From: Candidatus Helarchaeota ASGARD archaeon Hel_GB_B
GTDB taxonomy: Archaea; Asgardarchaeota; Lokiarchaeia; Helarchaeales; HEL-GB-B
Assembly: GCA_005191425.1 (NCBI GenBank)
Contig: SUPR01000028.1
Coordinates: 1 to 32,000, forward strand
DNA: 32,000 nt
Direction of reading: 5' to 3'
The notes beneath the pieces were generated by a model that was given only the letters and a program-made list of their open reading frames with translations, searched no databases and was not told the origin of the DNA. Positions 1 to 32,000 of the stretch are shown here, one piece after another. The number at the start of each line of letters is the position of its first letter. Positions within the stretch are counted from its first letter, which is position 1. The translations under genes were made by a program, and so were the position numbers.

Positions 1-1
1 C

Positions 2-232
2 ATTCTCAAAAAAATGGTCAATTTTCGTGGTAAAAGGTCTGTATCTGCTTGGAATTTAGTTTTATATTTTCATTTTACAATTCGCCAGTTTCCTGATCTG
101 GTCGAAGATGTAGTGGACGAGATGAAAATATGTCCGATTATTGCAAGGAGGTCTGAAAATCTATTCTGGAAGTTATTAAAAAGTGGTGAGAAATTAAAGT
201 CGGAAACTATTTATATAAAAAATTCCAAATAA
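2..232 (+). CDS. 3' end of a hypothetical protein (5'-truncated by the window edge)
   Basis: Frame is open from base 2 (ILKK-MVNF...) to TAA at 230-232; no recognisable motif. Confidence 0.55.
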   Translation: MLKKMVNFRGKRSVSAWNLVLYFHFTIRQFPDLVEDVVDEMKICPIIARRSENLFWKLLKSGEKLKSETIYIKNSK

Positions 233-551
233 TGAAAGCAACGGAAATTAAAAAAACTCAATTTTTATAATATTATATTTTTTTAATTTTATTTTACAGA
301 TCTATTATCTATTTATTTTATTTTATCAAATTTTACTTGATGATTTCTTTTATTTATTATAATTTTTCCAATTGGTATCCATTTAATTTTTATTTATTTT
401 AATGATGTTTCTAACACTTTAGCAAGTATTTCTTTTATTTTTTTATTCAGAGATTTGAATATTTTATTTCATCTTTAAATTATTTTTAATAAAATATCAA
501 TAAAATATAAGAAAAAATTTACCCAATTAATTTATTAGAGGTATCTAAAAA

Positions 552-1520
552 ATGGAATTAAAACTTGGTAAATGCCTACTTTTTGGTAGCATTAATTTGG
601 TTATTTATCTTGTTGCACCGTCAATTATAATTTTTATGATGTCATATTATAAGATTCTACAATTCAGTCCAACTTTTGTTATCTCACTTATGATTATGGG
701 ACTCATTCAATCTGGAATTTCTTATTTTAAAAATCTGTTTCCCTCGGAATCATTAATTTTTAATTTAATAGGTATTGGTACTTCAATTTATTCAGGGATT
801 TACTTTTTTTACATGTTTGGTGGATTTAGCCTTGATAGGACTTTTGGTTATTATCAAGTGAAAACTAGTAATTTGGAAGCAAGTTTTGGTCTGCAATTCT
901 TTGCTTGGTTAATCTTTATTGCTTCCCTTATAAACACAACCTATTATATTATTAAAGGTATTGAAAGTTCTAAAAAGAAAGTTTTTTTTGTCGGCAAAAA
1001 AATAAAATTACGAAATATTGCATTAATATCAATAATTTTTATCTATCTAATTATTGGAGCATTTATTGCAAGTATAATTATAAGCGGAACAAGATTATCA
1101 TTTAATTTAAAGGATGAATATACTTATACATGGGATACTGGATCTAACCCTTTTTCTCATGATGATGATAGAATCCAAATTATTACATATTTTGATGTTC
1201 CGAATTTGGGAATTTATTCTGTAAAAAAGATACATCTTAATATTGACATTTACACTGTTAATACAACAGATACCACGCAACTTTTATTACCGGATAATAC
1301 AAAAATCGGAGAAATAAAAGACGTTTACTACCCTGAATTCCCTGCTATGCAAGTTATTTATAACCAAAATCTTACTATTGATATTATCCCTCAATATGTC
1401 CCGGGGCTTATAACTAATAATGCTACATTAAGACTATTTTGCTCTTTACAATGCAGCTATGCTGGAATTATAATTGACCTAAATACGACAATTCATACTA
1501 TTTGGACTGCTTTAGCCTAA
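552..1520 (+). CDS. Hypothetical membrane protein (about 5 N-terminal TM helices plus a beta-rich C-terminal soluble domain)
   Basis: 322 aa; hydrophobic segments in the first ~180 aa; GAGGT SD-like motif upstream. Confidence 0.8.
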   Translation: MELKLGKCLLFGSINLVIYLVAPSIIIFMMSYYKILQFSPTFVISLMIMGLIQSGISYFKNLFPSESLIFNLIGIGTSIYSGIYFFYMFGGFSLDRTFGYYQVKTSNLEASFGLQFFAWLIFIASLINTTYYIIKGIESSKKKVFFVGKKIKLRNIALISIIFIYLIIGAFIASIIISGTRLSFNLKDEYTYTWDTGSNPFSHDDDRIQIITYFDVPNLGIYSVKKIHLNIDIYTVNTTDTTQLLLPDNTKIGEIKDVYYPEFPAMQVIYNQNLTIDIIPQYVPGLITNNATLRLFCSLQCSYAGIIIDLNTTIHTIWTALA

Positions 1521-1717
1521 GTCTAATCCATCCCATTTTTTAATTTTCCTTCACTTTTCAGTTATGATAATATGTAAAAAATTATACTGAATATTACTAA
1601 TAATGATATTACGAATATCACGTCAGATATTTCTGATTTCTCCATTTTTACCTTTTGATTTATTCAATCAAAAATTATTTTAATCTTTCTGTCATTTGTT
1701 TTACTGGTGATTTTAAT

Positions 1718-1963
1718 TTGAACAAAAAAAATAAAGGACTTATTTTTTTGTTGATTGGAGTATCCCTAGTAATTTTTCCAGCAGTAATAGCAACTCTAAC
1801 ATTATTTGGATTGGTTGAGCCAATTATTTTTCCTCCTACTGGGAAACCACTCGATTTAATGCCATTCATAAATGTTTTAGGCTGGTTTCTTATGCTCCTA
1901 ATCATTCTTTATACCGGCTCGCGTATTGTAGATTGGTCTATAAAATATTTGCGAAGTGATTAA
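1718..1963 (+). CDS. Small 2-TM membrane protein, paralogous to the downstream ORF
   Basis: Probable TTG start at 1718 with GGTGA at 1706-1710 (the ORF track starts at 1655). The motif PLDL..IN......IILYTGSR....SIK is shared with 1956..2498. Confidence 0.7.
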   Translation: MNKKNKGLIFLLIGVSLVIFPAVIATLTLFGLVEPIIFPPTGKPLDLMPFINVLGWFLMLLIILYTGSRIVDWSIKYLRSD

Positions 1964-2498
1964 AATAAAACGAAATATTTTACCTAAAATTCTATTTATT
2001 ACAGGTATCTTTTGTATTTTAAGCTCGAGCATTTTATTTATTGTTTTAATTTTTAATTATGCAAGTATCCCGCAATTTTTTTATTCTATGGACAACCCTC
2101 AATTGACAGTCATAATAAATATAGTTTTATGGGGAATTCTTTCTGCTTTACTACTTGAAATTGGACTTAATTTTCACCAGAAATCTAAAGATTTTAAAAA
2201 GTTTAATACTGAACCGATAATGTCTGTTAATATTATTGCTTTTATTGGATACATCCTGGTTTTTACGGTTATAACATTTATTATCTTATTTTTATTACAA
2301 ATTATCCCATCAATTAATTATTTTCCCCACCAATTACTATCTGAAGATGCTGTTCCTATTGACCTCTCCAACTTATTTAATTTATTCTTGATCTATTTTA
2401 TGATCAATATTATTTATAGGTCTGGGTCCAGATTATTGGGCCGGTCTATTAAATTATCTCAAATTAATAATAAAATAGTTAATAAAGAGCTTGATTGA
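1956..2498 (+). CDS. 4-TM membrane protein built from two copies of a TM-hairpin unit
   Basis: GTG start overlaps the upstream ORF; four hydrophobic helices; C-terminal PIDL..LFN......IIYRSGSR....SIK. Confidence 0.75.
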   Translation: MIKIKRNILPKILFITGIFCILSSSILFIVLIFNYASIPQFFYSMDNPQLTVIINIVLWGILSALLLEIGLNFHQKSKDFKKFNTEPIMSVNIIAFIGYILVFTVITFIILFLLQIIPSINYFPHQLLSEDAVPIDLSNLFNLFLIYFMINIIYRSGSRLLGRSIKLSQINNKIVNKELD

Positions 2499-4159
2499 AA
2501 TTGAAACGAAATTATAGTATTTCATTAGTACTTTTAATATTTAGCCTTTCTTTACTCATTACGCTTTCTAATATTTCACCTATTGCTGAATCTGGTGAAA
2601 AATATTGGGAGAGCACTCCAATTGTTGAGACACACCATTATCCAGGTCATCTTAGTAATGAAACAAATCTTCTTTGGTTCGTTCAAATAACAGATGTTCA
2701 TATTAACTCTTTTGAAAAAATATTTGGTGTCCAATCTGAATTACTTAGACAAGCTTTAAATGATATTAAAAATTACATAAAACCGTCCTTTATTATTGAT
2801 ACAGGGGACCTTGTTAATGGACTCAATCCATTACCATATCACCAGAACCCGCAACAATGGATGATAAGATATAAAGTCTTACAGGATACTCAAATGAATT
2901 CCTCTTTTTATTATGACCTTGTTGGAAACCATGATGGTTATGGGAACTCAGATAATTTTTCTTATTTTCTTAATTGGTCAATTCAGAAAAAACTACAATA
3001 TACATTCAATAGGTCAATTGGAAATTCAAATTATACCTTTATTGTACTAAATTCAGTCTGGTCTAATGGTGCTGAATGGCCAGATGGGACCAGTGGAGAA
3101 CTTAATACATCTGAACTTGATTGGTTTGAATCTCAATTAATTAAAAACAAAAATTCTAATTTGACTTTTGTCTTTCAACATCACCCATATACAGATGTGG
3201 GTAATTTCACTACTACTACTGGCAAATCTTTTATTGATTTACTTGAAGAATATAATGTTACTGCCGATATTTTCGGACATGGGCATGAAGATCTTGAGTT
3301 AAACCAGGGTGGGACGATTTGTATCGAAACCGGTACTCTCGGTCAAGGTGATAAATCTATTAGAATTTTTGCAATCGATAATGATGGCGTTTCTACAAAA
3401 GTTGGTGTCCTAAATAATTGGCCAATCGCTATGATTACAACTCCAATGGACAGAGACCTAACTCGTACTGCTTATGACATCCCTAATTCATCTAAAAGTG
3501 CCCCGATTCGAGCGATTGTATTTGATAAAAAGCCTATAATTAAAGTCGAATTCAATATCGATAATGGTCCTTGGTATAATCTAACTAATTCACCATTAAT
3601 AAAGCCACTTTGGAACGGCTCGTTTAATCCTTCCACATTATCAAATGGTATACACCACGTTAACTTAAGAGCAATAAGTGAATCCGGGATATCTACTGAT
3701 TCTGTTACAATTTTTATTGGTATTTCTAAAAAACCTGAAATTATTAATGGAAAAATTAAAGATGTTATTAGATATTCTGATGCAGGACCCCTTAGATACG
3801 ACCTTTCAATGTATAAATGGGACAAAGTTGACTCCAACAAACTTCTTAAATGGAATTTATCTAATGTTGACCCGTCATTTTGTAAAGTGCAAATAATTGA
3901 TAATGATACACTTCTTTTTACTCCTAATCCATCAGCAAGTGGGACTAAGTCCATTATAATCACTTTAAATGATACAGCTGGTTATTATACCTCTCAAGTT
4001 ATTCATATCACGCTATTATCGAGGTTCAACTCCAACCTTTTGGTCTTTTTTGTTACAATTCTTGAATTAATTATTGTCCCAATCTCTTTTTTATTAGGGA
4101 TTTTTTGGTATAAACTCTCTAAATTTAATATCTTTAAGAAATCTAAAAAACAGAAATAA
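2495..4159 (+). CDS. Membrane-anchored calcineurin-like metallophosphoesterase with Ig-like C-terminal domains (TMEM62-like)
   Basis: Intact motifs TDVH, TGDLVN, GNHD, QHHP, GHGH; N-terminal signal/TM segment; C-terminal TM plus basic tail; start overlaps the upstream stop (TTGA). Confidence 0.88.
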   Translation: MKLKRNYSISLVLLIFSLSLLITLSNISPIAESGEKYWESTPIVETHHYPGHLSNETNLLWFVQITDVHINSFEKIFGVQSELLRQALNDIKNYIKPSFIIDTGDLVNGLNPLPYHQNPQQWMIRYKVLQDTQMNSSFYYDLVGNHDGYGNSDNFSYFLNWSIQKKLQYTFNRSIGNSNYTFIVLNSVWSNGAEWPDGTSGELNTSELDWFESQLIKNKNSNLTFVFQHHPYTDVGNFTTTTGKSFIDLLEEYNVTADIFGHGHEDLELNQGGTICIETGTLGQGDKSIRIFAIDNDGVSTKVGVLNNWPIAMITTPMDRDLTRTAYDIPNSSKSAPIRAIVFDKKPIIKVEFNIDNGPWYNLTNSPLIKPLWNGSFNPSTLSNGIHHVNLRAISESGISTDSVTIFIGISKKPEIINGKIKDVIRYSDAGPLRYDLSMYKWDKVDSNKLLKWNLSNVDPSFCKVQIIDNDTLLFTPNPSASGTKSIIITLNDTAGYYTSQVIHITLLSRFNSNLLVFFVTILELIIVPISFLLGIFWYKLSKFNIFKKSKKQK

Positions 4160-4160
4160 A

Positions 4161-4200
4161 TTTTAATTATTTTTACCTATTTTTTATTATTTTTTCATTT
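4161..4200 (+). terminator. T-rich tract after the metallophosphoesterase gene (archaeal-type terminator candidate)
   Basis: Several T4-T6 runs immediately after the stop codon; weak evidence in such AT-rich DNA. Confidence 0.3.
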
Positions 4201-4539
4201 ATAAATAAAAAGTTATAAACTTAATCAAAATATTGATAATTAGTACCTATAGATAGCTTAATTATTTTTATATTTTTATTTATTTGTTTTTTTATGGCTA
4301 AATTCTTAATGTATTTGCGCTATATTTTTTTAGACTTTTTATATATTTTATCAACATATTTATTTTGATTTGTTAATCTATAAACTTCTTTTTACTCTAT
4401 GGTCTATTGTATTTTGGTTAATTTATGACAATATATTTTTATTTTTTTATTAACCACAATATAATCTTTATCCCTTTTTATTCCCCTATTTCTTTTTAAA
4501 ATTGAAAAAAATTAAAAAATTTGAAAATATTTTTGATTT

Positions 4540-4953
4540 TTACTCAAATTCTAAATCTAATTCTTCTGCTACTATTTCTATTAAGGCTCTTAGTTTCATG
4601 GCTTTAGCCATTTCACCTATGATTTTTAAGTCGCCTTGCATATAAGCGCTTGCGGCATCAGTTTCTCCAGTAAACATACCTTTTGCAGTTTCTTCGTTCA
4701 TCTGTAATGTGACATCTGGATCATCAATTTCACCTTCACCTGTAGTTAATTTATGATCCTCAATCTTTATCCAAGCTTTAATTGATTCCCCGGCATCAAA
4801 CTGAATCTTAACATCATCAGAGTCTTCTAATTCATCTTGAAGGTCTTCACTGCTAGCTGCTAACTCTTCTAGTGCACCTAAAAATATAGGTAAGCTTTTT
4901 GCTTCAAAATTTCCTTCTTCAATTAATTTTTTAACTTCATCTACTTTACCCAT
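4540..4953 (-). CDS. SCP2 sterol/acyl-CoA-binding domain protein, copy 1
   Basis: PDVTLQM...GMFTGETDAASAYMQGDLKIIGEMAKAMKL is the SCP2 signature; GAGGT SD upstream. Confidence 0.9.
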   Translation of the reverse strand: MGKVDEVKKLIEEGNFEAKSLPIFLGALEELAASSEDLQDELEDSDDVKIQFDAGESIKAWIKIEDHKLTTGEGEIDDPDVTLQMNEETAKGMFTGETDAASAYMQGDLKIIGEMAKAMKLRALIEIVAEELDLEFE

Positions 4954-5011
4954 ATTAAATACCTCATTATATCTTATTTTTTTAGAGGGTTCCTTTTTTG
5001 AAATTACTTAT

Positions 5012-5033
5012 ATTCGCATTAAATCACGCGAAT
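5012..5033. promoter_or_regulatory. Inverted repeat ATTCGC-N10-GCGAAT, candidate operator upstream of SCP2 copy 1
   Basis: Perfect 6-bp arms, CG-containing in very AT-rich DNA, about 60-80 bp upstream of the start codon. Confidence 0.3.
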
Positions 5034-5499
5034 TTAAAAATTTTAGATTAATATTTTAGTAATTTATTCCAAAAGGACATATAAAGATTCATAATATAAT
5101 TTAAAAATTTTTCTTACTTGAGAAAAATACAAGTATAATTATAAATTTTTTAAGGGGAGTTTTAGTAATGAGAGAAAATAAATAAAAGGAAAGAAATATA
5201 GACTTAATAAATGTGTAATGATATAAAAATAATTCAAATTAGAATGTCATTTTAAAAAATTGATCTTGAATAAATAGAATTAAGATAGAAATTTTATAGT
5301 TATTTTAGAAATTGTCAGTAGATTATTATAATAAAATAAGAGGAAAATTTCAAAATATAAAAGGAAACTTTTTAATTTTATATTGCTAAAAACATCATTT
5401 GAAGGATTTAATACATTCAAAATAAAAAGAAAGAAATAACATGATAATAAAATAAATAAAAAAAAGGAGAATATTATTATTTATAGAAAATCATCGAGA

Positions 5500-5913
5500 T
5501 TATTCTAATTCGAGATCTAATTCTTCTGCGACAATTTCGATGAGAGCTCGTAATTTCATAGCCTTGGCCATTTCACCGATAATTTTGAGATCTCCTTGCA
5601 TATAAGCGCTTGCAGCATCAGTTTCGCCAGTAAACATACCTTTACCAGTTTCTTCAGTCATTTGAAGAGTAACATCAGGATCATCAATTTCTCCTTCACC
5701 AGCAGTAAGTTTATGATCTTCTATTTTTATCCAAGCTTTAATTGTATCAATTACATCGAATTGAATTTTAACATCATCGGTGTCTTCAAGCTCATCTTGT
5801 AGATCTTCACTTGTTTCTGCTAGCTCTTGTAGTGCGCCCAAGAAGACTGGGAGATTCTTAGCTTCAAAAGCGCCATCTTCAATTAATTTTTTTACTTCAT
5901 CAATTTTACTCAT
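5500..5913 (-). CDS. SCP2 sterol/acyl-CoA-binding domain protein, copy 2
   Basis: 119/137 residues identical to copy 1 by manual alignment; GAGGT SD upstream. Confidence 0.9.
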   Translation of the reverse strand: MSKIDEVKKLIEDGAFEAKNLPVFLGALQELAETSEDLQDELEDTDDVKIQFDVIDTIKAWIKIEDHKLTAGEGEIDDPDVTLQMTEETGKGMFTGETDAASAYMQGDLKIIGEMAKAMKLRALIEIVAEELDLELE

Positions 5914-6125
5914 AAATCTAACCTCTATTTGGTCATTTAGTAGATCAAATTATTCTATTACTACAAGGAAGTTTATTTTTGTATATTAAGTATATTTACA
6001 AATATAGAATATATTAATAATTAAAAACTTCCGAATTTTATGTATATCATAAAAATTATGTTTAGTTATAAAGATTTTTCTTAACATAAAAAAGTTTAAA
6101 AAATAATTATTAAAGGAAAAAAGTT

Positions 6126-6160
6126 TTAATTAAAACCTGTAGAAGAGACGGGTTAATTAA
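6126..6160. promoter_or_regulatory. Imperfect inverted repeat in the divergent SCP2 copy 2 / copy 3 intergenic region
   Basis: TTAATTAA-AA-CCTGT-AGAAGAG-ACGGG-TTAATTAA can pair as 13 bp with a 2-nt bulge. Confidence 0.3.
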
Positions 6161-6438
6161 AGTCCACAAAAAATATAAAATGGCATGGTAAATAATAATA
6201 TAAATAAAATGAAGTGGAAAATTTAAAAAAAAACCATCAGCAGGATTGTAGTAGAATAAAATTTTGGATAAAGAAAAAAATTATTAAGAAAGAAAGAAAA
6301 AGAGCGAAAAAAATAAAAAGAAAAAATAATAAGAGTTAAATACAGAAATACAGAAATATTGAAATTAAATAAGAAAATTAATCAGAAAATTAATTTAGAA
6401 TTAGTAAAATATTGGTAAAAAAAAGGAAGTATTAAATA

Positions 6439-6852
6439 ATGGCTGTTGAAACAATAAAAACGAAGGTAGAAAGAGGAGAATTTGAAGCAAAGGATTTTGG
6501 GATATATTTAATGGCAATAAAGGAGTTGGCAATAAAAGATAACGAAGTTAGAGAAATATTAAGAGAAATGCCTGATTTTGTGATACAATTTTCGATTTTT
6601 GGGGCGATAGATGTATATTTACAATTAAAAAATGGAAATTTAGAAGTGGTAGAGGGAGTAATAGAAAACCCAGCAATAAAATTTGAGATGACAGATGTAG
6701 TAGCGACAGGGATAATAAAAAATGAAATAGATCCAATATCGGCATATTTATCTGGAGATATAAAAATAAATGGGGAAACTGTATTAGCGATGAAATTAAA
6801 GCCAATAATTGAGAAATATAATAAGATATTGGGGTTTAAAGTTATAACTTAA
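6439..6852 (+). CDS. SCP2 domain protein, divergent copy 3
   Basis: GEFEAK, IQF and IDPISAYLSGDIKINGETVLAMKL align with copies 1 and 2; also 137 aa. Confidence 0.88.
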   Translation: MAVETIKTKVERGEFEAKDFGIYLMAIKELAIKDNEVREILREMPDFVIQFSIFGAIDVYLQLKNGNLEVVEGVIENPAIKFEMTDVVATGIIKNEIDPISAYLSGDIKINGETVLAMKLKPIIEKYNKILGFKVIT

Positions 6853-7486
6853 AAAAGGCTTATAACCGAATCATGTAGAATTAGAATGGTGTAGTTTATA
6901 ATCGTAGATAAAATTATAGAATGTTTTCTGAAATATCTTTATTCTGTTAATTTTTTCGCTAAAATCGCAATCAGAACTTTGATCAGTGGACATAATAATA
7001 TTTAGCGTAAGAAGATATAAAAAGACCACAATAACAGAAGAAATGCGAGAATTAAAACGCCAAATTTTTAAAGGATGAGGACGAGAAAAAATGATGATAC
7101 ATAAGATGTAAGGTTAAAAGTAATAAAATACAGTGGGATAAGTCTTAAAATAGTCAAAAATAAAAATAATAAAAAGTAGATAAAAAATAAAATTACCCGA
7201 CTGAAATCAAGAGAATTATAAAATAATTTTAATAAGAAAAATAAAGAAAAAAAAAATTAAAATATTAAAAATGGGTTTGTAAATATCCTTAAGTCTGACG
7301 TTATTAAAATTACCAAATAAAATATTCAAAAAAAAAGTTAATAGAGTTAAAAAAAAATAATAATAATTGCAAAAAGCTATTCATTTTAAAAGAGGAATAA
7401 TGAAGGTTTAATTTAAAGGTCAATGGAATTAAATTTTTAAAGACATATTTTCCATTTTTTATAATAAAATATGTCGGAGTAAAATA

Positions 7487-8680
7487 ATGGAAGAAAAACC
7501 CGAAAGATTAAAGATTATGGAATATGAAGTTGAAAAAAAAGATTTTAAAGCAATATTTTCAAGTAATATAATTGAACCGATAATTAAATTTATTGAGAAG
7601 ACAAAAATATATAAAATATTTTCACGAGTACCAAAAATAGTATATTATTTTATTGGACGAGGTTTTAGTTGGGAATTTTTTGGTGAATATAAAAAAGAAA
7701 TGGTCAAAACAACAAGGAAAATTATGGGAAAATTAGTAAATAGAAAATATAGAGAAAAAACAGTTGAAGAGAGAGATTGGGTTATAAATGAAATAGTTTA
7801 CCATAATACAGTCTATATGACGGAACTATTTTTAGAAATAATTATATTATTACCATATTTTTGCCACGTGAGAGATATAGACAGATTTTTTAAAATTAAA
7901 GGACTTGATTATTTAGATAATGCATTGAAGAAAGAAAGAGGAGTAATATTAATCTCTGGGCATATTGGAAATTATTTATTTATGTGTTGTTATTTAGCAT
8001 TAAAAGGTTATAAAATAAACTTTATTTTAGAATACAGGTCATTCAGAGGTATTTTGAAATTATTAAAGAATTGTGGAATAAAGTTAATCCCAGTTCCAAG
8101 AATAGAAAACAATAAAATTAGAAACAAAATAAAAAAAATTATAGATAAAGCTTTAGATAATAATGAAATAGTAGTTATTATGCAAGATGCGGGCTTAAGA
8201 CATTATATGTTAATAGATTTTTTTGGTGAACCATGTCATACAGCAACAGGTGCTATATCTTTAGCATTAAAACATGGATCGCCGATTATACCAATTTTCA
8301 TTAGAAGTCAAGCTAAAAAACATGAGTATGAGATATCAATTTATCCTGAATTTAAGATTGAAAGAGAAAACATTAAGAACGATAAAGAAATAATTTATTA
8401 CAATACATATAGATTAAATAAAATACTTGAAGAGAAAATTAGGAGAAATATTATATATTGGAATAATTTAGCAATATATCATATAAGGAAATCGTTTAAA
8501 AAGAAGAACTTATTTGAGCAAAATTCAATTTTAGATAATTTAATCAACGAAATCCAATTTTTTAAAGATTATTTAAAATTTAGTTACGAAGTTAATAGAG
8601 ATGACGAAAAAATAGAAAAAATTTTAGATGAAGCGAATTTTGAATTTAGAAAAATGAAGGACGAACAATCTAAATCATAA
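7487..8680 (+). CDS. Lipid A lauroyl-acyltransferase (LpxL/HtrB/PatA-like) LPLAT family protein, paralog 1
   Basis: GLDYLDNALKKERGVILISGHIGNY and FFGEPCHTATGAISLALKHGSPIIPIF match family blocks. Confidence 0.82.
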   Translation: MEEKPERLKIMEYEVEKKDFKAIFSSNIIEPIIKFIEKTKIYKIFSRVPKIVYYFIGRGFSWEFFGEYKKEMVKTTRKIMGKLVNRKYREKTVEERDWVINEIVYHNTVYMTELFLEIIILLPYFCHVRDIDRFFKIKGLDYLDNALKKERGVILISGHIGNYLFMCCYLALKGYKINFILEYRSFRGILKLLKNCGIKLIPVPRIENNKIRNKIKKIIDKALDNNEIVVIMQDAGLRHYMLIDFFGEPCHTATGAISLALKHGSPIIPIFIRSQAKKHEYEISIYPEFKIERENIKNDKEIIYYNTYRLNKILEEKIRRNIIYWNNLAIYHIRKSFKKKNLFEQNSILDNLINEIQFFKDYLKFSYEVNRDDEKIEKILDEANFEFRKMKDEQSKS

Positions 8681-8803
8681 AATTTTATCTTAGTAATTTG
8701 AAAAACATTAAATTGGTCAAATAAATCCATAAAAATTAAGTTGTATAAAAAATCGATTTCAAAATAAATTTATTTTAAAAGTTTTAAGTCAATATTTCAT
8801 TAT

Positions 8804-9202
8804 ATGAAAAACAAATTAATTAAAGAACAATACAAATTTTTTAAAAGAATTCCACAGGTTAGACCAATAAAAGAGGGAGAAATATTAATAAAAATAGGGA
8901 ATTTACAGTTATTACTTCAATATATTAATGATGAAATAAACATAAATAATGTTAAGGATATAAACAAAGAAGATTTCTGTGTCTTAAAGATCTCAAGGAG
9001 TTCATTTAATTATATATTTAAAGCAAAAGATATAAATGATTATTATTCAAGGTTATTAAATATTGTTTTGTATAAAAAGGATATGAAACTAGAAGTAAAT
9101 GAAAATATTAAGCCAATGCGCAATGCTTTTTTTAAAATTTTAAGTATAAATCGAGGTAAAGGTGGAAAAAACAGATATGAATTGATGGTTGGATATTTAT
9201 AA
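8804..9202 (+). CDS. Hypothetical protein (possibly a highly divergent SCP2-like fold)
   Basis: 132 aa with codon usage like its neighbours; only a weak secondary-structure resemblance to SCP2. Confidence 0.55.
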   Translation: MKNKLIKEQYKFFKRIPQVRPIKEGEILIKIGNLQLLLQYINDEININNVKDINKEDFCVLKISRSSFNYIFKAKDINDYYSRLLNIVLYKKDMKLEVNENIKPMRNAFFKILSINRGKGGKNRYELMVGYL

Positions 9203-9376
9203 CGAATTTTTGTAGATATTTGATAAAAATATGGCATTTAAAAAAGTAATAAATATAATAAAGAAATAACGAAATTTAATAAATAGAAATTTTTTTTATT
9301 CAAATGAAATTAATTGAGTTAAATAAATGAATCATAAAAGTTTTCAATAAAAAATTAGTAATAATGATGAATAAAA

Positions 9377-10279
9377 ATGTTGCATTCAGTAATAATAATA
9401 AAAAAGGATTCCGGAATATGTCTTTTCAGTGAAAAAGAGTTAGATTTTGATTCTACATTATTTTCAGGATTTTTAACGGCGGTACAAAATTTTGCTGAAA
9501 ATTTGAAAATTGGGAGGCTAACAAGCTTTGTTACTAATGATAAGGTAGTAGTAATTTCATCGTCTGAGCAAGTGATTGCATCATTAATAGTAGATTTAGA
9601 AGATAATATCGATGATTGGTTCAGTAAAGCATATATAATTTGTGAAGAATTTGAAAAAAAATATAATTTAGAGGAATGGTCAGGGGAGATTGGAAATTTT
9701 GAGGAGTTTTCAGAAATATTAAAAGAAATATTCAAATCGGAAAAGAAAAACTTTTTAGTAGAAGTAGCTAAATGGGCCAAAAAAGAATTTGGTGGAGAAT
9801 TACAAATTAATGCCTTATTGAGTCCGGAAAAAGGGGCATCAAAATTGAAGGTGGATATATTATTAGATCGAGGAGAACTAGATATTTCAACAATATATGA
9901 CAAGCTTTCGGTTTTTCGATTTCAAGGATTAAAGAAAGACATAATATTTATTAAAGTAATTGATGGAATTGTAGGACGAGGAGAAATAAAAGACTTCATT
10001 GAATCTGTAGAACAATTTGGACAGATGGAAATTGACGAGAAAGACGAAGAAATATTTCCATATTTCCCAAAAATGATCGTAATAGTAGGTAGAGAATTCT
10101 CGGATACAGTATTCGATCTAACAGATAAATTATATAGAGTAAAAAATAAAAAGCATTTTATTCAGTCTAAAAATTTAAATTTGAAATTATTAGGCCCAAT
10201 TGGAAAGTTAGAAATTTTCAATGCATGGGTAGAATATTGGAAATGGAAAGAACCATACCCAGAGAGAATATTTAAATAG
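9377..10279 (+). CDS. Longin-domain protein fused to a C-terminal restriction-endonuclease-like (PD-(D/E)xK) fold
   Basis: N-terminal LHSVIII..DSGICLF...STLFSGFLTAVQNFAE is typical of Asgard longins. C-terminal VDILL...IIFIK...IVG..EI.DF...IVIVG..FS resembles Mrr-type nucleases. Confidence 0.7.
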   Translation: MLHSVIIIKKDSGICLFSEKELDFDSTLFSGFLTAVQNFAENLKIGRLTSFVTNDKVVVISSSEQVIASLIVDLEDNIDDWFSKAYIICEEFEKKYNLEEWSGEIGNFEEFSEILKEIFKSEKKNFLVEVAKWAKKEFGGELQINALLSPEKGASKLKVDILLDRGELDISTIYDKLSVFRFQGLKKDIIFIKVIDGIVGRGEIKDFIESVEQFGQMEIDEKDEEIFPYFPKMIVIVGREFSDTVFDLTDKLYRVKNKKHFIQSKNLNLKLLGPIGKLEIFNAWVEYWKWKEPYPERIFK

Positions 10280-10349
10280 TCATAAAAAGAATACCGAATT
10301 TTCAGTTTTCCATATTAATATTTCAATAATAAATTTTTGTGAGAAAAAT

Positions 10350-11519
10350 TTGTCATTCAAATTAAAAGATTTAATGCCTACAAGAAAAATAATAGAGAGC
10401 GAAGAAGAAATTTTTTATATATTCAATGTAAAAATGGTAAAAAACATTATAGAAATTTTCAAATTTTTTAGATTATATTCGTTTTTCCCAAAAATACCCA
10501 AATCATTTTTAAAATTTTTAGCTCAAGGAGTAAGTCACGTAGTAATAAAAGATGAAACATACAACCAACCAATTATTAAATTCATTAAAAAGATTTTAGG
10601 GAAAAAGATTAATGAAAAATATCCTGGGAGAGAAAAATACATAATAAACAGGATTTTATTTCACAATTTTATAAAAATGTTTGAATTCTTTTTTGAAATA
10701 ATATTATTGATGCCTCATTTTAATATGTATAGACAAATTGATGAATATGTTAAAATAAAAGGACGTAATTATTTAGATAATGCGCTAAAAAAGGGTAATG
10801 GAGTAATAATAGTTTCGGATCATATCGACAATTATCTTCTGTTTCTCATGTTCTTGGCTTTATCGGGTTATAAGGTAAATATAATAATGCAAATTCAGAG
10901 TTATACAAGTATTTTAAAAATTTTAAAAGAATCAGGATTAAAAATAATACCTAGCCCACCTTCAGGAAATGAGAAATTAAGGATAAAAATAAGAAATTTA
11001 ATAGAAAAAGTATTATATAACAATGAAATTTTAATTATTTTACAAGATTTTGGGAGCCAACACTATAAAATAATGGATTTTTTTGATGAACTATGTTATA
11101 CACCAATTGGAGTAGTTTCGCTAGCCTTAAAGTATAATTCACCAATTCTTATGGCTTTTTTCAAGAGTAACAAAAAAAAGTATAGATATAAGATAACAAT
11201 TACCCCTGAATTTAAAATTGAACGCAATTCAGACAAAAAAGCAGATATAATTTTACATAATACGTATAATATAAATAAAATTATAGAAAAACACATAAAA
11301 AGAAATATAATCGATTGGATGATAATCCCAATTTATTATAATAATAGGATATACAAGATTGGTGATATTAAAGATGAAGGTTCTCTTGTTAAAAAAATAT
11401 TGAATAAAATTCAATTTTATGAAAATTTAATAAATAAAAGTTATGAACCAGGACGAGATAGTAAGAAGATTATTTTAGTTTTAAACAAAATGAAGGAAGA
11501 GTTAAAAAGACTGGAATAA
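10350..11519 (+). CDS. LpxL/HtrB/PatA-like acyltransferase, paralog 2
   Basis: GRNYLDNALKKGNGVIIVSDHIDNY and FFDELCYTPIGVVSLALKYNSPIL; co-linear with paralog 1, including the C-terminal YE..RD..KI extension. Confidence 0.82.
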   Translation: MSFKLKDLMPTRKIIESEEEIFYIFNVKMVKNIIEIFKFFRLYSFFPKIPKSFLKFLAQGVSHVVIKDETYNQPIIKFIKKILGKKINEKYPGREKYIINRILFHNFIKMFEFFFEIILLMPHFNMYRQIDEYVKIKGRNYLDNALKKGNGVIIVSDHIDNYLLFLMFLALSGYKVNIIMQIQSYTSILKILKESGLKIIPSPPSGNEKLRIKIRNLIEKVLYNNEILIILQDFGSQHYKIMDFFDELCYTPIGVVSLALKYNSPILMAFFKSNKKKYRYKITITPEFKIERNSDKKADIILHNTYNINKIIEKHIKRNIIDWMIIPIYYNNRIYKIGDIKDEGSLVKKILNKIQFYENLINKSYEPGRDSKKIILVLNKMKEELKRLE

Positions 11520-11618
11520 AAATACCGAATATTAATAAAATAATTACTAATAAAATTATAAAAAGGTGAATATTTAGATTATTATTCAATGTTTTATAGA
11601 TAATTTTAAATTAATGGA

Positions 11619-12365
11619 TTAAAAATTAAGAAATCGGTTTATTTTAAGAATGGAGAAAATACTTACAATTGGTTTAAAATTTCCACCAAGCATATTAATT
11701 TTAATTGCGATAATATATAGTTTTTTTAATAAATATATAATACGGTTTTTAATTTTATCAAGGAAAGAGATTTGGTCGGATTTTTTAGCAAATGTTATTG
11801 AGCCAATGAAACCGATATTTTTGAATTTGTTTCCCATAAAGAGATATTGATAAATGACCTTTTTAGGACCCTTATAAAAACCTAAAGTGTCATGAAAAGC
11901 AATAATTCCAGAGTTAACTAAAAATGGTTCCCATAATTTATAGTCAAGAAGAACATATTTAAATTCATGAGCCCCATCTATCCATAGAAATTCGATTTTT
12001 TTACCATCCCATTCTTTTGCTGCTTTTTGAGATGTTTTAACAATGGGGACAACAATATTATCAAGTTTATACTTAGAAATATTTTTTTTAAAAATTTCAA
12101 AAGTCCAAACTTTTCCGTACCAATCTTTATGTTCAGAAGAGCCAGTGTGCGGGTCGATAGCATAAACTTTAATATTTTTTCCTGCTACTGAGCCTTTACC
12201 AAGCCATATTGTTGACTTTCCATGCCAAGAGCCAATCTCAAGGATAACCCCTTTACCAGTGCAACTTTTAGCCGTGTTATATAGAAAAATTGCCTCTTTA
12301 TCTAAAAGCCAGCCCTTAATACTGGATGTAGACTTTAGCAAATCATTAATTTCGGTTTCAGACAT
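11619..12365 (-). CDS. Class I SAM-dependent methyltransferase (Methyltransf_24-like)
   Basis: LEIGSWHGKST motif I, IDPH, FLWIDGAHEF and GIIAFHD. Confidence 0.88.
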   Translation of the reverse strand: MSETEINDLLKSTSSIKGWLLDKEAIFLYNTAKSCTGKGVILEIGSWHGKSTIWLGKGSVAGKNIKVYAIDPHTGSSEHKDWYGKVWTFEIFKKNISKYKLDNIVVPIVKTSQKAAKEWDGKKIEFLWIDGAHEFKYVLLDYKLWEPFLVNSGIIAFHDTLGFYKGPKKVIYQYLFMGNKFKNIGFIGSITFAKKSDQISFLDKIKNRIIYLLKKLYIIAIKINMLGGNFKPIVSIFSILKINRFLNF

Positions 12366-12612
12366 TTATATGAAGTCCTTTTATAATGTATTTATTAATA
12401 ACAAATAATTTAATATGACAAATATTTTAGAGATAAGCCCATTAAATAAGAATTTAAATTTTGTTAATTATATTTATTTAAATTTTTTAAGATTAAGAAC
12501 TATGTTAAATATTTAAAAATGTTAGATATAAGTCTCTATTTATTTATAATTTGAAATTATTAATAAAATTATGAATAAAAAAAGAAATGAGACCAATGAA
12601 GGTTAGAAATAG

Positions 12613-13770
12613 ATGAGACGTGTCGGGATTATAGCTGCTGGTGAGTCGAAATTTGGAGCACGAGTAGGAATGGAATATGAAGAGTTGTTTGTTGAAGCAT
12701 TTTTAGAAGCGATGGGACAAGTAGATAATTTAGAATCTAAAGATATTCAAGAAGCTTTTGTTGGTTCTTTAGCTTTTGGTGGTTCTCAACTTGGAAATAT
12801 GTCAGCACTTGTTGTTGACTCAGTAAATTTAATAGGAATACCTGCATCAAGAGTTGAAAATGCTTGCGGTTCAAGTGGATATGCTTTACGATATGCTATA
12901 ATGTCAATTGCTTCTGGAATAAATGATATAGTGATTGCAGGTGGAGTTGAAAAAATGCAAGATATTAGCAAAGCAACAAGGTTATATTGGTTTGGAGTTG
13001 CGGGCGACATAAAATGGGAGCGTTTATCTGGTATGACATTTCCTGGAAATTATGCTTTAATGGCGACAAGGCATATGAAAGAATTTGGTACAAAAAAGGA
13101 AGCACTCTCAAGTGTTGCTGTTAAGAATCATGATTTTGCTTCAAGAAATCCAAAAGCTCAATTTCAAAGAAAAATTACATTAGAACAAGCAATGAATGCA
13201 CCAATAGTAGCGTACCCATTAAATATTTATGATTGTTGCCCAATTACGGACGGTGCTTCTTGTGTCATTTTATGTGATTTAGAAATTGCAAAAAAATATA
13301 CAGATACACCTATTGAAATTGTTGGATTTGGTGCCGGGACAGACCATTTGGCATTATATCAAAGAGAATCAATCACAAGAATAGATGCTGCAGTGAAAGC
13401 AAGCAAAATGGCATTTAAAATGGCAAATTTGCAACCTAAAGATATAGAGGTGGCTGAAGTGCATGACTGTTTTACTATTGCAGAAATTTTAGCTTATGAA
13501 GATATTGGGTTCTGTAAAAAAGGTGATGGAGGAAAAATGATTTTAGACGGAGAAACTACTATTCATGGGAGAATTCCAGTAAATACAGGAGGAGGGTTGA
13601 AAGCGAAAGGACACCCAATCGGAGCAACAGGAACAGCTCAAATATATGAAATATTCAAACAATTAAGAGGCGAGCATGAGAATCAAGTGCATGATGCAAC
13701 AATTGGATTAACGCATAATGTAGGAGGCACGGGCTCTGCCTGTACGGTTACAATATTGAGGAGAGTATAA
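12613..13770 (+). CDS. Archaeal/SCPx-type thiolase (acetyl-CoA C-acyltransferase)
   Basis: VENAC(85)GSSG, EVHDCFTIAE, GHPIGATG and THNVGG motifs intact. Confidence 0.93.
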   Translation: MRRVGIIAAGESKFGARVGMEYEELFVEAFLEAMGQVDNLESKDIQEAFVGSLAFGGSQLGNMSALVVDSVNLIGIPASRVENACGSSGYALRYAIMSIASGINDIVIAGGVEKMQDISKATRLYWFGVAGDIKWERLSGMTFPGNYALMATRHMKEFGTKKEALSSVAVKNHDFASRNPKAQFQRKITLEQAMNAPIVAYPLNIYDCCPITDGASCVILCDLEIAKKYTDTPIEIVGFGAGTDHLALYQRESITRIDAAVKASKMAFKMANLQPKDIEVAEVHDCFTIAEILAYEDIGFCKKGDGGKMILDGETTIHGRIPVNTGGGLKAKGHPIGATGTAQIYEIFKQLRGEHENQVHDATIGLTHNVGGTGSACTVTILRRV

Positions 13771-13773
13771 AAA

Positions 13774-14802
13774 ATGAGTAATAATGTAGGGATTATAGGT
13801 TATGGTACATACATACCAAGATATAGGATTAAAAAGGAAGAATATATAAAAACATGGGGGCATTTTTCAGGAAAAATTGAAGAAAAATCAGTAATAGGAT
13901 ATGACGAAGATGTTATTACAATGGCAGTGGAAGCCGGATATAATGCTATCCACAATTCAAGGATAAATAAAAATGACTTAAAATTAATTGCTATTGGAAG
14001 TGTATCATCTCCATATAATGTCAAATCAATGGCATCTGAAGTTGCAATGGCACTAGGACTACCAATGGACATATTATTATTAGATTTTACAGAATCAGAG
14101 AAAGCAGGGACAACAGCATTATCTACGGGAATTGATATAATAGAAAATAAGGGTGGATATGGTCTTATCATAGGGTCAGATGCGCCGCTAGCAACCCCTG
14201 GAGATAGCTTGGAACATGTACAAGCTGCAGCTGCAGCTGCAATAGTTATTGGGAACAATAATAAATCCATTGCCGAAATAGTTGGTAAAAAAACGGCAAA
14301 TATTGAATACATTTCGGATAGATTTAAAAGAAATGGAACAAAAATGATGAAAGACTTAGAAATTGCACCATACTCAAATTATGCTTATAATAACACTATC
14401 AAAAAAACAGTTAACGATTTAACAGATGAGTTAAAGATCAAACTTAATGAATTTGATCATGTTTATATTCAAGGCCATGATTCAAGGCAACCCACACGTA
14501 TTTTTAAACAATTAAATAAAAATAAAATTTATTTGGATACTCTTAGAATTATTGGAGATACAGGTGCAGCATCTGCATTATTGGGTTTAAATGCAATATT
14601 ATATTACAAAGCAAAAGAAAACGACAGAATTCTAATAGTTTCATATGGTTCGGGAGCTGGAAGTGATGCACTTGGAATAAAAGTAAATAGAAAACAAGAT
14701 AAAATTAATGAAATTCCTACAATTGACCAGTATATAAATAGAAAAGAGTATATTAATTATGAAAAATATTTAAAATTTAAAGAATTAATAGATTTGGATT
14801 AA
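13774..14802 (+). CDS. HMG-CoA synthase-like protein, apparently catalytically degenerate
   Basis: Archaeal HMGS scaffold (VGIIGYGTYIPRYRI, DEDVITMAVEA, VSYGSGAGSDA), but GSVS replaces GSES, ESEKAGT replaces FACKAGT, and YIQGH replaces VFHQP. Confidence 0.85.
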   Translation: MSNNVGIIGYGTYIPRYRIKKEEYIKTWGHFSGKIEEKSVIGYDEDVITMAVEAGYNAIHNSRINKNDLKLIAIGSVSSPYNVKSMASEVAMALGLPMDILLLDFTESEKAGTTALSTGIDIIENKGGYGLIIGSDAPLATPGDSLEHVQAAAAAAIVIGNNNKSIAEIVGKKTANIEYISDRFKRNGTKMMKDLEIAPYSNYAYNNTIKKTVNDLTDELKIKLNEFDHVYIQGHDSRQPTRIFKQLNKNKIYLDTLRIIGDTGAASALLGLNAILYYKAKENDRILIVSYGSGAGSDALGIKVNRKQDKINEIPTIDQYINRKEYINYEKYLKFKELIDLD

Positions 14803-14819
14803 TAAAAGGTGAATTAAAA

Positions 14820-15242
14820 GTGGCACATGTGTCAATTCCTAAATATTGGAAAGCTTTACCGCAGAAATATAGATTAGTGGCAGGAAAATGTTCAAATTGT
14901 GGAGAGTTGAATTTTCCACCGACTACATTATGTAAAAAGTGTGGACAAGAAAATACTCAAAAACACATCGAATTAAAAGGAAAAGGTACAGTATATACAT
15001 ATACAATTATTGGAAGAGGAGGAGCTCCTCCGGAATTTGCAAAAATGCAAAAAAAATGCGGGCCATACGCAATAGCCATAGTAGAACTAGAAGAGGGACT
15101 AAAAATAAACGTACAATTAACGGATTGTGATCCTTTCAAAGATGTAAATATAGGAATGAAAGTTTCAGCAGTTTTTAGAAGAATATATGAACAAGAAAAT
15201 GTAATAAGGTACGGTCTAAAATTCAGACCAATTATTGAATAA
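14820..15242 (+). CDS. DUF35 Zn-ribbon/OB-fold protein (thiolase scaffold, acyl-CoA binding)
   Basis: CSNCG...CKKCG zinc ribbon, GTVYTYT, IVELEEG, YGLKFRP; AGGTGA SD before a GTG start. Confidence 0.93.
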   Translation: MAHVSIPKYWKALPQKYRLVAGKCSNCGELNFPPTTLCKKCGQENTQKHIELKGKGTVYTYTIIGRGGAPPEFAKMQKKCGPYAIAIVELEEGLKINVQLTDCDPFKDVNIGMKVSAVFRRIYEQENVIRYGLKFRPIIE

Positions 15243-15301
15243 AAATAAAATTTACAAATCTTAATGATTTAACTTATTAAAAGATTCGTTATGTGAGATA
15301 A

Positions 15302-16366
15302 ATGATCGAATTTAAAAAAATAAAAAAATATGCTGAATTTCATAATCCAATGTATAATTTTGAATTAAAAAAACAGAAAGTAGAGTTCAGAGAGGACCCA
15401 TTAACTGGTCAGAATTGTATAATTCCAGAGTCGCTATTAGATAAAGTAAAAATCATAATGAATAAACCATCTAAAAATATAATTCAAAATATTATCGAAA
15501 ATACCCAAGCTGGATGCCCATTTTGTCCAGATAAAATAATGACGCAAACACCAAATTTTGACGAAAAAATTATTCCAAACGGAAAAATTCAAATTGATGG
15601 AGCAATTGGATTTCCAAATATTTTCTCTTTTTTTGAACATTCTGCTGTTATTGTATTTACCGAGAAACATTTTTTAAATTTAGATGAATTTTCACCAGAT
15701 ATAATTTATTCTGCATTAAAAGTTGCAAGGGAATACACGCATTATATATTAAAAGAATATGAAAATGTTGAATGTAACTGTATTTTAGGTTGTAATTATT
15801 TATATTCGGCAGGTTCTACTATCGTACATCCGCATTTTCAACTTTATTTGTCAGAAAATAATTTTTATTATAATAAAATACTATTGATAAATAGTAAAAA
15901 GTATTTTGAAAAAAATAAAAAGAATTTTTGGGATGATTTAATTAATTCAGAAAAAAATTTAAAAGAACGTTATATAGGGGCAATTGGGACTACAGAATGG
16001 CTTGTTTCATTTGCTCCTCTAGGGGTATATGAAATCCAATGCATAGTTAAAAATAAAACATGTATTCATGAATTTACAGATAATAATCTTAAGGATATAG
16101 CTCAAGGATTATCTAATGTATTAAAATTTTATCATAAAAATAAAGTTACTTCTTTTAATTTTGCTTTATATTCTGCGCCATATAAATCTAAAGATAATTT
16201 AGATGAAATTAGAAAATACTTTTGGAGCTCTATGCGAATTATTGCTAGGCCAAATATAAGTAAAATTCCGCTAAATGATGTTTGGTTTCTCCCAAGGCTT
16301 ATATATGATAATATTTCTCCAGTTGAACCTGAGAAATTATTACAAAAAGTTCAAGATTTTTTTTAA
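15302..16366 (+). CDS. GalT-like HIT-superfamily nucleotidyltransferase (divergent)
   Basis: DPLTG, CPFCP and AGSTIVHPHFQ (HxHxQ) motifs. Confidence 0.78.
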   Translation: MIEFKKIKKYAEFHNPMYNFELKKQKVEFREDPLTGQNCIIPESLLDKVKIIMNKPSKNIIQNIIENTQAGCPFCPDKIMTQTPNFDEKIIPNGKIQIDGAIGFPNIFSFFEHSAVIVFTEKHFLNLDEFSPDIIYSALKVAREYTHYILKEYENVECNCILGCNYLYSAGSTIVHPHFQLYLSENNFYYNKILLINSKKYFEKNKKNFWDDLINSEKNLKERYIGAIGTTEWLVSFAPLGVYEIQCIVKNKTCIHEFTDNNLKDIAQGLSNVLKFYHKNKVTSFNFALYSAPYKSKDNLDEIRKYFWSSMRIIARPNISKIPLNDVWFLPRLIYDNISPVEPEKLLQKVQDFF

Positions 16367-16488
16367 TCCTAAAAGATTAAACATATTTTAAAAGCATTCA
16401 AATTAATTTTTACAATGATATGAGTTTGCAATAGGAGAAAAAAAATTGGAATAAAAATAAAAAAAAATTGGTTGATAAGAAAAATCTT

Positions 16489-17913
16489 TTAAATTTTATT
16501 ATCTTTTACACTAGCTCGTTTATTTTCATGAATTTTTTCAAGTTCCTCTCTCATTTTTTGTAACCTTTCGCCGTGTAATGGAAATTTTATCAAACAAATT
16601 ATAGCAATACAAATAGCAAGAATAGGAAATACTACCATTAAAGATTTTAGGCCAAAAATTACATTAATATTAGGATTCGGTGTATATTCTGCCCAACCAG
16701 CTCCGGTAAACACTAAGGCTACAGTAGTTATTCTTAATAAGATAGAGAATCTATGAATGAATGCATTCATTCCATAATAACTGCCTTCTCGTCTACAGCC
16801 AGTTTTTGTCTCGTCTTCATCAATTATATCACTAATTAAAATATCTACATAATATAATGCTCCGGACAATGGAAAACCGACAATTGCAGTAAATATAATA
16901 CACAAGATAATATCTCCTGAACCTAGAAAAATATATGGTATCATAGTAAAGCACCAGATTATACAACTTATTATAAATGCCTTTCTAAAACCAAATTTTT
17001 TCCCCATTTTTCTGTGGATAGGAAAAGTAAACGCAGCAACAATAAATGCAGCAATTAGTGGTAGGCCTGAGAGAAAGGTTGATTCAGGAGGTATTTCTAA
17101 TACATAAGCAGCATATAATGGAAAAATAGTCGGTAAAAGACCGAATACATACCAAACAAATGTATTTGCTATAACAAAAATGAGAAAACTTTTGTTTTTT
17201 AATGTTATTTTTGCAGCTTCTACAAAACCAGGGCCTTTCTCTACATCATATGCATATTCAGGACGTTCTTTAATACCAAAAAGGACAAAAAATATCCCAA
17301 TACATCCAGTTATTATCGCCAAAAAAATACCATTTATAATGTATTTTGGAAAAATTTCAGTTGCAGTTATTCCATTTTTAGGAACCATTGGAGTAATAAT
17401 AAAGGTTGGGACTACTATTGCAAAAATTAAAGCTATGACAGTAAAACTTTTTATAAAAATATTTGCAGAAGCTCGTTCTTTTTCTGAAGGAAACATTTCC
17501 GGAAATAATGCATTAACATTTACTGAATATAAAGTATAAACACCTTCATTTACATTAATTATAATGAGAAAATAGATAAAATTAATTAAATTGCTTGTAA
17601 ATGGAGCAGTATATAGGAAAATCATTAGCAAACATAATGGCACAAAAGCTATCGTTATATAAAACCGACGTTTACCAAACTTCTTAAACAATTTTGTTCT
17701 GTCTGACAAAAGACCTAATAATGGGTCATTTATAGCATTCCAGATACCCCAGATAGTAAATCCAATCCATAATTGCGTCATATTAAGTCCAATTACGCTA
17801 TAGTAAAATGTGAATACTAGAAATGTAAATGATTGATATGTTAATTGATCAGGAATAGCACTTAAACCAAAAAGAAACTTTTTCTTTAAAGTTGCACCCT
17901 CTTTCTGACTCAT
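16489..17913 (-). CDS. MFS glycoside-pentoside-hexuronide (MelB-like) transporter
   Basis: About 12 TM; NAINDPLLGLLSDRT, FGKRR and DIIDEDETKTGCRREGSYYG signatures. Confidence 0.9.
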   Translation of the reverse strand: MSQKEGATLKKKFLFGLSAIPDQLTYQSFTFLVFTFYYSVIGLNMTQLWIGFTIWGIWNAINDPLLGLLSDRTKLFKKFGKRRFYITIAFVPLCLLMIFLYTAPFTSNLINFIYFLIIINVNEGVYTLYSVNVNALFPEMFPSEKERASANIFIKSFTVIALIFAIVVPTFIITPMVPKNGITATEIFPKYIINGIFLAIITGCIGIFFVLFGIKERPEYAYDVEKGPGFVEAAKITLKNKSFLIFVIANTFVWYVFGLLPTIFPLYAAYVLEIPPESTFLSGLPLIAAFIVAAFTFPIHRKMGKKFGFRKAFIISCIIWCFTMIPYIFLGSGDIILCIIFTAIVGFPLSGALYYVDILISDIIDEDETKTGCRREGSYYGMNAFIHRFSILLRITTVALVFTGAGWAEYTPNPNINVIFGLKSLMVVFPILAICIAIICLIKFPLHGERLQKMREELEKIHENKRASVKDNKI

Positions 17914-18460
17914 TTTTTATTTCACTTAAAGTTATAAATCAATTTTTTAATTATTTATTAAATAACTAAAAATATGTATTTAAATTGAGTTGATTTAATC
18001 CTATATGAATTAAAAGTACAATTTAAAGAAATATTTTAAAATGATAAAATTTTAAACTATAAAAGAAAATATGCCTTAAACTTTTAACAATAACTGTTTC
18101 TATAATCAAACTTAAACTTTTTGAAAAGTATAAAAAAGAACTAAACATAAATATTTATATTAAACATATAATTCCATTTATTGTTGAATTTTCTTTAATT
18201 ATGACAAAATTTTAGTTAATTTATTAGACATTTTTTGTTTTATAAATAAATTAAAGATTATTTAAGAGAATTAAATAAATGAATATAAGATATAAGTAAT
18301 CTTAGCATTGCTAAATTAGTTGTACCTTAAAAATTATGTTAAATAATTTTTGAATATTACGAAGTTAAATAAGATATTAAAAAAGGTTAAAAATATAACT
18401 ATATTATTCAATTTTATTAAATATTTAAAATTAAACTCTTAATTTATAAATCAAAAAATA

Positions 18461-19441
18461 GTGGTTGATAAGATGACGGAGTTGCGCTGGAATCCAATTC
18501 TTCAAGAATGGACAATTATAGCTGGACATAGAGCTATAAGGCCGCAAGTGCATAAAAAAGCTAATATAATGGAGAAAAGTTGTCCATTTTGCGAGGGACA
18601 AGAAGAAGTAGAGGGCGAATGGATTGTAAAATACTTACCAAATAAATACCCTTCTTTGCAAATAAAACCACCAGAACCAAGTGTTTTAGGGAATGATTTA
18701 GTACCAGTTTTACCAGCAAAAGGGGTTTGTGAGGTAATAATATACACGAAAGACCATTATAAAACTTTGGAACGACTTCCTGTTGACCATATTGTTAAAA
18801 TTATTGAATTATGGACTAATAGATATGAAGAGATTGGTAAAATTAGCGAAATTAAATATGTCTTTATATTTGAAAATACAGGAACTGAAATTGGAGTTTC
18901 CTTAGACCATCCACATGGTCAGATCTATTCTTTTCCATTTATCCCACCAAGAATTAAAGTAGAATTAAATTCATCAAAATCCTATTTTGAAAAAAATGAG
19001 AAATGCCTTTATTGTAGCATCATAGAATTCGAGATAAAAGATAAAAAAAGGATCATTTTTGAAAATGATGATTTTGTTTGTTTTATACCATTTTTTTCAC
19101 AATATGCATATGAGACATTTTTGATCCCAAAAAGACACATTCAAAGTCTTTCAGATTTAAAAGAAAATGAAATTAGAAATTTTGCTATAAGTTTAAAGCA
19201 GATTTTAAATATATATAGAAAAAGATTTCCCAATCAGCTTGATTATTTAATGCTTTTTCATCAGAAACCTACAACGGAAGAAAACTACGAATATTTTCAT
19301 TTTTATGTAGAATTTATAGTAATTCAAAGGGGAGGAGGAAAAAAGAAATATTTGGGAGGAGTTGAAAGAGGTACTGGGACTATTATAAATTCATCTAATC
19401 CAGAAAAAAATGCTAAAGAATTAAGAGAATTAAAAAATTAG
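18461..19441 (+). CDS. galT: Galactose-1-phosphate uridylyltransferase
   Basis: ELRWNP...RAIRP, CPFC, PNKYP, GVSLDHPHGQ and PEKNAKELR; ATG at 18473 is an alternative start. Confidence 0.9.
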   Translation: MVDKMTELRWNPILQEWTIIAGHRAIRPQVHKKANIMEKSCPFCEGQEEVEGEWIVKYLPNKYPSLQIKPPEPSVLGNDLVPVLPAKGVCEVIIYTKDHYKTLERLPVDHIVKIIELWTNRYEEIGKISEIKYVFIFENTGTEIGVSLDHPHGQIYSFPFIPPRIKVELNSSKSYFEKNEKCLYCSIIEFEIKDKKRIIFENDDFVCFIPFFSQYAYETFLIPKRHIQSLSDLKENEIRNFAISLKQILNIYRKRFPNQLDYLMLFHQKPTTEENYEYFHFYVEFIVIQRGGGKKKYLGGVERGTGTIINSSNPEKNAKELRELKN

Positions 19442-19460
19442 AATTAAACTGAAACAAAAA

Positions 19461-19631
19461 TTACCAATTAGTCCACTTTAATTTTCGGGGGTTTCGTCGT
19501 AATTTAAAATAGTTTTTGTAACATTTAGAGGAACAGATGTATGTTACTTTTCCATCGCTTCTAACATGCATGGACCCACAACCGGGTTCGATATCCTTAT
19601 TACAAAATGCGCATTTTTGAATTCTGACCAT
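19461..19631 (-). CDS. rpl24e: 50S ribosomal protein L24e (absent from the ORF track)
   Basis: Manual translation: [56 protein letters not shown]; GGTGA SD upstream; follows S28e as is usual in archaea. Confidence 0.96.
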
Positions 19632-19639
19632 ATAATCAC

Positions 19640-19849
19640 CTATGGGACTTTAATTTTTCTAGCTTCGCGTTCAGTTTCTTTTAACATTAAGATATCTTTC
19701 AATCGTACAGGTCCTTTAACATTACGAGTTAAGATACGGTTTTTAGAAATACCTTCAAGTACTCTTACTTTTACTTGAATAATTTCGCCAGTAGTTCCTG
19801 TTCGGCCAACTATTTCAATTACTTCCGCAGGAACTGTCTCTTCTTCCAT
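19640..19849 (-). CDS. rps28e: 30S ribosomal protein S28e
   Basis: [16 protein letters not shown]...[20 protein letters not shown]. Confidence 0.97.
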
Positions 19850-19872
19850 TATTAACCACCATTTTTAAAAAT

Positions 19873-20232
19873 TCATTCATTAGTTAGTTTAAATATTAAA
19901 TCTTTTAGTATTTTAACCCCATCGCCAGGGTCGATAATAGCTACAGACGAAGTTGGGACTTCTATGCCTGCTCTTTTACCCAATTTCTTTTTATCGGAGA
20001 TCATTATAAATGGTGTTTTCTTTTCTGAACATAGAGGAGGTAAATGCATAATTATTTCGGGCGGTGTGACATCACCCGCAAAATAAACTAATTTGGCAAT
20101 ACCTCTTTCTATTGCTTTAGTAGTTTCATTTATTCCTCTTTTGATTTTACCCGTATCGACTGCAATATCAAGGACTTCAAGTGCCATATTTTCTAACTCT
20201 TCAGAAACTTTATATTTTGCAAATTTTGACAT
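19873..20232 (-). CDS. rpl7ae: 50S ribosomal protein L7Ae
   Basis: GKIKRGINETTKAIERG.AKLV..A.DVTPPEII.HLP.LC.EK. Confidence 0.97.
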   Translation of the reverse strand: MSKFAKYKVSEELENMALEVLDIAVDTGKIKRGINETTKAIERGIAKLVYFAGDVTPPEIIMHLPPLCSEKKTPFIMISDKKKLGKRAGIEVPTSSVAIIDPGDGVKILKDLIFKLTNE

Positions 20233-20345
20233 TTAATCATACACCTTTTTTCTTTCTAGGCAAAATAGCCTTTCATCATTCATCAAAAACTTGAGTATAT
20301 TCAATAAAAGATTGTTTTTTAAATTTTATTACAAAAATTTACTTT

Positions 20346-20549
20346 TTATTTTGGAGTTTGTTCGAATCGACTTATCTCATCTAATAAATCTCTAAAACTG
20401 ATAAACATGCGACGACAACATATTCTTTTTATACCTAGGCTATCGAGGACATCCTTAGGATGTTCGCCATTTTTTACTCTTTCTTCATAAATTTCCCATT
20501 TATCAGCAATAATTTTTCCGCATGTAAAACATCTAATTGGGATAATCAT
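20346..20549 (-). CDS. rpoN: RNA polymerase subunit N (Rpo10)
   Basis: MIIPIRCFTCGK...RICCRRM; start placed at ATG 20549 (AGGTG SD at 20556-20560). Confidence 0.97.
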   Translation of the reverse strand: MIIPIRCFTCGKIIADKWEIYEERVKNGEHPKDVLDSLGIKRICCRRMFISFRDLLDEISRFEQTPK

Positions 20550-20560
20550 AAAAAACACCT

Positions 20561-20965
20561 TCACCTAAAACTTTTTTGAAAACGTGCACGTGCGGATGGG
20601 CCACCAAATTTTTTAGGTTCAGTTCTTCTGGAATCTCCTGCGATTAATGTCCGATCATATTGCATAATTAGATTTTTAATTTCAGGGGTATCAAACCATT
20701 GTACCAGTGCTCTAGCAATAGCTATTGCTACAGCTTGTGCTTGGCCCATTCGTCCACCACCTTTAACATTCACATCAATATCAATAGAATTACGTAGTTT
20801 TTCGTCAATAAGATAGAGTGGTTCCATCATAATTTCTCTTGCTAAGTCGGTTTCTATAATTTCAATTGGTACTTTATTAACTCTAATTCTTCCTTTGCCC
20901 GTTTTCGTAGTAGCTCTTGCAATAGCAGTCTTTCTTTTTCCAGAAGTTAATACAATCTTTACCAT
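20561..20965 (-). CDS. rps9: 30S ribosomal protein S9
   Basis: GKRKTAIARA, GGGRMGQAQA, EPKKFGGPSARARFQKSFR. Confidence 0.97.
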   Translation of the reverse strand: MVKIVLTSGKRKTAIARATTKTGKGRIRVNKVPIEIIETDLAREIMMEPLYLIDEKLRNSIDIDVNVKGGGRMGQAQAVAIAIARALVQWFDTPEIKNLIMQYDRTLIAGDSRRTEPKKFGGPSARARFQKSFR

Positions 20966-20989
20966 TATTCATTCGCACCTATTTTACTC

Positions 20990-21430
20990 TTAAAATTTGC
21001 CTCCAATTTGAATAGCAAGATCAGATATGTGAATATATTTTTCTTTTAATCTAGAAACAGATGCACTATCTAATTTTTCTAATTTTAATTTATTATTTTG
21101 ATATTTTTCAGGAATTCCAATGTATACTCTTAAATTATGAAATGCTTTTTTACCACGGGGTTTTTTCCATGGGAGCATTCCTCTTATTGTTTTACGAACA
21201 ATTCGGTCGGGTTTCCGTGGATGGAAAGGGCCTTTTAAAGGATTTGTTAAAGTTCGAATATTTAGCCGCTCCTTATACGACTCAATAATTTGGTGATATT
21301 TTCCAGAAATAACTGCTTTTTCAGCATTAATTATTACTATTTTCTCGCCTAATAAAAGTCTTTTAGCAACAATTGATGCCATTCTTCCAAGAATTAAATT
21401 AGTTGCATCAATTATAGTTGGGTTTGTCAT
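20990..21430 (-). CDS. rpl13: 50S ribosomal protein L13
   Basis: IIDATNLILGRMAS.VAK, GPFHPRKPDRIVRKTIRGMLP. Confidence 0.97.
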   Translation of the reverse strand: MTNPTIIDATNLILGRMASIVAKRLLLGEKIVIINAEKAVISGKYHQIIESYKERLNIRTLTNPLKGPFHPRKPDRIVRKTIRGMLPWKKPRGKKAFHNLRVYIGIPEKYQNNKLKLEKLDSASVSRLKEKYIHISDLAIQIGGKF

Positions 21431-21452
21431 AATATTTCAGTCCTATTTCAAA

Positions 21453-21809
21453 TTATACAATAATTTTAATTTTTTTACCTTCTGGATTTCGGTTATATAA
21501 TTCCTCAATTGTTTCTAATTTTATTTTATTTTCTAATATTTTTTTTCGAGCAGATTCTGAAAATGATAATGCCGCGATAGAAGCAATTTTATGGTCAAAA
21601 TTACCATCACCTAAAATTTTTCCAGGTATTATAATCTGGTCATTTTCTTTGGCAAATCTATTAATTTTATTAATGTTAACGACCACTCTTTTTTTATTAG
21701 GTTTATTTAACCAATTATATACTGTCCTCCAAGACCTTCTTTTCGTTTTCCAGAGCATTTTAATTAATTTAATGTAATTTTCATTGCTTGATTTCGTCTT
21801 TAGCTTCAT
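21453..21809 (-). CDS. rpl18e: 50S ribosomal protein L18e
   Basis: VVNINKINR, IIPGKILGDG, AALSFSESAR.KI, NPEG; start placed at ATG 21809 with GGAG overlapping the rpoD stop. Confidence 0.93.
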   Translation of the reverse strand: MKLKTKSSNENYIKLIKMLWKTKRRSWRTVYNWLNKPNKKRVVVNINKINRFAKENDQIIIPGKILGDGNFDHKIASIAALSFSESARKKILENKIKLETIEELYNRNPEGKKIKIIV

Positions 21810-21810
21810 T

Positions 21811-22629
21811 TTACTCCACGTTTTCTTCAATTTTTGTTAATAAATTTTTTGCTTTATTTCTCAATATTTCTATTGCAGTATTTAAAATTTTTAGAGCTGG
21901 TAAAGCACCAGTACTTTCAATTGTAAATATAAAGACATCATCATGCCATGATATATTAATTGCACCAAATTCACAAACTTCTTCACAAATTTTGCACATT
22001 GTACAATTTTCAATATCATTAATAGCAATTGAATGAAATGGCTCATTAACTATTTCTAAAATATGACGAGGACATTGGTTTACGCATTCTTCACACATTT
22101 CGCATAGATCAGTTCGTAAATTAATTTCTGGCATATATTTATAAGCACAAGTCCCAACTGGCTGCCATTTTGCATGAGTAATCCCCTTACCTAATTTAGC
22201 ATATGCCTCAAGGATTATTGATTGCCCAGCATTTAACTTGACAATTGGAATTTTTGCTGCAACTTGTATTTTCTCATCTTCAGATTTTAGGTCTGTTGAA
22301 TAGACCATAATATTATGTTCATCACCTTGTTTTTCTAATGTAAATGCTACTTGACACATTGGACACCCTTCACCTTTACACTCACATTCTTCAGGTAAAA
22401 CATATGACTCTAAATCAGTAGTTAATGGGATTAATCCGAGTCTATGAGCTAGCATTTCATCATACAAAGGACTTGAATTTTTTACAATCCAAACGTCTTC
22501 TATAGCCATAGTAGGGACTTCTGCAAGAATTATTCTTCGTAATGAATTTACGAACTCTTTTGGAAAATCCTCTATAAGGATTTTCAAATACATTCCATCA
22601 TCAGATAGTTCCAATATTTTTATACTCAT
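21811..22629 (-). CDS. rpoD: RNA polymerase subunit D (Rpo3) with a ferredoxin-like domain
   Basis: NSLRRIILAEVPTMAI, DEMLAHRLGLIPL, HAKWQP and two CxxCxxCxxxC motifs. Confidence 0.97.
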   Translation of the reverse strand: MSIKILELSDDGMYLKILIEDFPKEFVNSLRRIILAEVPTMAIEDVWIVKNSSPLYDEMLAHRLGLIPLTTDLESYVLPEECECKGEGCPMCQVAFTLEKQGDEHNIMVYSTDLKSEDEKIQVAAKIPIVKLNAGQSIILEAYAKLGKGITHAKWQPVGTCAYKYMPEINLRTDLCEMCEECVNQCPRHILEIVNEPFHSIAINDIENCTMCKICEEVCEFGAINISWHDDVFIFTIESTGALPALKILNTAIEILRNKAKNLLTKIEENVE

Positions 22630-22993
22630 TAATTATCATCTATAAAAAGTGAAGATCATGGAATATGTTAAAAATGACCTTTACATTCATTTTGTAATTA
22701 TTTTTTAACAGATAAATTTGTATTGATAAATTTGAGTTAATTATTTTTGAGAGATTATTTATTGATTTAAATCTTTTTGTTTAGTAAAATAATCATTTTT
22801 CCATATTTTAAGAATATATCGATAAATTAAATTTGTTTATTTAAAATTTAGAATATTTAAAAATCTTATGATTTTATCATTCCTTTTAATTTGGAATTTT
22901 ATAAATAAAATTTTATGATATTTGAGTGTTTTTGATCTAATATTATATATTATTAAGTAAATAAAATAAAATTCATTAATAATTCTAAGTAGT

Positions 22994-23599
22994 TTAAACT
23001 CTTCTTCCTCGTCTGCCACCTTTCCTTCTTGTAGTATCATGAGGAATGGGTGTAACTTCTTCAATTCTTCCTATTCGGAGGCCTGACCTAGCCAATGCCC
23101 TAATCGCAGCTTGAGCACCTGGTCCAGGTGTCCGAGGCCCATGACCACCGGGCGCTCTAACTTTAATGTGTATATGATTATATCCTTTGTCTTTGATTTC
23201 TCTAGCAGCACGAAAAGCTGCTTGCATCGCAGCATATGCACTAGATTCTTCCCGATCAGCTTTTACAATCATTCCACCTGAATACCTTGCAAGAGTTTCA
23301 GCTCCAGTAATATCAGTAATATGGACAATTGTGTCATTATACGATGAAAAAATGTGAGCAATACCCCATAATTTCTTTTGTTTCTTTTTATGTTTTCTTC
23401 TTATTTCTTTTGTTTCCTCTTTAACTTCTTCTTTGACTTCCTCTTTTGTTTCCTCTTTGACTTCCTCTTTTACTTCTTCCGATGAAGAAAGTTCACTAGT
23501 ATCATTAGATTTTGTCTTATCTTGATTAATGTTTACATCTTCTTCATTATTTTCTTCTTTTACTTCTTCATTTTTATTTTTTGAACTCTTTTTAGACAT
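22994..23599 (-). CDS. rps11: 30S ribosomal protein S11 with a long charged N-terminal extension
   Basis: [48 protein letters not shown]; about 70 extra N-terminal residues. Confidence 0.97.
23408..23479 (-). repeat. Six 12-bp coding tandem units ([12 protein letters not shown])x2 inside rps11
   Basis: Minus strand GA(A/G)GAAGT(A/C/T)AAA or GAGGAAACAAAA repeated six times. Confidence 0.9.
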
Positions 23600-23619
23600 T
23601 TTTAATCAACCCTAAATTT

Positions 23620-24147
23620 TTAAGATACAACTCCTTTTTGCCGCTCAGGATGATTAGGATTTTTTGCTAAAGGAGATGTAGGACTATAAGTAATTTCAGG
23701 CTCTTCATCAATAGTTACAATATAACTAGGTATTAAGATTCTTTTTCCGCTTATTGCGATATGTCCATGAACAATAAACTGGCGAGCTTGATATGGAGTT
23801 TTTGCTAAGCCTTTACGAAATACAACTGTTTGTAGCCTTCGTTCAAGAATATCACTAACAGTTAGTTGTAGGACATCATCAATAGTAGCATTTTCAGGTA
23901 ATACTCCAATTCTATGGAGCTTTTTTATTAATATCTCGGTTTCTTTTTCTTGTTTTTCTTTAGGCATTATTCTAATATCTCTTGCTCTACGACGATATTT
24001 TCTGAGCATTGTTTGATGGCGCCATAATTCTCGTTTATTTCTCAAGCCATATGTTCCAACAAGAATTAATTCTTCATGTAATCGTTCAGCTTCCCATGGA
24101 TGGGATGGTTTTGAATATTTCTTTTTAGATTTTTTAGGATCACCCAT
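23620..24147 (-). CDS. rps4: 30S ribosomal protein S4
   Basis: [44 protein letters not shown]. Confidence 0.97.
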
Positions 24148-24183
24148 AATTCAACACCAATTTCAAAATAAAAATCATTTTAA

Positions 24184-24636
24184 TTATTTTTTCTTACGTC
24201 TAGAAACACCTACTACGGCACCTTTTCTACCAGTTGTCCTTGTTCTTTGTCCACGAACTCTTAGCCCTAATGCATGTCTAATTCCGCGGTAACATTTAAT
24301 ACTTCTTAATCTATCAATGTCGGATTTGTGTATTAAGATTAAGTCAGACCCAATTATTTGAGTATTATGACCGTATTTGATATCTTTTTGTCTATTCATT
24401 ACAAATGGTGGAATAGGATAATTTTGAGGGTTTTTGATTATATCCTCAATTTTTTTAATATCACGATCTGATAAAAACCCCAGTCTAATATTAGGGTCAA
24501 TTTCAGCTAGCCTTAAAATGATATGGGCCATTCTAATATTTATTCCTTTAATTTTAGTCATGGCATAGCCGACTTTCTTTGAGCCATCTAAGTCAGTGCC
24601 TGCTACACGTATAATATGCCTATAATTTTCAGACAT
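24184..24636 (-). CDS. rps13: 30S ribosomal protein S13
   Basis: IIRVAGTDLDG, YRGIRHALGLRVRGQRTRTTGRKG. Confidence 0.97.
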   Translation of the reverse strand: MSENYRHIIRVAGTDLDGSKKVGYAMTKIKGINIRMAHIILRLAEIDPNIRLGFLSDRDIKKIEDIIKNPQNYPIPPFVMNRQKDIKYGHNTQIIGSDLILIHKSDIDRLRSIKCYRGIRHALGLRVRGQRTRTTGRKGAVVGVSRRKKK

Positions 24637-25044
24637 TGGTTTTCTCCTGAATAATTCATAAATTTTTTATGTCCAATATAAGGAGATATAATCAATTTCT
24701 TTTAAGTTATAAATTTTGTTTATTTTTAAATTAAAAAACATTTAACTTTTTTAAATTTATTAATGATTTGTAAATAATCTAATAAAGATGATATTTTAAA
24801 TTTTGGAAGTAATATAAAATTTTTGGGTTTAAATTAGAATATGAAACTTAAGGTCAAATTAAAGAGAGTAATAATATAATTTAAAAATTTTGTTCAGTCC
24901 GAATTTAAATTTAGTATTATTTTAGGGCATATAAAGAAATTAAATAAAATTTAAATTACTTGATAATGGTTTTACATGAAATAATAAAATAGGGTACATT
25001 AGGCTAAACAATTTTAACCTAAAAATTAGACTTTATAAGGTCTG

Positions 25045-25587
25045 TTATTTTACTATTTTATTTGTCATTAAACGTGCTAGATAAATAAAAGCTTCTAATA
25101 CATTTGTGCCATCAGCGGCAGAAGTTTCAAAAAATTTTGCATTTACTTTTTCTGCCATTTCTTTTATTTCTTCAGTAGATTTTTTTCTAATTTCAGTGAG
25201 GTCAATTTTATTAGCAATTAAAACGCGGGGAATATCGCCGGAGTATTTGAGTAAGTCATCAAACCAATGTGGAATATTATTAAATGTTTCAGGTCTTGTG
25301 ACATCAAATACAAGTATAGCAGATGAAGCACCTTGATAATACAAATGGCGGACATCTTTCCATTTACTTTGTCCAGCTATGTCCCACATTAACAAGCGGA
25401 TATTATCGCCATTTTCCTGAATTTCCTTTATCACAATATTAGTGCCCAAGGTAGGTTTGTATTCTTTAATAAATTTTTGTTCTGCAAAACGATTAATTAG
25501 TGATGTTTTACCAACTGCGCCATCACCAATAACTACGACTTTGAATACATATCTATGTTTTGATTTTTCATCCATATTTATAATCAC
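25045..25587 (-). CDS. Rab-like small GTPase (Asgard type)
   Basis: G1 GDGAVGKT, G2 YKPT, G3 WDIAGQ, YYQGA, G4 NKID, G5 ETSAA; no C-terminal Cys; ATG at 25575 is an alternative start. Confidence 0.93.
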   Translation of the reverse strand: MIINMDEKSKHRYVFKVVVIGDGAVGKTSLINRFAEQKFIKEYKPTLGTNIVIKEIQENGDNIRLLMWDIAGQSKWKDVRHLYYQGASSAILVFDVTRPETFNNIPHWFDDLLKYSGDIPRVLIANKIDLTEIRKKSTEEIKEMAEKVNAKFFETSAADGTNVLEAFIYLARLMTNKIVK

Positions 25588-26183
25588 TCCTTTAGATATT
25601 CCTTTACATCAAGTTTATATTTTTTAACAATTCTAAATTCACAACATTTATCTCCCAATGCAATACATTTGTCTTCTATTACATCATATTTTTCTCCTGT
25701 TTCGGATTCTTTAATTTTACTTAAAGCACCACCGATAATATGACAAATAGGTTTTCCAGACATTGATTTAAGTCCATAACAAATTGGGCATTCATAGACG
25801 TCCACTATTTCTAAATCATCTTTCTTAATTAAATCCCATTTGCCTCCAATCCAGTTTTCCAATTTTTTAATCATTACATCTAAAGATAGCCCAAAAGGAG
25901 ATAAGTATATCAACCATTTTCGCCCTGCTTCATATAAAATGGCAGAAGTACCAAACCCAAGTAGGACAAACATAGAATTAATTAAAGAATGAAAAATATT
26001 ATAATCAATTTTCTCGTCCATTGAAATTTCATCAGGGGTGTGAGTATGAATATATTTATCTAATTTTGCATATCTCAAAACACTATTTTTACCATCTTGT
26101 CCCATTATATCATTTAATGCCGTAAGTAAAGCATAAAAAACATTCATTGATATCTCTTTTTTCTCCATTGGATTTAAAGTCAT
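25584..26183 (-). CDS. V4R-domain (Bet3/TRAPP-related fold) protein
   Basis: YECPICYG...KPICHIIGGAL...VIEDKCIALGDKCCEFRI is the V4R C/C/C pattern. Confidence 0.85.
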   Translation of the reverse strand: MTLNPMEKKEISMNVFYALLTALNDIMGQDGKNSVLRYAKLDKYIHTHTPDEISMDEKIDYNIFHSLINSMFVLLGFGTSAILYEAGRKWLIYLSPFGLSLDVMIKKLENWIGGKWDLIKKDDLEIVDVYECPICYGLKSMSGKPICHIIGGALSKIKESETGEKYDVIEDKCIALGDKCCEFRIVKKYKLDVKEYLKE

Positions 26184-26327
26184 TAGGCTAACTCCGTCAA
26201 ATATTTTTGATATTTACTTAATGCTCATTTAATTTTTAATATTTTTTCATTCCTTAAGATTTCTGGAATTAATGTTTAATAATTTAGTAGATTATTATAA
26301 AAATAATTATAAATAATCTATCTAGAA

Positions 26328-26651
26328 TTGTTTAAACATAAAAATATAAGAACGCATAATTGGACGGAATTAAAATTGGTCAAAATTTGTAATTTTTGTA
26401 AAAATAAAGCCAAACTTGAATGTCAATTTCATAAGAAAATTGCATGTAGAGATCATGCGCTTAAATGTCCTTATTGTCAAAATGTTGTATGTATAGATTG
26501 TTTTAAAGAGAAAAATTATAGACCTATTTGTCCAGTTTGTAAAAAGGAATTATTAATTTGTCCAAATTGTCTTAAAAATGGTTTGATTTCTCGTTTACAG
26601 CAAGGTACTAATGTTTGTAAAATTTGTGGTTATTCAATCTCATCTAAATAA
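26328..26651 (+). CDS. Cys/His-rich multi-zinc-finger protein
   Basis: 107 aa with CxxC, CxxH, CxxH and five further CxxC pairs; TTG start. Confidence 0.7.
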   Translation: MFKHKNIRTHNWTELKLVKICNFCKNKAKLECQFHKKIACRDHALKCPYCQNVVCIDCFKEKNYRPICPVCKKELLICPNCLKNGLISRLQQGTNVCKICGYSISSK

Positions 26652-26698
26652 AAATTAAATAGTAAAAATTCTTATTTCAATTTGAATTTATTATAAAA

Positions 26699-27655
26699 GT
26701 GATGATAATGTTAAAAATAGATCTTAGTTTGGTAAATAAGGTATTAGAGAATCTGATAAATGCATTAACATCAATTCAAGCAGCAATGATTTTCGATAAT
26801 AAGGGAAATTTATTAACATCAATGATGAATAGTACACTTGATGAAGAGGAAATTGGTGGTACTACATCATTAATTTCGTTTATTTCCGATAAAATAAAGA
26901 TCGATTTCGAGACAGGATTATTTCAAAATTCATCTTTAAGTACTGATTATAGAAAGTTTATTTTCAGACAGATTGATGACCTTATTCTTGTCCTAATTTG
27001 TGATTTGAAATCGGATTTGAACATTATAAATCCTTATTCTGATTATGTAGCTACTAAAATTTTAAAAATAAATAAAAATGTTCAAATTGACCCGTCTGTC
27101 CCGACTTTGGGAAAAATAGAAAGGCCTAAAAGAAAACCTAAGAACGAATATGTGTTTAAAATACTTATATTGGGGGATGCTGGTGTTGGTAAAACTACAA
27201 CAACTGTGCGATTTGCCCAAGCATTATTTACCTCAGAATACAAACCTACATTAGGAGTAAATATTGTAAGAAATGAGTTTTGGATGAATGATACGGATTT
27301 AATTCATTTTTCTATCTGGGACTTAGCTGGACAAGATAGGTGGGCTAGTATGAGAGGAATATATTATTCGGGTGCACAAGGTGCTTTATTATTATTTGAC
27401 ACCACAAGATTAGATTCTTTTAGAAATCTTGATAAATGGATTAAAGAAATAAATACAAATACAATTAATATACCAGTAGTGTTAGTTGGAAATAAAATAG
27501 ACCTTAAAGATTTAAGAAAAGTATCAAAAGAAGAGGGAATTAGAAAAGCCCAGGAATATGGTTATCGATATATTGAAACTTCAGCTAAAACTTCGGAAAA
27601 TATTAAGGAAACTTTTAAATTACTTGTAAAGGATATGATTAAGGGTAAAATATAA
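26699..27655 (+). CDS. Roadblock/LC7 domain fused to a Rab-like GTPase
   Basis: N-terminal IQAAMIFDNKGNLL roadblock pattern; C-terminal GDAGVGKT, YKPT, WDLAGQ, GNKID, ETSAK. Confidence 0.9.
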   Translation: MMIMLKIDLSLVNKVLENLINALTSIQAAMIFDNKGNLLTSMMNSTLDEEEIGGTTSLISFISDKIKIDFETGLFQNSSLSTDYRKFIFRQIDDLILVLICDLKSDLNIINPYSDYVATKILKINKNVQIDPSVPTLGKIERPKRKPKNEYVFKILILGDAGVGKTTTTVRFAQALFTSEYKPTLGVNIVRNEFWMNDTDLIHFSIWDLAGQDRWASMRGIYYSGAQGALLLFDTTRLDSFRNLDKWIKEINTNTINIPVVLVGNKIDLKDLRKVSKEEGIRKAQEYGYRYIETSAKTSENIKETFKLLVKDMIKGKI

Positions 27656-27800
27656 AGTAATAAATATTTTTATTCTATGATAATGAACCTATGGCTATTA
27701 GATTCTATTAGATTTTTAAATTAAACAACCAATAATTTGAAAAATAAGAAAAATCATTTTTGTTATTTAATTATATATTGAAATTTTAAGATTGGTGAAA

Positions 27801-28796
27801 ATGGGATTAAAATTAGGAGTTTTAATAAATCCTTCTATAGAATTAAATCATTTTGATTTATTAAAATTTAAGACGTTGGTTATTGATGGCTATGATTTTC
27901 TTTATAATGCATTAACAAGAATAAAGCGGCAAGATAAAATTCTTTATAATGATAAAGGAGAACCAATTTCGCACTATTTATATTTATTAGATTTTATAAT
28001 AAATTTATTAGAGAGGAAAGTTCGTCCAATTTTCATTTTTGATAATATAAATGCGCTAAATTATAATATTAGAGTAAAAGATAAAATAGAAAAAATTGTA
28101 GAAATATTAAATAAACAAAAATCAAAAGATAAAACTCAAAAAATGAATACTAATAATATGTTAAATAATAGATCAATAAATGAAAATTATGTAAATTTCA
28201 TTGATAATATTTCGACTTTAATAAAATTTCTTGGAATTAACACGGTCATATCCCCTACTAATATTTTTCAAGCCTGTAAAAAATTAATTAGCGAAAAAAA
28301 AGCCGCAGGTATAATTACAAATGATTATAATTGCCTTTTATTTGGTATCCATGAAATGTATAGAAAATTAAATTTTGAAAATGATACTTTACAGCGAATT
28401 TTGCTCCAAAATGTATTAAATTCAAATAAAATAAATTTTGATCAATTTCTGGCGATTAATTTAATTATGGGCAATGATTATTTTTCTAATAAAAATTCAA
28501 AATCATATGGAGTTAAAACAAGTTTAAAGTTAATAAAAGAATTTGGTACCTTAGAAAATTTAATCAAACATGGTATAATTAATGAACACGATTTTCAAGA
28601 ATTTAAAAATTTCTTTATTACTCCTGATTCATTGACCTTGTCTCCAGAACCATCTAATCTTAATAGATTTAAAGCAAAAGAATATTTATTAAAAATAGGT
28701 CTATCTCAAGAAAGTTTTGAACAAAATTTGGACAGATTAGCTAAAGCTTATAGGAATTTAACTTTTAAACAAACATTTATTGACCAATTTTTATAA
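27801..28796 (+). CDS. FEN1/XPG-family nuclease paralog, degenerate active site, C-terminal PIP box
   Basis: MGLKLG, VIDG, ISH, PIFIFD, NDYNCLLFG, MGNDY, YGVKTSLKLIKEFG, KQTFIDQFL; the EGEA motif is replaced by NIFQ. Confidence 0.85.
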   Translation: MGLKLGVLINPSIELNHFDLLKFKTLVIDGYDFLYNALTRIKRQDKILYNDKGEPISHYLYLLDFIINLLERKVRPIFIFDNINALNYNIRVKDKIEKIVEILNKQKSKDKTQKMNTNNMLNNRSINENYVNFIDNISTLIKFLGINTVISPTNIFQACKKLISEKKAAGIITNDYNCLLFGIHEMYRKLNFENDTLQRILLQNVLNSNKINFDQFLAINLIMGNDYFSNKNSKSYGVKTSLKLIKEFGTLENLIKHGIINEHDFQEFKNFFITPDSLTLSPEPSNLNRFKAKEYLLKIGLSQESFEQNLDRLAKAYRNLTFKQTFIDQFL

Positions 28797-28838
28797 AAAA
28801 GATAAGATTTATTATTTAAAGAAATAAAAAATAGAAAA

Positions 28839-28938
28839 CGCCGGGAGTGAGATTCGAACTCACGCGACACAGAGTGTCACAGACTATCATGACTCATATA
28901 CTCAAGGCCTGCGCCGTAATCCGCTTGGCTATCCCGGC
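28839..28938 (-). tRNA. tRNA-Ser(UGA) with a 15-nt intron; CCA not encoded
   Basis: Acceptor GCCGGGA/TCCCGGC plus G73; D arm GCC..GGC; anticodon stem CAGGC/GTCTG with loop CT-TGA-G|A; long variable arm GACAC-TCT-GTGTC; T arm GTGAG-TTCGAAT-CTCAC. Confidence 0.93.
28886..28900 (-). other. tRNA intron at canonical position 37/38
   Basis: TATATGAGTCATGAT separates G37 from A38; the central BHB helix CTTG/CATG has one mismatch (relaxed BHB). Confidence 0.78.
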
Positions 28939-29094
28939 TTTTTTAAATAATATTAAGCGCCATATTTATAGATCTTAAATTTTATTTACGATCAAATTAA
29001 TTAAAATAGGTTGTATTATTTAAGAATAATTATTTAAATATTTTATTTGATTAACAAATAATTTTAATTTCTAAATGTAATATAAAGAATAAAA

Positions 29095-29523
29095 ATGAAC
29101 GACGGCTATAAATTTTTGGATCATAAAAGTGATGTCTATATAGAGGCATGTGGAAGGTCATTACAAGAGGCTTTTGAACAAGCAGGACGTGCGGTTTTTG
29201 ATACTATGACAGACATTAGTAAAATTGAATTCAAAACAATGCATAAAATATCAATTCAATCAGAAGATCTAAAATCACTATTATATGATTATTTAGACGA
29301 GCTTTTATTTATTTTTGATACTGAAATGTTATTGTTTAAAGAATTTAAAATTGAAATAGAGAATAAAAATGGATCGTATTTCTTGCATGGCGTTTTAAAA
29401 GGTGAGAAGTATAACCCAGATAAACATATTTCAAAAGTAGGTATTAAAGCAGCAACTTATAGTTTAATGGAAATAATTACAGACAAAAACAAATTTTGCT
29501 TGCGATTCGTCATGGACATTTAA
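29095..29523 (+). CDS. Archease (RtcB activator)
   Basis: YKFLDHKSDV.IEA.G.SL.EAF.QA..A.FD.M and GIKAATYS...DI motifs. Confidence 0.95.
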   Translation: MNDGYKFLDHKSDVYIEACGRSLQEAFEQAGRAVFDTMTDISKIEFKTMHKISIQSEDLKSLLYDYLDELLFIFDTEMLLFKEFKIEIENKNGSYFLHGVLKGEKYNPDKHISKVGIKAATYSLMEIITDKNKFCLRFVMDI

Positions 29524-29539
29524 ATAAAAAAGTAATTTA

Positions 29540-29818
29540 CTAACTTATTAAAATTCCATCATTCAATGCTTTTGTCATTGTATTTTCCCATTTAACAGCA
29601 AGATCAGTTAATAAACTATCAATAGTATCTTTATAAGAAGGGTTATTTTTTCCAAACTCCGTTAATAAGTTCCAAATTTTAAGCCGATAATATTTTTTAC
29701 GGAAATCAGCTTTTTTAATAGTATTTTTGATATTATTAATAATTGTTAAATCACTATCTTTAATTTCATCTTCAATTATTTTAATAAAAGTTTCAATTAT
29801 TTCTCTTGTTGTCTGCAT
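29540..29818 (-). CDS. Hypothetical helical protein (about 92 aa)
   Basis: Probable start MQTTRE at 29818; the upstream part of the track ORF looks non-coding. Confidence 0.6.
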   Translation of the reverse strand: MQTTREIIETFIKIIEDEIKDSDLTIINNIKNTIKKADFRKKYYRLKIWNLLTEFGKNNPSYKDTIDSLLTDLAVKWENTMTKALNDGILIS

Positions 29819-29935
29819 TTTTATTTTTCTCTCATTTAGTTTGTTAGAACAAATTTGAAAAATAATATGAACAATAATTAAAAAATTTAATGATGACATT
29901 TTTCAATGTTAATTGAAAAAGAAATGTGAAACTGT

Positions 29936-30376
29936 ATGAATAAAAAAATCGAACCAATGAATGAAATATTAAGAGATCTTGTAAAAACAACTCATATATT
30001 TCAAGCTGTAATAGTTGATCAAAATGGTTTACCAATTGCCTCGTGGAATGAAAAAAGTGGAAAAATAGAAAATGAATTAGAGAATAAAATATCAGCTATT
30101 GGTGCTAGCGTTTTTCTTTTATCAGAAAAAACTTCAGAAATTTTTGATCTAGGATTAATGGAGCAAATGATTATAAAGAATAAAAAAGGAAAAATTGTTA
30201 TTAAAAATATTAATAGCCAAGCATTAATCATTTGTGTAATGGAAAAGAAAGGTAGCGAAGCTTTAACCATGTTGAAGTTGAAAAATACGTGTGAAAAATT
30301 GAAAAAATTTGAAATATTAAATAGAAAAATTGATAATACACCTAAATCAGATATTTTCATTCCAAATATAGATTAG
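29936..30376 (+). CDS. Roadblock/LC7 (MglB-like) protein
   Basis: AVIVDQNGLPIAS...ISAIGAS...LEQMIIKNKKGKIVI...LIICV roadblock pattern. Confidence 0.9.
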   Translation: MNKKIEPMNEILRDLVKTTHIFQAVIVDQNGLPIASWNEKSGKIENELENKISAIGASVFLLSEKTSEIFDLGLMEQMIIKNKKGKIVIKNINSQALIICVMEKKGSEALTMLKLKNTCEKLKKFEILNRKIDNTPKSDIFIPNID

Positions 30377-30425
30377 ATTAAAAAAATCAATTTGTTTTAG
30401 AATTAAAAAACATTGGAGAATATTC

Positions 30426-31178
30426 ATGAAAATTGCGATAACTGTAGATGTAGAACCCGACCCAATAAAAGATTCATTTTTTGGAGTAAAATATGGGCTC
30501 CCCAAGATATTAAAAATTTTTGATGAAACAAAAATTCATGCCACATTTTTTATTACAGGAGAAATTGCGGAAAAATTTCCAGATCTAGTGAGAAATTTAA
30601 ACAAAAAACATGAGATCGGAATGCACGGGATATATAAACACGAGAGATTAAGAAAAGTTGATGATAGAATAATTAATGAAATTATCGAAATAAAAAACAA
30701 TATTGAATCAATAATACAAACGCCAATTTATGGTTTTAGGGCACCATTTCTTGATATTGATGCAAGACTTCTTGTAAAATTAAAAGATTTAGGCTTCAAA
30801 TATGATTCATCCCTTGGTCTTTTTAGATTTAATCAAATTAGGATGGAGAAATTCCTTGAAAAAGGTTTTGAATTTAAAGTATTATTTCCAAATGTATTTT
30901 TTAGATTTCCAATGGGACTTAAAGCTTTTCAAATTTTTTATAGTTTAAACCGGGTCAAGTTAGCAATTTTTTATTTACACCCGTGGGAAGCAATTAATGT
31001 GCGATATCTTTTAAAAAAATATAAAATGTACCAGTCTACTTTTGATAAGATTTTCAGAATAGATAGGTGGCTTAATACTGGGACAGAATTTTTAAAACGA
31101 TTAAAAAAGTTCATTATTTTCTTCAAAAATAAAGATTTTGAGATTAATACTTTAAAGAATTACTCAAAAATAAAATAA
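30426..31178 (+). CDS. Polysaccharide deacetylase (NodB/CE4 family)
   Basis: TVDVE, ATFFITG, HEIGMHG..H, GFRAP, YDSS, YLHPWE. Confidence 0.9.
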   Translation: MKIAITVDVEPDPIKDSFFGVKYGLPKILKIFDETKIHATFFITGEIAEKFPDLVRNLNKKHEIGMHGIYKHERLRKVDDRIINEIIEIKNNIESIIQTPIYGFRAPFLDIDARLLVKLKDLGFKYDSSLGLFRFNQIRMEKFLEKGFEFKVLFPNVFFRFPMGLKAFQIFYSLNRVKLAIFYLHPWEAINVRYLLKKYKMYQSTFDKIFRIDRWLNTGTEFLKRLKKFIIFFKNKDFEINTLKNYSKIK

Positions 31179-31212
31179 AAATAGAAAAAATAATGATAAA
31201 AAATAAAAATTT

Positions 31213-32000
31213 TTAACCTTTAGTCACTCCAATAGGGACTAAACGTACAATTTTTGTTGCAATACCAATTCTATGAGAAATATCTGCTACGATGTCAATA
31301 TCTTTATATGCTTTAGGTGCTTCTTCACTTAATACTACTTTACTTTTTGCCTTGACATAAGTCCCACTTTGCATCATTTCTTTTTCAATAGTTTCGCCCC
31401 AAAAAGTGCGCTTAGCTTTTGAGCGGCTCATACTTCGCCCTGCACCATGAGCAGTTGACCCAAAACTTAATTCCATAGCGCGAGAAGTTCCAGCTAATAA
31501 ATAGCTAGCGGACCCCATCGAGCCAGGTAAAAGAACGGGTTGCCCAGTCGATTTATATTTAGAAGGAAGGTCAGGGTGATTAGGAGGGAATGCTCTTGTG
31601 GCGCCTTTTCTATGAACACAAACCTTGATTTTTTTACCTTCAATTTCATGTTCCTCAATTTTTGCGATATTATGAGCTACACCATAGATTAAATTTAAAT
31701 CTAGATCTTCTGCAGATGTTCCTAGAACAGATTCAAAAGCTTCTCTTGTCCAATGAGTAATTAATTGCCGATTATTAAAAGCATAATTGATTGCGCATGC
31801 CATTGCTTTAAAATAATTTTGGCCCTCCTTGGAATTAATGGGTACACTTGCTAGTTCCCGGCTTGGTGGTATTATACCATAATTTTTCATTGCTTTTTCC
31901 ATAATCCTTAGATAATCTGAGCAAACTTGATGCCCAAACCCTCGACTACCTGTATGTATCATTACAGTTATCTGCCCTACTTCGTTTATCCCCCATTTTT
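31213..32000 (-). CDS. rtcB: tRNA-splicing ligase RtcB (5'-truncated by the window edge)
   Basis: HTGSRGFGHQV, AHNIAK, VHRKGATRAF, PGSMG, STAHGAGR, EEAP.AYK; frame stays open to base 31998. Confidence 0.96.
   Translation of the reverse strand, partial: KWGINEVGQITVMIHTGSRGFGHQVCSDYLRIMEKAMKNYGIIPPSRELASVPINSKEGQNYFKAMACAINYAFNNRQLITHWTREAFESVLGTSAEDLDLNLIYGVAHNIAKIEEHEIEGKKIKVCVHRKGATRAFPPNHPDLPSKYKSTGQPVLLPGSMGSASYLLAGTSRAMELSFGSTAHGAGRSMSRSKAKRTFWGETIEKEMMQSGTYVKAKSKVVLSEEAPKAYKDIDIVADISHRIGIATKIVRLVPIGVTKG

Follow-up and report, generated by a model that had tools for sequence, protein, structure and literature searches.

TMEM62 is a membrane enzyme conserved among eukaryotes, for which, to our knowledge, no substrate has been found. 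In Pfam it consists of a catalytic domain (PF00149 Metallophos), an Ig-like domain (PF24384 Ig_TMM62) and a C-terminal region (PF24394 TMEM62_C). In the literature available to us it is mentioned mostly in expression or association screens, and we found no report there that links it to archaea. [quoted passage not shown] Two other sets of proteins come close to the protein described here, P0001. The soluble enzymes GpdQ (PDB 2dxl, 3d03) and Rv0805 (PDB 3ib7) have the catalytic fold and the binuclear-metal ligand set in common with it, at 15-18% identity and without Ig domains or membrane anchors. In addition, secreted phosphoesterases that combine the catalytic domain with an Ig-like domain are found in Desulfobacteraceae, Myxococcota, Bacteroidales, Nitrospinota and Aminicenantes.

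P0001 is encoded in the window, by which we mean the whole stretch of 32,000 nucleotides analysed from the Helarchaeales genome Hel_GB_B. A sequence-only reading had described this gene as a surface metallophosphoesterase resembling TMEM62 beyond the catalytic domain, and thus as a possible unrecognised eukaryotic signature protein whose operon context could hint at function. The resemblance is real and extensive. In our comparisons, nevertheless, P0001 appears as a paralogue of TMEM62, neither its orthologue nor its ancestor, on a branch specific to Helarchaeales (the Hel family), and its gene is the third and last of an operon that is new here (Table 1).

Table 1. Features of the three-gene operon and of the phosphoesterase P0001 (positions in the window).
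Feature	Coordinates	Strand	Remarks
Operon gene 1 (P0211), ~100 aa, 2-TM hairpin	1655..1963	+	N-terminal limit uncertain
Operon gene 2 (P0212), 180 aa, 4 TM helices forming two hairpins	1956..2498	+	
Operon gene 3, Hel phosphoesterase (P0001)	2495..4159	+	554 aa, no internal stops; membrane-anchored metallophosphoesterase
Basic N-terminal stretch and hydrophobic helix, aa 1-27	2495..2575	+	Signal peptide or signal anchor
Calcineurin-like metallophosphoesterase domain, aa 56-284	2660..3346	+	Pfam PF00149
Ig-like domain 1, aa 286-410	3350..3724	+	Homologous to TMEM62 Ig-like domain (Pfam Ig_TMM62)
Ig-like domain 2, aa 420-508	3752..4018	+	Big_9/cadherin-like; weak Pfam Big_9 and Cadherin_5 matches
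Single C-terminal TM helix, ~aa 513-541, and Lys-rich tail KKSKKQK	4031..4156	+	From hydropathy and sequence

The domain layout of P0001 can be followed in an AF2 model (mean pLDDT 86.5, pTM 0.80), in which a helix at residues 2-25, coinciding with a hydropathy peak, is followed by a disordered linker (26-40), the second Ig-like domain folds as a beta-sandwich and a further helix spans residues 513-553. Translation may start at the TTG at 2495 or at a second TTG at 2501, which would yield the N-terminus MKRNYS, matching the orthologues. Pfam places the Metallophos domain at residues 61-265 (E 1e-11). Its Ig_TMM62 match, at 308-359, stays below threshold in P0001 itself (18.2 bits vs a cut-off of 27), and the same model is matched at E<=0.01 by 25 of 28 orthologues, the best at 5.8e-7. 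Profile searches find the module of the second Ig-like domain in up to tens of copies in giant proteins. The ectodomain contains 16 N-x-S/T sequons, a count inflated by the Asn-rich composition of this AT-rich genome; shuffles that preserve the composition give 7.2+-2.4, and at least 16 in 3 of 2000 cases. An open reading frame on the opposite strand inside the gene (3472-3963) is unsupported.

The metallophosphoesterase motifs that the sequence-only reading saw are all present. In fact, the set of metal ligands is complete (D67, H69, D105, N145, H229/H230, H262 and H264), and neither these seven ligands nor the GNHD motif vary among 28 aligned family members or among the 11 in which residues were counted. 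The catalytic fold superimposes on that of GpdQ with a Z of 25.2 (rmsd 2.0, 217 aligned), and on those of Rv0805 and Lmo2642 with Z of 23.9 and 23.2; Foldseek likewise matches GpdQ and Rv0805 with probability 1.00 and E about 1e-11. P0001 thus belongs to the calcineurin-like superfamily, in a GpdQ/Rv0805-like (class III phosphodiesterase-like) form: an alpha/beta sandwich with a seven-ligand binuclear site. NCBIfam adds weak matches to SpdA and CpdA. Likeness of fold to GpdQ and Rv0805 does not imply a common substrate.

How far does the likeness to TMEM62 extend? BLASTP joins residues 36-399 of P0001 to residues 42-397 of bat TMEM62 (P0205) in one alignment (24% identity, E 2e-19). The strings quoted earlier from P0001 (IRIFAIDND, WPIAMITTP, IRAIVFD, VEFNIDN, PLWNGSFNP and LSNGIH) all occur in the order given. 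The TMEM62 motifs set against them earlier were checked on the bat protein, in which IRIFAIDND aligns with YRIFAFDDD, WPIAMITTP with WPVILITNP, IRAIVFD with IRVLAFS, and PLWNGSFNP..LSNGIH with PVFTLKWNP..YSNGTH. The similarity is not confined to generic catalytic motifs and reaches the Ig-like domain behind them. Indeed, when only this domain (residues 286-410) is compared by hhalign with the eukaryotic one, the match is 98.5% (E 1.8e-15), and 98.0% (E 2e-13) in the opposite direction, with 0.2% for a reversed-column control.

The same module is found well outside eukaryotes. By hhalign, the catalytic and the Ig-like domains are each significant on their own across the Hel family, the bacterial proteins, the eukaryotic proteins and a second group of Lokiarchaeia proteins, the P0157 group; the Hel Ig domain alone matches that of the P0157 group at 99.8% and that of bacteria at 100% (E 2e-47). 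A profile of the Hel family has 369 matches at E<=1e-30, and among the best 150 listed these are mostly a single match over about positions 50-415. The bacterial secreted phosphoesterases, with canonical ligands, are its highest-scoring non-orthologous matches: they reach about 315 bits, roughly twice the scores of eukaryotic TMEM62 (119-162 bits). They have a signal peptide, and their C-terminal extensions are soluble and varied, in contrast to the second Ig-like domain and TM anchor of the Hel proteins, and no small-membrane-protein genes lie beside them in the loci examined. The catalytic and Ig module is thus old and common to bacteria, Lokiarchaeia and eukaryotes, rather than specific to eukaryotes.

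In a phylogeny of 86 rows (IQ-TREE, LG+C20 PMSF), the Hel family (100/97) and the bacteria (95/89) form separate clades, and eukaryotic TMEM62 is sister to the P0157 group with 100/100, within a clade that also takes in other Asgard proteins (100/99). AU tests, run with iqtree2 under LG+F+G4 on 43 rows with -fast constrained searches, and so under a simpler model and less thoroughly than the mixture-model tree, reject both the Hel family with eukaryotes (p 7.8e-5) and eukaryotes with bacteria (p 7e-4). Eukaryotic TMEM62 therefore does branch with Asgard rather than bacterial sequences. The sisterhood of Asgard archaea and eukaryotes, put up earlier for testing, holds for the P0157 group and fails for the Hel family. 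When distant phosphoesterases are used as the root, the Hel family falls beside the bacteria, weakly (68/78). Eukaryotes are represented by a bat, the chytrid Batrachochytrium, Anaeramoeba and one metagenomic sequence; a third homologue search, from the eukaryotic alignment, added only Batrachochytrium, so this sampling is thin. The P0157 group itself is rare: at E<1e-100 it is found in 3 of 400 Asgard genomes, with fragments in a fourth. We found no such gene in the Hel_GB_B genome, in which P0001 is the sole family gene, and no relatives in about 240 genomes searched from other Asgard classes.

The operon brings a different kind of evidence. Gene 2 shares 8 nt with gene 1 and 4 nt with the phosphoesterase gene, and the three genes, overlapping or abutting, keep their order in four genomes (G000, G001, G004 and G005) from three families of the order, with orthologues of gene 1 directly upstream in the last three. 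Gene 2 is restricted to these four among 161 genomes of the class and always adjoins the phosphoesterase gene. Put the other way, the 4-TM partner accompanies the Hel-type phosphoesterase in 4/4 genomes and is found in 0/157 others of the class; a fifth match carries stops. By hhalign, gene 1 and the C-terminal hairpin of gene 2 are related (93.7%, E 2e-7). Neither gene belongs to a Pfam family, and a weak Ost4 match of gene 1 (18 bits vs a cut-off of 25) probably reflects its TM composition. The flanking genes are not conserved. A polytopic 322-aa reading frame at 552-1520, considered as a fourth operon gene, is not syntenic in the relatives. We see no link to an SCP2/acyltransferase island (4540-11519), whose genes are on the opposite strand or at a greater distance; tblastn recovers none of these genes close to the orthologues in G001, G004 and G005. 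As for the earlier suggestion that operon context could hint at function, the context is informative, but it leads to two small family-specific membrane proteins and to no known pathway.

From these observations we infer the topology, glycosylation, catalytic activity, partnership and substrate class of P0001 as follows. An N-terminal signal or anchor would export the protein, and the C-terminal TM helix, with its Lys-rich tail presumably in the cytoplasm, would hold it in the membrane in a type-I-like manner. The two Ig-like domains would stand between this anchor and an outward-facing binuclear-metal phosphoesterase domain, on an ectodomain that may be N-glycosylated. P0001 would most likely hydrolyse phosphodiesters or phosphomonoesters on the cell surface or close to it, probably working with the 2-TM and 4-TM proteins, to which it appears translationally coupled and which are present only alongside it. 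Synteny and co-occurrence in four related genomes suggest this partnership. Taken as a whole, we consider it somewhat probable that P0001 is a membrane-anchored ecto-phosphoesterase with two membrane partners and a Helarchaeales-specific paralogue of TMEM62.

Other readings fit some of these data. The most serious sees P0001 as a surface phosphodiesterase of bacterial derivation that scavenges phosphate or nutrients from soluble extracellular substrates (nucleotides, cyclic nucleotides, glycerophosphodiesters or nucleic acids), with small membrane proteins unrelated to catalysis and no functional parallel to TMEM62. It gains some credit from the nearest profile scores, reached by bacterial proteins that have a signal peptide and both domains, from the outgroup rooting, from the nearest folds (GpdQ and Rv0805) and from the weak NCBIfam matches to SpdA and CpdA. 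Yet the bacterial affinity is weakly supported, no phosphate-uptake genes adjoin the operon, and a simple scavenger would not be expected to be coupled translationally to two membrane proteins or to co-occur strictly with them, so that we regard this explanation as possible but doubtful. It is very unlikely that P0001 is instead a non-catalytic surface or adhesion protein using the phosphoesterase fold as a scaffold, like Plasmodium GAP50: GAP50 is indeed among the fold matches (Z 20.5), there are two Ig-like domains and the module of the second is repeated in giant surface proteins, but in a pseudo-enzyme one would expect losses among the seven ligands or in the GNHD motif, which are invariant.

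Hardly any likelihood is left for P0001 as the Asgard counterpart of TMEM62, whether orthologue or direct ancestor, and an unrecognised eukaryotic signature protein. The homology of the catalytic and Ig-like domains speaks for such a counterpart, as does the grouping of TMEM62 with Asgard rather than bacterial proteins. Against it, the sister of the eukaryotes is the P0157 group, which alone has TMEM62_C in common with them; the AU test rejects the Hel family in that place, and the Hel profile favours bacterial proteins. In fact, bacteria carry the module, and P0001 lacks TMEM62_C and lies outside the TMEM62 clade. P0001 should not be counted as a eukaryotic signature protein.

Could the small membrane proteins stand in for the missing tail? 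As detached pieces of TMEM62_C they reach at most 3.6% by hhalign against the eukaryotic, P0157 and other Asgard tails; since no homology was detected, the idea of a split TMEM62_C was dropped. There is also a functional variant, which we think rather unlikely: the three-gene module might be a 'split' equivalent of TMEM62, in which non-homologous small proteins supply the polytopic part in trans and the complex processes a membrane-bound phosphodiester, such as a lipid head group or a glycan-phosphate linkage, at the outer face. If this were true, it would provide a prokaryotic system, simple in its genetics, in which to study the role of the orphan enzyme TMEM62.

By itself, the P0001 gene is that of an ordinary-looking surface phosphoesterase. 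Its family, a separate branch within Helarchaeales that keeps its catalytic residues and a conserved operon, offers a way to test how enzymes of this kind work at membranes. The affinity of TMEM62 to a rare group of Lokiarchaeia, its nearest relative and of the same three-part architecture, bears on which Asgard lineages gave genes to eukaryotes.

Set beside TMEM62, P0001 has the same N-terminal hydrophobic segment, the same catalytic motifs (D-x-H, GD, GNHD, H and GHxH) and an Ig-like domain directly after the catalytic domain, in a continuous alignment of about 360 residues. From there the two proteins part: Pfam finds no TMEM62_C (PF24394) in P0001, which in place of the polytopic tail has a second Ig-like domain, absent from TMEM62, and one C-terminal TM helix, and whose gene, unlike that of TMEM62, shares an operon with those of two small membrane proteins. 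The full-length TMEM62-like proteins of the P0157 type (e.g. locus L006 of Promethearchaeia archaeon BLK3-3.bin.73) come from the same archaeal class as P0001 and have the same catalytic and Ig core, but, unlike P0001, they end in a 4-6-TM tail that is homologous to TMEM62_C (97.6%, E 4e-12; reversed controls <1%).

The window gene is a real gene: its 554 codons run without a stop, and the genome it comes from (3.5 Mb, 94% complete) carries a single copy. The product has orthologues at 43-68% identity in MAGs labelled Helarchaeota, Lokiarchaeota or Promethearchaeota. Modelled with AlphaFold2 on 28 of these (pLDDT 86.5, pTM 0.80), the protein shows a catalytic domain, two beta-sandwich domains and a C-terminal membrane anchor (table). 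The nearest solved fold is the GpdQ glycerophosphodiesterase (Z 25.2, rmsd 2.0, 217 residues aligned), followed by Rv0805 (Z 23.9), Lmo2642 (23.2) and purple acid phosphatase (21.8); Foldseek concurs. The predicted ectodomain contains 16 N-x-S/T sequons; shuffles that keep its composition give 7.2+-2.4, and 3 in 2000 of them reached 16. Together with the Lys-rich tail, this excess supports an outward-facing, glycosylated enzyme, a topology that we infer. Of the two in-frame TTG codons, the second agrees with the N-termini of orthologues (MKRNYS or VKRNYS), and tight coupling to the upstream stop is kept with a start at either.

Features of the TMEM62-like gene, its operon and the upstream ORF
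Feature	Window nt	Residues	Basis or detail
ORF, polytopic membrane protein	552-1520 (+)	322 aa	C-terminal domain beta-rich and sequon-rich
2-TM protein (P0211), operon gene 1	1655-1963	roughly 100 aa
Weak match to Ost4, oligosaccharyltransferase subunit		67-86 of P0211	Pfam, 18 bits (cut-off 25)
4-TM protein, operon gene 2	1956-2498	180 aa
Window protein, operon gene 3	2495-4159 (+)	554 aa	translation
In-frame TTG codons	2495 and 2501 (2495-2503)
Upstream stop	2496-2498
N-terminal helix, then disordered linker		2-25 (helix)	AlphaFold2 model
Catalytic alpha/beta domain		after linker	AlphaFold2 model
Calcineurin-like phosphoesterase domain		61-265	Pfam, E 1e-11
Metal ligands		D67, H69, D105, N145, H229/230, H262, H264	7/7 invariant in the window's family
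First beta-sandwich (Ig1)		about 286-410	AlphaFold2 model
Ig_TMM62 ('TMEM62 Ig-like domain')		308-359	Pfam, 18.2 bits, sub-threshold (cut-off 27)
Second beta-sandwich (Ig2)	3752-4018	about 420-508	AlphaFold2 model
Big_9/cadherin-like matches		446-506	Pfam, weak
Single C-terminal TM helix, terminus KKSKKQK		513-553	AlphaFold2 model

The sequence-only reading had proposed a possible eukaryotic-signature homologue of TMEM62, alike beyond the catalytic domain. The strings it quoted are all in the protein, in the order given, and they pair as it predicted with the motifs of a bat TMEM62 (P0205), one of those that we retrieved from a 5.8-billion-protein collection using a profile of Asgard relatives. 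A single BLASTP alignment joins residues 36-399 to P0205 residues 42-397 (24% identity, E 2e-19). Independently of the catalytic domain, we excised the Ig region (window residues 286-410) from four groups and compared the profiles. The window family matched eukaryotes at 98.5% (E 1.8e-15; reversed-column control 0.2%), bearing out the similarity through the Ig-like domain, yet matched bacteria more strongly still (E 2e-47). Scored with its HMM, bacterial members reach about 315 bits, against 210-294 for the other Asgard groups and 119-162 for eukaryotic TMEM62. Thus, because the Ig domain is common to all groups and bacteria score higher, the post-catalytic similarity is real but no eukaryotic signature.

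Searching 1.84 billion representative proteins with a profile of the 28 orthologues gave 369 matches at E<=1e-30; among the best 150 of these, most were one match over profile positions about 50-415, covering the catalytic domain and Ig1. Names, architecture and trees define five groups. The bacterial clade is large and diverse, with signal peptides and named members from Desulfobacteraceae, Myxococcota, Bacteroidales, Nitrospinota, Aminicenantes and Pseudomonadota; the window's family carries Ig2 and a single TM helix. A small Asgard set of full-length proteins, the P0157 group (590-660 aa), has an Ig domain above the Pfam Ig_TMM62 cut-off, and eukaryotic TMEM62 is represented by bat, Batrachochytrium, Anaeramoeba and one metagenomic sequence. 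The other Asgard proteins (e.g. L008, L016, L015, L019; P0059, P0074) comprise forms of ~600 aa with 4-6 C-terminal TM helices and of ~460 aa with one; their motif I is D-x-Q in 20 of the 23 sampled, not the D-x-H kept in all four remaining groups. Ig2 also has matches among the tandem repeats of giant proteins of 1,100-6,000 aa (P0038-P0044, P0054, P0143, P0160; 7-40 matched stretches, E down to 1e-148), and it seems to be a module from which very large surface proteins are commonly built.

In the main tree (IQ-TREE, LG+C20+F+G4 PMSF, 86 rows, 382 columns; ultrafast bootstrap/SH-aLRT), eukaryotic TMEM62 does branch with Asgard sequences, the partner being the P0157 group (100/100), and the other Asgard proteins join them at 100/99. 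Bacteria (95/89), eukaryotes (98/77) and the window family (10 rows, 100/97) each form a clade; FastTree (158 rows) and a quick IQ-TREE search give the same picture. AU tests (43 rows, LG+F+G4, -fast constrained searches) rejected a clade of eukaryotes with the window family (delta lnL 84, p-AU 7.8e-5), so that the sister relationship to be tested fails for this protein, and also eukaryotes with bacteria (delta lnL 88, p-AU 6.9e-4) and a clade of all multi-TM Asgard proteins to the exclusion of eukaryotes (delta lnL 45, p-AU 0.002). The polytopic tail of the P0157 group aligns with the eukaryotic TMEM62_C tail over 134 columns (hhalign 97.6%, E 4e-12), with less than 1% in either reversed control, and the two are homologous; tails of the other Asgard group gave no hhalign signal against eukaryotic ones. 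Rooting with distant phosphoesterases (long branches, simpler model) placed the window family beside bacteria, weakly (68/78), and left eukaryote monophyly without resolution.

Of 400 Asgard-phylum species genomes, 32 hold a family member, all 32 in Lokiarchaeia, the window's class; none was found in about 240 searched genomes of other Asgard classes. The P0157 type (E<1e-100) was found in only 3 of the 400, with fragments in a fourth. Loci L019, L015 and L025 carry Thor-, Hermod- or Hodarchaeota labels at NCBI, yet GTDB-based grouping puts them in the window's class; set against genomes G011, G220 and G228, they share class, family and genus group with many Lokiarchaeia genomes. Submitter labels are unreliable for judging the family's spread.

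The stop of the 4-TM gene and the start of the window gene overlap, and so do the 2-TM and 4-TM genes. All three, in this order and overlapping or abutting, recur in G001, from the same genus, and in G004 and G005, which represent two further families of the order. Among 161 genomes of the class, four encode the 4-TM protein, and they are exactly those with the Hel-type enzyme. Flanking genes, the SCP2/acyltransferase island included, are not conserved beside the operon in relatives; the conserved unit is the three-gene module. Neither small protein matched a Pfam family, and their profiles found nothing beside the other Asgard or bacterial loci examined. The 2-TM protein appears to be a copy of the 4-TM protein's C-terminal hairpin (hhalign 93.7%, E 2e-7). 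Its Ost4 match, mentioned because the adjoining enzyme is sequon-rich, covers 20 residues of TM helix only and is probably compositional. The upstream ORF matched no Pfam family and shows no synteny with the operon in relatives.

The evidence best fits an ecto-phosphodiesterase or phosphatase that is glycosylated, anchored in the membrane and equipped with a predicted GpdQ-like binuclear centre; the pair of hairpin membrane proteins encoded alongside it probably act with it. Conservation of every metal ligand makes a non-catalytic scaffold unlikely. The main rival to consider is an enzyme that scavenges a soluble substrate, in agreement with the affinity to bacterial secreted enzymes. The more interesting possibility is that the substrate is a membrane-proximal lipid or glycan phosphodiester, which would agree with the anchoring of the enzyme, with its obligate membrane partners and with the polytopic tail that is fused to the enzyme in the branch of TMEM62.

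Our literature search found no paper connecting TMEM62 with archaea. An October 2026 preprint (10.64898/2026.10.28.762692) mentions an unnamed Asgard-eukaryote 'metallophosphoesterase' structural cluster, which may be the same Asgard-TMEM62 relation. New here are a fourth, Helarchaeales-specific branch of the family with canonical ligands, its additional Ig domain and single TM anchor, and the conserved operon of three genes, two of which code for small membrane proteins. Compared with TMEM62, the window protein lacks TMEM62_C, a defining feature, and falls outside the TMEM62 clade, the second defining test; rather than the eukaryotic-signature homologue first suggested, it is a paralogue inside the wider family.

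Follow-up and report, generated by a model that had tools for sequence, protein, structure and literature searches.

The closest described relative of the acyltransferases considered here is PatA, the phosphatidylinositol-mannoside (PIM) acyltransferase of Mycobacterium (PDB 5F2T, 5OCE, 7OJT), for which the roles of H126 and E200 and the use of palmitoyl-CoA have been described (PMC8519569). Two paralogs (AT1 and AT2, 41-43% identical) are encoded in the window, by which we mean the whole 32,000-nucleotide stretch of Candidatus Helarchaeota archaeon Hel_GB_B analysed here, and PatA is their best PDB match in sequence (E 4e-5) as well as in fold (Foldseek TMt 0.75-0.80 for an AF2 model of AT1 with pLDDT 79.5). 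H126 and E200 of PatA align to H159 and D234 of AT1, whose columns are invariant in a 14-sequence family alignment, both proteins are basic and have no TM helix, and the acyl-CoA dependence of PatA fits a genome without ACP. However, identity is ~17%, the window acyltransferase reaches 45.9 bits where the NCBIfam PatA cut-off is 209, the Asp that PatA has at +5 after His (HSGNWD) is missing (HIGNYL), a conserved 70-aa C-terminal extension with a SYExxRxD motif is added and no PIM pathway context surrounds the genes. LpxL/LpxM (PDB 5KN7) share family PF03279 and the general fold (TMt ~0.6 to LpxM), and two paralogs in one locus recall the LpxL/LpxM pair and bacterial tandem acyltransferase fusions; yet the window enzymes lack the N-terminal TM anchor and HX4E, miss the equivalog cut-offs widely (54 vs 298 bits) and belong to an archaeon in which the substrates used by LpxL/LpxM, acyl-ACP and Kdo2-lipid IVA, would not be expected.

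As for the thiolase/HMGS-like/DUF35 trio of the same locus, the M. thermolithotrophicus mevalonate complex (PDB 6ESQ/6ET9) has the three-gene architecture in common with it and provides the best PDB matches of both the thiolase (6ESQ_A acetoacetyl-CoA thiolase, E 1e-88) and the HMGS-like protein (2e-46), but all four HMGS catalytic residues are replaced in the window while a true HMGS retaining E, C, H and N is encoded separately, in the mevalonate operon on contig C95. The PfACAT/HMGS-DUF35 complex, known from Pseudomonas fluorescens and from ~1,000 bacterial loci of a 'minimal' type, likewise has an HMGS unit without the E-C-H-N tetrad; its thiolase keeps Cys, HDxF and GHx, it has a DUF35 partner, and in Pseudomonas it was shown to cleave acetoacetyl-CoA and not to condense (Liao et al., Nat Commun 2026, PMC12960953). 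Unlike that complex, the window trio consists of three separate archaeal genes with DUF35 unfused, its replacement residues (ESEKAG) are strictly conserved in 9/9 orthologs, and its thiolase is, of ~8 in the genome, the best match to the M. thermolithotrophicus model and so the copy closest to the archaeal mevalonate-pathway thiolase. The Friedel-Crafts C-acyltransferases PhlACB and SmaATase also contain a dead HMGS-like subunit, in which His has become Gln and Asn has become Asp, as in the window protein, and which has a GDTGAAS motif, but they have lost the thiolase HDxF where the window thiolase keeps HDCF, and no PKS or NRPS context is seen at the window. Finally, eukaryotic SCPx shares the HDCF-type thiolase, and eukaryotic SCP2/SCPx domains are the best PDB matches of the SCP2 profile (1e-9 to 4e-7); SCPx, however, has no DUF35 partner, and the window SCP2 genes are unfused, go with the acyltransferases and lie 6-8 kb away from the thiolase. 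For the suggestion of the first-pass annotation that the locus bears on the origin of SCPx we thus find nothing specific.

Gene content and catalytic residues

Table 1. Genes of the locus, with window coordinates, strand and basis of assignment
Feature	Position	Strand	Basis
SCP2 type A, copy 1	4540-4953	-	PF02036, 51.8 bits, above cut-off; 137 aa, very acidic
SCP2 type A, copy 2 (tandem duplicate)	5500-5913	-	PF02036, 54.6 bits, above cut-off
SCP2 type B	6439-6852	+	PF02036, 39.3 bits, above cut-off; upstream of AT1, same strand
AT1, PatA/LpxM-fold acyltransferase	7487-8680	+	PF03279 Lip_A_acyltrans, 84.4 bits vs cut-off 22.3
orf132, basic protein	8804-9202	+	no Pfam/NCBIfam match
orf300, longin/roadblock + PD-(D/E)xK-like domains	9377-10279	+	AF2 model + Foldseek
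AT2, AT1 paralog	10350-11519	+	PF03279 Lip_A_acyltrans, 61 bits vs cut-off 22.3
Class I SAM methyltransferase (Methyltransf_24)	11619-12365	-	PF13578, 80.6 bits
Archaeal SCP2-type (HDCF) thiolase	12613-13770	+	NF004720, 495 bits, above cut-off
HMGS-like scaffold, predicted catalytically dead	13774-14802	+	alignment to 6ESQ HMGS
DUF35, thiolase partner (zinc ribbon + OB; zf-ChsH2 + OB_ChsH2_C)	14820-15242	+	PF12172 + PF01796
Divergent GalT/HIT-like protein	15302-16366	+	galT_1 E 5e-7, below cut-off
MFS_2 transporter	16489-17913	-	PF13347, 165.7 bits
Canonical galactose-1-phosphate uridylyltransferase (GalT)	18461-19441	+	PF01087 + PF02744

Family searches confirmed the genes that the first-pass annotation had listed (Table 1), namely three SCP2 carriers, two LpxL/PatA-type acyltransferases, a methyltransferase, the trio and, downstream, two GalT-type genes, which flank MFS_2. 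AT1 and AT2 are the sole Lip_A_acyltrans genes found by a genome-wide family search of the 3.54-Mb genome, and because both lie within 7 kb together with three of its nine SCP2 matches, in an order repeated in other genomes, their clustering with SCP2 is non-random. Four to five related metagenomic genomes (L053, L054, L079 and partly G001) repeat the full gene order, with trio, GalT-like gene and MFS_2. The two SCP2-A copies share 87% identity, copy 1 matches L053:157-570 at 82% and copy 2 its L053 ortholog at 85%, and the order SCP2-B to AT1 is kept in L053 (SCP2-B 62% identical) and on contig C411 of G001 (69%). Complex prediction for AT1 with SCP2-B gave 0.48 against 0.00 for the best control, a weak pass of a mark that is reached by 58 of 80 solved and 2 of 110 mismatched pairs; at least 97% of contacts agree between runs, and partner pLDDT is at least 84. 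A fourth SCP2, thought possible earlier (orf132), was not confirmed and has no sequence support, with profile comparison to the SCP2 genes giving a probability of 0.1; the sole hint is a low-confidence Atlas model (pLDDT 0.60) with TM 0.55-0.6 to SCP2-containing clusters, and the gene is present in L054 (40% identical) and absent in L053.

The dyad (SDHIDNYL and LQDFG in AT2) and the C-terminal motif are common to both acyltransferases, and in the family alignment Leu or other hydrophobics occupy the +5 position. Since the acidic residue of the classical HX4(D/E) is thereby missing, we infer activity from the PatA-type dyad only, D234 of which adjoins a low-confidence loop in the AF2 model of AT1. 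The enzymes look catalytically competent and most like the acyl-CoA-dependent glycolipid acyltransferase PatA, and the cluster genes are real and probably active. Their strongly basic composition, together with the lack of a detectable TM segment in AT1, would fit membrane association like that of peripheral PatA. An ACP-independent context had been proposed and is supported, as no PP-binding protein was found in the 93.7%-complete genome; with no ACP at hand, acyl-CoA is the likely donor.

Both labels given earlier to the trio also hold. The 'HDCF-type thiolase', 70-90% identical across the order, keeps its catalytic motifs (NACGSS Cys, HDCF, GHP), and in the 'pseudo-HMGS' the Glu/Cys/His/Asn tetrad reads V-E-Q-D when aligned to 6ESQ HMGS. 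Nine HMGS-like orthologs were compared, drawn from two metagenomic contigs and six further genomes of the order (families f1-f3); none retains the tetrad, and every one carries the ESEKAG, IQGH-type and GD(T/S/C) motifs. By sequence, then, the protein is catalytically dead, and the trio matches the already known, biochemically characterised type that pairs a dead HMGS with a live thiolase.

Two proposed modules and their distribution

We tentatively favour, at somewhat less than an even chance, a reading that sees two modules as neighbours in one Helarchaeota-like family. The first (~4540-11519, probably with MFS_2 at 16489-17913) would be a lineage-specific acyl-transfer module, in which AT1 and AT2 act as peripheral-membrane PatA-type O-acyltransferases and, by means of a His/Asp charge relay, transfer the fatty acyl group of acyl-CoA to a hydroxyl of a membrane-bound acceptor. 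As acceptor, an archaeal glycolipid or phosphoglycolipid would be most likely, acylated on its sugar or polar headgroup; the two types of SCP2 may pass on the hydrophobic substrate, be it donor or acceptor, or act as a buffer for it, and the longin-domain protein (orf300) encoded between the acyltransferases may be a conserved partner. The second (12613-15242), an order-wide complex, would hold an active SCP2-type thiolase on DUF35 and the dead HMGS-like scaffold, and would cleave or form 3-ketoacyl-CoA (acetoacetyl-CoA) as part of a rich acyl-CoA metabolism rather than as a dedicated acyl supplier of the first.

That the modules are separable is seen in sister families (G002-G006), where orthologous trios have no acyltransferase, SCP2 or GalT-like neighbour (one is followed by a MaoC dehydratase), and most homologs of the acyltransferases outside the cluster (L061, L062, four G003 paralogs, family f5) occur without the trio. 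The acyltransferases form a tiny clade of PatA-like fold confined to Asgard, and they were not found in ~290 other Asgard genomes searched. In Asgard relatives, linkage is conserved for the full order in L053, L054, L079 and partly G001, but the tie between acyltransferases and thiolase holds only among close relatives, a small group of uncultured Helarchaeota-like archaea. Glycan or lipid settings of homologs, counted in favour of an acyl-transfer module, comprise a GT2/GT21 glycosyltransferase beside one G003 paralog, two Acyl_transf_3 genes on either side of the L061 AT2-type gene and, in L062, MFS_2 directly 5' of AT1; against it, distant homologs have mixed neighbours (MoeA, actin/TFIIB, GTPase), and no single acceptor pathway emerges.

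Other readings of the locus

The first-pass annotation had seen a single acyl-lipid pathway here. Such an island (4.5-19.4 kb), whose trio makes acyl-CoA that SCP2 carries and AT1/AT2 esterify to a glycolipid, and whose GalT genes and MFS_2 provide or export the sugar part, we regard as unlikely, even though the recurrence of the full order speaks for it. So does L054, where the genes from AT1 to the GalT-like gene, AT2 and the trio among them, are all encoded on the same strand and no gap exceeds 128 bp (56 bp from AT2 to thiolase), a layout that makes co-transcription, and hence a functional tie to the trio, possible. The GalT-like gene, moreover, lies directly 3' of DUF35 in every cluster-bearing genome with a readable position (window, G001, L053, L054), one G003 paralog adjoins a CoA-transferase and has another thiolase trio at a distance of 1.3 kb, and archaeal KT/DUF35 pairs, abundant in Asgard genomes, have been proposed as fatty-acid synthase parts (bioRxiv 2024.07.05.601840). 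Yet the genomes that carry the cluster are closely related, with thiolases 87-90% identical (their acyltransferases are 45-56% identical), the G002-G006 trios go without all other parts, the trio-adjacent G003 paralog has a 58% ortholog that shows no trio in its vicinity, and neither do the L061 and L062 acyltransferases adjoin one. Family searches of the window revealed no ketoreductase, dehydratase or enoyl reductase for chain extension, the characterised dead-HMGS complex only cleaves acetoacetyl-CoA (PMC12960953), and the genome is rich in other acyl-CoA sources (~14 or more AMP-binding ligases, MaoC and ECH genes, an MCR-like gene). Because sister-family trios lack acyltransferases and SCP2, and the acyltransferases were not found in the ~290 other Asgard genomes searched, the single pathway is only partly supported: ACP absence, PatA-like acyltransferases, SCP2-B/AT1 order and the full order in kin stand, whereas the thiolase complex as acyl-CoA supplier is not supported.

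It seems improbable, too, that the acyltransferases belong to an Asgard small-GTPase/longin system, lipidating a protein (longin protein, Rag/Arf-like GTPase or cargo) or serving GTPase-controlled remodelling of membrane lipids; if they did, the resulting membrane anchoring would resemble that which acylation gives Arf, Ragulator or Ykt6 in eukaryotes. This scenario builds on orf300, a conserved putative partner of the acyltransferases, whose AF2 model (pLDDT 84) has an N-terminal longin/roadblock and a C-terminal PD-(D/E)xK-like domain with Foldseek matches to the longins of AP sigma, COPI zeta, Ykt6 and Sec22b and to EndoMS. Its orthologs (60-73% identical) separate AT1 from AT2 in L053 and L054 and neighbour one acyltransferase in L062 and L079; in L057 and L078, by contrast, the gene directly before the homolog (61-65%) encodes an Arf/Gtr1-RagA-like GTPase. 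In family f5 (three genomes, one genus) an acyltransferase homolog adjoins a 423-437-aa GTPase of the L057 subfamily (33% identical, E 1e-25). The association, unexpected and noticed after the fact, points to a non-lipid-biosynthetic role and so counts against an acyl-transfer module. But with at least ten copies of this GTPase family in the window's own genome and none in the window, chance adjacency is not negligible, the f5 cases from one genus amount to a single observation, profile comparison found no similarity between the f5 GTPase tail and orf300, and we know of no PF03279 member that acylates proteins. We are equally sceptical of a non-membrane acceptor, be it a surface glycan, the lipid anchor of a secondary metabolite (cf. 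bacterial aryl-polyene clusters) or a small molecule, with the SCP2/trio/GalT neighbourhood mostly a historical accident. In its favour, the nearest non-Asgard word-index match (P0010, 28% identical) is part of an aryl-polyene-like cluster (KS, KS, ACP, FabA, LolA), the Acyl_transf_3 family that flanks the L061 homolog is typical of glycan O-acylation, the acyltransferases diverge faster than the thiolase, as is often seen in accessory surface functions, and their GC is low (23% vs a genome mean of 28%). The conserved SCP2-B/AT1 order with its weak complex prediction argues against it, as do the fold, dyad and missing TM helix, which fit an interfacial lipid enzyme, and the genome search turned up neither PKS nor ACP genes.

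As to the remaining genes, other SCP2 copies of the genome adjoin CoA-transferase III, Fe-ADH with AOR, and enoyl-CoA hydratase. The Methyltransf_24 gene is absent from L054 and L079 and present in L053; MFS_2 recurs in L053 and L054. The divergent GalT-like protein carries CPFCP and HPHFQ motifs and is 25% identical to canonical GalT over 200 aa, and a canonical GalT is also encoded in L054.

The acyltransferase pair and its family

The gene cluster in the window is real, conserved and lineage-specific, and it is centred on two PatA-like acyltransferases (AT1, AT2) with putative SCP2 partners; the thiolase, HMGS-like and DUF35 genes beside them (the trio) are a separable, order-wide module of known type. 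Family searches recovered three SCP2 genes, two acyltransferases, a methyltransferase, the trio and downstream GalT genes, all at the positions that the first-pass annotation had assigned to them.

Coordinates and main characteristics of features in the window
Feature	Position	Strand	Characteristics
Metallophosphoesterase	2495-4159		secreted or anchored; weak Ig_TMM62 and Big_9 matches past the catalytic domain
SCP2 type A	4540-4953	-	tandem copy
SCP2 type A	5500-5913	-	tandem copy
SCP2-B (type B)	6439-6852	+	
AT1	7487-8680	+	Lip_A_acyltrans
orf132	8804-9202	+	
orf300	9377-10279	+	
AT2	10350-11519	+	Lip_A_acyltrans, paralog of AT1
Thiolase (trio)	12613-13770	+	
HMGS-like (trio)	13774-14802	+	
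DUF35 (trio)	14820-15242	+	
Divergent GalT-like	15302-16366		motifs, sub-threshold galT_1 match, 25% identity to the GalT at 18461-19441
Canonical GalT	18461-19441		N- and C-domain GalP_UDP_transf Pfam matches; HPHxQ motif present
V4R-domain gene and Ras-family GTPase gene	25045-26183		the V4R-domain gene overlaps the start of the GTPase gene
Second Ras-like GTPase	26699-27655		318 aa

AT1 and AT2 are the only Lip_A_acyltrans genes genome-wide (PF03279; 84.4 and 61.0 bits, respectively, against a cut-off of 22.3) and share 41-43% identity. Their nearest solved relative is PatA (E 4e-5), whose fold the AF2 model of AT1 (pLDDT 79.5) shares (Foldseek TMt 0.75-0.80, rmsd ~3.6 Å), as compared with a TMt of ~0.6 for LpxM. 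Like PatA, which is peripheral and without a transmembrane helix, they lack the N-terminal membrane anchor of LpxL and LpxM: no segment of AT1 reaches TM-like hydropathy, AT2 is borderline, and both are strongly basic in composition. The two proteins stay below the equivalog cut-offs for PatA (NF005919; 45.9 and 29.1 bits against 209) as well as for LpxL and LpxM (TIGR02207, 54.5 against 297.8; TIGR02208, 21 against 336). Across 14 family members two residues never vary: H159, aligned to PatA His126 (the catalytic histidine in HX4(D/E)), and D234, aligned to Glu200 of PatA, the second-segment acidic residue of the charge relay (PMC8519569). The acidic residue of HX4(D/E) is itself missing (HIGNYL in AT1, HIDNYL in AT2), the +5 position being hydrophobic across the clade, and an SYExxRxD motif near the C-terminus is invariant in the 14-member alignment. 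AT1 and AT2 are probably active PatA-like acyltransferases. They presumably use acyl-CoA as donor, an indirect pointer being that the genome search recovered no ACP.

Among 1.84 billion cluster representatives searched with HMMER, the family numbers 16 at E <1e-30, and the weaker matches (n=4,861) are bacterial proteins of the usual 300-aa kind, among them tandem AT-AT and AT-ELM1 fusions. Within the genomes sampled it occurs in the window's own family, in G003 from a sister family (four paralogs) and in family f5 (three genomes of one genus); a search of ~290 other Asgard genomes, spanning 29 families, did not recover it, and not one of 69 genomes in the largest family sampled carries it. A metagenome scan with alignment A8 returned only marine bacterial LpxL-like loci (24-31% identical), and the genome scan for the neighbourhood census returned a single contig, from the related genome G001. 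Being small and confined to a few Lokiarchaeia-level lineages, the family is therefore a lineage-specific trait rather than a general Asgard feature, which lessens its weight for eukaryogenesis, yet leaves it well suited to expression and lipidomics work.

The literature searched yielded no account of PatA/LpxL-type acyltransferases in archaea and nothing relevant on Asgard SCP2 together with thiolase; the acyl-chemistry candidates discussed so far for the Asgard lineage are PlsC/PlsY homologs (PMC6737245). Acyl chemistry by AT1 and AT2, if true, would be independent of these, and acyl esters on Asgard lipids or proteins would give a concrete, testable example, in the closest lineage to eukaryotes, of acyl chemistry in bacterial or eukaryotic style. 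Outside the window, three tandem PlsC-type acyltransferase domains (PF01553) lie in one 876-aa open frame of the host genome (G000:C119:23027-25231, minus strand), beyond which PF01553 has no matches in this genome.

Gene order, SCP2 genes and acyl-CoA metabolism

Synteny across relatives, suggested as a check on the proposal of a lipid-modification island, holds at close range and dissolves further out. At locus L053 the order is that of the window (SCP2-A, SCP2-B, AT1, orf300, AT2, methyltransferase, trio, GalT-like, MFS_2), and at L054 AT1, orf131, orf302, AT2, the trio, GalT-like and URO-D genes follow each other on one strand with gaps of <=128 bp (56 bp from AT2 to the thiolase) before MFS_2 and GalT. 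Parts of it recur at L079 (orf300, AT2, thiolase, HMGS-like) and on two contigs of G001, one small (SCP2-B, an unrelated gene, AT1), the other with orf300, two other genes, the trio and GalT-like. Compared with the window, thiolases of these cluster-bearing genomes are 87-90%, AT1/AT2 45-56% and the other cluster proteins 60-86% identical; the genomes are rather closely related, and their acyltransferases evolve fast. In the sister families (G002-G006), however, trio orthologs (thiolase 70-79%) sit among unrelated neighbours, once a MaoC dehydratase (G002), and the acyltransferases, too, are found apart from the trio: L062 has MFS_2, AT1 and orf300, and an AT2-type gene at L061 is flanked on both sides by Acyl_transf_3 genes. 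The G003 paralogs neighbour MoeA genes, actin and TFIIB, a GT2/GT21 glycosyltransferase, or a CoA-transferase and a different trio. An independent second acyltransferase-trio adjacency in G003 did not hold up, since no trio lies near P0037, a 58% ortholog. The actin (PF00022, 443 bits) and TFIIB genes directly adjoin their paralog (L035:9502-12095, contig C49 of G003).

All three SCP2 genes score above the PF02036 gathering threshold (51.8, 54.6 and 39.3 bits), and the SCP2 profile matches solved SCP2 structures. The tandem type A copies are 87% identical to each other and type B is ~30-35% identical to type A. A possible fourth SCP2-like frame (orf132), as first annotated, fell away on sequence; a low-confidence Atlas model alone hints at a similar fold. 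SCP2-B lies upstream of AT1 in the window, L053 and G001, and complex prediction lends weak support to their pairing: the median was 0.48 against 0.00 for the best control, on a scale whose mark is reached by 58/80 solved and 2/110 mismatched pairs and where passes of <=0.60 are wrong more often than right unless the pairing is likely beforehand. Contact agreement among the runs was >=97%, with partner pLDDT >=84. Where the SCP2 genes swap strand (window 4000-7000), GC skew moves from -0.27 (4-5 kb) to +0.44 (6-7 kb). The bearing on the origin of eukaryotic SCPx that had been envisaged meets a plain difference: SCPx joins thiolase and SCP2 in one chain, whereas in the window they are encoded by separate genes at a distance of 6-8 kb.

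The window is contig C105 of its host MAG (3.54 Mb, 182 contigs, 93.7% complete, 28% GC), and the names that near-identical and related proteins bear in public databases point to Helarchaeota-like Lokiarchaeia. AMP-binding ligases number at least 14 in this genome, archaeal thiolases ~8 and DUF35 genes 7, and MaoC and crotonase genes are present as well; with so many CoA-pathway genes the acyl-CoA metabolism is rich. The other SCP2 genes of the MAG adjoin CoA-transferase III, Fe-alcohol dehydrogenase with aldehyde:ferredoxin oxidoreductase, and enoyl-CoA hydratase, as would fit a putative general carrier of hydrophobic intermediates in CoA pathways. At C9:33760-38155, Fe-alcohol dehydrogenase, a 4Fe-4S protein and aldehyde:ferredoxin oxidoreductase are flanked by two SCP2 genes. 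An MCR-alpha-like match (C103:30835-31227) lies inside a 609-aa frame; this gene fits an alkyl-CoM reductase and is thus consistent with a supply of alkane-derived acyl-CoA. No PP-binding (ACP) protein was found in this 93.7%-complete genome. The single ACP-independent acyl-lipid pathway originally proposed for acyltransferases, SCP2 and trio is partly supported: the conserved AT/SCP2 cluster and the ACP result speak for it, the trio orthologs among unrelated neighbours in G002-G006 against it.

The thiolase, HMGS-like and DUF35 trio

The trio is tightly packed (gaps of 3 and 17 bp). Its thiolase has intact NACGSS (with the nucleophilic Cys), HDCF and GHPIGATG motifs and is the best match in the genome to archaeal acetoacetyl-CoA thiolase, and the DUF35 protein combines a zinc ribbon (PF12172) with an OB fold (PF01796). 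These thiolase motifs and DUF35 domains are shared with the archaeal mevalonate complex; the HMGS tetrad is not. Aligned to HMGS of M. thermolithotrophicus (6ESQ), the E-C-H-N tetrad is replaced by Val, Glu, Gln and Asp, and all nine HMGS-like orthologs carry ESEKAG, Q and D at tetrad sites (Cys-to-Glu, His-to-Gln, Asn-to-Asp). An intact HMGS (545 aa, C95:15953-17590) with all four tetrad residues and a Cys/His-rich C-terminal extension resides elsewhere in the genome, in a mevalonate operon (C95:12998-17590) where HMG-CoA reductase and kinase/decarboxylase-like genes follow and an adjacent thiolase is absent. The trio as mevalonate entry point was therefore rejected, its tetrad being dead and the true HMGS lying in that operon.

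A second option, a C-acyltransferase of the PhlACB/SmaATase type, was likewise rejected because HDCF is retained, PhlACB-type C-acylases having lost HDxF as well (PMC12960953). Tetrad loss with a preserved thiolase HDxF is what the PfACAT/HMGS-DUF35 type displays, and the window trio, showing the same, hence belongs to that class. In P. fluorescens such a tetrad-less HMGS with HDxF thiolase and DUF35 cleaves acetoacetyl-CoA but forms neither this compound nor HMG-CoA (Liao et al. 2026, PMC12960953). With regard to the archaeal fatty-acid synthase, a preprint counts 3.8 KT/DUF35 pairs per Asgard genome and describes a complex that needs reductase and dehydratase partners (KR, DH, ER) (bioRxiv 2024.07.05.601840). 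The window has a KT/DUF35 pair, and no KR, DH or ER within its 32 kb; MaoC genes occur elsewhere in the genome. Two further thiolase/dead-HMGS/DUF35 sets are found at C150:45120-47725 and C93:21033-23677, the latter with HMGS-like and DUF35 parts fused into a 485-aa protein. The trio, an archaeal example in three genes of a class characterised before, adds little in itself.

orf300, Rag/Arf-like GTPases and GalT genes

Between AT1 and AT2 lie orf132 and orf300. The model of orf300 (pLDDT 84) pairs a longin/roadblock domain at the N-terminus with a PD-(D/E)xK nuclease-like domain at the C-terminus, and homologs (61-65%) at L057:9029-10876 and L078:4720-6552 directly follow an Arf/Gtr1-RagA-like GTPase, with no acyltransferase nearby. 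In family f5 a 460-470-aa AT homolog adjoins a 423-437-aa GTPase of the same subfamily, which is Gtr1/RagA-like with a long acidic coiled-coil tail (L072:9010-11704; L074:7324-10054; L075:8447-11178); this pair is flanked by Methyltransf_11 and TtuA-like genes. We found no homology between the C-terminal region of the f5 GTPase and orf300. Given at least 10 Arf/Gtr1-RagA-like GTPases in the host genome and a pattern seen after the fact, the longin/GTPase-acyltransferase association is a lead only. That AT1 and AT2 form an Asgard-specific PatA-like branch which works with the longin protein and Rag/Arf-like GTPases, and attaches acyl groups from acyl-CoA via SCP2 to a trafficking-type protein or membrane lipid under that system's control, is to our minds rather improbable. 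If true, it would represent a prokaryotic forerunner or analogue of acyl-based anchoring in eukaryotic GTPase/longin machinery and a source of ester-bound fatty acid in an ether-lipid archaeon.

The divergent GalT-like gene starts 60 bp past the trio, and its protein gave no significant match in a PDB sequence search. On the opposite strand of the window, a Methyltransf_24 gene precedes the trio and MFS_2 lies between the GalT-like and canonical GalT genes.

Follow-up and report, generated by a model that had tools for sequence, protein, structure and literature searches.

The thiolase, HMG-CoA synthase (HMGS)-like and DUF35 genes described here probably encode a heteromeric thiolase complex in which the thiolase would be the sole catalytic part and the HMGS-like protein a non-catalytic subunit. 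They lie in the window analysed, that is, a stretch of 32,000 nucleotides (positions 1 to 32,000 of contig SUPR01000028.1) from the Asgard archaeon Hel_GB_B (table 1). An ORF check returned the same boundaries and strands for the three genes as the initial annotation. Because only 3 nt separate the thiolase from the HMGS-like gene and 17 nt the latter from the DUF35 gene, the data suggest a single transcription unit, possibly including a GalT/HIT-like gene that begins 59 nt further on in the same orientation. Bacterial promoter and terminator models, applied to this AT-rich archaeon, gave the same counts as in shuffled sequence. A search of sequencing runs returned DNA matches in hydrothermal-vent and marine-sediment metagenomes, with no RNA run among them.

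Table 1. Coordinates of the trio, its catalytic or formerly catalytic codons and its neighbours in the window
Feature	Position	Strand	Details
LpxL/PatA-like acyltransferase	7487-8680	+	Pfam PF03279, E 1e-23
ORF without assigned family	8804-9202	+	between two LpxL/PatA-like acyltransferases
ORF without assigned family	9377-10279	+	between two LpxL/PatA-like acyltransferases
LpxL/PatA-like acyltransferase	10350-11519	+	Pfam PF03279, E 1e-16
Thiolase P0001, SCP2-type (archaeal)	12613..13770	+	385 aa
P0001 catalytic codon C85	12865-12867	+	
P0001 catalytic codon H284	13462-13464	+	
P0001 catalytic codon H334	13612-13614	+	
Pseudo-HMG-CoA synthase P0002, archaeal-type HMGS fold	13774..14802	+	342 aa
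P0002 tetrad codon V77	14002-14004	+	
P0002 tetrad codon E109	14098-14100	+	
P0002 tetrad codon Q233	14470-14472	+	
P0002 tetrad codon D262	14557-14559	+	
DUF35 protein P0003	14820..15242	+	140 aa, GTG start
GalT/HIT-like protein	15302..16366	+	354 aa; CPFCP and HPHFQ motifs

P0002 is a full-length homologue of archaeal-type HMGS in which all four catalytic residues are substituted. In the phmmer alignment to the HMGCS of Methanothermococcus thermolithotrophicus (6esq_I; E 1.7e-46), the Glu, Cys, His and Asn of the tetrad are replaced by V77, E109, Q233 and D262, within the motif pairs GSVS/GSES, TESEKAGT/EFACKAGT, YIQGH/VFHQP and GDT/GNT. The first three replacements had been read correctly in the initial annotation, as had the codons of V77 and E109; the fourth is added here. 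The AlphaFold2 model of P0002 (pLDDT 94.3) superposes on 6et9_I with a TM score of 0.92 and an rmsd of 1.9 Å. In this model, E109 directly precedes helix 111-126 and Q233 directly follows strand 229-232, and both residues are predicted to occupy the places expected for the Cys and His of HMGS.

The pattern x-E-Q-D was found at the tetrad columns of all 27 homologues of the Asgard clade, which share 48-99% identity, and given this recurrence the substitutions are not sequencing noise. S108, E109, Q233 and D262 are each present in 27/27 clade members and E107 in 26/27; the V77 column, that of the former general base, varies among S, T, V, C, I and G. H235 was considered as an essential replacement for the catalytic His and rejected because four of the 27 members carry K or R at this position. 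Judging from these residues, P0002 cannot form HMG-CoA by known chemistry, as the nucleophilic Cys, the Glu that acts as general base, the His and the Asn are all missing, and the earlier proposal that the trio does not make HMG-CoA is supported. Across ten orthologous loci, identity amounts to 70-90% for the thiolase and 69-86% for the DUF35 protein, but merely 50-70% for the HMGS-like protein, and such faster divergence fits a non-catalytic subunit. The strict conservation of the former active-site positions nevertheless exceeds the needs of a mere scaffold, which counts against a scaffold-only view.

The partner thiolase presents the opposite situation. P0001 matches the Pfam families Thiolase_N and Thiolase_C_1, scores 495 bits against NCBIfam NF004720 (cut-off 420) and retains, as first reported, C85, H284 (HDCF) and H334 (GHPIGATG), each of which aligns with its counterpart in 6esq_A. 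These motifs, including HDCF, are kept in all ten orthologues. P0003 combines zf-ChsH2 (PF12172, E 5e-10), a zinc ribbon with its four cysteines retained (C24, C27, C38 and C41), with a following OB fold (OB_ChsH2_C, PF01796, E 6e-17), and is presumed to be the bridge that links the thiolase to the HMGS-like subunit. Members of this family in which HMGS-like and DUF35 proteins are fused (C93 of this genome, P0041, P0065, P0097 and P0118) argue for a physical association of the subunits, as read from gene structure. The complex predicted for thiolase, DUF35 and HMGS-like proteins scored 0.81, the same score as a control with the thiolase replaced.

Based on the sequences, motifs, fold, paralogue inventory and gene contexts observed, we infer an assembly with an architecture like that of the archaeal thiolase/HMGCS/DUF35 complex. 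In this assembly, the DUF35 zinc-ribbon/OB protein would join the thiolase to an HMGS-like dimer, the latter acting as a structural subunit that possibly contributes to the CoA-binding surface. C85 of P0001 would accept the acyl group as nucleophile, together with H334 and H284, in a reversible thiolysis or Claisen condensation of 3-ketoacyl-CoA, the putative substrate being acetoacetyl-CoA or somewhat longer chains. The trio would thus be a paralogue of the mevalonate-entry module, with a most likely role in acyl-CoA metabolism, in the direction of β-oxidation or its reverse.

The initial annotation had called for a search for a second, intact HMGS, and one was indeed found. P0125, with E, C, H and N all present, is encoded on contig C95 (C95:15956-17590) within a complete mevalonate operon that also comprises a polyprenyl synthase, a type-2 IDI-like enzyme, IP kinase, mevalonate kinase, HMG-CoA reductase and an MVD-like decarboxylase, with no thiolase gene in the operon. 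Since this intact enzyme belongs to a mevalonate operon elsewhere in the genome, the trio is not the mevalonate-entry module, nor is it the genome's source of HMG-CoA. BLASTP of P0125:400-545, the C-terminal part of this live enzyme, against the DUF35 protein returned no significant similarity (E 0.69). The same genome harbours three dead-HMGS trios, and in the paralogue on C93 the HMGS-like and DUF35 parts are fused, while they are separate genes in the trio studied here. This genome is rich in acyl-CoA metabolism, with 10 matches to acyl-CoA dehydrogenase, 8 to enoyl-CoA hydratase (at seven loci) and four classical thiolases, among which that of C180 passes the acetyl-CoA C-acetyltransferase equivalog cut-off (608 vs 511 bits). 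It also encodes four SCP2-type thiolases that carry the Cys.

P0002 (268 bits) and the dead paralogue on C150 (293 bits) both exceed the 244-bit cut-off of NCBIfam NF003274, and public records label the proteins of this clade "hydroxymethylglutaryl-CoA synthase", which is a wrong annotation. Because dead proteins pass this model and carry such labels, metabolic reconstructions of Asgard lipid synthesis are wrong wherever they include these genes among the HMGS.

The dead homologues point to an old paralogous family. In a tree built without PhlA and MucA, 84 out of 84 dead homologues fell on the same side of a branch whose SH-aLRT support was 100% (97% after removal of the motif columns), and the Asgard clade grouped within them, away from live Asgard HMGS. 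Constraining the Asgard clade to derive separately from live HMGS made the tree 10.3 log-likelihood units worse (AU test, p 0.076), so that a separate origin is disfavoured, although not rejected. The Cys column holds an invariant Glu in the Asgard clade, mostly Thr in other dead members and Gly in PhlA. The family is old and widespread in archaea and bacteria, and the Asgard trio was found in 7/7 genomes of the order, in several of them without clustered neighbours. Sister families of the order have a dead trio plus a live HMGS::DUF35 fusion adjoining its own thiolase. Other members of the family belong to acyl-CoA operons, of the β-oxidation or acetoacetyl-CoA kind, where the neighbours include an acyl-CoA dehydrogenase along with 3-hydroxyacyl-CoA dehydrogenases and enoyl-CoA hydratases (L023), the same enzymes together with an acetyl-CoA hydrolase/transferase (L025), or lysine 2,3-aminomutase with CoA-transferase A/B (L024).

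In the window, the trio is accompanied by LpxL-like acyltransferases, three SCP2 proteins, the GalT-like gene and a sugar-type MFS transporter rather than by β-oxidation genes. The upstream acyltransferases match the NCBIfam LpxL and PIM-acyltransferase models below cut-off, and the GalT/HIT-like protein has a weak match to NCBIfam galT (E 5e-7). Synteny links LpxL-like and SCP2 genes to the trio in one Asgard family and in three genomes only, the upstream acyltransferase gene order adjoining it in loci L017 and L022 as well; in both, a GalT/HIT-like homologue also comes after the trio. One could imagine, as a long shot, that in Helarchaeales-like Asgard archaea the trio is an acyl-CoA-forming or -trimming module of a fatty-acyl lipid pathway with the two LpxL/PatA-like acyltransferases, the three SCP2 lipid carriers and the GalT-like protein, its invariant Glu-rich pocket (E107/E109/D262) performing or gating a second step. 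If so, the closest prokaryotic relatives of eukaryotes would have a path to ester-linked acyl lipids that is based on a thiolase and free of ACP. With regard to the lipid divide, the locus offers a concrete and testable candidate for acyl-lipid metabolism in these archaea.

Other explanations deserve consideration. P0001 (427 bits) and the C139 thiolase (426 bits) are the paralogues of this genome most like the methanogen mevalonate thiolase (NF053570), so a mevalonate-feeding role for P0001 is still conceivable. It would then be a housekeeping acetoacetyl-CoA thiolase, and the HMGS-like protein an assembly vestige left after another HMGS took over the second step. The mevalonate operon without a thiolase gene would agree with such a role, as would a trio found throughout the order and, in several genomes, standing alone, like a housekeeping gene. 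We nonetheless consider it rather unlikely, given that the four classical thiolases, above all that of C180, are available too, that sister families keep the dead trio beside a live fusion with a thiolase of its own, and that in the tree the clade branches within the old dead family instead of beside the live HMGS of Asgard archaea. Moreover, without a live second step, the coupling that justifies the methanogen complex is gone. A different possibility, which we regard as improbable, is that the reshaped Asgard pocket (E109, E107, S108, Q233 and D262) has become a new active or ligand site, either for a second step such as thioester hydrolysis or another pull reaction, or for metabolite sensing. 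Its positions vary little or not at all among 27 sequences with an overall identity of only 48-70%, and its residues differ both from those of the live family and from those of the other dead family, with T at the Cys position; moreover, in the archaeal complex the CoA site is shared by the two enzymes (PMC12960953). On the other hand, the whole HMGS-like protein evolves faster than both partners, V77 is variable, H235, the sole nearby His, is replaced in some members, and a filled pocket may simply be stabilised by conserved polar residues. We also know of no thiolase-fold enzyme in which Glu substitutes for Cys.

The initial annotation regarded the trio as PhlABC-like, and part of that reading stands: the three folds and the gene set are shared with both the thiolase/HMGCS/DUF35 and the PhlABC complexes, as confirmed by alignment and structure superposition, and an inactive HMGS-like subunit is a further feature in common with PhlA and MucA. 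What finds no support is its extension to a C-acyltransferase. A Friedel-Crafts enzyme of the PhlABC/MucABC kind, transferring an acyl group onto a small non-CoA acceptor, now appears highly improbable, since P0001 and all its orthologues retain the HDxF histidine missing from PhlC and MucB. The overall scores agree: P0001 reaches 301 bits against its best PDB match, the methanogen acetoacetyl-CoA thiolase 6esq_A, but 136 against PhlC, and for P0002, live HMGCS (162 bits) is a closer match than PhlA (103-129 bits). No PKS (type III included), NRPS or NRPS-PKS genes were found among the ORFs of the window by Pfam scan or in the gene tables of related loci. The alternative offered in the same annotation, acyl-chain building, is possible, since thiolases are reversible. 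The reading that we favour is thus a heteromeric thiolase complex whose HMGS-like subunit is not catalytic.

There is a bacterial precedent for such a complex. Liao et al. (Nat Commun 2026, PMC12960953) described about 1,000 bacterial "HMGS-ACAT-DUF35" loci without PKS or NRPS and showed that PfACAT/HMGS-DUF35 of Pseudomonas fluorescens cleaves acetoacetyl-CoA and forms no HMG-CoA, thiolysis being its only activity. In the same work, an archaeal complex with E82C/C114G/H238Q/N270D made no HMG-CoA, and the Friedel-Crafts acylases PhlC and MucB were told apart by the missing HDxF histidine of the thiolase subunit. Only bacterial genomes were mined; archaeal complexes were treated as mevalonate modules and the dead-HMGS/thiolase/DUF35 class was termed a bacterial "evolutionary intermediate" (PMC12960953). 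Our data indicate that this class is also archaeal, occurs beside a live mevalonate module and reaches up to three copies per genome. As the class is old, widespread, multicopy and co-occurs with the live module, it would seem to have its own stable function rather than to represent a transient state. The Asgard clade with an invariant Glu replacing Cys, the three trios in this one genome and the LpxL-like/SCP2 link in close relatives are new.

Compared with PhlABC (PpATase, 5M3K/5MG5), CsATase (9SKH) and MucABC (9VBO), the trio has the same three components and a non-catalytic HMGS-like subunit, the P0002 model giving TM scores of 0.89-0.90 to PhlA, the PhlA-like subunit of CsATase and MucA. 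Their thiolase-like subunits, however, lack the HDxF histidine and have acquired acceptor-binding residues (for example Glu116/Asp115 and Asp137-Thr132-His144 in PhlC or MucB), whereas the trio keeps HDCF, has a thiolase far nearer to true thiolases by overall score and has no PKS/NRPS gene beside it. The ketothiolase/DUF35 pair Saci_1121/1120 of the Sulfolobus acidocaldarius fatty acid synthase complex, of which Asgard genomes have multiple counterparts, 3.8 on average (Schmerling et al., bioRxiv 10.1101/2024.07.05.601840), likewise acts on acyl-CoA and consists of an SCP2-type thiolase and its DUF35 partner. There, the enzymes brought in by DUF35 are a ketoacyl-CoA reductase and a dehydratase instead of an HMGS-like protein, and genes for such enzymes do not adjoin the trio. 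The Methanothermococcus thermolithotrophicus complex (6ESQ, 6ET9) is the best match for both large subunits (301 + 162 bits, TM 0.92), with the same gene trio, the same thiolase motifs and a DUF35 protein with zinc ribbon and OB fold. It differs in that the tetrad is entirely replaced in P0002, so that condensation could not be coupled to HMG-CoA formation in the trio, and in that the Asgard genome has its HMGS elsewhere. By its residues, the trio corresponds to the "dead HMGS + intact ACAT + DUF35" class of PMC12960953, sharing with PfACAT/HMGS-DUF35 the missing E-C-H-N in the HMGS unit, the retained thiolase Cys, HDxF and GHx, the DUF35 partner and the lack of secondary-metabolism neighbours. 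Unlike the bacterial members, however, it comes from an Asgard archaeon, its HMGS-like and DUF35 proteins are encoded by separate genes, and the residue in place of Cys is an invariant Glu in its clade, as opposed to the Thr of most other dead members.

Three genes lie head to tail on the plus strand, with intergenic gaps of 3 and 17 nt, and encode a thiolase, an HMG-CoA synthase (HMGS) homologue and a DUF35 protein, here called the trio. Their nearest named homologues come from Helarchaeota and Lokiarchaeota. The catalytic motifs of the thiolase are intact, as the initial annotation had proposed: C85, H284 (HDCF) and H334 (GHP) are retained and align with the same motifs in 6esq_A, from the thiolase/HMGCS/DUF35 complex of Methanothermococcus thermolithotrophicus. 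Alignment of the HMGS-like protein to the HMGCS of that complex (6esq_I, E 1.7e-46) gave V77, E109, Q233 and D262 in the columns of the catalytic Glu, Cys, His and Asn, confirming the three substitutions proposed earlier, for two of which (V77 and E109) codons had been given, both correctly, and adding the Asn column as a fourth. An AlphaFold2 model of this protein, built on 63 homologues (pLDDT 94.3), superposed best on M. thermolithotrophicus HMGCS (TM 0.92, rmsd 1.9 A), and the PhlA-like subunits of CsATase, PpATase and MucABC ranked next (TM 0.89-0.90). As modeled, E109 directly precedes helix 111-126 and Q233 directly follows strand 229-232, and the two residues are predicted to occupy the nucleophile and His places of the HMGS fold.

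Features of the trio, its surroundings and related loci (window coordinates unless a contig, C, or a locus in a relative, L, is named; G000 is the window's genome, G084-G086 other genomes)
Feature	Position	Strand	Remarks
SCP2 sterol-carrier-like gene	4540-4953	-	further upstream of trio
SCP2 sterol-carrier-like gene	5500-5913	-	further upstream of trio
SCP2 sterol-carrier-like gene	6439-6852	+	further upstream of trio
LpxL/PatA-like acyltransferases	7487-8680, 10350-11519		PF03279; upstream of trio
ORFs lacking a family match	8804-9202, 9377-10279		between the two acyltransferases
SCP2-type thiolase	12613-13770	+	NF004720, 495 bits (cut-off 420)
Archaeal-type HMGS homologue	13774-14802	+	NF003274, 267.8 bits (cut-off 244)
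DUF35 zinc-ribbon/OB protein	14820-15242	+	Pfam / NCBIfam
GalT/HIT-like protein, 354 aa	15302-16366		CPFCP and HPHFQ (HxHxQ) motifs; weakly galT-like, E 5e-7; no Pfam match
Canonical GalT	18461-19441		downstream of trio
Live HMGS (P0125), 545 aa	G000:C95:15956-17590 = L014:6954-8591	- (in L014)	tetrad aligned to Staphylococcus aureus MvaS
Dead HMGS-like gene	C150		tetrad columns I/A/Q/D; thiolase and DUF35 domain adjoin
Dead HMGS-like::DUF35 fusion	C93		tetrad columns T/T/Y/N; thiolase adjoins
Cys-less SCP2-type thiolases with DUF35 partners	C96:2051-3277, C169:10610-11812, C121:963-2306		Pro, Gly, Gly at Cys position; HDAF and GHP kept
Live HMGS::DUF35 fusions	L037 (G084:C150), L043 (G085:C7)		552 and 571 aa
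Live HMGS::DUF35 fusion	L036 (G086:C378)		gene cut by contig end

The genome of this archaeon (3.54 Mb in 182 contigs, 94% complete) contains four HMGS-like genes, one live (Glu-Cys-His-Asn tetrad intact) and three dead (tetrad replaced), and each dead gene is accompanied by a thiolase and a DUF35 domain. The live gene is on contig C95 and forms part of a complete mevalonate operon, whose other genes encode polyprenyl synthase, a type-2 IDI-like enzyme, isopentenyl phosphate kinase, mevalonate kinase, HMG-CoA reductase and an MVD-like decarboxylase. Therefore, the trio is not the mevalonate entry module of the organism. The live protein is MvaS-like, stands at the head of the operon and carries a Cys/His-rich C-terminal tail of ~150 aa, in which BLASTP found no significant similarity to the DUF35 protein. 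The genome also encodes seven SCP2-type thiolase/DUF35 pairs, four of which keep the thiolase Cys (the three with a dead HMGS partner and one on C139), while the other three, which lack it, recall the Cys-less Ltp2/Sal-type aldolases.

The loss of the tetrad is not a recent decay. Among 120 homologues from the protein collection, 40 have the E-C-H-N tetrad and 80 lack it; the latter include 27 Asgard sequences with x-E-Q-D, most of the others having T-T-Q-D. In a maximum-likelihood tree, a single branch with 100% SH-aLRT set apart all dead sequences (these 80, the window's protein and the C150 and C93 paralogues), within which the Asgard clade formed a 100%-supported group. The live group was still split off, with 97% support, after removal of the four motif regions. 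A tree constrained to group the Asgard clade with the live sequences lost 10.3 log-likelihood units, and such a placement is disfavoured, although the p-AU of 0.076 gives no formal rejection.

Orthologues of the HMGS-like protein (50-62% identity) occur in all seven genomes of the window's order and in none of the 34 searched from the other orders of the class, where only the fused C93-type paralogue was found. The 545-aa live HMGS occurs in 33/41 related genomes overall (48-73% identity), namely in the genus of the window and in 31 of the 34 from other orders, and was not found in either sister family of the order. Instead, three of the five sister-family genomes have a live HMGS fused to DUF35 (GSESK/EFACIA/FHQPN/GNTY), and wherever the locus extends so far (L037, L043) a divergent thiolase of its own adjoins it. 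These genomes also have the dead trio. One order thus holds two different HMGS solutions. The fusions of L037 and L043 have an archaeal-type core with intact tetrad. The other two sister-family genomes yielded no live HMGS, but their assemblies are incomplete (82% and 94% complete), so that absence is not implied.

Gene order (thiolase, HMGS-like, DUF35) is the same in all ten orthologous loci examined. The clade's most distant member, L019 (12739-13521), has the HMGS-like and DUF35 genes without an adjacent thiolase; there, an acetoacetate decarboxylase family gene (PF06314) lies two genes off on the opposite strand. In the window and in the relatives' loci L017 and L022 (HMGS-like identity 70% and 60%), the trio is preceded by two LpxL/PatA-like acyltransferases and two unknown ORFs and followed directly by the GalT/HIT-like gene, then by a GPH-type MFS transporter and canonical GalT. 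In L022, only 56 nt separate the end of the second acyltransferase from the thiolase, both being on one strand, and two upstream SCP2 genes occur in L017 (three in the window). The LpxL/GalT-type neighbours were absent at the more distant orthologous loci examined. This neighbourhood is a lead towards acyl-lipid metabolism rather than a result. The PF03279 family, of lipid-A type, is unexpected in an archaeon. The window, a contig from an Asgard archaeon, also carries archaeal ribosomal protein and RNA polymerase genes. Next to a ribosomal protein cluster are typical Asgard eukaryote-signature genes (25045-27655 and 29936-30376), which encode two small GTPases of the Ras family, one of them extended by 150 aa at the N terminus, a protein with a V4R domain and a Roadblock/LC7 protein.

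Elsewhere, dead trios, all with intact C, HDCF and GHP motifs in the thiolase, are located within acyl-CoA operons: among three 3-hydroxyacyl-CoA dehydrogenases, two enoyl-CoA hydratases and one acyl-CoA dehydrogenase in a Dehalococcoidia genome (L023), beside enzymes of the same three kinds and an acetyl-CoA hydrolase/transferase on an archaeal contig (L025), and next to lysine 2,3-aminomutase and CoA-transferase A/B on a contig of a third locus (L024). The window's genome has 10 acyl-CoA dehydrogenase and 8 enoyl-CoA hydratase matches (the latter at seven loci). It also has four classical thiolases, one exceeding the acetyl-CoA C-acetyltransferase cut-off. The trio probably forms a thiolase complex whose HMGS-like subunit is non-catalytic and which would act on 3-ketoacyl-CoA thioesters. 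Compared with its thiolase, the acetoacetyl-CoA thiolase of the methanogen gives 301 bits and another archaeal enzyme, an acetyl-CoA acetyltransferase (7yvy), 287. A supply of acetoacetyl-CoA to the mevalonate pathway is conceivable, if unlikely. Less likely still, the conserved Glu-rich pocket of the HMGS-like subunit may be a new functional site. S108, E109, Q233 and D262 are invariant in the 27 Asgard sequences and E107 is kept in 26; position 77 is variable, and four of them have K or R in place of H235. The HMGS-like protein is the fastest-evolving subunit over the ten loci (50-70% identity to the window's, against 70-90% for the thiolase and 69-86% for DUF35), as expected where catalysis is lost but folding and docking are still required.

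The initial annotation had favored a PhlABC-like acyltransferase, which now appears very improbable. In the Friedel-Crafts acylases PhlC and MucB, Cys and GHx are retained and the HDxF histidine is gone (Liao et al., PMC12960953), whereas the window's thiolase keeps HDCF and scores only 136 bits against PhlC. A third class, comprising ~1,000 bacterial loci that lack PKS or NRPS, retains HDxF and has an HMGS unit without the tetrad; the member that was assayed, PfACAT/HMGS-DUF35, cleaved acetoacetyl-CoA and yielded neither HMG-CoA nor a Friedel-Crafts product (PMC12960953). Thiolases of this dead-HMGS kind are already known (2026), and PhlA and MucA are further inactive relatives. What is new is that the dead trio occurs in archaea beside a live module, that an Asgard clade has Glu in the Cys column and that mis-annotation is systematic: tetrad-less proteins (P0010, P0011, P0013, P0014 and others) are named 'hydroxymethylglutaryl-CoA synthase' in public records, and dead proteins exceed the NCBIfam equivalog NF003274 cut-off (268 and 293 bits vs 244). 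On every sequence criterion, the trio agrees with the third class, to which PfACAT/HMGS-DUF35 belongs.
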